From the NCBI GenBank assembly GCA_043228905.1, contig JBHGNT010000009.1, positions 4,340,001 through 4,404,000 of the forward strand: a stretch of DNA of 64,000 bases. Direction: 5' to 3'. The DNA is from Azolla caroliniana. Its lineage: Eukaryota > Plantae > Polypodiophyta. Position numbers and translations under genes: made by a program. This document shows positions 1 to 64,000 of the stretch, piece by piece; within the stretch, counting starts at the first letter, position 1, and every line of letters starts with the position of its first letter. The notes under the pieces were generated by a model that was not told the DNA's origin, ran no database searches, and worked only from the letters and a program-made list of their open reading frames with translations.

Positions 1-1180
1 TAGATATGAATTGTGTTTGTAATAAACATGTTGCAACTTGCAAGGGGCAAGCTTTACTAATACATGACATGTTGGTATAACATTCACGAAAGATAACCTA
101 GGCAAACCTAACCTACGAGACAAAAATGCAATGCTTTTGCCCATAATGTACTCTTATGTTTTAAGAAATTTCCTTTGCTAAACATCGAATTTTTGAAGTT
201 TCTTTGATAACATGTTCGAATTGTCTCGAGATAAACCAAATGGACATATAATCTTAATCTTATTTGTTAATGGCACACAATTTAATGGAACATGTTAAAT
301 TTATTGAGTACTTGGTACTGGTCTTTCAAACTTCCAAAGGAGAATACATTCCATTATATCACAAGATAATCCTCATGATCCTAGTAATGCACAATATATT
401 GATCTAATTTACTGCCACCAAGCTATTTGCTTTTTTCATTGCTTAGAAGTTAGTAGTGATCTCTTAAATTGTTAAATGAGTCAAACAAGTTACCACATGG
501 TATATTCTAATTTGATATAATAATGTCAAATATTTTATCACCATTAGGGCCAAAATGAAATAATATATTATTAAATGACTTCGGAATTTCAAACATTAAT
601 TCATTTGTGGCATTGCCTTTGGAAACACAAATGATGAGGATTTGTTTAATAAGCATTCCATTTTGGGAACACTTTGGTAGTATGGAATCTAGACTCTGGA
701 CACATGACCTCAAAGCTATAAGTACATTGAATCTATTCAATGAATATAACATCAAAACCTAGGTTTTAACAACGAAATTTTATTTGTTGAAAAATTGTTG
801 GTGTGTCTATGAACTCAATTTAACAATATTATGATCAATTTTTTGTAATGAGTTCAACATGTAATACATTACAAACCACAAGCTTTACCACTCCACCATC
901 ATGTTTATATCTTAACTTAAGATTGTTTGGGAGATATGAATAAACAATTTGTTAGATTTGATTCATGCAATGATGTGGAACGACAATGCTTTAATGTGGT
1001 GCTTTGACATGCAGTTTTGTAGTATGTACTATTAATAGAAAGCGAGATCACACCTAACAACACATGCAATTAAATCACCAAAGCCCACCGACATCTTTCA
1101 AAAGAGAAAAAAGTGAATGCATCTTCACACGTGAATATGCACATAATATAATAGTTCAAACATATGGTGAAGCATTGAAT

Positions 1181-1183
1181 TGT

Positions 1184-1252
<69 letters not shown>
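1181..1252. repeat. Compound microsatellite (TG)n(AG)n
   Basis: Seen directly. Other SSRs: (AC)n 2654-2698, (TG)n near 36241, (TA)n(TATG)n 49232-49283, (CT)n near 31440 and 63170. Confidence 0.95.
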
Positions 1253-1254
<2 letters not shown>

Positions 1255-2136
1255 AGTTTTATTAAAGATATGGAGAAGTAGATGAGGTGTAGATAATCAG
1301 TCTACAATAAACAAGACTAGAGCCTTTACCTATTACATTAAAATACCTACAGGCTACGCCCTTAATTACAACAATGCCTTTTGTCATTGATGGGCCTATC
1401 ACTACTTGTTCATTTGAACCTATGTGGATTTGAGTGTTTATTTGAAATTGAAAGAGCTCTTCATACCATCCTTTGATCTACTCATTTTAGAAAGCATTGG
1501 GCTTCCACATTGTCCCTTTTTTGTATACCTCAATCATCCTTTATAATACTACTTCAAAACTTGGCAATATTACTCCCACACCTACAAGTCGAGTCTGCAA
1601 ATGGGATATACAAACATGGGACTTTCAAATGGTAAAAAGAAGTGGATATTTGCAACAAATTTTGATATCGATTCTTCCATCTCAAGGTTTGTTCGAGTTG
1701 CCATTAAATGCTCCTTAACCACCTGGAGCAAGTTATCGAAATTGTATCAGGATAGATTAAAGGATCCACTTTTGATGGTTGATATGAGGGAACTCTATTA
1801 GTAGGACACCCGATTGTTTTGGTTGCTTCTTTGACGATCTATATTTGGTTAGTGGGTTCAAAGTATTCATGGATTACTTCCTAGTTTAACCATACTTGAT
1901 TTAATGTATTGACTACACATAGTATTATGTTTAACTTGTTCCAAGGCTTTACATTTTATGTTTTCAGATGTACTTCCTACACTTATACACTCATAGATAT
2001 TTTCTCATCAATGTGTTTGTAATCACTTTTTTATTATTTTATTTAACAAGTGCAAAGTGAATCCAAAATTGTTATGCAACCATCAATATATTTTAATCTT
2101 ACATGGGAATATAGAGAATGGCTATTAATCAAATAC

Positions 2137-2651
2137 CCTTTGATGTGTGATTATTTGTTACAAAAATATTAGTAGCCACAATAGTTGCCTAAGATAACTT
2201 GCCTGGCCTTGGGTCAAGGGGATACCATCATGTTATTAACATCACAATTGTCGATCAAGCATTACTGAAACGCTAGGGTTACTCCCTTTGATGTGTGATT
2301 ATTTGTTACAACAATATTAGTAGCCACAACAATTGCTTAAGATACTTGTCTAGCCTTGGGTCAAGGGCATGCCTTCATGGTATTTACTATTAACATCACA
2401 CTTGCCAATCGAGCATTACAAAAAGGCTAGGGTTATTCTATTAGTCACATGACCTTTCCTATACATTGAGTTGACAATAGGGAGATGAATCAAAACATGT
2501 TAGATGATCTAACAATACCAAAAAAGTTAACTCTCTATTATCTAATACAATTAATGCTTCACAATGATGTGTAATTGTTTTTTCACAGAGGAGTTTGAGC
2601 ACTCATTTTAACATTCATGTTACTCGATGTGTTCTAACTTCTTATGAAGGA

Positions 2652-2701
<50 letters not shown>

Positions 2702-5250
2702 GAAAATATTTCGTATGCATCACATCTCTAAGTATGATTACCTAAATTAGATACTCAAGTACAAAAACGACAAGATGATTGTAAGAGTAAATTAATTTAT
2801 AGAATGTGCACTTGGACCTAAAGATTTTATGTGGAATTGTCGTTATCCCAATACTCTACATTCATGGTGTCGAGTTAATCATGATACCATGAATACTTAT
2901 GTATTTGAGCTCCGATTTTATGAGTGAGAGAGCTTGTCTTTAGTGTACATTTGTAGTTGAAAAGGAAACGTCTAGGTTGACTAGTACAAGACTAAAGTCA
3001 TTGCTCTTCAATCAATCGTATTCATAAAAGAGAAAATAGAGACAAAGGTGATGTTTGACAGGTAGTAAGAACTTAGGACCAACCATATCAAATACTAATA
3101 AATATGAATATTTAGAGTAAAACGAGCCTTGTTTTTCCGTTTTTATTGTTAGATTATAGATACATGTTAGGTTGGGAGGGATGGTCCATATGTTTTAATC
3201 AATTGTTGAAGTTAGAAAATAGTAACATATATATGTATAATGTAACAATGCCAGATGATTTATCAATCTTAACCTTTATGTAAGAATTATGACTGAGTGA
3301 TGGTTACTTGGTCTCTGTTTTTATCGAAAATGCAACTTGACTCTATTTGTTAAAGGAAAGTCTACGTTCTAGACAAAGATATAGATAGAGAGCAAGAGAG
3401 CGTGGGTGTCACGGTTTATCGTTACAAGAATATCCCAACGAGATTGAGACAACAATGATGCACTTGTGTCAATTGTATGTGTGCACGTCAGTGACTAATG
3501 ACCGAGAAAATTCTTTTCTTTAATCAAACATGGAGTCATGAGCTAACCTATTTTATAATTATGATTGAATGATGGTTACTTGGTCTCCGTTTTTATCGGA
3601 AATGCAACTTGACTCTCTTTGTTAAAGGAAAGTCTATGTGATAGACATAAATAGAGAGTAAGATAGCATGGGCGTCATGGTTTATCGTTGCAAGAATATC
3701 CCAACGAGATTGAGACAACAATGATGCACTTGTGTCAATTGTATCAGCGTGCACGTCACTGACGGGTGATCGAGAAAGTTCTTTTTTTAATCAAACATGG
3801 AGTCATGAGCTAACCTATTTTATAATTATGAAAACAGTGACAACTCACCAAATATTATTAAAATGCTAATGAGGTCTAAGTGCTTTCATCTCAAGACCAC
3901 TAAATATATTGTACTAGTATAACCTTCTCATAACGATCCTATCCCTCCTTTGTGTGGCCTATCTCTCTTTGTTTCCTCTCGTTTTCTTCAACTTGTCCTA
4001 CACTTATCTTATTTGACGATGGTAGCACGATATCATAAAAAGAATGCAACGTCAACATGATCATGTTTGTAATTCTACTTTTCTAAGTCTCCCCAACAAA
4101 AGGCTTTCAAGTTCCTACACTTTTTATAATGCATTTGTTTATTAAACCCCATGTTCGTGGTTGTTCTAGATTTGATTTATACACACAAGATATGCTTATT
4201 TTGCAATTGCAACTTATCATTGTCGTATGCTATAATTTTGAGGTATTAATTGGTTCAGAAGGTAATTTTGATATTTGAGGTTAAATAAAAAAGGATTGAG
4301 GGTATTATACAAGTGTGGTCTACATACCTACATACATAACTAGGTGAGAATCTCTATCAATCTCCTCATTGTGTCTTGTTAGAGAAAAAGAGTTTTGTTG
4401 AAATTCCAATTTTGATCAGCGCACATAAGATGCAATTTTATCACTAAAAGGAAGTGATCATGTGCATGCAAGTGTTATTTATACAATATCATCTAATGAC
4501 CACTAAGACACTCAAAGAAAGTGATAGAGAGGGGAGAACGATGTTTTACTCAATCATAGAGTGATGGACAAATTGGATCATAGAAATACGACAATTTCAA
4601 TATAGTAAAGTCATTTTATTAGGAGCAAAAAACCATACATGACCTATGGCAAAAGCGTTTTGGACATCTCCAACATAGGCCCATTGCTCAATGCTCGAAA
4701 CTCACAACATTACATATTCAAACCCCAAGTTTTATCTTTGTCATGTTTATAATTGCAAACTTAAATTTTACATTAACATCTTGTTGGCAACCTTTTTCCA
4801 CATGTGGGTTGTGGAAAGTTTCTCACCACCAAAGTGCTATTTTGTGTGTTATTAGATTAAGAATGCGAAAACATTAAGGCTTTTATGATAAACCCAATAC
4901 TACATCATCAATTGATTGATTTCAATGATGACAAGACAACCGTGACCAAAATACTTGAGGATTTTAAGTCAATGACAATATCATAGTTATCCATACTCAC
5001 ACATGATGTTGTACAACCTACTAGTCCATACCCTAGTTTAACTTTGGACTCGTGAACCTATTTAATAGAGTCAATGTGATTGTATATTGTAGGATAATAG
5101 TCCAGATAAGAACGTGAATGGTAGGTATTCATATTCACACATGATGTTGTCCAACCTACTACTCCATACCCTAGTTGAATTGTAGACTCGTGAACTTATT
5201 TAATGGAGCCAATGTGATTGTATATTGTAGGATGATGGTCTAGACAAGAA
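2137..5250. repeat. Three separate two-copy tandem duplications
   Basis: About 150 bp (2137-2284, 2285-2435), about 273 bp (3285-3557, 3558-3831) and about 140 bp (4995-5110, 5135-5250). Confidence 0.85.
4620..4700 (+). mobile_element. Highly decayed copia fragment
   Basis: 4641 onward translates DLWQKRFGHL, the GAG-pre-integrase LWH.R.GH motif. Flanks are not readable. Confidence 0.35.
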
Positions 5251-5759
5251 AATGAATTGGATTTGTAAGCAAAAATATCTCAAATCATGGTGTAAGACCA
5301 CCCATTTGAACTATAACTATTATAGGCACATGAAGGAAGGGATTTTTCTTTTTCCAAAAAAATATTCTTCATTAGTAGAATTCGACATACATGACGAAAT
5401 GACTAGAATAAAAACATTACAGTGGTTGTAGCCATGATGACCTCTGAAAACCACAACTAAGGGAAGTGAAAGACCAAAAAGGAATACCATGTGACATCTT
5501 ACATGTAATGAACATAGAAATTTGTCCTGTTTGAATGTGAGCATGTCCTCTTGTTCCCCAATGAAGACAATTTTCCTTTGCTTTCCTTTAACCTTTTCTC
5601 CACCTTGGAATAAAACGCGGTGGGCCGCCTTGGATATCCCACAACTATCCTCTTCCATGTCGAAATCGACCATCTCCTTCATCTCCACAACCATCGAGAA
5701 TATACTTCTATGAAACCTCCATACCATCAACACTCCGCTTTATCACAACCTTCATGTTC

Positions 5760-6390
5760 TCACATCAGCCATGTCGACGGTTACCACCAAAATCCTATAA
5801 CAACATGATGTATTGTCCTCATCTCCTCAAGAAAATATGCTTCAACCCCCACACCATCTTCACTCATCCGTATCACAAAACAAAAATGTGCTTCATTCAG
5901 TCCGCATCAACCATCTCACCGATTACTACCAAGGTCTTATACAAACAACAACACAATGGGTCTAGAATGTTTCCTCATCTCCTCATAATATGCGTCGCCC
6001 CCCATGCTATCATCACTCATACTGATAAAAACAGAAAATCTGCTTCGTTTAGTCCACATAAACTATCTTGCTCTCACCGATTATCACTGAAAACATTTTA
6101 CCTACAAAAAACAAAATGAGAATCCTCTCTACCTCTCCTTATGGAAATATGCTTCAATCCCCGCCACCATCATCACTCATCCTAATGAGAAACATAAAAT
6201 CTGCTTCATTCAGTCCACATCAACCATCTCTCTGACCATCTCCCCATCTCGCCGATTACCATCAGAATCCTGTACTGACAGCAATAAATGAGTCTAAAAA
6301 AGGTTCCTCACCTTCTCATGATAATCTATTTCAACCCCCACACTATCATCACTCTTCCTGATAAAAAAAACAGAAAATCAGCTTCCTCAA
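5760..6390. repeat. Degenerate tandem repeat, four units of about 160-175 bp
   Basis: CCTCATCTCCTCA..ATATGC.TC..CCCCCA..ATCACTCAT..AAAATCTGCTTC recurs near 5817, 5973, 6130 and 6306. Confidence 0.8.
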
Positions 6391-9104
6391 GTCCCTACAT
6401 TGAACTTGAAATAGAGTATACTTGAAAAATTCACACATGTAAGTCAAGGAAGAATGATGACAATGATAAAAGGCCATTTGTTGATCCAACATTCCCTAGA
6501 AGACTGCACCCCACGTGAAAATAGCCAACTTATACCTACGAGAAGCCTAAGAATTCAAAACCTAAAAACTTTTAGCGGCAACATATTCCCAGAATACATG
6601 ATGCAATGTCTTAGATGCAAACCCACACATAACACATGACCGATCACGCACTGATCCCCTCAACAATTCACCTACTGATAATGCGTAATGAATCATCAAC
6701 CATCGAAAATGCAATATCTTGTTCATACATTTAATTGACCAAAACTGTTTCCAAAACATCACCATATGAGAAGATGAGACATTACCTTCTTCCCAATACT
6801 TTTTTCTAGTAGGTACCGGCTCGGTCTGGCTCAACAAAAAGTTGAATCTACCAAATGCCACCGAATATGTGAAAAAAGGAAGGAACTTAGTTGAAGTGTC
6901 AGACATGGACAATTTCCAACCATAATCCGATGGATCCCACTACAAATCGGCAAGTGGCCTAGAGTGTAAAACCCAAATATGAGATGAGTAGTTAGCAATT
7001 AAAGGACTAGAATCGATAAATATTTTTTTATCTAATCTAGCAATTACTCGCACTGGCAATTGCTTTGTTACAGACATAATTGGAAACTCCTCCTCCACTA
7101 GTATCAACCTACCATTGTCCAGAACTTCATAAAAATAGAGGCCGCCATTTTGATGATATAAATGAACTCCTATAAGTATATTGAGTGTCAAAAACATACC
7201 GTACCAACTCTGAAAATGATCGAACTACAAAGTTGGCATTGTGACTTGATACACCATGGACAATTGAGAGAACATTATCTTTGCCCCTCTTAAATTAGAC
7301 AACATATTCCACTGAAGTCTGCAAAAACTTTATCCTATCCACAACCATACGGTGTCATGAGGATTTTTGATCATGGTGAGAAAACCAAGTGGGATGGATA
7401 AAATGGGGATGTGCAACATTGCACATGCACTTGGAAGATTAGGAAAAGAAACAAATGTAAAAAAGGAAGGGTAAATGTAAGGTGTTAAAAGTGCACTACG
7501 AAATTTCATAAAGTGTAAATGTGATGTGCACTTATGTGCACATGCACATGTAGACTAAAGGGAGAGTACATGAAGTATGGGTGTAGTGAGTAGTGGGCAT
7601 AGTGTGTGTGTGAGGAGAGGGAGTTAAGGCTCCATCAATCTCTCCTCCAAAAATAAAGGCCAAATATTCCCCCATTGAAAGAAGGGGGGGTTGACCTCTT
7701 CTTTATGTAATGTGCCTCACCCCTTACTACTATAAAAGGGAGAGAGGGGCCATTTTTGAGGGGCTTCCACTTTTGGGTTTCTTTGGGTTGCCATTAGGGT
7801 TTTCGAATTTTGGGTTTTACAATCTCGTTTTAGGGGTTTCATTCGTCTTCTTCTTCGTCTTCTTCTTTTCCGCTATCCGGTTAGGGTTTCATCTAGAGGG
7901 TTTACATTCGGCCTACACGACCACGGTTGTAATTGGTGTGGTGCTTTCCATAATGTATCTTGTCTTGCTTAGATCTTATTATCTTGAATCTTAATCACTC
8001 GAATCTTAATCTTTCTCTTCCTTCTCGATTGAACTCCCAAGCTTCTCTCCCTCCTCTTGCTCCCTAGTCCAAGACCCTCGCGGTTCCGTCCTATCTGACA
8101 TGCACGCGTGGATTTTCGCTGTCGTGAAGAAAACCGGCCTTAGGAGGAATCGACAAATAAGACGTTGTCGGGAAGTTTCGTGCATGTGTGTTACTTGGGC
8201 GGGACCACGAGGGTCTTGGACTAGGGAGTACTCAAGGGATAGAGAAGACTCGAGGTTTGCTTTACGACAATACTACTTCCCGACCCCTTCACGAGCAAGG
8301 GCTCGTTGCCCTTTGTTTTGTGAGGCCGATGGCTTTCGTTGATCACGACTCGTCGACCTTTCGAGATCACCGCACGAGCCAAGTGATCAAACGGGTACAA
8401 GCAAGATGAGCACACAAGATGAACACACAAGGGGACGATAACACAAACATGAATGCCCGTACATCTTTATGAGGAGGAGAGGTGCATGGGCACGCCCGAA
8501 TGCTCCCTCGTCACAAGCGTCGAACGTACGAGGAAGACACAAAACACACGCACAAATCACGGTAATCCGCGAGTACGTGTAGGATCCGAGGTAGGACCAT
8601 AGGGGTCTTGGACTAGGGAGTAGAGGAGAAGGAATAAGACACAAAATGGAAGCTTAGCTCAAGAGGAGAAGAGGAAGAATAACACATAAACATAGAATAG
8701 AATAGATGGAGGCAAGATACACCCACAAGACAAGAAAATCAACATGCTATATTAAGAGTTCACAAAAGATTACAACCAAGGCTGCATATGCCGCACCAAA
8801 AACGACTACAAGAAAATCCTCACCGGATGAGCAAGTAAAGAAGTATAGTAAAACCCTAAAGGAAACCCAAGAAGAAAACCCTAGAAGAAACCCTAAAACC
8901 GAATAGAACCCCTCGACCTAAGTGGTATACCTCTCTCACTCAAAATAGGCAACCCCAAATGAGCTCCCTCGACCTCCTTTTGTAGGAAAAAAGGAAGGGG
9001 GGTCGCCAATTTTGTCTTTAATGCAAAAAGGAATAAAATTCATTAAATCACATTGCATTATAAGACTAGATTTGAACCGTGCACCTCTAGCTAGAAGTCA
9101 ATGT

Positions 9105-9811
9105 TTTTAGGAAACAGGTCCCTCCGGATGGGAAGTGAGAAGAACCGGATGTGGAGTACCCGACAATGGAAGACCCGGTGAGAACTGGATGACGAGTATC
9201 CGGCAACGGAAGACCCGATGAGAACTGGATGTGGAGTACCCGACAACGGAAGACCCGGTGAGAACCGGATGACGAGTACCCAGCAAGGAAGACCCGGTGA
9301 GAACCGGATGTTGCAGGCCCGGTGAGAACCTCTCATATTGGATGGAAGGGACATATATGTAAATATGTTCCAGAGAGCCCATTGGGGCTATATTTGTAAA
9401 TAGCCCGAAAGTCATATTAGTATAAATATGACCTAGGGCAAACTTAATAGTATGATGTAGAGCTGGTTGTATTATTATCGTTGTTGCGATAATTCAGAGC
9501 GAAACTGTGTACAGAGAAGAGAGAGAGAGAAGAAGAGGTTGTTGCCTCTGTTGTAACCGCCTAGTGGCGAAGCGAGGGAGTAAGAGGTCGTTGCCTCTGT
9601 GCCCCATTGTTGTAATCTTGATATAGTGATATTTTGTAGTTTGAGGGCTGCCGTGGTTTTTCCTAGATTTGGGTTTTCCACGTTAACATCCTGTGCACTT
9701 TCTTCTTTACTGTTTCGTGTGTAGATACATCTTACCAGATCCCTGATTTCTGTGCTTGATCCGACGTCTCGGTTGTGGCTGAGCATAGAAAAGGAAACCA
9801 TATTCCTTACA
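9105..9811 (+). mobile_element. Solo LTR E of a different family, inserted in LTR B
   Basis: 5-bp TSD AATGT (9100-9104, 9812-9816); right end ATTCCTTACA, left end degenerate TTTTAGGAA. Shares its 3' sequence with the element at 63220-63572. Confidence 0.7.
9140..9329. repeat. 40-bp tandem repeat (about 4.5 copies) inside LTR E
   Basis: Units AGAACYGGATG..GAGTAYCC..CAA.GGAAGACCCG.TG start at 9141, 9181, 9221 and 9261, alternating GTGG and GACG variants. Confidence 0.9.
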
Positions 9812-12800
9812 AATGTGACTATCCACTAGCCCATTAACTCTCTTATATATAATGTATGATTCTATCTCTATAAATTCTTAGCTTGTCCCCCCTCTACTTT
9901 TTACCTCTCCTCTCTCTTACTTTTTACATGAGCTCACTACTCATTCTACTCTACAAAGTGCACATCACATTTATGCCTCTACGAACTTCGTGGTGCACCT
10001 TTAGCACCTTAGATTATTACCCTTCCCATTACATTTTGTTTACTTATTCTTATTACACAAATTTACAAGTGCATGTGCAATGTTGCATATCCCCATTTTA
10101 TTTGTTCCTCTCGGTTTTCTCACCGTAGCCGGAAATCTTCACGACAACGCATGAACCGGCCCTTATGCGCGGGCACAAGTATTGATAAGATGTACATAAT
10201 TAGGAATAGGTCGGCTGATGTAAATATACTAGGTTGTACACGTTTATTAGCTAGGAAATCGATGCGTATCTCTGTCAGAAGGGACAGAGAATAAAGATGA
10301 TGTATTCAGGATGTGACGGTCCTCCCCGACGGCCTATAAAAGAAAGGGGAAAATGATTGAAATGGTATCACGTTTTGGGAGGACGAAGTGCTGTCGGACT
10401 GGGAACCGAGCACTCTTCTCGTTTTTCCTCGTTGAGCTCTGCAGGTTTTGGTCGGTTGCCTCTGCTCGAGGGAGAAGCCCGTGCGCTTCGGCAAAGGCTC
10501 CACTGTGTGCTCTGTGTGTGTGTGTGGGTGTTTGCACATGGTCGCTCATCGGCTTGCCGGTTGTAATCTCGAAAGCTTTGTATTCGCCTAGTTGTCTTAA
10601 TCGATTCCTTGTTTGTGAGTCCTTTGCGTATTTGTATGTGTGTCTCGACTCATTATTGGTACGAAATCAGACGAGCGTGTGTTACTGTTCATTCTTCGTA
10701 CATTGCCGCAGTAGTCGTTGAGCCGACAAGCACGTGTCGAGGATCGTCCACCCGGTGAGCTCTGCGTACCTATTTGCCAGTAGCCGGTACTTGTCGGCCC
10801 ATTGTTTCACCTTGCTCCTCCCTCTGTTTCGGGTTTTCCTCGGTCCAGGGCCCATGTGGTTCCGCCTGAGTTTCCTACGCGAGAGCATAACAACACGACA
10901 CCGCGACAACGGGCTGGACCACTATCCATTGCAGCCCAAGATAACCTAGGGCGTAGACCCAAAACACATGCAACTTCATCAGTAAATAAAGGATTCCATA
11001 TCCACGATTGCCGCATGAATTGATGACATCTTTTCGATGGCAAGAAAACAAGTGCTTGACGAGACTTTCCCATGCCCGAAAAATTCTATTAAAGAAACGT
11101 AACGATCCAACATTGGACTTAGGCAACGGAAAATCTAAATTAAAGAACCATCTAAGACTATCATTCCATTGACCACCTACTGATGGCTTGACCTTATGTA
11201 AGTGTCGAATCCATAGCTTTTTCCATAACTCCTCTCCATGACCTATCAATAAACTCCTAACAACATGTTTGGCACGTAAGGCATTACTTTGCATAAAGGG
11301 ATCAATCAAACCTAGACCTCCTTTCTGTTTAGACTGTATAAGAACCGACCAAGCTACCTTTGCTACAAAATTGTTTGAAATAGTGTTCCACCAAATAAAA
11401 TTACGTACTAGACGTTGGACTTTAAGCATTATTGACCTAGAAAACAACCATGTAGATGTTATATACCAAATCGAGGACAAAAGCACCGAATTAGCTACAA
11501 CTATATGTCATGCTAAGGATAGCTTCTTCGTATGCTAGTATATTAGCTTATTCCTTAACCTTAACAACAAGGGCGCAATCATATCCTCTGCATTTAATCC
11601 CAAACCCACTTTATAGCCTAAATACCTAACGGATTGACCTTGAGGTATCCACATGAATCCCGAGGTAGGTACATTAAATGGTAGATCTCCAGAAGCGACC
11701 CAAAAACCTGATGATTTATCCCAATTTATCAATGCACTTGATGCATCTGAGAAATCATCCACAACTTTTTGCACCTGTAACAAATTAAATTGTGAGGCCT
11801 GAACATGTAAAGTTGTATCATCAACAAACTCACTATCCACGCCAACATTTGCCATTCGTAGTGCTAAACCTTTAATACATATTGAGAATGTAAATGTACG
11901 AAAAATGCTTCAGATACTAGTAAAAACAAAAAAGGAGCAAATGGACATCCCTACCACACTAATCTTGAAATAGAAAACCGCCTACCAATATCCCGTGCAA
12001 ATAAAAGAGAACTATGTGCGTTACGATATAATGTTGATACTCCTCGTATCTATATGTTTGGAAAACCCATCCTAAGCAGTGTTCTCTCCATAAAATCCCA
12101 GTCCACTTTGTCGTAAGCTTTTTCAAAATCAAGAAATAACACTGCCAGATCTTGCTTATGCACTTCAACAAAGCCCACCATTTCCCAAAAAAGAATGATA
12201 TTATCAAAAATACTTCATTCTTGCAGAAAACAAGTATGGGAATCATGAATCAACTCCAAAAGATAAGGTTGTAATTGTCTAGCTATCATTTTTGCTAATA
12301 TCTTATAAATAACATTCAATAAGGTAATTGGTCTCCAATGACGAAGCTCTTCTAACTGTCCACTTGTTTTAGGAATTATATAGATTAAACCCCCATTCCA
12401 TTCTTGTGGCATATTTCCCGAGTCTAAAATTTGTTGATAAGCTTTGGTTAGTCCATCACCTATCAAATCCCAATACTGTATATACCACTGGACTTCCAAC
12501 CCATCCTATCTAGGAGAAACATCCTTTGCAAGGGCTTTTATCGCTTTAAGAACATCTTGAGGACTTAATGGTTGCAAAAGACATTTTGAAAGTTGTACAA
12601 ACACCCTATTTGATGCATCTGACTAGAATCAATGGTATAAGAGCCATCAAGACATTTTAACCGAGAAATCCTAGCAGTTGACTTATGATGATTATGCATT
12701 GCAAAGAACAGTTTATTGACTTTATCTCCTGACTTTGCCCATGTAGACGATATATTATGATAATTAAAATCAACAGAAACCTTTTCTAATTGCAATATCT

Positions 12801-15643
12801 GATTCCCTAATTGTATCACTTGGGAACTTATATAACTCGAATATGATCTTCTCTCTTGCAGATGTTGCAAGGACCTCAATCCCCTACAAAGTCTTCCTAT
12901 TTTAGTAAAATACGCATAAAATACTTGTTTAGCCTTATAGTGGAAAAATTGTTGTGTTTCACTAATAGCCTTCTGAACACTAGATAGTGCGTAATCATAA
13001 GAATAGTCATATTTATTCCAAATATTATACATAATAGAAGCACAACCTTGGCTAAGAAACACATGATTCAAAATTCTAAACCTAGAATTTTTATAATGCT
13101 CTTCCAAGACTATAACTAAACGAAGTGGTGCATGATCAGAAAAGGAAAATGAAGGTAGGATTCAAATGGAGCCTCCTTTGTCCCATAAAACTTATGAGAA
13201 TAAAATCTATCTAACCTAGAAAAAATGGTATGTGACTCTCTTCTATCTGATCTTGAGTAAACTAAGGAATCATGTATCCTTACAAAAGAAGACACGTGCC
13301 ACAAGTCCATTAAACCCAAAGAAAAAATCAAAAGTTCCCATTCATATAATTCTGAACCAGATAATGTCTATGATGTGCCTCCTAACCTATCACACACATC
13401 CTCCAACATATTAAAGTCACATGCAATTGCCCAATGGTCAACAACCGGTAACTGTGACATTATGCTCTTCCATAATATCGTTCTGTCGCTTACTTGATTC
13501 GGTGCATAGATATTCAACAAACCTCACTTATTCAAACCTATTTGAAGAATTACATAATGAACTCTACCACAAGTCAATACTCCGTAGTGTAAGAAAGAAG
13601 ACCACCAAATATCATTTATTGCAATGCAAAGTCTTGCTTTCAAACTATTATCACTAGTTGCAGGCACCCAAAACCGTCTCCACTGGCCTGGCAACAAGTT
13701 TCTATATTTCTGAATCCTTTGTTCATTTAAGTGATGCTCTTGAATAAGAACATCAATCCTACCTATCAAATACTTCCTTAGCTGACGATGGAAAACACAC
13801 CTTACTTTACAACAATGTCTGCCTCCTAAGCCCCATACATTCCATGAAATAATATTTAATCTATCAATCATTCATGTTTTGCCCTCCTACTCTCCTTTCG
13901 GTAAGTGCAACGTCTCTACCCTTCCTTCCATCCTTTGAGGCCTGTAATTGTCTCTTATTTGACCAAATGTCTTTCCCAGTCAACTTATGTGCACGCACTG
14001 ACATATGTTTATCTACTATAGAAACCCTATCGGAAGACCTAGCAGTTGTAGTAAAAGAAATTATATTCCCACAATCCATGTCAACATGTGCAAGGTCTAC
14101 CTTGAACACTTCATTTTTTTAAAACTTGGTTAAAGCTAGGTACCTATCAACTTGTTGTACTTGATCTAAAATAAGTTGTTTATCCTTATTAAATTGATTA
14201 TTAACCTTAGAAATAGGTTCTACAGTTTGTACCTTCAAAAGTATGTCTTGCGAATTATGTTCCACTCGATGTTCCTTTGTGAAAACTAGGAGGGAAAAAC
14301 CGTCATCCACTTTACTAATCCCCACATCCTTTTCCACTTCCTGCAAAGAGTGATAAGGGTTAGCTTCAAGTAATAACACTGGATTAACCATCGTACTAGT
14401 TGGTTTCAAAACATGTTTAAATTTGTAGAAACTGTAGACCAACCATCATTATTAACATCTGGTCGAGTAGGTGGATGACTTTCAACATTTGGATGTTGCT
14501 TCTAACAATCTTGACCTAAATGATCAAACTATCGGCACACAAAACATTGATCAGGGCAAACCTTGATAATACACCTTTTGCACAACCGGTGGTTTATTTA
14601 TAACAAAATTAGGTAAATAAATAGTTTCCGGCAAACGAATAGATCTTGGTGCGATGAACCAAACAATTGGGACCCCACCCACTCTATCTGTCCCATAAAC
14701 CTATCAATCACGCGTAGTAATGACTTTACCTAACAAAGCCCTAATGCAAGGCCGTAACAACCATACTAGACTCTTGATCCTGCAATATTTCATCTACCGT
14801 AACATTATGCTACCATTTATGAAAAGAAACCCACACACCTTCCACGCCCGCCTCCTTAATCACTAATAGCCTGGCGATGGACTCCTCACCTGCAAATTCC
14901 ACATGATAACATCCTCGAGACATGAACTGAATGTCGCGGATGTTATCCGCTTCCTCCAAGAAAGCAGCGTACGAAGTATGACAGAGTTTCGATCTATTCA
15001 GTTGTGAACCCTGTCCCTGCGCTACCAAGGAGAAAGCCTCCAACCGTTGTACCTTGCCCAAGATTGTAGCTTTATCCTCCTTCGACAACACAAGGTCGAC
15101 TGTCTCATCACACAGATGAGGCGAAAGTTGGGGGGGGGGGTGCACTAGACTCCCCTGCTCGCGTATATGGTCCAACTGTAGATGAAGTATGAGGCTGGTC
15201 TGCAGTCAACCTCCTGCTTGTACTAGAAGCACCTCTCGTTGTGGTCATGCTGTTTGCACCACACGCAACTTGTTCGTTTTCTGTTTTCTGCATCGTTTCT
15301 CATGAAGGAAGGGATTTGCCACTTGATTATACAAGATCTAGATCACATACATGCATGTGCTTTCCCCAAACTATTCATATCCCTTAGCCAACAATAACTT
15401 TCTATATTCAATGTTCACACATGATATCGGAGAACCCATGGCCACTACATGCCCTTGTTAGGTACATGCCTTTGTGCTTCATGAAGATATTAACCCTCAA
15501 TTACATATATGAAGAATCTTGACCATCTAGCCTTTCAAATAAAGGCAGATTCTTATATTTTTATAATGACCCCGAAATATTGTGAAATTACGAAAATATG
15601 CCCCTTCTGGTCCTAACCAGGAAAGAAGAGCAGAGCGATCTCC

Positions 15644-18600
15644 ATGTCGACGACAGGGGATCAAATGGAGGGGGATTCCATAGTTTCCTCAGATGTGGTA
15701 AACGTTGCAGAGTATGAAGCTTTGGCTGCCAAAAAGCTCCCAAAAATGGCCTATGACTTTTACTCTGCAGGAGCTGAAGATGAATGGACCCTTCGATACA
15801 ACAAAATTGCTTTTTCTACCATCAGGTTAGTGTTATTATTGGTCCCCCTTCTCTTATGATCATTCTTCATATGTTTTAATGGTGTTCTTTCTGATGGGAC
15901 ATAGAGCTATAGAATCGATGTCAATGCATATAATGTTATGCTGCTCTTTTCTGATGAATCCATAAATCCCTAGAGTGTTGTATAAATGTGATGATCTTGT
16001 ATATTGTCGTATTCTGGTCGAATCATAAACAACTACCGAGACTCCAAAGCTTTATATTCATTAACTAACCTCAAAACGAAGGAAAACTAAAACTTAACAC
16101 ATCATATACAAATATTATTCATTGAAAGTAAAAAGAGAAGAATCATAAAAAGTAAAATAACTTGCACTCTAGTCTGTATAAGCGTCAGAAAAAACAATGA
16201 TTACATGGGCTCAAATCAGAGGAAACTAGAACTTCACAATTAATATCATCACATACATGCAAGACACAGGGCTATGAACTCATTGCAAACGACAACATCA
16301 CATAAACTCAAACTTAGAAACATAAGAGAGGAAAAGGTGTTACATACAATCCTACACATTTTTAGGAGTAAAATGCACAAGGCCTTGTTACTACCTATGC
16401 GAGGTTGCATTTACTCGACTTTCTTGTGGATATGCATGCAATCCTTGGTACCCAAGAGCCACGAACGAAATTGTGGTTGTTTGATACACTTGTAACACCA
16501 ACTCGTCTCTATGGAGTAGAAATTTGGGGATCAAACCTTCATAGGCACAATTGAAAAGATTTGGAGAGACCTTTTGTCTCGATGATTGTCAACATGATGA
16601 AGAACAAAGCATTGGTGCCCTATGATAGAATCTAGCTGGAGATGAGAGCATCCCCCATAGTGATCAAGGCATTATTCTGATCAGTAACTGGTATCCAATG
16701 GATTTGGGTGCTCCATAAGTAAAAGTACTCAAGACTATCATTCATGTCATCAAAACAGGTTGGTGAACATGGAGATGGTCTTAGTATCCTGAAATGCAAG
16801 AATGCTTCTAGTCACATGACATAATTATAAACGTATTATCTCTATTCCAATGTAGCCTGGATTTTCCATATGTAAACACGACCAAAGGGGAAAATAATAG
16901 AGTGATCTGAATTGACATAATTTAATTGGATATGCAAGAAGATGTATAAGCCCCACAATATCTCTTGGTAGGAAGATGGCTCACTACAAGACACTCTTTT
17001 TACACATCTGGCATGATGCATTTATTGTCATACCACCTTACATGGATACACATGTATCTTATGAACTTTGTAATATGAGAGGGCAACTCGGGACCTCTTC
17101 ACATCAGTTGGAAATTGAGACAAGAAAATACACACAAATCTATGGAAGATGGATCTACCAATTGTGTCATTGGGGGGTGGGATCAAAAGAACATTATGTT
17201 TTGCCATTGTGTTTTTTATGAAATGAGAGGGAGATAATGACGCCTCTTCAAACAAGGCTTTGATTCACGGTGTAAGGTAATGGATATGAAGCTCAATGGT
17301 GCTTGGGATTGTTCTTGCTTGAACACAACAGATAGAGAGAGAAGTTTTTGAAGGACGACAATACAACCACAACTCATCAACAAAGAACCATCACAATTTT
17401 CTTTAGCACCATCACCCCTTCTCATGCTACAAGTCAATCAAGAATTGCACAAGTGGGATCTCGACCATGACACTTAAAAAGGGTTATAATAGATCAGGCG
17501 ATAGCAAAGTGTTTGCAAGGGGCTAGAACAGAGTGAAGTTGTTGAAGGAAAACAATACAACCCACAACAACTCATCAACAAAGAACCATCACAACTGTCC
17601 GTAGCTACATCACCCCTTTTCATGCTACAAGTCAATCACGGGCTGCACAAGTAGGGCCTTGACCATGACACTAAAAAAGGTTTATAATAGATTAGGCAAT
17701 AGAAAAGTGTCATGAATGTAAGTCACAAGCATTTGGACCATGGGCCCACCACCCTTGTCTTTGACAAATGAAGGCCATTATTATTGATTCTCTTGCTTTG
17801 AAGATCTCTCCATACTAGAGCAGCCCATGCAAGAGATTTTTTTGAAGACAAAAGTTTCACTCTATCTAACTTCAGACAATACTCTATGTGCAGTTAAATT
17901 TATTTTTGTGTGCTCTTCTAGACAACATTCCATTTGGCCTCTTAAAAGATGTTAGTATCTTTGATCTTTCTTTCTATTTCATTTTGATGAATATAGACCC
18001 CTAGAGTCTTGGTAGTCAATGGTCATGATGATGTTAGATCGTCTAGGTTCCTTTGTTTTCAACACATGCAATGTTATATCTTTGACATTGTTAAGTTTGA
18101 GTATATTTACTATCGTTTTCTTTGATGAATATAGTAACCTAGAGTCGTGGTAGATGGGTCTGAGATTATTAGTTTAACATATTCTATTTAAATTTGTATG
18201 GAATATTTTCCTTATGTTGTTAACATTGAGCCCATATACGCTGTTTTATGATGTTATGTTGAGATTATATAATATTGTTTTTGTGAGGAATATATAGATC
18301 TCTATAATAGATTAGGTGTGATAACGCTGATAACTTGAGTTATGTAATGTTTTTTTTTCGGATGAATAGAGAGCCCTAGAGCTCTTGTAAATATGATGAT
18401 GTTATTGTTAGATATAGCCAATGATCACCCTTGAATTGTCGCTTTATCCCCACATGTATTCTTAGAGTGTGAAAACACCCCAAATGAAGAGTAGCTATTC
18501 TGTAACCTGACCATATGGGTTGATGAGGTGTCAATGTGGGAAATTGTAGATGATTTGACAGAATATATTTAGGAAAGAGGGAAGTAGGGTAACAAGATTG

Positions 18601-21600
18601 ACTCATCAGGTTGTCTAGAAGAATATTCTCTGTTGGCAGGTTAAGATGTACTTAGTCTTGAAGTACGTGTCAACTTTAAGATGAGTACTATCTAGCAGTA
18701 GCTTGTATCTAGGGAGCTAGGTCGTATTAAATGAAAAGTCGGTTGATAGAAAAGGAATATTCCCACTACTATCAACTGAATTGCACATTCAATGTAACAA
18801 TACAACCAAACACAGAATATAAATATCTACCCTCTTTCTCTTACATTGCTGCTGTGTCAATTATCTGTGTCAACTAGTCCAGATCCCATTTAAGCTCTAC
18901 ATTGTAAGCTACTCGCATATGTAATAGAAAGTTTGTATTGGCACATACATCTCTGTGAGTGTAAGTCTATACGCCTATCTAGTGGAATCTCAATATTTCT
19001 AACAGTTATCATCTGATTCGATCCCATGTAATGATGTTTTAAGTTTGAGCTTATGTAATATTGTGCTTGTTGATGAATATAAAACCCTAGAGTCTTGTAA
19101 ATGTGATGATATCTTTTTTCATGCTGACTCAGTTTTGATATGATGTAATGTTGTTGCAGGCTTCTTCCTAGAATCTTAGTAGATGTGAGTAGGGTGGATC
19201 TTAGCACCACAATTTTGGGTTATAGAGTTCCCATGCCAATTATGGTTGCCCCCACAGCTTTGCATAAAATGGCCCATCCTGATGGTAAATCCTAATTTAC
19301 AAATCATGTAATCAATATCAGTTAATTGATAGTTTATGTAATTAAAACAGATAAAAGTCAGAGTAGAAATCTACTACCCATTGGATTTTCCTCCAAGAAG
19401 AGTTGTGTTATGTGCAGACATAACATAGATTAGGAACCATAATTAGGCTAAAAAAGAGAAGAGAGGCTATTTCTATGTGATTCGTTCTGTAAATCCCATA
19501 TTATATATCAAGTGTAGCTATGGTGTCAACTCAAGACCTGGGGTTTATAGATATATAAGAGCGTGCTACCCTCTTCAATCTTGTCCATTTTCTATTCATT
19601 CCTTCACTTTCCTTCAGTCTGGCAAGCTTGAGATATTGCAATCCCTAATCCAAGGTACATGCAAACACTGTGGTATGCAGTATAAGATGCACCTAGACAT
19701 ATTATCAAATTGATGGGTCTCAGCAATGGGATATGAGTTGGGTAAAGAGTAATATCTAACCCTCTTACTTTGTGAAATATATCATTTGCGTTAACTACTA
19801 GCTTATTTAGTATTCCATCCCAGCAAGCTTATATCAAAGACATAGCATACCCAATCCCTGCCACGAGTGAGGCTTAATCATTCACATATGGGGAGGAGAA
19901 ATAGACATGCTAGGGCTGCTAGCCCTTTAGATAAATCTAAAGCCGAGGAACAAGCAATATCACAAAGACATAGCCTAGTCGCTGCCACCACAAGAGACCA
20001 TGTCCATATCCGGAATATAACTATCTGCATAGTAGATGCCCATAAATCTCTAAATGTTGATCGATCTATCTTAGGATCAATTTGTCTCTTAAATCTCATA
20101 TTAAATGCGTGGACATGTGTACTCGAGAACTGGTAAGAGATGCACAGTTATAGAATGAATTGTTTTGTTTGTTGATATGGCAGGTGAATTGGCTACAGCA
20201 AAGGCAGCTGCTTCTGTCGGAACAATCATGGTATACTTAATTCAATTTGATGTTTTGTGCATAATTTAAGGGTAGCTATAATTATGTTCTAAAAAATACA
20301 CAAAATTAGAGATTTATAGTCTTCCATGAGATGAATCAGGGCTTTAATTTATGTTATTTTTGAGGACTACAATCAAGCACAAAGATGGAAAGAATGTTAT
20401 TGCATTGAATGATTATAACAGAACACAGACTAGATAGGAAATTGTTTTGCACTCTAAAATTTGTTCCAATGCATACCTCCGAGTTAAGGCTAGACAGTGG
20501 GGGGTAACTCATTGAACAGTGGGGGGTAACTCATTGCAATGCAGAACATGTTTTTACTTCAGAAACCTAATTTAGATCATTGTGGGATTTGCATACAGGT
20601 TCTTTCATTCTCATCTTCATGTAGTGTAGAAGAAGTTGCTGATGCTAGTGCTGGTCTCAAATTTTTTCAACTCTATGTGAGTTTTCCTATTCCACAATAA
20701 CCTTTCCTATATTGAAAATCAAGCACAATTAACTATCTGAAATAGGCTGCTGCTGTATAATCTAGTAGCATAAGTGTAATCTCAGAGCTGTTGGAAGTTA
20801 AGTATGCAGTCTTAGATATATTCACATACTTTGACTCCAGAGTAGTTTATTAGATTTTTTCCGCAGTTTTAAGTTTTGAGGGTATCCTAATTATTATGCA
20901 TAGGCAACTTGACCAGTCTCCTAGACTAAGTACTTAATAATAATTGGTGAAGTAAGAGATGTTGGGAAAAGAAAGATCTTCTCCTTGTATTGAGATAGCC
21001 AGCATAGTTCGTGGGAATCCCTCAGAGAAATATCGGCTCTGGTGGTGGTTGATGAAGTTGTGCACCCAGAGAATCAACCTGCTAATTTGTATTATGACCG
21101 ACAAGCAGAGAGTATGTTATGGAAGCAGAAGTATCAAACTTATGTGATTGGTAGCCTAGTCTAGTTTTGGAGGACAACGAAAGAGTGGAATTTCAAGATT
21201 GTTGGCGACATTGCGTGCCATCACATCCCATCTAATCTAGGCAGTAACTCAAGGATGCCACTACAAAGCTGTTACTGTTGTTTGCTTGATCTACCCAATC
21301 AGTAAAGAAAATTCTCTGATGGTATCACTGTAGGCATTTCTGGTACTATCAATTGCATGATAAATTTTGCAGGTTGAATGTTTATGTAATAAGAATCCAA
21401 ACCTCAATTAAAAATTGTTGCCATAGTCATATAAAAGCACGTGAGTTGAGTGCAGTTTGACATGGCGTCAACATGGGGTGATGGATTTCAATTTTTTTCA
21501 TTTGAAGATGATAATCACACTCATCACAAATATTCCTATTCTGTTTATGAAATTTCACATGAAACACATTCTTATGATTGCTCACAAAGTCTATAATCAT

Positions 21601-24600
21601 TTATGAGCATTGATACTCATTTGTCTCTCCTTCCATTTTTCATTTTCTCTTGAATCTTACGAAGTGTACTCTATAAACTACACCATAGAAGAATATGCAA
21701 GTAGGATATCATCAAAATGTATGACTGATAGAATCAGTCATCAAGATCCAGACATTCCTTTCAATCATTCTGGGTTAGAGCAATATATCCAATGTTTATA
21801 TGAGAAAACTGGAACTGCAATGTGAATCAGGGAATGGTCAACTGTCATATATCCAATATTTATATGAGAAAACTGGAACTGCTATGTGACTCAGGGACGA
21901 GAGTATATCCAATGTTTCTATGATTTTTTGCTCATAAAATCAGGAAATCCTTTAACAATGACCTGGCAGAGGATATATAATGTGCTGATATGATAGACAT
22001 CTTCAATGCAATGGAAATAATGATACTGTTCTGTCTTCAGTGGAGTACGTTGTCCCTTGGGCTAACATCAGACTTGTCAATTGGACTGTTTTCTAGGCAC
22101 CTAACGTTGTAATGGAAATGCTATGCTAGAAGATGCATCATATGGTATGATATCTCTGGAGTACTATTGACAAAACCACATGCTCAGAACTATGATACCT
22201 TAAGTGGGTTGATAAGAAACAGCACTAAACCACGTGATGTCAATGGGAGCAATCACCAAATGCAAATTTCTTGCAAGAAGGTATAATGAGAACCAGATAT
22301 TTGGTAATAGCCATGTTAACCCTATTGAAAAAGGAGCAACAGAGAGTGGAGAACATTCATCATTCTAATGTCTTAAGATCTCATGATCTCATGAATTATG
22401 TTAAAAGTAGTAGCAAACTTAGATCAGCCTATGAATTTTGCTTTTGATTGTATCTATGGCTTATTTATTATTTTATTCTTGCATGTTATTTTTCCTCTTG
22501 GGTTTGGTTTCTGTTTGTTCCTTTGTTTTGACATTCAATCCAGGCCTTCATCATGGACAAGTTTACCTTCTAGAAAGAAAGAAAGAAATATTAACATCTT
22601 TTAAGAGGCCAAAATGGCCTATAAGAACAAACAAGAGATTACATCTTAAGTGTTGTCTCGTCTTTGAGAACAACAAATCAAAATAAAATAAATATTACTC
22701 CGTAAATATAAAAGTAAATAAGATAAAAAGAGATGAGGGAATCAGGCACTTGGAATCTCTTTATGAGCTAATCATACACTAGTCTTTTGGGCGTTGATGA
22801 TGCGAGTAGTGATGGCATAACTTTTGACAATGTTATGCATGTCAAATTGACAAACTTTTAAAAGCTGTCACTCTAAGTGGGAAGTTCGTTTTTAGGGTTT
22901 GTTAATTTTGAAGACCAAACAAGAGATTACATCTTAAGTGTTGTCTTGTCTTTGAGAACAACAAATCAAAATAAAATAAATATTACTCCGTAAATATAAA
23001 AGTAAATAAAATAAAAAGAGACGAGGGAAACTGGCACTTGGAGTCTCTTTATGAGCTAATCATACACTAGTCTTGGGCGTTGATGATGCAAGTAGGGATT
23101 GTGAGAAAAACTGTTAATAGCAGCAGCGGAAGAGTTAGAACAAAATAGACACAGCCAAGTTGTGAGAAGGCTGTTAGACAACAGTAGAAAAAATGGTTGC
23201 AAAGAGTAGAGACACAGCCAAAGAGTTGTGCTTGTTTCTAAGTAGCAGCAGAAAATAATCTCCTTACAAAAGAGGCTGGTATAAGCCTATTTATACAAAA
23301 TTGGGAATGGTTGTTTGGTAGTTAAGAGACTCTTGTACTACCAAACAGGTACAATAAACTAGGAATTAAAAAGGGAATATCTTGGAAAAAGTGGAAGAGA
23401 CAAAAGGCATTTAAAGCATTGCAGATTCTAGAGAGAGAAGGCATTTAAAGAGTTGCAGATTCTAGAGAGAAAAGAATCTGGGAAGAGAGAGAATGTAGTA
23501 CAGAGATAATAAAGATGAAAGAGTGTAGGTCTGGAGTTGCCACTCCTCTCAGCTCCAGAACGGCGGTCCACCATTGAGTCGATCGAGGAGCTGATCAATG
23601 GCTTGCCTTGGAAGCAGCTTAGTAAATAAATCAAGCACATTTTCTTGAGTAGGGCAATATGCCAATTTGATGACTTGTGATTTTACTAATTCACGAACAA
23701 AATGGTACACTTCGATGTGTTTTGTTCTACCATGAAATGCTGAGCTATGTGCCAAGGCACGGGCACTTTGGCTGTCGGTGAAAACTGCAATAGGAGAGTC
23801 TTGCAAAACACGAATGTGAGAAAACAATTGCATAACCATAGCAACTCACAGCAAGTATCCAAGTAGGCGCGGTATTCAGCTTCCGTCGATGAAGTAGAAA
23901 CTGAGTTTTGCTTCTTTGATTTCCAAGAAATCAAGCCTGAACCTAACATAAAACAATAGCCAGATGTGGACCTTCTAGAATCAATATCACCTGCCCAATC
24001 AGAATACCTTCTAGCCAACAAGCTCAATGCCGCCTCTAAAAGACTGACCATAGTCGAGTGTGTTGGCCAAATACTGAAGAACTCGAATAGCTGCTTGCCA
24101 ATGACTTTGTCTTGGAGCAGTTGAGAATTGGCTGAGAATACTCACGCTATAGGACAAATCAGGCCTGGTATAAGTTAAGTGAAGAAGGGACCCAATTAAC
24201 CTTCTATATTTCGTGATATCCTCAAATATGGGAGAATTGTCTTCACGAGATAGCTTTGAGTTTGGATCCATTGGACAGGAGAGTGGCGTGCAATTTGACA
24301 TGCTATAGGTCTCAAGGAGCTGCCTGAGATACCTATGTTGGCTGAGAAAGATACCACCACGTGATTGATAGACCTCCATACCTATGAAATAATGGAGAAG
24401 TCCTAGATCAATCATTTCAAAGATTGTTTTGACGTCAGCGCGGACCTCCTCGATTTTAGATGCAAGGGACCCTGTAATTAGAAGGTCGTCAACATATAAA
24501 ATGATCAAGCAAAGCAAATTATCTTGGGAAAAAACATAGAGATTGCTGTCAACATTACAGTTTTGAAACCCAAGAGAGAGAAAGAAGCTATCAATTTTGT

Positions 24601-27600
24601 CATGCCAAGCTTTGGGAGCTTGCTTTAAGCCATACAAGGCTTTGTGTAACCTGTAGACCATGTTTTTCTGCTCTAAAATCTTGAAACCTGGAGGCTGTTC
24701 AACATAAACCTCCTCTTTCAAGTCACCGTTAAGGAAGGCTGACTTGACATCCATTTGAAAAATGGGCCATTTGTTGTGAGCAGCAAGTGCAAGCGCACAT
24801 TGGATAGAGGTGTACCTTGCTGTTGGAGCAAAAGTTTCCTCGTAATCCACTCCTTCGACTTGTGAGTAGCCTTTTGCCACTAAACGTGCATTGTGCTTAT
24901 CCAAAGTACCATCAACATGGTATTTGATCTTGAAAATCCATTTCAGTCCAATGACTTGTCGATGTGGAGGCCATGGGATCAGCTCCCATGTATGATTCTG
25001 CTCAATGGAATCTAGTTCAACTTCCATTGCTGCTTTCCACTTTGGAAAAACAAGGGCCTCTTTCGCTGTTGTGGGTTCTTTTGATTGCACAACAGTGCAC
25101 AATAAGGCAAAGTTGCATGAGTGAAGAGGCCGTTGTGACTTACGTGTTCGAGAACCAGATGTATATACTTATGAAGTTCAGCATCGGAGAGATGAGAATC
25201 ACGAATGGTGGTTGAAGCCACTTGGGAAGTGGTGGAAGCTGGTTTGTAGAGGGATGGGAAACAAGTGGAGTTGAGGGAGAGGATTGAATTGTTGGCGAAG
25301 TTAGAGATTGAGTAGGAGGAGATGGGGGGCTTGAAGATGAGACATCTTCGTCAAAAATAGGAGAATCCGGAGGAGCTGGGATTTCAACCATGAACTCAAG
25401 TGAAATCCTAGAATCATCCAGCTGAGACTCCACAAAATGAACATCCCTAGAGATGACTAGGGACTTTGACTCTAAATCCCATAACCTGTATGCTTTAGAT
25501 TGTGTGCTGTAACCAAGAAATTTGCATTTCTTGGTTTTGGACTCAAATTTCGTCCTTCTATGATCTGAAATGTGAACATAAGCATCACAACCAAAGACTT
25601 TAAAATGAGATACTGAGGGCGTTACACTTGTAAATGCTTCTGCAGACGTCATTCCAGCAACTGCTTTTGTTGGGCAGCAGTTGATGATGTAGACTGCTGT
25701 GTTGACAACTTCACCCCAAAACGAGAGAGGAAGATCAGATTGAGATAGCATTGTACGAGCCATCTCTTGGACTGTCCGGTTCTTCCTTTCCACGACTCCA
25801 TTTTGTTGAGGAGTATTGGGTGTAGAAAATTGGCGAGCAATGCCTCGTTGAGAGCAGAAATGGTGGAAAGCTTGGGAGATAAACTCTCCACCATTGTCCG
25901 ACCTTATCTTTCGAACTTTCTTCGATGTCTCGTTCTCCACGAGAGCTACCCATTCTTGAAATTTTGTGAAGGCTTGCGATTTTTCTACAAGAAAATAAAC
26001 CCAAACCTTGCGGGAGAAATCATCAATGATGAGCATGAAGTAGCGTGCACCACCAAGAGTAGTGGTTTTCATGGGACCACAAAGATCCATGTGCACTAAC
26101 TCCAAGATAGATGTTGCACTGTGAGTGGTTTCATGAGGGAAAGGCTCTCGATGTTGCTTGCCATGAAGACAAGCAACACATGGGGTATTGCGAGTTTTGA
26201 AAATAGGAAGACCCTCAACTAGTTGGGAAGAGGAGAGCTTTTGAAGAGAATCATAGTTGAGATGACCAAACCTAGCATGCCACAACGTGGGATCTTCTTG
26301 TGCCACCAACGCATGAGAGCCTTGAAAAAGATGAAGAAGATGAGATTTGGACTTTTCCAAGGGGCTATGGGAACTTTTTAGGCGGTATAAACCCCCTTCT
26401 TGTGTGCCACTAGCTACAATTTGTAGGTTGTTGGAGTCAATGACTTCCAAAACTGAGCTATTAAAGAAGGCTCCATAACCTTGCTTGAAAGAGCCTTGTG
26501 CCACCAACGCATGAGAGCCTTGAAAAAGATGAAGAAGATGAGATTTGGACTTTTCCAAGGGGCTATGGGAACTTTTTAGGCAGTATAAACCCCCTTCTTG
26601 TGTGCCACTAGCTACAATTTGTAGGTTGTTGGTGTCAATGACTTCCAAAACTGAGCTATTAAAGAAGGATCCATAACCTTGCTTAGTGATTTGGTAGACT
26701 GAAAGTAGGTTGGCAGAGGTGCAAGGCACATGTAACACATCTTGAAGAATGACAGGTTCTTCATTTGAAGAATTGTTAAGAAACACATTACCCACACATG
26801 AAGCCTCAATGCTTGAGGCAGCTCCTATGGATATTTGGGAGGATCTAGGTTTCACATCATGCAAAATGGATTTGTCATAGGTCATGTGTGAAGTAGCACC
26901 ACTATCTACTAACCACTCATCAATGGTTGAGGTAGTTGGTCCAGCCAAATGTGAAGTATGTTCCTCAATGCCAAGGAAAACTGTTTCTTTGGCTGAGTGG
27001 GGGGACGAGTTGGATTTCGGTGTAGCTTGATTTTCGGTAGAAGAAGTGTTCTTAGCATTGTGCCTTTTCTTTTTCCGACAATCCAGCTGAATGTGACCTT
27101 TGTAGCCACAATAATGACAAGTGAGCTCCTTGTAAGCTAGGTTGTTTGGTGGTCTTGGATTGGGTTTGTTGTAGGAGTTACCATTTTGCTTACACTTGCC
27201 TTTACTTGTCGCATGTAGAAGCGTCTCATTGGAAGTTTGAGCACTTTTCTTCCTTGTTGCCCTATCTTGTAGCATACCAAGAAATGTATTCATATCAGAT
27301 GTGTTGGGAAGAAGATAAATTGTGTCACAAAATGCTGAGAATGACTCAGGCAACTTTATCATTAGACGATGCACAAACTCAACTTCAGTTGACTTGCTTC
27401 CCAAAGAAACTAGTTCCTTTTTGGAGAGTAACAAATTGCGTTATTTGATCCATGATGTTGGGAGTGTCATGAATCTTGAGATTAGCTAGTTGGTTCTCAA
27501 TAGCTATCATTTGAGCATGATTAGCTCGATGTTACCTCTTTTTGATGGATGTCCATAGTTCATTGGCTGTTTCTTCATCTGTATCTTGAAATTGACGAGT

Positions 27601-30600
27601 GATGCTAGGTTTAATATTAAACATGAGGAAAGCATGGGCACGAAAATCCTTATCTAGCCACGCATCAATCTCAGCGTTAGATGAGCCAACAACTGATTTG
27701 GTTGAAGAGGATGAAGTTATTGGTGGTTTCTTGTCACTACCATTGACTACATTCCATAAACGATGGTATTGTAGCAAGGTCTTTATTTGTAGCTCCCAAT
27801 CCAAGTAATTGTTCCCATCCAAGATGGACTCTTTGGGGAGTTGGGGAATGGTTGATGAAACAATCGTGGCATGTGAGGCCATGATATCCTCCTCTTGAGC
27901 TACAACTGGATAATTTACAGCAGTTGTAAGTAGATGCTCAGGGTCTTTCTACTTCTCCCTGGATGCTAGGTGAGGCTCAGATGAGGGGAAAAGAAAAAAA
28001 AAGAACCTCCTTTGTAGGTTGGGAGGGTGGCTGCTAAGAGAACCTCCTCTATAGGGTTGGGAGGGAGGGATAAAAGAAGAGAGGTCTGTGTGCTCTTTGG
28101 CAAAAAAAAATTCAGGCTGAGGATATGGAGACCTCACTACTCTGATACAATGTGAGAAAAACTGTTAATAGCAGCAGCGGAAGAGTTAGAACAAAATAGA
28201 CACAGCCAAGCTGGGACAACAGTAGAAAAAATGGTTGCAAAGAGTAGAGACACAGCCAAAGAGTTGTGCTTGTTTCTAAGTAGCAGCAGAAAATAATCTC
28301 CTTACAAAAGAGGCTGGTATAAGCCTATTTATTCAAAATTGGGAATGGTTGTTTGGTAGTTAAGAGACTCTTGTACTACCAAACAGGTACAATAAACTAG
28401 GAATAAAAAAAGGGAATATCTTGGAAAAAGTGGAAGAGACAAAAGGCATTTAAAGCATTGCAGATTCTAGAGAGAGAAGGCATTTAAAGAGTTGCAAATT
28501 CTAGAGAGAAAAGAATCTGGGAAGAGAGAGAATGTAGTACAAAGATAATAAAGATGAAAGAGAGTGCAGGTCTGGAGCTGCCATCCTCCAACAGGGATGG
28601 CATAGCTTTTGACAATTTTATGCATGTGAAATTGACAAACTTTTAAAAGCTGTCACTCTAAGTGGGAAGTTCGTTTTTAGGGTTTGTTAATTTTTAATTG
28701 ACAATTGTATTTTAGGATTTAGCCTGTTCCTTTGTTCCTTTGTGACTTTTGACACCCCCTACCTCCTTCCCCTTTTTTCTCCTCTCCCATTAATCTGGAA
28801 ATATGAAGGTATCTTGATTTCAGTGTATGAAAGAATTAAAATTATATATTATTTAAAATTATCAGTTGCATGATGTTCCGGATCAAATTTGAACTGTTCC
28901 ATGATCAAGATCTGAACTTTGATTCATTACTAGCATGATAAGCAGATCAAGTAAAGTGCCGATAGTTATGCCATTACCATATACAGTCATTCCTTTTTGG
29001 AGATATGATTGCAGTGTTTCTTGATTCAATTTTCTATACAAGTATTGTCTTTTTACAGGTATTCAAGGACAGGAAAATAGCAGAAAATCTGGTTCATCGA
29101 GCTGAGGCAGCTGGGTATAAAGCAATTGTTTTAACAGGAGATACTCCCCGACTTGGACGTAGAGAATCAGATATAAGAAACAGGTTGTGTATTTTATTCA
29201 AATCTTTACTAGCTTCAGGCGATGTCTTCAAAATGCATGATGATGGGTTCTCTCACAGATTTATACTGCCATCCCATGTGACAATGAAAAATGTCGATGG
29301 ACTGATTAATGTACAAACACAAATGGATAAGGTATTTTAATTACTACTGATGCACAGGCCTATAAGTTTTGTCTGACCACTTGTAACTCGACTCTCATTC
29401 AAGAACTCAATTGACAGTGTACTTCATCAACGAAAAAAGATCTTAAAGCATACATTTCCTAAAACTCTACAAAAGTCTAGAAAAGATTTAAAAGATTTTT
29501 TGGCGTTTATATGTTGAACTTTAGAAAACATGTCTTGGTACATTTACTTCAATTACAGCTACTGATGCACAGGCCTAGAAGTTGTCTAACCACTTGTAAC
29601 TCGACTCTCATTGAAGAACTCAATTGTCAATGTACTTTATCCACTAAAAAAGATCTGAAAACATACATTTCCTAAACTTTACAAAAGTCTAGGATAGATT
29701 TGAAATATTGTTTTTTGGTGTTTGTATGTTGAACCTTAGGAAAGATGTCTTGGTACATGTATCTCTGTAGTATTAGGAAGATATGTCACTTTTCCCCATC
29801 AATCTGTGAAGGTAATCTTTACACAAAGACATGTCATTAAAGGATACATTGGTTTCTCCATGTCTTGTGAGTATCCAATCCATGATATCTTGCACATATG
29901 CTTTGAGCGTAAAATTGGAAAATTTCTTAGATTGAGTTATCTTTTTCTCATTCAATAAATGAGAGAGTACTACATAGCATTATTAAACTTGAAGAAGATT
30001 AACGTTTTTAGATTTTTCTAAGTAGCAAATTTAGTGTTTTTTCAGTCCAAAGGATCTGGTTTGGAAGCATACGCTGCCAATACAATGGACAGGTCTTTAA
30101 GTTGGAAGGTAAACCTTTTTGTATTTACTTTTTTACTTAGTTATGTTTATTTTGGTTTGCTGATTGCAAAGATGAAACTACGTTTTAAGATGTGATCTCT
30201 TGATTTGTTTTATAAGACATTTTAGCCTCTTAAAAGATGTTAATATATCTTTCTTCTTCTATCCCAAGTGGAACTCGACCTATGATAGAGATCTTTCGGA
30301 GACAAAAGCTACAATATACCTAACGTGAGAATCTTGCATGTGCCAAAAACCAGATTCTCTTGTCTCTTCTCTTTTCATCTTATTTACTTTTATATTTACT
30401 GTGTAATATTTACTTTATTTTGATTTGTTCTCAAAGACAAGAAAACATTTAAGATGTAATCTCTTATTCGGTCTTATAGGCCATTTTGGCCTCTTAAAAG
30501 ACGTTAATATATCTTTCTTTCATTCTTTCTTTCTCTCTCCCAAGTGGGACTCTTTCCGGTTGGGTTGTTGACATAAGGAAATGGTTTAGAAGATGGGGTG

Positions 30601-33600
30601 TGGATAATCTTTTAGTGCTTTTGGGTGATGCTATGCATTATGTAATGATTGAGGAAAGGATGGTCGAATCATTAAGGATGAAATGGGAAGATGCTAAGAG
30701 GACAAAGCGAGAATACTACATTGCAAATGTCAACCCTGAATATATCCAACCTTATCTCATTACCAATATGAGTAGTAATGCTCGTAGAGCCCTTGCACTA
30801 CTTCGCACTTGATCTCACAAGTTAGGTATTGAAGTTGCATCATGGTATCAAAATGTAACGAATTTGAAGACATGTAAAGTATGCAATGAAGGCATGGTAG
30901 AGGATGAATGTCACTTGCTCTTCACATGCTCGACATATAGTGCAATTCGTTCAAGATATGCTGACATACTAAGAGGAAGTGATATTTTAAATGCCATACT
31001 TAAGACACCAACTAGAAGGTTGAGCTCATATGTGTATGCTTTATTCACACATAGAGACTTTGTGCTTCAATGTATGAATACCCCTTCTTAAGGAGACACA
31101 TATCAAGAACACATGCATACTCTGGTTCCATAGGTCAAAACTGGCCTCTTTATGGACGATAAAAATTCTAATTTCCATTCTGGATCAACCTATGCTAGAG
31201 ATCTTTCAAAGACAAAAGCTACAATATATCTAACTTGAGAATCTCACATGGGCTGAAAACCAGATTCCCTCGTCTCTTGTTACCTTATTTACTTTTATAT
31301 TTACGGAGTGATATTTATTTTATTTTGATTTATTGTTCTCAAAGACAAGACAACACTTAAGATGTAATCTCTTGTTTGGTCTTATAGGCCATTTTGGCCT
31401 CTTAAATGACGTTAATATATCTTCTTCTTTTTTCTTTCTTTCTCTCTCTCTCTCTCTCTCTCAAGGGGTTTGGAATGGCTGCCGTTTAGCTGGACAGGGA
31501 GGCTTTCGGAAGGGGTTGACAATTTTGGATCACAGATTGACCCTCTGAGCCCTTATCGAGGAGGACAGAACCCACAATAAGAGGATTTATTGCTGTTTTG
31601 TGGATTTCTGGAAAGTCTTTGACACTGTGCCATGTGCTCGGCTTATGCAATGGCTAGAAGCCCTTGGTGTTCCTACAGATTTGCAATGGGGAATCTATGC
31701 ACTCTATGAATCCTTGTCAAGAAAAGTGCGGTCTTTCAAGGGTTTGTTAGAGGTAGTGGCTAGCACAATTGGAGTGAAGCAAGGATGCCCACTATCACTC
31801 ACTTCTATATAGATGAGATATCACATTACATAGAGAGATTCAGGAATTATAGTGAGTGATGGGAGGAAATCGTGGAGGGGAACTCTGGCAGAAAATGTTT
31901 CTAATAAGAGATGATGTAACGTTGACCTTCCCTCTCCTTGGAGCTATAAAAGGAAGGGACAGCGTCTGTTTCGGGGATCGATCATTTGGAGAGGGGAAGG
32001 TGCTGTCGGATTGGGAAACAAAGTGTTGTAGGCTTTCTATTCTGCTGATTCGGTTAGGCGGTGCGAGGCCTTTGCTCACGTAGGCAGCCTGTGTGCTCCC
32101 GACCAAAGGCTCACGAGTCCATGTGTGTGCGTCTGGAGAGCTCAAAACTCTACTAATAGGACAGAGGTCTAAACTTGTATTCTTTCTCTGTCTTTAATTG
32201 ATTGTTGGGTATTGTTGTATCTGGGTGCTCTCTTTGTGGTCCCTGCTTTGGTCTCTCTGTGTCGTGTCAAAATCCGTATCTCGTTTCTGGTGTCCAGGGT
32301 GGTGTCGTTCTTCCCTCCTCTTTTCTGCCCGTGCTGTCTTGCGTCTGAGAGCCCGTGTGCTCAACATCCGGAATCCGGTGACAGAGCCGGATCGGATATG
32401 GTTCTGCAAGCTGTGCGCTTAGTATCCGACCTCGGGAACCAGGCCAGATAGGCCGCTGCAAGCTTAGCAGCCGATTATCCTTAAGCTCCTTGGTCCGAGA
32501 CCCCAGTGGTCCTGCCCAAGCCGAGTCCGCAGGCCGTGGATTTCCACGACAATGCTCCTACACATACTTAGGAGAAACATTTACAGGGCCTAGGTTCTCC
32601 TTACGGGAGGATGCTTGTGCCTGACTTTCTTGTAGATATGCAGCCCTTGGTGCTCTCAAGAGACAATGTGCACATTTGCAGTTCCAAGAGCCACAAACTA
32701 AGCTGTGGTTATTTAATACACTTGTCACACCAACTCTTCTATATGGAGTATGGATGTGGGGACCGAGTCTTAACAGGCAAATCATTGGAAAGATTTAGAG
32801 AGACCTTTAGTGTCAATGATTGCCCGCATGATAAGGAGCAAAGCATCGGTGCCCCATGATATAATCCGGGTAGAGATGGGAGCAACACCTATATTCACCG
32901 ATGGATTGTTCCGATCAGTTACATGTCTCCAACATCTTTGGGAGCTCCCTAAACGAAGGTATCCAAGGTTGGCACTTATGCCATCAATACAACTAGCTGA
33001 AAATGGTGACATTCATTGTTGGTATTCATTGTTGGCATAAGTATAATGTACAACCCCCGTTCCAATATAGCTTGGACTGTCTCCATCTAAATATGACCAA
33101 AGTGGAAAAGAATAGAGTGATCTGAACTGATATTATTAACTTGGAAAACAAGATAACATGGATCAGCCCCAAAATATCACTTGGTACAAAGATGACCCAC
33201 TACAAGACACGTTCTACACACATCAGAGGATGGATTCATCATTAGGCCACTCTATATGGACATACATCTATCCTATGCACTACGCAGTGAGATAGGGCAG
33301 CTTTGAACTTCATCACATCAGTTAGAGATTGAGGTATGTAGATATATATGAATACCTCTAGAAGAAAGAATTTGCCAATTGTGTCATGAAGGAGTGGAAT
33401 CCGAAGAGCACTATGTTTGTCACTGTAGTGTCTTTTATGATATTAGAGGGAGATAGCATTGCCTCTTTAAACAATGCTTTGGCTTGTTGCACAAGGTAAT
33501 GGAATATGAGGACCAACAATGCCTTTCTTGCTAGACCTCAAAAGACATAGGGAAAAGTTGTTGAAAGACAAAAATACAGCCACACAAGCTCATCCACAAA

Positions 33601-36600
33601 GAACAATCACAACTTTCTTTGGCCCCATCACTCCTACTAATGCTACAAGTCAATTAAGGGATACACAAATTGGTTCCCGACCAAGACGTAACAAAGGGGT
33701 TACAATAGATCGGGCAATAGCAATTTGTCGTGCATGTAGGCCCCAGCCCCATGGACCATGACCTTAGCACCCTTGTCATCGATAGATAAAGGCCATTATA
33801 TCCCACCACCGCAGGTACTTCCCTCTCATCGGAGACCTCTCCATTCTAGATCGACCTATACTCGAGATCTTTCGAAGACAAAAGTTATAATATATCTAAC
33901 TTGAGAATCTTATATGTGCCAAAAACCAGATTCTTTAGTCTCTTTTTATCTTATTTTCTTTTATAATTACCGAGTAATGTTTATTTTATTTTGATTTGTG
34001 GTTCTCAAAGACAAAACAACACTTAAGATGTAATCTCTTGTTTGGTCATATAGGCCATTTTGGCCTCTTAAAAAATGTTAATATATCTTTCTTTCTCTTC
34101 GTGTGTGTTCTTGTACTCTGGATTTTCTGTAATGTCTGCCTAATCTTTGCACTCGTCCTCTGTGTTTTTTGTAATCTGCCTAATCTATGTTTTTGTCCTC
34201 TTGACTGTTTTGCAATGTTTGCCTAATCCTGCATTTTTTGCAACGTTTGCCGAATTTCTGCATTTTTGCCATCTTGCTTTTTTTTTTCACCTTTTGTAAT
34301 GTTGGCTGGTAAAATCTTTGCGTTCCTCCCTCTGTCCTCTGCGTTTCTCCGACTTAATCATCGTACCCACTTTCGTAGCTACAAAACACCATGGATTGCA
34401 AATGGAGAGAGGATGAAGATATGGATTTGAACAACCATGAAGATGATCCAAATCAATACACGACTCCCATTTCAATATAGCTTCAATTGTCCCAATCTAA
34501 ACATGACCAAAGTGGAAAAGAATAAGTGACGGGGAAACAAAATAACATGGATCAACCCCACATCTTAGAATACGTGTAGAATACTTGTAAAATACGTTAA
34601 ATACTTCTTAAAACTTAAAGTTTTTTTTTCAGAAACAAAATTTTTAAATTTTTTTGAAATGATAAACACTTGTTAAATACGTAGAATACATGGAATACGT
34701 CAAATTTTAAAAAGCGGCAGTTCTAAAATGTAGAATACGTGTAGAAGACTTCAAAGTATTCTAAAACGTACTCTAAACGTAGAATACGCGTTTTTTAACA
34801 ACTATGCATCAGTTAGAGATTGAAGTGGGCAAATATGGATGAACACATCTAGAGAATGTTAAGAATATATACAAAACTCTAAACTCATTATAGAGATTTG
34901 AACTTGTGACCACTTCAAAGAAGATGTGTAACCTTAACCACTAGGATTGATCATATCATACATGATATCATTATAACTTCCATTATATCACCGAGAATAT
35001 ATATGTAATATTATGGAATGTCGCCACCTCGTATATGCTAATGTGTGATCACCTAGTGTTATGCTTGCATGAATGCCAAGTAGCAATCATATACACCTGC
35101 GAGGTAGCGAGCGTGCATGTATCTAACCATGCTATATAAACATGTGTTCAAGTATTGACCATTCCTGTTCAATGCCAGTCTTCAGCATATTCTTATAACC
35201 CTTGTTGTTATTTCCCTCTTTTCAATCTCTTCTTCCATTCAATATTGTTCTTAGCGATGGCCCTGATAGAGAAAAGAATTCTAAGTATTACAAATGCAGA
35301 GAATAAGAGAATGAAGCACCCCAAATGGATATATAGAGGTCACATGTGCAAATTAAGTGGAACAATGTGAAACATTGTACAACTGCAATGTGGGGACTCT
35401 TGAAATCTGTGGAGCTACATGTTGAAAGAATTTACCATCAACATATGCATTTAATTGAATTTATATAACATTGAATGTATTGTATCTTCTATTAATATGC
35501 TATCAAATGTGAGGTAATGGTTTCATGGGTTCACTATGTATTTTGTAGATTCTCAATTTGACTCTTGCACATTCTGTCTAAGGTTCTTCCCTCCATAGAC
35601 AAGCCTCATTCATTTTCGTTCATAACAATTGTACCAAAGCTGATTATTAATTCCTCCCGTGCTAACTTACCCTGCCCACATCAAATTGCCGATGACATTT
35701 CTTAAAACATTTAATCTTAATTGTCTAAGCCATCTCATTCACGCATTTCTGTAGTTCTTTTTGTTTCATTTTCAATTTTTATAGATAAAATCTTTTTTTT
35801 GAAGAACGTGTTTTTGGATGAAATAAAAATGCTGTTTGATCCAACAGTGAACTGTTAAAACTATGAGTCATTGTTCTAAAGTATAAAAATGGTGTATGTT
35901 TTCTTTGATACTGTTCTGACAATGTGCAGTTTTTATTTTGTTTAAGCCATTTTTCCTTGTTTAAAACTTTTTCATATGCCTAATGTGACAGGATATAAGG
36001 TGGTTAAAATCAATTACGAGACTGCCAATTATCTTGAAAGGAGTCTTGACTGCTGAAGATGGTAAACGGATACATTTACATGACTCTTGGTCACATCCTG
36101 ACCTTTTTTTTTACTTGTATTAGCCAATTCATGAGTTGTTTTAATGCTTTTTGGTAAAGATATTTACATTTTTAATAAAGTTCTAATATATACATATATA
36201 TATATACACATATATATATGTATGTATGTACTTATGTATATGTGTGTGTGTGTGTGTGTGTATGTATTATGTACAGCATCCCTAGCAGTTCAAGCAGGGG
36301 TTGATAGTATAATTGTATCGAATCATGGTGCCCGCCAACTGGACTATGTGTTTCCAAGCATACTTGCCCTGGAAGAGGTATTATCTTTTATGTCTCATAT
36401 ATGTGTTTTTCTTTTTCTCTATGTGCAATCATTTGTGCTAGTGGAGGGTGGGCATGTGAGTTTAACTCCTGGCCTATGTCTTACAAGGCAAAGACATATG
36501 ATCATTTATCATTGACCTTTACCAAACCAAAAGCTTCCATGTTTGCAATATGGATAACCTAAAGCTACTGATATTTGCAGTCATCATTTGTTTCTTTCTC

Positions 36601-39600
36601 TCTCTCTCTTTGTCTACAATGTCTGATCCGCTGCGTTTTCTGCAATGTCTGTCCTCTGCGTTTTCTACAATGTCTGATCCACTGCGTTTTTTGCCAAATC
36701 TGATTCCCTGCATTTTCTGCCAAAATCTGTTCCTCTGTGTTTTTTGCCCAGTAGAAATTCCTGGAATCTATATTGTTCCCTCTGCCCTCAGTTTTTCATA
36801 CCATGTACCTGCTGTCCTAAGACAACATGGAGTCTGAATGGACAGAAAATGAAATGATGGATCTTAACACGCACGAAGAGGGTCCAGATCCATGGAAGAC
36901 CCCAAGAAGATACCATCGACGAAAAGGACGGGATGAAAGCACCCCGAATAGCGTTAGAAGGGCGCACGTGGCACCCAAAACTCAGGCCCCATTCGATATT
37001 CCATTTGATGTCGAAAATGGGAAACATGATCTATTACGCCATTTGATTGCACAAGAGATCAATCTTATTAAAGAGGATATAGAAATAGTACTAAAAGAAG
37101 AAATGAAAAAGGAGACAGAGAAACAGAAAATAGAGTTGTATGCCTCTCTCAAGACTGAGTTATTAGAAGAGATGCGGAAAGACATAATAAGCCATGTGAA
37201 GAAATCACACTTAGAGCTCAAGGATGACATGACACAAAACCTTAAGATATCCTCAAGTAAGGTTGAGTAGGAACTATAAAAGTGGATTTAGAAAAAGGAC
37301 AAGAAGCAATGAGTCTAGAGCTAAAACCCTTATCATCCGCTTCATGGATATTGACAAGAAAAAAACTTTCCTCTCTAAAAGAAAGGCAAGGGTGAAAAAT
37401 ATACCTAGATGATGATCTCACTCCAGCCCAAGTGGCACACCGCAAAGAAAACATGCCACGAGTGCTTGATGCAAGAAAGGAAGGAAAATGGGCCATATAT
37501 AGAGATGGCAAGGTCATTATTACAGAGAAGAGAACCGCATGACGATATATGGCCTATGAGAACCTACGCATGAACATATGGAATTGCAATGGCTCTCTAC
37601 GGACAGATGTCAGATATTTTGAAGATACCTTGAAAAACATAGATATTGCTATGTATACAGAGACTCACCAATGCATGGCTTGCAAACTCCCCGAGGTACA
37701 AGGATATAGATGGGAGTCAATATGTTGCCCCCAACCTCGGACAAGAGGAAGCACTAGAGGTTTAGGAGGAGTGGCTGTGCTATACAAAAAGGAGCTTCAT
37801 GATAGAGTGCATGTTGTTCATAAGGATGTAGATGCACGCTACATGTGGATACGAATCAAAAGAGGGGATCTTAGGGAGTTATATTGCAATTTTCTACTTT
37901 CCACCTACCTACTCAAGGTTTGCACCTCTAGGCGAATCACCATATCTACCATTATATGATGATATCATAAGATTTGCTACTATGGGGGACAATACTATTA
38001 GGAGATTTTAACACACGAACCAAGGATGAACAAACAACTATGTTTAACACCAACGAGGTTGTTTATGGAGAAGTTATGGCAGAAGAGGTTGTTCTAAAGC
38101 AACAAGCTCAAGATATGAGTGCTACAATTGAATATGGAAAACGCTTTCTAGCCTTGGGAAATGCGCATGGATTTGTGATATATAATGGCTTGTCACAATG
38201 GCCTGTCACAATGGCCTGGATCAGATGCTTTGACATGTTGGAACCCAAAAGGAGGTGCAAGCACAGTTGATTATCTAATGGGATCCCCATCTCTTATACC
38301 TGAAATAAAAGAGTTCACTATATCGGGTAGACCTATTGGCTTGGCAGTAGATCATGCATATCTACGCTTCGAGGTAAAGGATGGATGCACAAAGGATGTA
38401 TATGCGAAGGAGAGTGGGCTGGCTAAGTATCTATTTACTCGCAAGACAATTGATATGTATAGTTGTGGTGTATACAATGGCTTGCTCGATTTGGATCCTT
38501 TCACACCCCTTGAAGAACTTACCCAAGGATTGTCAAAATCATTGCATAAAGTAGCCACAAATGTCTTTCCTCATACAACGGCCAATCCCCCCAAACACAG
38601 TAGAGTAATACAAAATAGTTGGTATGATGAGGAATGTCGCGATACAAGGAGATGCTTGCAGCGTGATGTAACTCGGGGCATTTATACACACAAATAAGCG
38701 AGAGCAACATTCCAATGCCTCGTAAGGAAGAAGAAGAGATTGTATTTGGCTGAAGATCATTTGTATCGCTTGTTTCTAGGACAAGAATGTAAAAGAGCAT
38801 GGAAAATGTTTAATGAGAGGCAACCTACCACACAACTGACCTTGCGTCAGGTGTGGCATGAATATGCAAAGGTTCTATATGATATCCCAGGGCAACCTCC
38901 TCTTCCCCACCCGAATGCCTCACGCCCACATGAATCAACCTTCTTTACACCACAAACTGTAGGAAATGCCATTGATCAGCTACAATTTGGGAAGGCCCAA
39001 GATCATGATGGATTGGAGGTGAACACTTTATCTATGCCTGTGACACCTTGCTCCCATTGCTAGCACACATTGTTAATAGAGCCATGTGTGAAGGTTTCCC
39101 TACTAGATGGACTCAGCATACCATTGTGCCAATCCTCAAGAGTGGAAACCCCATGATGCCAAGCAACTATCAGACAATCATGATTGGCCATTACTTGGCT
39201 AAACTATATGGGTCGATTTTAGAATCAGAATTGAGTATATGGGCAAAGCAAAATGGCTGTCGTTCACTTTGGATCACATATTCACCCTCTGGGCCCTTAT
39301 TGAGGAGGGCAGAGCCCACAATAAGAGGATTTATTGCTGCTTTGTGGATTTTCCGAAAAGCCTTTGACACTGCCACGTCTCGGCTTATGCAATGGCTAGA
39401 AGCCCTTGGTGTTCTTACAGATATGCAATGGGGAATCTATGCACTCTATGAATCCGTGTCAGGAAAAGTGCGGTCTTCCAAGGGCTTGTTGGAGGCGGTG
39501 GCTAGCACAATTGGAGTGAAGCAAGGATGCCCACTATCCCCCACTCTCTTTGGTCTCTATATAGATGAGGTATCACATTACATAGAGAGATTTGGGGGCT

Positions 39601-42261
39601 CCGGAGCACGCCTAGCAGGTATAGCTATACAAATATTGCTATATGCTCATGATATTGTGCTGATTTCTGACTCTCCGGAGGGAATACAAAGACATCTAAA
39701 TGCCTTCAAACTATTTTGTACGGACAAAGGTTTGTCAATCAACATAGATAAAACTAAAGTGATGGTGTTTAACACCACTCAAGCATGGGTAACAAGATCA
39801 GAATCAGAATTCTTCTTGGGAGAGGAAAAGGTGGAATACACACGCTCCTATACATACCTAGGAGTAACATTTATAGGACCTAGGCTCTCCTTACAGGAGG
39901 CTGCTTGTGCCCGACTTTCTCGTGGATATGCAACCCGTGGTGCTCTCGAGAGACAATGTGCACATTTGGAGTTCCAAGAGCCACAAACTAAGCTATGGTT
40001 ATTTGACACACTTGTCACACCAACTCTTCTCTATGGAGTAGAAACATGGGGACCGAGTCTTAACAAGGCAAATCATTGGAAAGATTTAGAGAGGCTTTTA
40101 GTGTCAATGATTGCTCGCATGATAAGGAGCAAAGCATCGGTGCCCCATGATATAATCCGGACAGAGATGGGAGCAGCACCTATAATCACCGAGGCATTGT
40201 TCCGATCAGTGACATTTATCCAACGTCTTTGGGAGTTCCCTAAACTAAGGTACTCAAGAGCACTTATGTCATCAAAACAACTTGGTGAATATGGAGATGT
40301 TCATTGTTGAAATGCAACAATGGTTCGAGTCACACAACGTAAACATAAATTCACTATCCCCTTTCCAATATAGCTTGGATTGTCCCATCTAAACATTACC
40401 AAAATGGAAAAGAATAGAGTGATCCAAATTGTTACTATTAACTTGGAAAACAAGATAGCATGGATCAACCCCAAATATCACTTCGTAGGAAACTTTTTAT
40501 GCACATCGGAAGGTGGATGTATTATCTATGGACATACATCTATCCTATGCACCGCACAGTAGCGAACTTCATCATATTGGTTAGAGATTGAAGTAGGTAG
40601 ATGTGCACAAATACCTCTCGAAGAAAGAATTTGCCAATTATCTCATCAGGGAGTGGAATCAGAAGAAAACTATATCACTGTAGTGTTTTTTATGAAATAA
40701 GAAAGAAAGATATATTAACGTCTTTTGAGACCAAAATTGGTCCATTTCCTCTTAAACAAGACTTTGGCCCACTTGGCAAGGTAATGAAATATGAGCACCA
40801 ATGGTGCTTGGGGCTTTTCTTACTAGAACTCTAGAGACATAGGGAAAAGATATTAAAGGACAATAGTACAACCACACAAGCTCATCAACAAAGAACAATC
40901 ACAACTTTCTTTAGCCCATCACACCTGCTTATGCTACAATTCAATCAAGGGTTACACAAATGGGCTCCCGACCAACACATAATGAAGGGGATACAATAGA
41001 TTGGGAAATAGCAATTTGTTGTGCACCTAGGCCTCGGCTCCATAGACCATGATCTAAACACCCTATCATTGATATCATAGGTGCTTCCCTCGCTTTGGAG
41101 ACTTCTCCATTTTGGATTGACCAATGCTAGAGATCTTTCAAAGGCAAAAATTATAATATATCTGATTTGAGAATCTTACATGTATCGATAACACAATTCT
41201 TTAGTCTCTTTTTATGTTATTTACTTTATTTACTCAGTAACATCTATTTATTTTGATTTGTTTTCAAAGACAAGACAATGCTGAAGATGTAATCTCTTGT
41301 TTGGTATTATAGGCCATTTTGGCGTCTTAAAAGACGTAAATATTTCTTTCTTTCATTCATTCTTTCTCTGTCTTTGGTATTGGGGCTGTACAATACTGTT
41401 AATTTATGTTAGAAGATTCCCTCAGCATTGATCATCCTTTAGATTGTTAACTCAGAAGTGTTGTGTAGGTGGTAAGAGCTGTGCAAGGTCAAATACCAGT
41501 GTACTTTGATGGGGGTATCCGGCGTGGTACCGATGTCTTCAAAGCCTTGGCTCTTGGTGCAGATGCCGTGCTAGTAAGTGCGACTATATTACATTTATAA
41601 GAGAATGTTGTACATTCTGGTCATCCTTATTAAATTGGTTAAAACACAAAAATACCCCTGGGCTCTGATTTGTTGGATATTCGCTAAAATACTCAAAACA
41701 ATACCACAATATCCCCCTTGTGGAGCAACATTCAATATGACAAAGGCCTATTTTGGTAAAATTTCAAAACTTTGGGTTAGTTTATTACTTATCTAACGAC
41801 GTAAATGGGTGGGTTTTTATGATGTTTCTCCCAATGAAATTTAGGGATTGTGGTGCTTTCTGTGAATCCATATTAAGGAATCTTATACTTATGGGCATGC
41901 ATATCAATTTTGATGGGAGGCTTTGTAGCTTCTTGGAATACATAAATTTTAACTTGATACTTCTGGGTATCCATATTAAATTTGAAGGCACTGTTGAAGT
42001 TTGAAGAGAATAATGTGCTTTTTGAGTATATTCCACGACCCTGGTAAGGGCCTTGATTCATTTTATTTGATTCATTGACAGGTTGGAAGACCCATCATCT
42101 TTGGCCTCGCAGTTGATGGAGAGGCTGGAGTTAGGAAAACACTGCAAATGCTTCGAGATGAACTGGAATTGAGTATGACCTTAGCTGGATGTTGTTCCAT
42201 AAAAGATATATCACGATCACATGTTCGAATGGGAAGTGGTCTTTGGGATTCTAGATTATGA
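15644..42261 (+). CDS. HAOX: Peroxisomal (S)-2-hydroxy-acid oxidase, glycolate oxidase family, long-chain HAOX/GLO4-like; 11 exons, 382 aa
   Basis: Exons 15644-15825, 19160-19284, 20184-20230, 20599-20676, 29059-29183, 29259-29331, 30046-30108, 35992-36061, 36277-36377, 41469-41573, 42082-42261. All introns are GT-AG and the exons join in frame (1149 nt). Motifs: [84 protein letters not shown]; C-terminal PTS1 SRL. Confidence 0.95.
16330..17975 (+). mobile_element. Older 5'-truncated RTEX-like LINE copy in HAOX intron 1
   Basis: Homologous to 39840-41350 ([11 protein letters not shown]; 3' end TTTGGCCTCTTAAAAGATGTTA). Internal duplication of about 200 bp at 17320-17710. Confidence 0.8.
22570..23030 (-). 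mobile_element. Two reverse-orientation LINE 3'-end fragments in HAOX intron 4
   Basis: 22570-22745 and 22915-23030 are reverse complements of the tail at 31260-31440. Confidence 0.85.
23100..28593 (-). mobile_element. Full-length but defective Ty1/copia LTR retrotransposon in HAOX intron 4
   Basis: LTRs 28151-28593 (5') and 23100-23542 (3'); 5-bp TSD GGGAT (23095-23099, 28594-28598). Degenerate Met-tRNA PBS TTGTATCAGAGT (28150-28139); PPT TGAGAGGAG next to the 3' LTR. Domain order: gag with zinc knuckle [14 protein letters not shown], protease [16 protein letters not shown], integrase, RT YVDD, RNase H YSDWAGD. Several stops and frameshifts. Confidence 0.97.
29343..29760. repeat. Two-copy tandem duplication of about 216 bp in HAOX intron 6
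   Basis: CTACTGATGCACAGGCCTA...ATGTCTTGGTACAT occurs twice. Confidence 0.85.
30200..31462 (+). mobile_element. Stacked LINE 3'-end fragments, including a second divergent family at 30557-31170
   Basis: Tails of the main family end at about 30260, 30540 and 31460. 30600-31091 encodes [27 protein letters not shown], an ORF2 C-terminal CCHC-like motif. Confidence 0.75.
31465..34098 (+). mobile_element. 5'-truncated copy of the same RTEX-like LINE in HAOX intron 7
   Basis: Colinear with 39250-41350 (RT through 3' tail), interrupted by the solo LTR at 31841-32551. Confidence 0.88.
31841..32551 (+). mobile_element. 5'-deleted solo LTR of the A/B/C family inside a LINE copy in HAOX intron 7
   Basis: GC-rich; TATAAAAGG near 31945; GTGCTGTCGGA.TGGGAA shared with LTR C; ends CGTGGATTTCCACGACA like LTR A. 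The left end and about 250 bp of the LINE are deleted. Confidence 0.8.
34565..34807. mobile_element. Truncated hAT-like MITE
   Basis: Repeated AGAATACG subterminal motif and right end ACAACTATG (CATAGT-type terminus); left end missing. Confidence 0.5.
34857..35256. mobile_element. LTR-like insertion carrying a tRNA-like A/B-box segment (34891-34945, minus strand)
   Basis: Ends TGTTAAGAA and TTCTTAGCG; minus strand CCTAGTGGTTAAGG...AAGTTCAAATCTCT. Interrupts a LINE fragment. Confidence 0.4.
36600..41370 (+). mobile_element. Near full-length two-ORF non-LTR retrotransposon (RTEX-like) in HAOX intron 9, decayed
   Basis: 5' UTR with roughly 24-bp repeats. ORF1 36827-37543 (coiled coil, IYLDDDLT motif). 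ORF2 from 37549: endonuclease IWNCNG, GGVAVLY, LGDFN; [23 protein letters not shown]; C-terminal LEIEVGR..ERICQL. Long 3' UTR ending in a (TTTC)-like tail. The clade assignment is an inference. Confidence 0.88.
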
Positions 42262-43252
42262 CTAATGATTGTGTGAACATTAAGTATATTGTGAATAATA
42301 GGTGAAAATGGACATGTAATCCTTTCCCCTATCACTCCATGTCGAGAGTCAGATTCATCATGGCTAATGGTCTTTTCATATTACTCATGAATGAGAGTTT
42401 TTTTTTCCACATTTAAATTGATTGATAATGTCTTCCATTTCTTTTCTTCTTTTGGTGTTGTAAGCCTAGCAATAAGCTTCCTACTTAATCAACTTACTAG
42501 TTAAATAATGTTTGGAGCATTGTCAAAGACTTGCATTGCAAGAGTCTCATAGTTAGGACATGAATATGGACGAGGTTGTTGCTGAAGACATTTTACTTAC
42601 ATGCGAGCTAGGAGAAAAAGAGCCTTATTGATCAGATAGGCGAAGACGTTCTTTGAGAATCTTCTAGAGAATATTAGAATTGACGTTGGTAAATAACTTG
42701 TGTAGGAATTCAATCTTTGATTAATTTCAGTCATGGGAGTGAATACCTTTCATCACATAGGTTATATTTGATTCATATACATGATTGGGATAGAGTATAG
42801 TAGGTCAAGGTCCAAAGGAACCTTCAACAAATTGTGTGAACATGTTGTGATAGTTAATAGCCAATAGAGCATATGATGAGCCATATGAAGTCATTGTCGG
42901 GAGGTGAATATCATCTAGTTACCTAATGATGTAAGAAATGAGTTTGATGAGTAGTTGACATTGATTTTTCCAATCTACAAAAAAAGAAAATCGCCATCCA
43001 AGTAGGATTTTACGAGAGATTTTCTAAGCTTGATGGAAGTGAGGCCTATTTCATATTCATGATAACAAACACTTTTTCATTTGCTCATCTCACTCACGAT
43101 GAACACACATTGGAATGAATATTTATCCTTTTCGTTGAGTCAGCCAAGGCGGGGAATGTTCGAGAATGGCAAGGGCAGAAAACACAAAGTGCAATTAACT
43201 AGCCATGGATCAAGGGGTTCACAAGAAATCCTCATAGACCTTCTTGCTAATG

Positions 43253-43608
43253 ATTAACAATTGGCAATGCTTCGGTTCGGTTTGTGAGGGTCAAAACTGA
43301 ACCGGTTTGGAACCGAATTGTTTAAAATTTTTGAAACCTGAACTGAACCACGAAACCGTTAAAACCGCAGTTTCGTGGTTCAGTTTTGGTTTTCAACTTA
43401 GGTCAAATTTTAAAATTTTAAAATTTTAAAGATGTTCCTATTAAGGTATAAAAATGAAAAGATTGTTTAAAAACAATTTTTTAAATTTAAAAAAAATAAT
43501 AAACCATTAAACCGTTTAAACCCTCGGTTTTTGACTGTTGAAACCGAACCTTGAAACCGTTGAGCTGTTAAGCCGTGGTTTCGTGGTTGGGTTTTGGTAG
43601 TTACTAAT
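43253..43608. mobile_element. DNA transposon/MITE remnant upstream of ELOC
   Basis: Dense AAACCG/CGGTT motifs at both ends around an AT-rich core, like 59523-60429. TIR and TSD are degenerate. Confidence 0.55.
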
Positions 43609-44030
43609 GATCGAGATCTTCGTGCCTCAACTGTTGGGATGAGGACAAATTGCACATGGTTCTAATATGCCTGACAAGAATTGGGGGTTTTAATGAAGAG
43701 CTGCCGCGAGTGAACAAGCGAAGTCTTTACTGGTTCAAAAGTGTGAAGACGAAGAAAGATTCCAGAGTTGCCGGTAATGCCGGATACAAAAGCACAAACT
43801 CACAAAAGCACAAAAGCACAAACTCACAAAAGCACAAAAGCACAAAAGCAAAATAGAAAAAAGAAAGCAAAAAGCAAAAAGAATTATACACAGTTAGGGA
43901 GGTATATATGTAAATGTGCCATTTTTCACGACAGAGTTTAGGATTGGGTCACGAACTCTGCACGATTAGGGTTAGGGTTGCGAAGCCTGCGCTCTTTCCT
44001 TATTAGCGAAGGAGACAGACAGACAGAGAA

Positions 44031-45667
44031 ATGAGGAAAGAGGACACTGTGAAACTGATTAGCGCAGAAGGATTCGAATTCGTTATTGATAAATCTGCTG
44101 CGCTCGTCTCAAATACCCTTAAAAATATGCTCACATCTTCAGGTCCCCCCCCCCCCCCCCCCCCTCTCTTCCCTCCCTTTCTTTTCTTTTGATTTAGTTT
44201 TGTTCCATTTAGTGTCATGTCATTTCTTCTTAGTCCATCCTAAATTTCATTCGGTTTCATATGAATTCGGTGTCAGTTTTCTATTTTCATTTGATTAAAT
44301 TTCATTTCAGTTTGTCTCATCTCATTTCTGTCCCTTTTCCCTGTCATCTTCCTTCTTTTTCTACGTTTTAATTCGTTTATTCTAACATCAATTTTCATTT
44401 TTTTCCGCCTTTTTTTCTGGTATTTGCTGTATCAATTCCTTTTTTTCGATTTCAGGAAGCTTTACAGAGACAGAATTTGGTGTTGTGAGATTTCCCGAAA
44501 TTAGCACTCGCATTCTGGAGAAAGTTTGTCAGTATTTCTACTGGTCCCTTCAGTTTGCAAGGTTTGTTCTCATTCTTCATTTTTTCCTAATGGATTTGAT
44601 TTCTGCATATGTATGAACGTACATACATGTGTGTGCTCCTTATATATCTGTATGTATGCTCCTCTTGTAATTTTTCCTGGCACTATGTATTGAATTGGAA
44701 TTTAGCATGTGAACTATAAATCCACTCTTATGTCAAAATATAGATAGAATACCTGTCTTTAAATCAAAGATAGGTTTTCCATTTCAAATAAGATACTGTA
44801 AGTCATCTCAAATTTTTTATCTAATCACCATTTAAAATAGAGTTTTGAAATAGAGATTTGAGATATCATTTCAAGAATGGAGATTAGATTGTCATTTCGA
44901 GAATAGAGATAGAATCATCTTTACAGTAGTGTTGACCGATGATGGTATCGCATCATGTGGAAGTCGAAGCAGATTGAACCACTATGTCAACATAATGACA
45001 TGATTGAATTCTTCATGTCAGAAACATTGAATTATGATGTCAAAAACAGATATGTGATCATGTGAAACATAAATTGAATCATCTTGATGTCGAAAAGAGA
45101 TTCAATCATAATATCAAAGCAGATAGTTCAACCGATGAAACAGAGATAAAACAATCTTAAGGTCTAATAGAGATTTAACCACGCTATTATTATGCATTGC
45201 ATGAGAGAGATTGAATTGGTGTGTCAACATAGAGATTGATGCAAAGCAAATAGGACAAACTGTGAAACAGAAATAAAATATTCTTAAGTTCTAATAGAGA
45301 TTTAACGACGATGTGAGAAATGAATCCTTATGCCAATGTAGAGATCGAAGCAATATATGCCAAAATGATCGAATCATTTAGACTAATACATCCAATCTTG
45401 GAAATAAACAAGACCTTTATTTATTTATTACACTTTCACGAACTTGTTGCATTATGAGCATTGCAAAGAATAGATTGAATAATTTGATATTCAAATTGAC
45501 ATACAAGCATTTGGGGAACAAACTCGAGTATTTCAGAGTTATTTCTATTTTAATTCTGCTCTTCTGAACTTGACCCTTCTAAATGCAGTGGCAAAGAAGT
45601 GGAGTTCCACATTGAGCCTGAAATTACTCTGGAGCTTATGATGGCAGCCAACTATTTACACACATGA
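44031..45667 (+). CDS. ELOC: Elongin C (SKP1/BTB-fold, TCEB1 homolog); 3 exons, 98 aa
   Basis: Exons 44031-44142, 44456-44561, 45589-45667, GT-AG, 297 nt. Translation MRKEDTVKLISAEGFEFVIDKSAALVSNTLKNMLTSSGSFTETEFGVVRFPEISTRILEKVCQYFYWSLQFASGKEVEFHIEPEITLELMMAANYLHT is the characteristic plant Elongin C sequence. Not called in this frame by the ORF track. Confidence 0.95.
44840..45360. repeat. Very degenerate minisatellite of about 30-35 bp in ELOC intron 2
   Basis: Recurring AGAGATTGAAT...TGTCAA motif. Confidence 0.5.
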
Positions 45668-48314
45668 ATGAAGCATTTTTTGTATTTAATTGAGGATTTC
45701 TATCTGTTCAGATAACACATGTCTGGATTTCTGAACGTGGGTTTTCTTGCACACATTGTATAATTTGATCCCAAGTTAAATGGGTATAACAGAATTTGAA
45801 CTCTCTTGTTAATATAATCAAATAGCTCATGCATATTTTATAACCAGATTTGTTTGATGTGTGGAAACTACCCAAATAAATGAAATTGGATCTCTTTGCT
45901 ATTTATATGATTTACGTTTAGTTTGAAATGGATGTTAACTCTATAAACAATTACAAGTTAAGAGCGGGATAGGAATCTCTTCGCATCAGAGTTACATGTC
46001 TGATGTTTTTATGTTGGTGTCATGCAAAATGACATGGTGATCTCATAGCTCATCTAGATAAACATTGGTCAGACTTGAAATGATAATATTTGTCTTGACC
46101 AATGTAGACTTGGTCAAATATTATGAGTTATCCTGATAGTTGTTTTTATACCATGAAAACATAGGGTGAGGTAAGTTAATAAGAGGTGTTTATGCTTATG
46201 ACTGATATATTAATTTACATCATTAAAGATCCTGTAAGTCATTCAAACTATTTAAGCTGTGATTTCAAGCTTGATAAGTCATCAAAAGTTGAACCAATAC
46301 AATTGCAAACCGATCCAGCTATTCACGGAAGGGAAATGATGAAAGTGACTGCGTTCCTACATGAGCATTGATAGCTATCCATCCTAACATACGCACAAAG
46401 TGCCATATATAATTCAGCAAGGCAGAAACAAATGCACCCAAATAAATGGCGGGTTTTTAAAGGGAGGCACATCCATCACATGAATCATGCATGTAGATAA
46501 ATTACAGCAACCTATTGTTACCATGTGTGAAATGAATGTCCTACGCTAATCTATACAACTATTTATTCTACCCTCTTTGCAATTTTGGTATATGTAGGAC
46601 TCTTCTCAACCTATTGTGACGCATGTAGATTGAACATAGCTTCAATGATTATTTTAGACACGAGCCCAAGCAAATCCAATCAAGCCCCGTTTTGTGGTTT
46701 GAGATTGGTAGAAGACATTTGATTTGTCAACCGTGTATTTTATTATTATTATTTCAAAACAAAAGTGCCAAAAGTCAACAAATTGAAATGTGAATACAAC
46801 TCATACTATCCTCCCTTTATGGGTGGAAACAATTGGGCAAAAAGAAAACATTAGAGGTAGAATGTGGTAGGTATCCTTGAAGTTCAAACTCAAGTACCTG
46901 AATATGACATTTGTACACATGCCATATAATCAGTTCGGAGTTCCCTTTTGTTGTATGAATCAAGATTCAACAAACAAATTAGATAACATTATTTCATCCT
47001 CAAAGACCAGTTCCACAATTCATGAGTTGTTTATCGGTCCCAAACTCATTGGCATGTGGGGAAACATGTAATAAGTATCAAAATTTTGTCGAGCGGATTG
47101 ACTAAAACGAGGCAAGGATGATAACAATGTTTAAGAATCGTCACATCATCATATTACAAAGACCAAACGATTCGAATGAGTACGTTGTCAATAGGCATGC
47201 AAACAAATAGATTCGTGAAAGCTCGCAATAGAAGTTACATAGGATGACATGCATCCCGCATATCCAGATGCACGAGGGGATCGAAATAACACATCCCAAC
47301 GTAGCCTTGACCATAATCTGGCAGGTTTTTGTCCCTGGCAGCATTTTTAAGAAACTATGGGACTGACGTTTTTCGTGAGATTGTGTCGCCGGCACGACAC
47401 GTTCTGTCATTTTTAAGGTTTCCATGACCACCCCAACATCACAAAGTTTTTCCACTTCCACACAAAAACTAATTCATTGTCAATTGAGATATGAAATGGT
47501 GCTCCTCACTGCATTTGCATGTGTGGTGGACAAAATAATAATAATTTCAAATAATTCTAAAAGCCCAAAAAAGGAAAGACAAGATTCCCAAATAGGAAAG
47601 TGCAGGAAGAAGCTTGCAGAAAGAGGAAGAAGAAGAAGCATCTGGAAAGCTCTGCAACTTCCCCCCATAAATTTGGATTCAGAAAAGACCGAAAACCTCA
47701 GAATCGGAAGGAGAAACAGAAATTAAAGAACGAAAAGAAGCTCGAAAGAGGGAAAAGGCTCGAAATTTCTCTGTGTGAGTTAATCTCTCTCAGTTTTTTC
47801 TTCCATTTTGTTTTCTTTTGGTTTAATTGTTCGCGAGTGTTTTTCTGGAATATGGTTATGAAGCTCCTTTTTTCCCTGAATTCGATTATGATGCATTGTA
47901 TCTCTCCCTTTTCTTCATTTTCCTTCTCCGCTGTTTCTTAAGATGATTTTTTCGTCGACATTATTCTCTCTACGGTTTTGGTGAGGAGTTATTTCTCGCT
48001 AACTAGATGTTTTTCCTGCTTTCTGGCTAAAGCAAATAGGTAGAGGTAGTTTGTTTTACATGTTCATGTAATTGGCGAATAGTTGTCTTTATTCGTGCAA
48101 CTCCTTAATTTGTGCAGTTGATTTGTCTTCTTTTTCAACATACAAAGCATGTTTTTGATTTTTTGCTGTCTCTGAGAGAGACCGAGACCGAGACGAAGAA
48201 GAGTGAATACTCAGACCAGTGGTAAAAAGAGCAGACATGAATTGCCACCACAAGCACTCATTTTGCATGTGCGTGGTGGATGGAACTTTAAATATATAAT
48301 AAAAATATGATAGT

Positions 48315-48350
48315 TTCGTGAAATTTTGAAGTATTAAAAAATATATATAA
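48315..48350 (+). promoter_or_regulatory. Imperfect heat-shock element plus TATA-like box upstream of the sHSP
   Basis: TTCgtGAAatTTT at 48315-48327 followed by TATATATAA at about 48342, roughly 80 nt before the ATG. Confidence 0.4.
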
Positions 48351-48424
48351 TAGAGATATAATCTGGTGGTACCTTTTTTCTTTTTTCTTCAGCTCTCTCG
48401 CAGTGTATTCTTGTGTGTCTGTAA

Positions 48425-49161
48425 ATGGCACTTCTTCTCGGTGGACCAGATGTTTTTGATCCTTTGAACTTTGATTCGTTGCTATGGGGAGATAAAAGAA
48501 GCTCTTCTGCCACTCCTCGTGATGTGGCTACAGTGCCCGTGGATTGGAAGGAGACATCAGATTCTCACATATTTAAGGCTAACCTACCAGGTCTTGTTAT
48601 TTTTCAACACTTTTCATCTCTTTCATGTATTGTCTCATATGAGTTATGCACTGATGCCACTCAATTCATAGTAGAAGCAGGTTAATTCGATTCATAGTAA
48701 ACATAACTAAAATCATATCTGAGTATGTGAAGTTTCTTTTGACATCACTAAAAATGCTCTGAATTTAATTTAAGTGAAACTAAAACTAACATCTGAGTAA
48801 GAAGTATCTGTTATAGGGGTTTAAGATATCAAGAAAACTAACAATGATGTTATAACACAATACAATTGTTGTCATCACACAATCCTCTCTTTACACAGGA
48901 GTCTCAAAAGAAGAGGTGAAAGTGGAGGTAGATGAAGGGCGCGTGCTTCAGATCAGTGGCGAGCGGAAAAAGGAAGAGGCAGCAGAGGGTGATAGGTGGC
49001 ACCGTACTGAAAGGACTTCGGGCCGCTTCTTGCGGCGATTTCGCCTACCGGAGAATGCAAAGGTAGACGATGTGAAAGCAAGTATGGAGAATGGGGTGCT
49101 CACTCTTATTATCTCAAAAATCCCAAAGCCTACCCCCAAGACCATCGAAATTTCTGGTTAG
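48425..49161 (+). CDS. HSP20: Small heat-shock protein, cytosolic class I type (alpha-crystallin domain); 2 exons, 142 aa
   Basis: Exons 48425-48590 and 48899-49161, GT-AG, 429 nt. Motifs [72 protein letters not shown]-terminal IEISG. Confidence 0.93.
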
Positions 49162-49228
49162 AAGTTGTGTGTATGTGTACAGATTAGATGAATAGATTAT
49201 AAAGAATTCTGGTTATTCAGTCTATGGA

Positions 49229-49283
<55 letters not shown>

Positions 49284-49719
49284 ACAGATTAGCCGAATAG
49301 ATTTATTGATCCGGAAAACCTCCATGAAAGCGAAGATATCATAAACATAACAATAATATAATGTATGTATATTAAAAACTGTAGCACACAGTACCACGGG
49401 ACAGGGGGAGCTCGTTATAGAGATACAGATTTTGTTTTTACACTGTTGTTCGAAGCATGTGCACTGCGATTTGGCAGACATTTCTTACTTTGTAAGAACC
49501 GATCCAAGAAAGATTTTGTAGATAACACCTATTTTGGAATGACATATTTTAAGTAGTCTTGGTTATGTTTCTTGACTGCAGTATTTATCTCATTAAATTG
49601 TCTGCTTGTTTTTGTCTTTGTACGAACCAGTCCAAGCAAGATGATTTAGGAATGACATGATCTTTAGTATTTATATCATTAATTTGTATATGACATGTGT
49701 GATAAACGTAAATATTCTG

Positions 49720-49900
49720 TCAACTATTTGCTATATGTGGAAAATATTGTCTTTTCGGTCTCTTGTGAACTCTTATTTTATGTGCATGTTGTCTTGTCAA
49801 CTATTAGCTATATGTGGATTCTGGAACATATTGTCTTTCGGTCTCTTGAACTCTTATTTTATGTGCATGTTGTCTTGTCAACTATTTGCTATATGTGCAG
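49720..49900. repeat. Tandem duplication of about 79 bp downstream of the sHSP
   Basis: GTCAACTATT.GCTATATGTG...GTGCATGTTGTCTT repeated about 2.3 times. Confidence 0.8.
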
Positions 49901-51667
49901 CATGCTTGTCTCCGTGCTCATGCACTTGTTCAGAAGGGGTAAATAAGATAATTTTGGAATTGACAGTTCGATATAATGGTTTAGTGGTTTTTATATCATT
50001 AATTATGCCATTTGTGAACGTGACCATGTTTTTTTCTCTTTCAATCTCTTCAAAATCAATTATTTGCTGTATATGGAACATATTGTCTTTCGTTCTCATC
50101 TTCGCACTGGAATTCATAAAGATGCTTGTTTCCGGTGCACAAGGCGTATAATAAATCTTTGTTAAAAGTAGGGTAGGGATAAGATAATCAAATTGACTAG
50201 AAAACATGTAATTCCTTCTGCAAGATGACATTAGTCTTGTCTCTTGGTTTTTTTCAGAGCATTATCAAAGCATGCTGCCAACGTATATTCAATAAAGTGT
50301 CCAATTGCACATACACAATTGGTTGCTTGTGCTGTCTAGTTCATTTTCTCAGAGAATGCATCCGCCATTTTACACGTACATAATCAACACCAATTGGTTG
50401 CTTTAGCAAGCGTATGTGACTTGTTAGCGTCACGAGCAAAAATGGAACTGGCAGAAAAAGACTGCTTACAAATAACATAAAGTCTACAAACAAGATCTAA
50501 TAGAAGAATTCCCCTCTTAGGACAAAGCTGATCTCAGAAACTCATGCATTGCAGGATGCAGGATGCAAGTTGGCAGAATGGAACTGAAGTTTCTAGTAAT
50601 TGCTGGTTGGTAAAATAAATAGCCCTTGTGCACAGCCAGGGAAGTGGAGATAGTCCTAATTTAAAATCTGCCGATTGAACATCGCAGAACACAATTCCAG
50701 GAGTTCAATAAAGAATAAATCTTTGCCATCTGATATGAAACAGTAGTTCAGTAACCAGATAATGAAATTTAGTTTAACTAATCAAATTAGTTAAATCGAG
50801 GAAATGATATATATATATATAGGTCAATAACCAAATATTACTTACAAAAATTGCCTTAGGTAACAAAAATTAGATCTCCAACGATCCAACGAAATTATCA
50901 CATGGGAATTATTCAAAGAAATTATTGATATCCAAAGAAATTATGGAAAGATATTATGAAACATCCTGGTTCAGATTTTAACGCTTTACCAGAAACCCAT
51001 CAGATCAAGATTTATGCTGGAAAACTATCATTCTTTCCTTTTCATATACATGCTTACCTACTCAAAATGGAAGGGGACTCACTTGACCAGAGATCTCACA
51101 TGAAGTAAAAAATAAATAGATAACCTTGCTTAAAAAGGTCATCTTATGTAATTTGAAATTTGGCAATGAGAACGTACACATAATTGAACCTAGCTGGTTT
51201 TCAACATGAATTCACTGTTCTCTTACATTTATAAGTTGGTCATGTACTATTAACTTCTCTCTTGAATTTATGAGTATTGAACCCACTTACATTTATAAGT
51301 TGGTCATGTACTTTTAACTTCTCTCTTGAATTTATGAGTATTGAACCCATTGTCTATTATAGACATTTGAGTATGGAAACTATAATTTGTATTATTGTAT
51401 TAAGCCCTATAATCATGGGCTCTGCCTATGAATTCCTGTAGAGCAATGAACCTGGTCATGTGGCATATGAGCCAGAGCCATGTGATTGTTCATTGAGATT
51501 TTATTTATATATATGGAAGCAGGAGAATGATGATACTGCCTTCCACTTACAAGTTTGACGCAAATGCAAAGAATTTACTTGGACAATACTGTCCAAGACA
51601 TCTCCAAGGGATGTTCTCGAAGAAAATGATTTTTCTTAAAAAATAGACAAGAACTCCTGTTCCTTGC

Positions 51668-54600
51668 TCAAATTTCAATGACCACATCCTGTACTTGCTC
51701 CTCAGATTTGGGTAATGCAAACGTGACAAGCCCACTTCCAGCATCATAGAGGATGTCTATCTTCCTAGAATCTACCAAGCATCCACGTGGCTTTACAGAA
51801 GAATATACTCCAAACTCTCCACACCCATGCACTTTCATATGGATGGTAGCAACAGGAAAAAGGGCTGTGACTCCTTCAGAATTAGCAAAATCTAAGATGT
51901 CCATCCGCTTCTCTTCGAACTCCATATGCTGATCATTGTTGTCATGTAGCCGATACTCGAGTGAAATTATTGCGCCACCTGAATTAAACATTTTAAGGAG
52001 ACCAATTGGAGCAAATGCCTCCAAACCAAGTTTCTGTGGAAACATTATAGAAATTTGTTAGTGATTGATATATACGCTTCTTGAATGGCTATTCATTACT
52101 TCACCCATGAAATCATTATACTTGTATTTCTTAGGACCTACAATTTTTAGGATAGGATATTCTACAATGCATCTCTGAGAATGGGGCATGGAAACTATCT
52201 ATCTATACACATTAAATAGATATGTGATTAGGTTTACCTTAATATATGCATTATATATATAAAGATAAAGATAAATATATGCTGCACAATATGAAAAAGA
52301 TAATACCTTCAATGGAGAAATAGTAAATATCTCATATTCTAAAACCTTAAGAGTCAGTGGAAGAGCAGCATTCTTTGGCAAGCATATTAATTCACCTACA
52401 AAATCATGAGATGTATCACAATACAAGAATGAATGCTAAATTTATCATAAAAAGGGGAACATTAATTCCTTGAGATGATGAACCCTTTTGTAAGTTTTTA
52501 ATGAGAATAAATATACCTCCTTTATGGGTGAAAACAGCACAATCACCAGTCCATCCCTCGGGGCAAATATTACTGATCAAATCAACATCTTCCGCACGGA
52601 CACTTCCAGTGATCGTCACTGGTTCTTTATCATGTATCACGTTTGTCTTTTCCTCCTTGCACCAACCTGCACCCTGGCAATTGAAAGTACCCAGTACTCC
52701 TGTATGCTGATTCATGTTCCAAATCTTCAAGAGGCTGTATAGAGGAAAATATGATCGAAGTAAACAATGGGAACAAGAAGTCCATCTGGCTGGCTTAACA
52801 CTCTCTTAGCATACCTTTTCCCATCCCTTGCTGGATCAACAAACAAGCTGTCTCTACTTGGTTTACCAGGAAGTTGTGCACGCAATATGGAGCCATCCGG
52901 AAGTACCAATTTCTTGAGCACATTGAAATCATGCTGTCCAGGCCTGTCACTGTAAGAAACCAAGTAAATACAAAAATTCTGAAATGGGTTAAGAGGTTCC
53001 ATGCTGAAATGGATTAAGAGGCACTGGTTATCATTTAAGTTCAGGTGAATGGATTTTAAAGCCATCAGTTTACACGTTATTTACAAACATTGTTCATGGG
53101 TTTTGAGTGTAATTTATACTTGAAAAATCCACAAATACCAAACCATAAATATATAAGCAGAGAATCTTTGAGATCAGCATTCCAATGTCACTTGTAAACA
53201 GGCAATGAAATAAAATCTCGCACTAAACTCGTTCCCTCTTCAACTGTCAATTGTCACTTGGGAGTAGAATCCAATTCTAAAGGCATTCTCACTTCAACTG
53301 TCAATTATATAGGCAATGAAATAGAATCCACTTCTAAACTCGTTCTCACTTCAACTGTCAATTGTCATTTGGGAGTAGAATTCCAATTCTAAAGTCTCAC
53401 TTCAATTGTCACTTGTAATAGGCAATGACATAGAAACCATAGTTCTTGTTTTAACTATTGTCACATCAATACACAACAGAATAGAACCCCATTAAGTCAC
53501 TCATTTCAACTGTCACTTGTATAGGCAAAATAAAATAGAATCTAGTTTTAAACTCATATTCTTGTAGGATAGTAGAAACTATTCTCAAAAATAGCTTGAG
53601 ATTTGTCACTTGGGAGTAGAATTCCAATTCTAAAATCTCACTTCAATTGTCACTTGTAATAAGCAATGACATAGAAACCATAGTTCTTGTTTTAACTATT
53701 GTCACATCAATACACAACAGATTAGAACCCCATTAAGTCACTCATTTCAACTGTCACTTGTATAGGCAAAATAAAATAGAATCTAGTTTTAAACTCATAT
53801 TCTTGTAGGATAGTAGAAACTATTCTCAAAAATAGCTTGAGATACACTTTTTCTACATATCCCACAAATATTCTATCGGCTTCTGTAGTAACGTGCCAGT
53901 CTTACAGGGCCCTAATACCCATGTAAACATTTACGGAAACCACTATCAGAATTCACATATCCCAGGGTATTATAGCACACGGGAGTAGTAATACACATAA
54001 TTTACAACGATTGATTTAAGCCCTTCACCATGGGGTATACACATTGAAAAGATATTTACACATGAATAGATTTATGAGGATACAGATTGAACAATATAGT
54101 TATTAAGATGCAATGTTTTGAGAAATTGCAAAGTTGGCTTACCTTACGTATACAGGACACCCACCAACAGCTCTGGCTGCAGCATGATATTCAGCAGCAG
54201 GATGAAGACTCTGAATAAGATTTCACATGTTAGCATTATAAGCTAAGCAGGATGCAAGACTCTGAATAACATTTCTCAGGTATTGTAAGTTTTTCAGCTT
54301 ACAATACCTAGGATCACCAGAAATATTCATTTTTATGTGAAAAGAGCCAAAGAATATCAAGAATCTACATGGAACATATCCCAATCAGGCTGCATGAACT
54401 CCCCAAGGAAGATGCTATTATATGCCACCGAAGCTATATGAATAGTATGTGAAGCTGGATCTCGCGGCCAAAAATCATCCGATGCTCTCACAACAGCAGT
54501 TTGCTTGATGCTACAACGGATTGAAGGCCACATAAAGAAAATAGAGCAGGACAAAAATTCCAATGCAATTATATTTACCTAATTTTCCTACATAAATTAC

Positions 54601-57296
54601 CTGTATAGCCCATCGGTGTTATGACTCATGCAAGCAATGCAACCATTATCAGGAAAATTACGAGAAATGGATGCTTCCAATGATTGATGATAGAGCTTTG
54701 TCAAAGAGACACGACCTCCAAAACCAGCACCCAAAGTCTCGAGAATGTTTTGGACATCCACCTTTACACCATCTACACCAGCATCAGCCAAGTAGCTATG
54801 CAATTCATCATAAAACTGAAAGACCTTGGCTGGATGAACGAGACCAAGTCCATTCATTGTTATTTTCTCTGCTGCAAAGTCCAGTGATGCCTGATTTCCT
54901 AAGACTCCTGGCGAATGCACCGGATACTTAATTATAGATTCATATTTCTGCATCTCAGCACCACTTGTTCTCACACCTCCCCAATATCCTGTTAGTGCAT
55001 GCCAGACATACACATATCTGAGACAGCACAAGATAAAAATAGCCTTTTAGATGCATATTTCAACGCATGACAATACAAATGTCATTTATAATTCCACATG
55101 ATATTTTGGTCTTGTGAAATATATAACTCAAAAAAATTGAGAGGTTTGAGAATATGTACTTCACAGAAAAGTGCTCCTTGATTTCATTCACAATGTGCTT
55201 CAGGCTAATTTCTGAAACTTCTCGGTTGCTGCCATCTTTTGAATTCTTCGTCGAGAACTTATTGTTCTCTTTGATGTCAATCAATCTTCTAAAGAACCTG
55301 AAAAAATATTGATGGCAGAATTTTGAGTTTGTGATAACTTTTTGATAAAATAACAAAAACATAACAGTCCACATACTGTGTTCCTGCAGCAAAGTCTTCT
55401 CCTGCATCATCCATTGCTGCTGATTGCCAGCCATCATCTATTATGATGAGCTTAGCAGGTGTACCTCCCTCTTTCAAGCTACAGTTCAAAAATCAAGAAA
55501 AAAAGTAAATTTTCCAACAGTAAGGTGTTCATGGTTTATTTCATACCTTCAAAGAAGACAAAGAAATTCCCTACAAATACCTTTTCAATCCCTCCCTTAC
55601 ACCATCAGGAGTCACGTCTGTATAAAATGCATCCCATGTACACCATCCAAACCAATTGAGTATCCCTGGCATCTGTTGAATGAAAATCCAAAACAGATTA
55701 ATCTGGACTTTCCCTTCATTACATGATATCCATGAAAGAATGTGTCAAGTGCGTCACCTTTTTAACTTCTCGCCTTTTGAATGTTTGCAAATGCATCTCT
55801 ACAGCTCTGGGAAACACATCATTTAAACAGTTTATCCATTAAACTGTATTATCAAGATATAACAGGAATGAAGCAACCTTCACTACTGCAAAGAAGTTAT
55901 TTTCTGATCCCATACAAAATAGGGCATATGATAGCAAAGATGAGAAACAATCCCGTGTATGAGAGGGTTATGTTATATTTTCTTATTAATGAACTTGATG
56001 TTTAAAAGAACTTACTGCACTGCATCAGCAACAACTTGGAAAGGATCTGTCCCGGAATAAATGAAAACAGAGTGTTCTCCACCAGTCATTTGAACACCTG
56101 GACAACCTGGATAAGAGCAATGAAGATCACCCCTCCATAATTTCTGCACAACAGCACAAATCAAAGACAATCATAAAGAAGGTGGAAGAAATTACCACTC
56201 TCCATGCATAATTGAAGTTCATCATCCTCATTCCCTTGAAGACAAGTCCGGAAGGACCCATCAAGTAAAGGGAGAAAAACAATGTATATTCTGTCATTAA
56301 TTCCATTTGACTCTCTGTTTGTTGTTCTAGAGTGCTTAGAGCCATTCTGCCCTTCCAACAGAAGGAACTGGGTTTCAAAAGGGACATCTCTTCCCGATGA
56401 ACCTATTCTCTGAGTCATCCACCATAAGTTGAATCGGAAACAGCACATAAACCTTAAGCCCCTGTTCCAAGTTGAAGAATACATGTTATCATAGATACTA
56501 CACAATAACATTTATGTATTATCATAGTCACTCTTTAGATTTAGCAAAACACAGAAAGAATATTGGGCAATCAACAGCATAGCATTAAAACACCATATAG
56601 CATACAAATTATTGTCGGCTATTACAAACACAGATTAATGAACTATAGGAAGAAATAATCATGGCTTCTTATCGGCGAGACTGTTAGCTTAACCATAGAG
56701 CACGAATAATTCTGGTTTATCATCGTATTCATGCTTTGGTTAAAAGAGGCAGAAAATACCATGAGTTATTATTATAGCCACTGTTTATATTAACGTAGAG
56801 TAGAAAACATCATGGGATTATCATCATAGCCACCTTTCTGTCACTTATAGAGAGGAAACCATGATGGTTTGTTCATTGACAAGTTAAACGATAGAGAATC
56901 TTTGAGGGTTATCATCATCATAACCACATTGTATTCACATACAGCAGAAACTACAATGGTTTCTCAAGATTGTTTTTGTAACATATCAACTACTACATCA
57001 TTGATTCGGTTCTATTGTTGACAATAACAAGAACCAAACCGTCTCTTCGCACTCCTAAGGTTAACCAAACAAAAGAAATAATGGAGAGCTAAAAATACCC
57101 ATACTTACTTCAATATCCCAAGAGGAAACACATGTCGACTACTATTTTCCGTAGATGAGGCCCCAAGGAAAACTCCTTGTGTAACCATGCCCGTGGTTGC
57201 AGTCAGAGCAACATTTTTGGGCACATGGGTGAGTATAGTATGTCCTTTCACAGTGAGCTCTGCATCCACAATGTTAATCTCTGAAGTGATGGTCAT
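51668..57296 (-). CDS. SIP2: GH36 seed imbibition protein / alkaline alpha-galactosidase (raffinose synthase family, SIP1/SIP2-like); 14 exons, 786 aa
   Basis: Exons on minus: 57296-57109, 56461-56196, 56106-56016, 55806-55758, 55672-55581, 55478-55377, 55297-55160, 55017-54601, 54510-54369, 54210-54143, 52949-52815, 52734-52517, 52395-52307, 52033-51668; 2361 nt in frame. Motifs [83 protein letters not shown]1 versus SIP2 orthology is not resolved. Confidence 0.92.
53200..53842. repeat. Degenerate short repeats plus a near-perfect duplication of about 238 bp in SIP intron 10
   Basis: 53365-53601 is repeated at 53604-53841; TTCAACTGTCA motifs recur upstream. Confidence 0.9.
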
Positions 57297-57557
57297 TTTG
57301 AAAATTCGTCTGCGGTGCTGCTTGGCAAGAAGCAGTGGAGAATAACTCGAGAGCAAATTCGTGCTTTGGAAGCCTCCTATTATGCGAGATGTTGAATGCC
57401 AAAATATAGCTGCATACCATTACAGAGTTCAACTCAGAACAAACAAGTCAAAACAAGGATAAAAGGGAGAAAATCCCAACGCAGTCCCAGAGTTTCCATT
57501 TATTTCCCCAAAGATCCTTGAGTTTCTATGTTATTTTCCGCAAACCAGAGTATTTCA

Positions 57558-58427
57558 GAGGACAATTCCAATAATGCATTGCAGCTTCCAAGGTCAGCAC
57601 AAGCACATTAATATGCATTGAACAGAGACATGAATATATAGGAAATGAACGCTGATGAATCAGCAACCATGATAAAAGAAAATGCATCATTGAGCAGAGA
57701 CATGCACATAGAAATTCATTCATCAGCATGATTCTAACCAATCACTGATAAAAAAATGTTTCAGAACATTCAAGGAGGACAATTCCAATAATGCATTGCA
57801 GCTTCCAAGGTCAGCACAAGCACATTAATATGCATTGAACAGAGACATGAATATATAGGAAAAGAATACTAATGAATCAGCAACCATGATAAAAGAAAAT
57901 GCATCATTGAGCAGAGACATGCACATAGAAATTCATTCATCAGCATGATTCTAACCAATCACTGATAAAAAAATGTTTCAGAACATTCAAGGAGGACAAT
58001 TCCAATAATGCATTGCAGCTTCCAAGGTCAGCACAAGCACATTAATATGCATACAGAGACATGAATATATAGGAAAAGAATACTAATGAATCAGCAACCA
58101 TGATAAAAGAAAATGCATCATTGAGCAGAGACATGCACATAGAAATTCATTCATCAGCATGATTCTAACCAATCACTGATAAAAAAATGTTTCAGAACAT
58201 TCAAGGAGGACAATTCCAATAATGCATTGCAGCTTCCAAGGTCAGCACAAGCACATTAATATGCATTGAACAGAGACATGAATATATAGGAAAAGAATAC
58301 TAATGAATCAGCAACCATGATAAAAGAAAATGCATCATTGAGCAGAGACATGCACATAGAAATTCATTCATCAGCATGATTCTAACCAATCACTGATCAA
58401 AAAAATGTATCAGAACATTCAAGGAGG
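57558..58427. repeat. Tandem array of four units of about 217 bp in the putative SIP 5'-UTR intron
   Basis: Units beginning GAGGACAATTCCAATAATGC at about 57558, 57775, 57992 and 58206, nearly identical. Confidence 0.95.
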
Positions 58428-59109
58428 CTAGACCACACCCTTCAAAGAAGGGTTTGCAAATGGATGAAATAGAGGAAGAGGCATATAACCGAGGATAGAA
58501 AGAGAAACTTTGGAAATCACCAAAAGCATACCTATAGTTCAATAGCATCAGAATAAGAATGCAGAAAGACAAAAATGAGGATATATTAAACCATCTTAAC
58601 GAAAGCTTTGAAACAGAGAACTGTCGGACATTTTTATGATAAAAATCATAAGAGACCATATCAAAAACTATTCTATGATGAAAATCTACATAACAAATTA
58701 GTGATGCGCAAACTGATCAGAATCCTTCAGAAGCTCAATTTTTCAATGAGAATACAAGACCACTGCTAAAAATTCTTTTATCTTAAAGACCCACATATAG
58801 GAACAGTCCAAAAAACCCCTATTCAGAACCATTCAAAAAAACAAACCTATTAAGAGAACCCAGTATCCCAAAAGAATCTATGAAACCCCATGATTCAGAA
58901 AAAGAAACTATGGTGAAGACCCATGATCACCAGAAGCATCCGTGTTGAAAACACCCATGATCCAAGAAGCGTTCAAGAAGGGAAGCTAAATATGTTGAAA
59001 AAACGTGCATTATTTTCAAGAAGAATTCAAAGGAAGGAATCATATATGAAGATTCGCCAAAAGAAAGACAAACGAGATGAGATGAATCTATACAGAGGAA
59101 GGGATTGGT

Positions 59110-59202
59110 ACTCACTGAAACAATGAGCAGGAGGAGGGAGGGGCCCTTCTCAAATTCCTGCTGAAGAGCACAGTGAAGAAGAGATTGAGGGGGTCTTTAT
59201 AC
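59110..59202 (-). promoter_or_regulatory. Putative TATA box and non-coding first exon of the SIP gene
   Basis: On minus: TATAAAG (59201-59195), then a CT-rich leader, then a strong donor TCA|GTGAGT (59115-59110). Probable acceptor ATGCAG near 57410, about 115 nt before the ATG. Inferred without transcript data. Confidence 0.55.
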
Positions 59203-59245
59203 ACATCGGTGTTGAGAAGGATCGATAGGCTGCAGAAGGAGGAGG

Positions 59246-59290
59246 AATCTTCGGCGGAATCCATGTTTTGAATCGGATGCTCCTGCCGAC
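59246..59290. promoter_or_regulatory. HSE-like GAAnnTTC and DRE/CRT core GCCGAC upstream of the SIP TATA box
   Basis: GAATCTTC at about 59246 and GCCGAC at 59285-59290, in a GC-rich patch 45-90 nt upstream of the putative TATA. Short motifs, so chance occurrence is possible. Confidence 0.35.
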
Positions 59291-59522
59291 AGAATCTACC
59301 GCCGCAACAGATTTAAACCCAGAAGTAGGGATTTTTAAACATATATACCCTTAGCTTTCCCGATAATTACAAATGTATACCCCTCACACACACACACATT
59401 TGTGCTCCGAAGACAATAATAAAATGTGTCTGTCTTTAGTGGAAAGTTATCAATTATATTAATAGAAGTGTGAAAAAATACTACAAATGAATGGTAGCGA
59501 GACATGTTAGCATCACCAATAG

Positions 59523-60429
59523 TAGTAGGAATGGGCCCGGTTTTTTTGGCTCGAACCGAACCGAACCGTTAAGCCATGGTTTAAAGCATAGTACGTAAAA
59601 TTCGTGTTCGTCTAGCATAACATTCGTTTTTCTACGTTGGAAAACGAATGTGAATGTTATTCAAACATTCTTGTGTTTTTTTTTTTTGTTTTTTAATGTT
59701 TTTTTTGTTTTTTCCCATTTTTTAGGCTTATTTACCTCCTAATAAATAGTTCATCCAAAAGTATGGTATTTATCATTCTTTGAGGGTGTTTTTCTTACGC
59801 GAATTATTGAAACATTCGCGAATGCGAATGCACGTATGGTTCATACTATGGTTTAAAGGTTTATAAGTTCCAAAATAATTAAATGGTTTGGTTTGGTTTT
59901 AACTATTAATAAACAGTTCGGTTTTAGTTCGGTTTGGTTTTGAAATTGAGGTTTATCGGTTTATAGGTTTAAGTGGTTTGGTTTAAAGGTTTATAGGTTT
60001 TTGGGTTAACTTTTTTTATCCCTTCAATGTTTATGTAATGTAATGGTTTAATAAATGTTTTTTGTTTATTTAATTCACTTAACTTAAATGTTTATTTAAA
60101 CTAATGGCTTAATATATATGCTTATTTATTTAATTAATTAATTAAACATAAATGCTGATTTAATTTAGTGTATTTTTATTTATTTAATTTTTTAATTAGT
60201 TTGGCTTAAATGTGATTAGCTTTAAACTTTTTATTAAATGGCTCGGTTTGATTTTAACTTTTCCCTAAACGGTTTTGGTTTAAATAGTTTTGTTTACCTT
60301 TTCTTAAACGGTTTGGTTTAATGTCTTGAAAGTTCATAAACGGTTTGGATTTATTTTTGTTTTATATAAATGGTTAGGTTCAGTTCAGTTTGGTTTCAAG
60401 GCAAAGAAATTGAACCAAGCCCGTTGCTA
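59523..60429. mobile_element. hAT-type non-autonomous element (MITE) upstream of the SIP gene
   Basis: Imperfect TIRs TAGGAATGGGCCCGGTT / AACCAAGCCCGTTGCTA; many AACCG/CGGTT subterminal repeats; near-TSD RCCAATAG at 59515-59522 and 60430-60437. Confidence 0.7.
59587..59850. mobile_element. Nested hAT MITE (264 bp)
   Basis: TIR CATAGTACG / CATACTATG with a perfect 8-bp TSD GTTTAAAG (59579-59586, 59851-59858). Confidence 0.85.
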
Positions 60430-61239
60430 GCCAATAGGCAAGACAAACACTCCATGGAGCAAAGAATTTTGAGATGGTCCACTAAACAAAATCGACACAT
60501 TGATACTCTCTTCAATTTTAGTAGATATGCTCTAGGTCCATGCCAACCATCAAATTAGCAAACACCCCCATTGTCTTTGTGACATCAACGTGAGAAAACC
60601 TTTAAATTTGAGAAATACAACCCCAAACTTACCAAGAAATCAAACATTTGTACGAGATGGTGAGTATTTATCTTCCACTAAAATGATACAAAACAAATAA
60701 TGGCATGTTGATACCCACCCATGTCTCGTTAGAGCTAATCCCAAAGGTACAACCCCCATCATTATTTTCTAAACGAAGACCTTTGTGAGAAGTGACAATT
60801 TAGAATGACAACTATCAACCACGTTTCAAAGCTACAAGTCTTTCATTTTGTTTGGCCTTTGATGATAAGCCATAAAAGAGATTACATGGAGCAAAGGTAC
60901 AAAAGATAAGTAATCACTTGTAGAAATTGAGTTTGACCACGTAAACACCAATTAACTCATGGTTGCTCTTCGATTTGTGTAAGCAAATGATACTAAATCA
61001 ATGTTATACTACGCAGTTATTGCAAAATAAACCCATAACTAGGTGGGATGCATAGATCGAGTATCAATTACATCTCCCACCTCATTGACCCCCAAACAAA
61101 ACAAGTGATTAAACTGAGAGCACAAACTCTCATTTACATGATAAGATAATTATCGAGAATACATGAGTAACTCTTTTTGCAATGAATTATGATGTTATTT
61201 ACTTGGCAATATCATAAAAATATAGAGATTGCTTTGTGT

Positions 61240-61830
61240 CATGAAATGACCAAGTGTTGAGCACATGGAGAACAACAAAGTTTCAACGGAGTATGAAATA
61301 TGTTAGGTGCAAGGCTCAATCAAGTGGGGAAATATATTTTCGCTATCATGGCAGACCCCAATTGGCAGATACGAGCATCAGGAGGAGGGGATGACTTTGG
61401 TGATAAAAGCACAAGAGGTTTTTTTCTCCACCATCGGCAATGTCCACTCAACTCCTCTTAATGACAAATCTCAAGTTGTGTTGGAATTGGTCAGCCCAAT
61501 AACTCTTTGGATTCCATGGAAACAACGGTGTAGACATGTCTTCTCCAACCAAACTGCGCATCCAACAATGTTACTACAAGAGATATGGAGTGAAATTGTA
61601 GCCACTCTAAAGAGCCAATATGATGGCCTCAAGGGCAGCTCCGATGGAGTTGAAAGACAACGAATAGCCTTCATCCAACAATGGTCGTCCTCTCCCTTTC
61701 TTGAGTCAGTGGGCATCCACATAAGATGGAATTATCGCGTCCCTACAGGGATTTGTACATAATCATCTCATTTGTAAAATTTTATAACTAATGGAATGAG
61801 TTTTTTTTGGAATATATATATATATATATT
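61240..61830 (+). mobile_element. 3' fragment of an L1-like LINE
   Basis: ORF 61307-61762 with LWIPWKQRCRHVF, resembling the L1 ORF2 C-terminal W.IW..RN..VF motif, followed by a short UTR and simple repeats. Confidence 0.55.
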
Positions 61831-61852
61831 ATTTCACTAGATGCCATTGTAG

Positions 61853-61918
61853 AATGTAGGGGTTGAACCCATGGCCACCTGCTCTACATTGGGCGACCTT
61901 ACCATCTGAGTTGCATCC
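61853..61918 (-). mobile_element. tRNA-derived SINE head or tRNA pseudogene
   Basis: Minus strand GGATGCAACTCAGATGGTAAGG...GGGTTCAACCCC has A-box and B-box motifs at tRNA spacing, without a clean acceptor stem. Confidence 0.55.
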
Positions 61919-61999
61919 ATCTGGGCTCTCTCTCTTTCTCTCTCTCTCTCTCTGCCTGGAAGTTCCTTCAAATCATAGATGGAATGAATGTGTTATAGC

Positions 62000-63020
62000 T
62001 GCTTAGAGACACGAAAGAGAGCATATTACAGATTTGAGAACACATGCAATCATGGAGATATTAAGTGTTGGGTTCTCACACTAGTGCTTCTCTGTGGATG
62101 GAAGTATGAGGTGGTAGCATCCCAAAATATACTTAGAAATAGTTTGATTCAAATGTTCAAAAACATTTTCTTGCAAAGTTTCTACAAGTTATGAAACAAA
62201 CGTCATACACCCGCCTCCTCCTTGAGATGAAATCATTTCCCATTGAGATCATGGATTCATGGCCATGAAAAGGGTTGTTGAATACATGCTTAAGGTTCAA
62301 AAAGGTCTCTCACATCAACTTCCTAGAAATGCATGGTAATAAGCAAAAAGATACAAAAGACGCATATAAAGCAAAATTTTGTGTTCCAGTTGGATGCAAG
62401 ATATAGCAAAATGGTTTGGTAGATGGGATGCAACACACTTACTTCATGATGCATCACTAGATCCCTCTATAAATGAGGCCTTTTTGCAACGCCAATGTAT
62501 TATGACATGGGGCAAATGTGGAGGATCACACTTCACACATTATGCTACACATGTTGTACCTAACTACAAAACCATATTCTTCGCAGAACAGGCAAACCGT
62601 ACACATCGATACATATTAGAGCCCTTCACATTATCTGCCATTCAACCCATTACTTCCATGTGACTTAGCTCACATACATTGCAATGTGAGATGGGGCGTT
62701 GGGGCAAGTGATGAGAATGGTCGACTATGCACACTTCACCCCAAACAAGCTCTAGAGTTTGACTATCACACTTTGATACAATACTCTACTTTTGATCATA
62801 TTCAACCAAGTTTTCCATACATCTTCAAGGACGCCCAATCCTTGCACGAATTTCTCTCACAACCACAATGTGCACTCTCGATTGCAACATTCATTGGCAA
62901 AGGTCTTGAACATCAAGAGTCATTACTCTCTTTCAAATGTGTTACGTGAAATATGATATTTTTGGTCTCATTGGTCATGTTTGACTTCCAAAGATGATAA
63001 CATAATCTCTCTCTCTCTCA
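62000..63020 (+). mobile_element. 3' fragment of a third RTEX-like LINE family
   Basis: Decayed ORF2 C-terminus (LSSHTLQCE, RLCTL, EFDYHTLIQ) ending in a hairpin and a (CT)n tail. Confidence 0.55.
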
Positions 63021-63219
63021 AGTTCAATCCTCCCCATGGGCTACACCCTATCTTATAGATTGCCACATCTCCTATGGACATATATCATAGATTTTAATCG
63101 GTCTCCTGTGGATGTTAAGAAGATTTGTATCTATTTCATTCACCATATTCATAGTAGCCAAAACTACAACTCTCTCTCTCTCTCTCTCTCTCTCTCTTCA
63201 ATAATTAAAACACTATTAA

Positions 63220-63572
63220 TGTTGCAACCTAGGTTGTTGCCTTGAGGTATGTACATTCTTCTAGTCAAAACCTAGAGAGGTTGTACTCAGTTGTAATCAT
63301 TGTTATTCTATCCACCCAATTGGGTGAAGGTTGTAACCAAGGTTGTTGCCTTGAGGCAAAGACATTCCTCTAATGAAAACCTAGAGATATTGTATTCGGT
63401 TGTACTCAGAACATAGTGAAGTTGTTTGGAACCTACGGTTCTCATGGTTTTTCCCTATTTGGGTTTTCCGCGTAAAATTTTGGTGTACTCTGTTTTTTTG
63501 TTTATGTTATGTCTTTCTTATATCGTGTTGGAAGTCTAAAGCTCATCGTGATTCAGATCCATATTCCTAACA
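63220..63572 (+). mobile_element. Short solo LTR related to LTR E
   Basis: TG...CA ends, 5-bp TSD ATTAA (63215-63219, 63573-63577), internal duplication of about 110 bp, ends CCATATTCCTAACA. Confidence 0.75.
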
Positions 63573-64000
63573 ATTAACCCAACAATGTTTGTCCCTTTCA
63601 ATGTCAAGGACAAGGGACTCGAGAGAGAATGTCCAATCAAAGTAGTGAGTCAAGATGATTGCTCATGGGCTCCTAAGGAGCACTTCCTCCTACAAACATT
63701 ACAAGGCTAATACTTGCAATAAGAAGAATGTATATAAACATGTCACTTCCCAATTCACTCACTAGAGAAGGTTAATTGCGCTTATGCTCACACCATATCC
63801 TCCACAACTTAATGTTTTTGTTAGCATAACCACATGAAAGAGGAAGCCTAGTATCTTGAGAAAGCTACCTTTGTGATTTCAAGATGTTTGTGACTTTTCT
63901 AAAGCTCATATTTCGAGATGTTTGTGATTTCCCTTCTATTCAAAATGATTGGTTGTCTATGTGTACATAGATATTTTTGGCTCCAATGTTTTTTTAAATA

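What the first reader, a model, noticed from the sequence alone, without database searches (positions are those of the whole stretch)
7349..10912. LTR family with apparent CpG-centred 4-bp target sites (NCGN)
Seen in sequence: three related solo LTRs with TGTCR..YGACA ends have 4-bp TSDs ACGG/ACGG, TCGC/CCGC and ACGT/ACGC, each with CG at positions 2-3, and both mismatches are C/T transitions. A fourth copy ending at 32551 is followed by ATGC where the intact LINE (near 39842) has ACGC, so the target was again NCGN, since deaminated. The other LTR elements here have ordinary 5-bp TSDs without CG (GGGAT, AATGT, ATTAA). Established: most plant LTR retrotransposons make 5-bp TSDs with weak sequence preference. 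Inference: this family's integrase targets CpG, possibly methylated CpG, which in AT-rich DNA would steer it into other transposons and into its own CpG-rich LTR ends. The sample is four sites, and two lie in CpG-rich LTR ends, which inflates the chance rate.
Basis: partly seen in the sequence, partly recalled or inferred. Interest (0 to 1): 0.8.

Follow-up and report, generated by a model that had tools for sequence, protein, structure and literature searches.

The report
Fern retrotransposons that insert at CpG
A group of jumping genes in this fern genome inserts almost always at CG dinucleotides and duplicates four bases (most often ACGT); it is likely the fern branch of the moss 'Phygy' lineage, whose NCGN preference is already published, and any role of DNA methylation remains untested.

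Summary
The window has three nested solo LTRs with 4-bp TSDs ACGG/ACGG, TCGC/CCGC and ACGT/ACGC, inside an old L1. Of 2,389 non-internal 5' ends of family B plus its abundant sister, 1,954 (82%) have CG at TSD positions 2-3 and 92% have a YR step; background CG is 3.5%. All 27 full-length copies with a matching TSD are CG-centred and 4 bp long. A control family has 5-bp TSDs, with CG in 1 of 18. ACGT is used six times more than expected; TCGA is avoided.

The elements are about 7-kb Ty3/gypsy with tRNA-Trp PBS, DUF4100 gag, no chromodomain, no aRH and liverwort homologues. This matches the Phygy lineage, published in 2019 with 4-bp NCGN TSDs and tRNA-Trp priming. No labelled Phygy protein was available for a direct comparison.

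Methyl-CpG reading is untested. Insertion sites look like randomly chosen CpGs, with no significant extra pull into repeats. Additions here: a fern host, the ACGT-biased consensus (like animal Ginger1 transposons) and an invariant acidic residue at the integrase's target-contact position. Two look-ups found no earlier scan note on this.

The parts
7349..7352 (+). Left TSD of A (ACGG)
   Evidence: Sequence
7353..8119 (+). Solo LTR A, main body. Family likely non-autonomous: tRNA-Trp PBS 2 nt after the LTR and the shared PPT, but no gag/pol next to the LTR in 4 of 4 internal stretches read. Its last 4 bases here (TCGC) are B's left TSD
8120..8165 (+). Solo LTR B, 5' piece; last 4 bases (ACGT) are C's left TSD
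8166..10146 (-). Solo LTR C (TGTCGTG...CGACA on the minus strand), interrupted by an unrelated solo LTR
9105..9811 (+). Unrelated solo LTR with 5-bp TSD AATGT (9100-9104, 9812-9816); its family served as the control
10147..10150 (+). Right TSD of C (ACGC, the state seen in other B copies)
10151..10900 (+). Solo LTR B, main piece. Other copies flank gag-pro and RT-RH-INT, with PBS 4 nt after the LTR
10901..10904 (+). Right TSD of B (CCGC)
10905..10908 (+). Terminal GACA of LTR A, displaced by B
10909..10912 (+). Right TSD of A (ACGG)
6562..15205 (-). Degenerate L1-type LINE that hosts the nest (ORF2-like fragments on both sides of A); limits approximate
   Evidence: Translations and a genomic paralogue at 84% over 2.6 kb; the L1 label rests on my reading of the translations
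31841..32551 (+). LTR D, 5'-truncated, inserted in a LINE; right flank ATGC against ACGC in the intact paralogue at 39842-39845

Best explanation
These are solo LTRs of several related fern Ty3/gypsy families, likely of the Phygy lineage, that insert at CpG with a 4-bp duplication (N-CG-N, favouring ACGT), and their integrase likely selects that short DNA sequence directly rather than a chromatin mark. SHOWN: 4-bp NCGN TSDs; bias to A/C at position 1 and T/G at position 4; tRNA-Trp PBS; PPT; two overlapping ORFs (gag-pro, then RT-RH-INT); no chromodomain; host regions as expected for random CpGs. INFERRED: a PFV-like intasome with a 4-bp stagger kinks the target at the central pyrimidine-purine step, and base contacts narrow YR to CG. 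The best candidate contact is the invariant Glu/Asp three residues after the second catalytic Asp, at the PFV Ala188 / HIV Ser119 position. INFERRED: TG and CA variants in TSDs arise after insertion by deamination of methylated C. The nest in the window follows from these LTRs being CpG-rich islands in CpG-poor DNA. Family A likely moves in trans.
For: Genome-wide: 4,019 5'-end matches, 1,630 preceded by PPT, 1,954 by CGN, 2,196 by YRN, giving 82% CG and 92% YR of 2,389. Background CG 3.45%, TG 7.1%, CA 6.9%, TA 6.3%. Sampled ends of A, B, C, D and the sister family: 154 CG, 17 TG, 13 CA of 201; each family shows it separately. Full-length copies: 31 paired of 60 fetched, 27 with TSDs at most one mismatch apart, 23 exact, none 5 bp; 25 CG/CG and 2 CG/CA, no concordant TG or CA. 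ACGT 49 observed against 8.1 expected, TCGA 0 against 14.9, MCGK 104 of 154 against 26%. Control family: 5-bp TSDs in 12 of 14 pairs, CG at positions 2-3 in 1 of 18. The PBS complement lies at the 3' end of tRNA-Trp(CCA) in 28 of 30 loci scanned. Domains RT, RH, H2C2, rve and DUF4100, with no Chromo or aRH hit at E up to 1. Homologues at about 55-65% in the liverwort Riccia form one clade with the fern copies, apart from other gypsy integrases of this genome. Phygy row: 4 bp 100% NCGN, tRNA-Trp 81%. Closest solved integrase is PFV by sequence and by fold; 4-bp integrases prefer a central YR step and have neutral compact residues at the Ala188 position, whereas 96 of 96 relatives here have E or D.
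Against: No labelled Phygy sequence could be obtained, so lineage membership rests on features and liverwort homologues, not on a tree with the moss reference. Length is 6.6-7.3 kb in 25 of 27 copies, below the published Phygy range of 7.7-10.0 kb. The genome-wide count comes mostly from the sister family of B; A, C and D were tested only on tens of ends. 29 of 60 fetched stretches gave no pair and 4 of 31 pairs had unmatched flanks and were dropped. The last 20 stretches were chosen with the CG list in view; in the first 40, all 17 valid TSDs are also CG-centred. The role of the acidic residue is a prediction from alignment; the folded model (pTM 0.45) holds no DNA. Methylation state of targets was not observed.
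Confidence: 0.8

Rival explanations
1. The integrase reads methylated CpG specifically, giving a chromodomain-free route into silenced DNA.
For: All four window targets are transposon DNA. 23 of 27 full-length copies sit in repeats and 7 of 27 in their own lineage, DNA that is normally CG-methylated in plants (general knowledge). No chromodomain.
Against: Neither excess is significant against random CpGs (p=0.12 and 0.17), and selection against genic insertions predicts the same trend. Flank CpG density equals that of random CpGs (p=0.31). TpG, which mimics 5mCpG on one strand, is not seen as an original target (0 of 27 concordant TG/CA TSDs). No methyl-binding domain was found.
Confidence: 0.12
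2. Only DNA bendability (any central YR step) is selected, and CG dominates because of local composition.
For: 92% of ends are YR; retroviral 4-bp integrases prefer central YR; sites lie in CpG-rich DNA.
Against: TG, CA and TA together make up 20% of background dinucleotides against 3.5% CG, yet only 10% of ends against 82% CG. Full-length TSDs with CA always have CG on the other side (2 of 2). Neighbouring offsets show 2-10% CG.
Confidence: 0.04
3. The elements have Phygy-like targeting but belong to another lineage (TatI, Selgy or an unnamed fern/liverwort clade).
For: TatI also has 4-bp TSDs and tRNA-Trp priming; Selgy has 4-bp TSDs and overlapping ORFs. Size is below the Phygy range. No direct comparison with the moss reference was possible.
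Against: No aRH (required for Tat) in either ORF. PBS is Trp, not Ala as in Selgy. NCGN is reported only for Phygy.
Confidence: 0.12
4. The intasome is also drawn to existing LTR ends, which would explain the tight nest in the window.
For: 53 matches for insertion 4 bp from an LTR end and 55 for a TSD shared by two elements, with 0 for the reversed controls. Three of the first 100 CG-preceded ends abut a YGACA, one of them a confirmed element end. My rough expectation from CpG share is a few to about 15 events.
Against: Only about 6 of 12 and 4 of 7 inspected matches are true LTR ends, so such events are about 1% of insertions. None of 201 sampled flanks was a shared TSD. The expectation depends on an uncertain copy number (7 termini in 400 kb).
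Confidence: 0.2

Closest known systems
Phygy lineage, non-chromovirus Ty3/gypsy of Physcomitrium patens (Neumann et al. 2019, PMC6317226; passages and supplementary file 3 read)
   Same: 4-bp TSD, NCGN preference, tRNA-Trp PBS, no chromodomain, no aRH, coding region filling the internal part.
   Different: Host is a fern (LFY 91-92% to named ferns), not a moss. Elements are shorter (about 7.0 kb against 8.6 kb). The consensus is resolved here to A/C-CG-T/G with ACGT on top. ORF layout (gag-pro overlapping RT-RH-INT) was 'ND' in the paper. A likely non-autonomous partner family is present.
Ginger1 DNA transposons of animals (Bao et al. 2010, PMC2836005; passages read)
   Same: Gypsy-like integrase, TGTNR termini, 4-bp TSDs CCGG (75%) or CCGT/ACGG (24%). 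The ESM Atlas best feature hits for this integrase are GIN1-like clusters at 0.97.
   Different: Ginger1 is cut-and-paste with TIRs and no RT; CCGG dominates there, ACGT here. Kinship of the two integrases was not tested by a tree, and the Atlas scores of other gypsy integrases were nearly as high.
Prototype foamy virus intasome (Serrao et al. 2015, PMC4422553; passages read)
   Same: Closest solved integrase by sequence and fold; 4-bp stagger; central YR step preferred; T disfavoured at the first and A at the last TSD position, as here.
   Different: PFV preference is a weak palindrome. Here CG is near-obligatory, and the Ala188 position carries Glu/Asp in 96 of 96 relatives.
TatI and Selgy lineages of Selaginella (PMC6317226 supplementary file 3)
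   Same: 4-bp TSDs; TatI uses tRNA-Trp; Selgy has overlapping ORFs.
   Different: TatI carries aRH (absent here); Selgy uses tRNA-Ala and is about 5 kb; no NCGN preference is reported for either.

Membership tests
Ty3/gypsy LTR retrotransposon | LTRs with TG...CA, PBS, PPT and domain order PR-RT-RH-INT | tested here: met
   protease only a weak Pfam hit (E=0.008)
Phygy | 4-bp TSD | tested here: met
   23 exact and 4 one-mismatch 4-bp TSDs of 31 pairs; none 5 bp
Phygy | NCGN target preference | tested here: met
   1,954 of 2,389; 27 of 27 valid TSDs
Phygy | tRNA-Trp PBS | tested here: met
   PBS complement ends tRNA-Trp(CCA) genes in 28 of 30 metagenome loci scanned out of 80 returned; the host's own tRNA gene was not fetched
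Phygy | No chromodomain, no aRH | tested here: met
   No such Pfam hit at E up to 1 in both ORFs of one intact copy; the fold model ends with the integrase C-terminal barrel
Phygy | Element length 7.7-10.0 kb (descriptive, moss copies only) | tested here: not met
   25 of 27 copies are 6.6-7.3 kb; the paper calls size relatively insignificant for classification
Phygy | Monophyly with P. patens Phygy in RT/RH/INT trees (the formal definition) | not testable with these tools
   No labelled reference found in supplements or protein searches; clade with Riccia homologues shown; Phygy is reported in a liverwort
Tat (TatI) | Additional archaeal RNase H | tested here: not met
   Single RT-type RNase H only
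Selgy | tRNA-Ala PBS, about 5 kb | tested here: not met
   tRNA-Trp PBS, about 7 kb
Chromovirus | Chromodomain at the integrase C-terminus | tested here: not met
Ginger1 | DNA transposon with TIRs and no RT | tested here: not met
   LTRs, PBS, PPT and RT present
Methyl-CpG-reading integrase | Preference for methylated over unmethylated CpG | not testable with these tools
   No methylome available; indirect tests show no significant signal

The most novel reading that the evidence does not exclude
The Phygy-type integrase reads methylated CpG directly through an acidic target-contact residue, giving a chromodomain-free way of homing into silenced DNA, and this CpG readout is an ancient trait shared with animal Ginger1 transposases.
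Probability: 0.1. Interest if true: 0.75.

Novelty: new member of a known kind. Interest (0 to 1): 0.3.

Why it matters
Sequence-specific integration is rare among plant LTR retrotransposons; the 2019 survey names Phygy as the only exception. This genome offers thousands of sites, young copies with identical LTRs and a candidate specificity residue. That makes it practical to ask how an integrase achieves near-obligate CpG choice and whether methylation matters. It also extends the lineage from bryophytes to a fern. The core phenomenon is already in print, so the finding is a confirmation and extension rather than a discovery.

Tried and rejected
Chance from CpG-rich LTR ends: rejected; 82% CG against 3.5% background and 5% in flanks. 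5-bp TSDs: none in 31 pairs. DNA transposon with TGTCR TIRs: rejected; PBS, PPT and RT are present. Plain YR flexibility: rejected (see rivals). T-as-5mC mimicry: no concordant TG/CA TSD in 27 copies. Extra targeting to repeats or CpG-decayed DNA: not significant. A named Physcomitrium reference was sought without success ('DUF4100' gave 0 papers). The solo-LTR pair table (12 pairs) was noisy and is not relied on. The fold search only confirmed a PFV/Ty3-like integrase. The sequencing-run look-up offered no bisulfite data and no reads were laid. Literature searches for Phygy in ferns (3 papers, two checked by passages, neither reports it; 18 papers, listing), for CpG-targeting LTR integrases and for fern methylomes found no report of this preference in a fern or of its methylation dependence. 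The library lacks most subscription papers, and the data files of PMC8282616 (4 pteridophytes) may already label such elements. Eight earlier scan notes shown for this genome concern a different family with a tRNA site replacing the PPT and do not bear on this.
Full report
Observation. The window holds a three-level nest. Solo LTR A (7353-8119 plus 10905-10908) has TSD ACGG/ACGG and interrupts a degenerate L1-type ORF2 on the minus strand. Solo LTR B (8120-8165 plus 10151-10900) sits 4 bp from A's 3' end with TSD TCGC/CCGC. Solo LTR C (8166-10146, minus strand) sits 46 bp into B with TSD ACGT/ACGC and itself carries an unrelated solo LTR (9105-9811, TSD AATGT). D (31841-32551) is a 5'-truncated LTR in a LINE, followed by ATGC where the paralogue has ACGC. 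A, B, C and D are separate families that share termini, primer site and polypurine tract; only A and C align well, over about 190 bp.

Genome-wide test. The host genome (523 Mb) is a fern by its LEAFY exon: 91-92% identity to named ferns, at most 85% to seed plants and bryophytes. A 20-base pattern for the 5' end of B and its more abundant sister family has 4,019 exact matches. Of these 1,630 follow the PPT and are internal. Of the remaining 2,389, 1,954 (82%) have CG at TSD positions 2-3 and 2,196 (92%) have a YR step. Background in 40 fixed 10-kb stretches is 3.45% CG. In the loci held, 154 of 201 external ends have CG, 17 TG and 13 CA; some of the remainder are degenerate internal ends. Each family shows the pattern: A 7 of 10 and 10 of 16, C 14 of 23 and 7 of 14, D 2 of 4 with CG, most others TG or CA. 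The control family has 5-bp TSDs in 12 of 14 pairs and CG at positions 2-3 in 1 of 18 ends.

Full-length copies. Of 60 stretches fetched around 3' LTRs, 31 gave an LTR pair. Four had unmatched flanks and were dropped; of 27 left, 23 have exact 4-bp TSDs, none has a 5-bp TSD, 25 are CG/CG and 2 are CG/CA. The last 20 stretches were chosen with the CG list in view; the 17 valid TSDs from the first 40 are all CG-centred too. No TSD is TG/TG or CA/CA, so the original target was nearly always CG and the TG/CA forms likely arose later by deamination. The outer positions matter: ACGT 49 observed against 8.1 expected, TCGA 0 against 14.9, and A/C-CG-T/G in 104 of 154 against 26%.

What the elements are. 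Lengths are 6.6-7.3 kb in 25 of 27 copies, LTR identity 92-100%. The PBS is complementary to tRNA-Trp(CCA) (28 of 30 loci scanned). An intact copy has two overlapping ORFs: gag-protease with DUF4100 and a zinc knuckle, then RT, RNase H and integrase, with no chromodomain or aRH hit. B, C and D copies flank homologous gag or pol. Four A-family internal stretches had none next to the LTR, so A is likely non-autonomous. Named homologues are from the liverwort Riccia sorocarpa at about 55-65% identity and form one clade with the fern copies, far from other gypsy integrases of the genome.

Comparison with what is known. Neumann et al. [quoted passage not shown] Jedlicka et al. 2019 (PMC6911290, passages) also report 4-bp TSDs for Phygy and frequent Phygy nesting. 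Phygy is named in a liverwort genome (PMC12885004, passages). I could not obtain a labelled Phygy protein, so the formal phylogenetic test is open; TatI, Selgy and chromoviruses fail on aRH, PBS and chromodomain. Animal Ginger1 DNA transposons have 4-bp CCGG, CCGT or ACGG TSDs (PMC2836005, passages), and the Atlas ranks GIN1-like clusters first for this integrase. That is a lead only. My searches found no report of Phygy or NCGN targeting in a fern, but the library lacks most subscription papers and dataset files.

Mechanism. The closest solved integrase is PFV's, by sequence and fold. Integrases with a 4-bp stagger bend the target at a central YR step, and the residue at PFV Ala188 / HIV Ser119 shapes base choice and is neutral and compact in retroviruses (PMC4422553, passages). 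Here that position is Glu or Asp in 96 of 96 relatives, next to a conserved Arg, and a Gln-His pair is conserved in the C-terminal loop. I infer direct sequence readout of CG on top of bendability. This is a prediction, not a result.

Methylation and steering. Flank CpG density at real sites (0.051, n=179) equals that around random CpGs (0.053; p=0.31). Hosts are own-lineage DNA in 7 of 27 against 45 of 300 random CpGs (p=0.17) and any repeat in 23 of 27 against 208 of 300 (p=0.12). So nesting follows from where CpGs are; methylated DNA is probably an acceptable target, but no preference is shown. Insertions at LTR ends and into older TSDs recur (53 and 55 pattern matches, about half genuine on inspection). 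They are about 1% of insertions and may be enriched a few-fold over my rough expectation, which is not established.

Verdict. Real, strong and genome-wide, but a known property of a known lineage, here seen in a fern with a sharper consensus and a testable candidate residue. Interest 0.3.

Noticed in passing
G000 genome-wide; L293-L312: Some tens of junctions where an element inserted 4 bp from another's LTR end or into an older element's TSD (three copies of one tetramer, e.g. L305, L309). Possibly a few-fold more than CpG share predicts.
   Followed up: partly
L044-L058 (A), L007-L027 (B), L110 and L129 (C): The spacer between LTR end and PBS differs among families sharing the same tRNA-Trp PBS: 2 nt in A, 4 nt in B, D and the sister family, 5 nt in C. 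This bears on how integrase trims the cDNA ends.
   Followed up: no
L048/L044 (G000:C4:5168310-5171190), L313-L316: Family A appears non-autonomous: about 1.3 kb non-coding internal region in one copy, no gag/pol beside the LTR in four others.
   Followed up: partly
L191:3917-7432, residue 924 of P0001: Glu/Asp in 96 of 96 related integrases at the position that is small and neutral in retroviral integrases.
   Followed up: partly
window 23100-28593 (-): Near-intact copia element with 5-bp TSD GGGAT and LTRs about 94-98% identical.
   Followed up: partly
window 51668-56511 (-): Exons of a raffinose synthase / Sip1 gene (Pfam PF05691).
   Followed up: no
window 36821-37270 (+): Weak C-myb C-terminal match (E=0.0003), possibly an exon of a 3R-MYB gene.
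   Followed up: no
window 16326-17891, 30122-34529, 39009-41373: Several copies and 3' fragments of one LINE family; one copy keeps a 433-aa RT frame.
   Followed up: no
window 57405-58427: Tandem array of about 217-bp units at about 98% identity.
   Followed up: no
G000:C1:642298 and G000:C21:596717: Two LEAFY loci in this fern genome.
   Followed up: no
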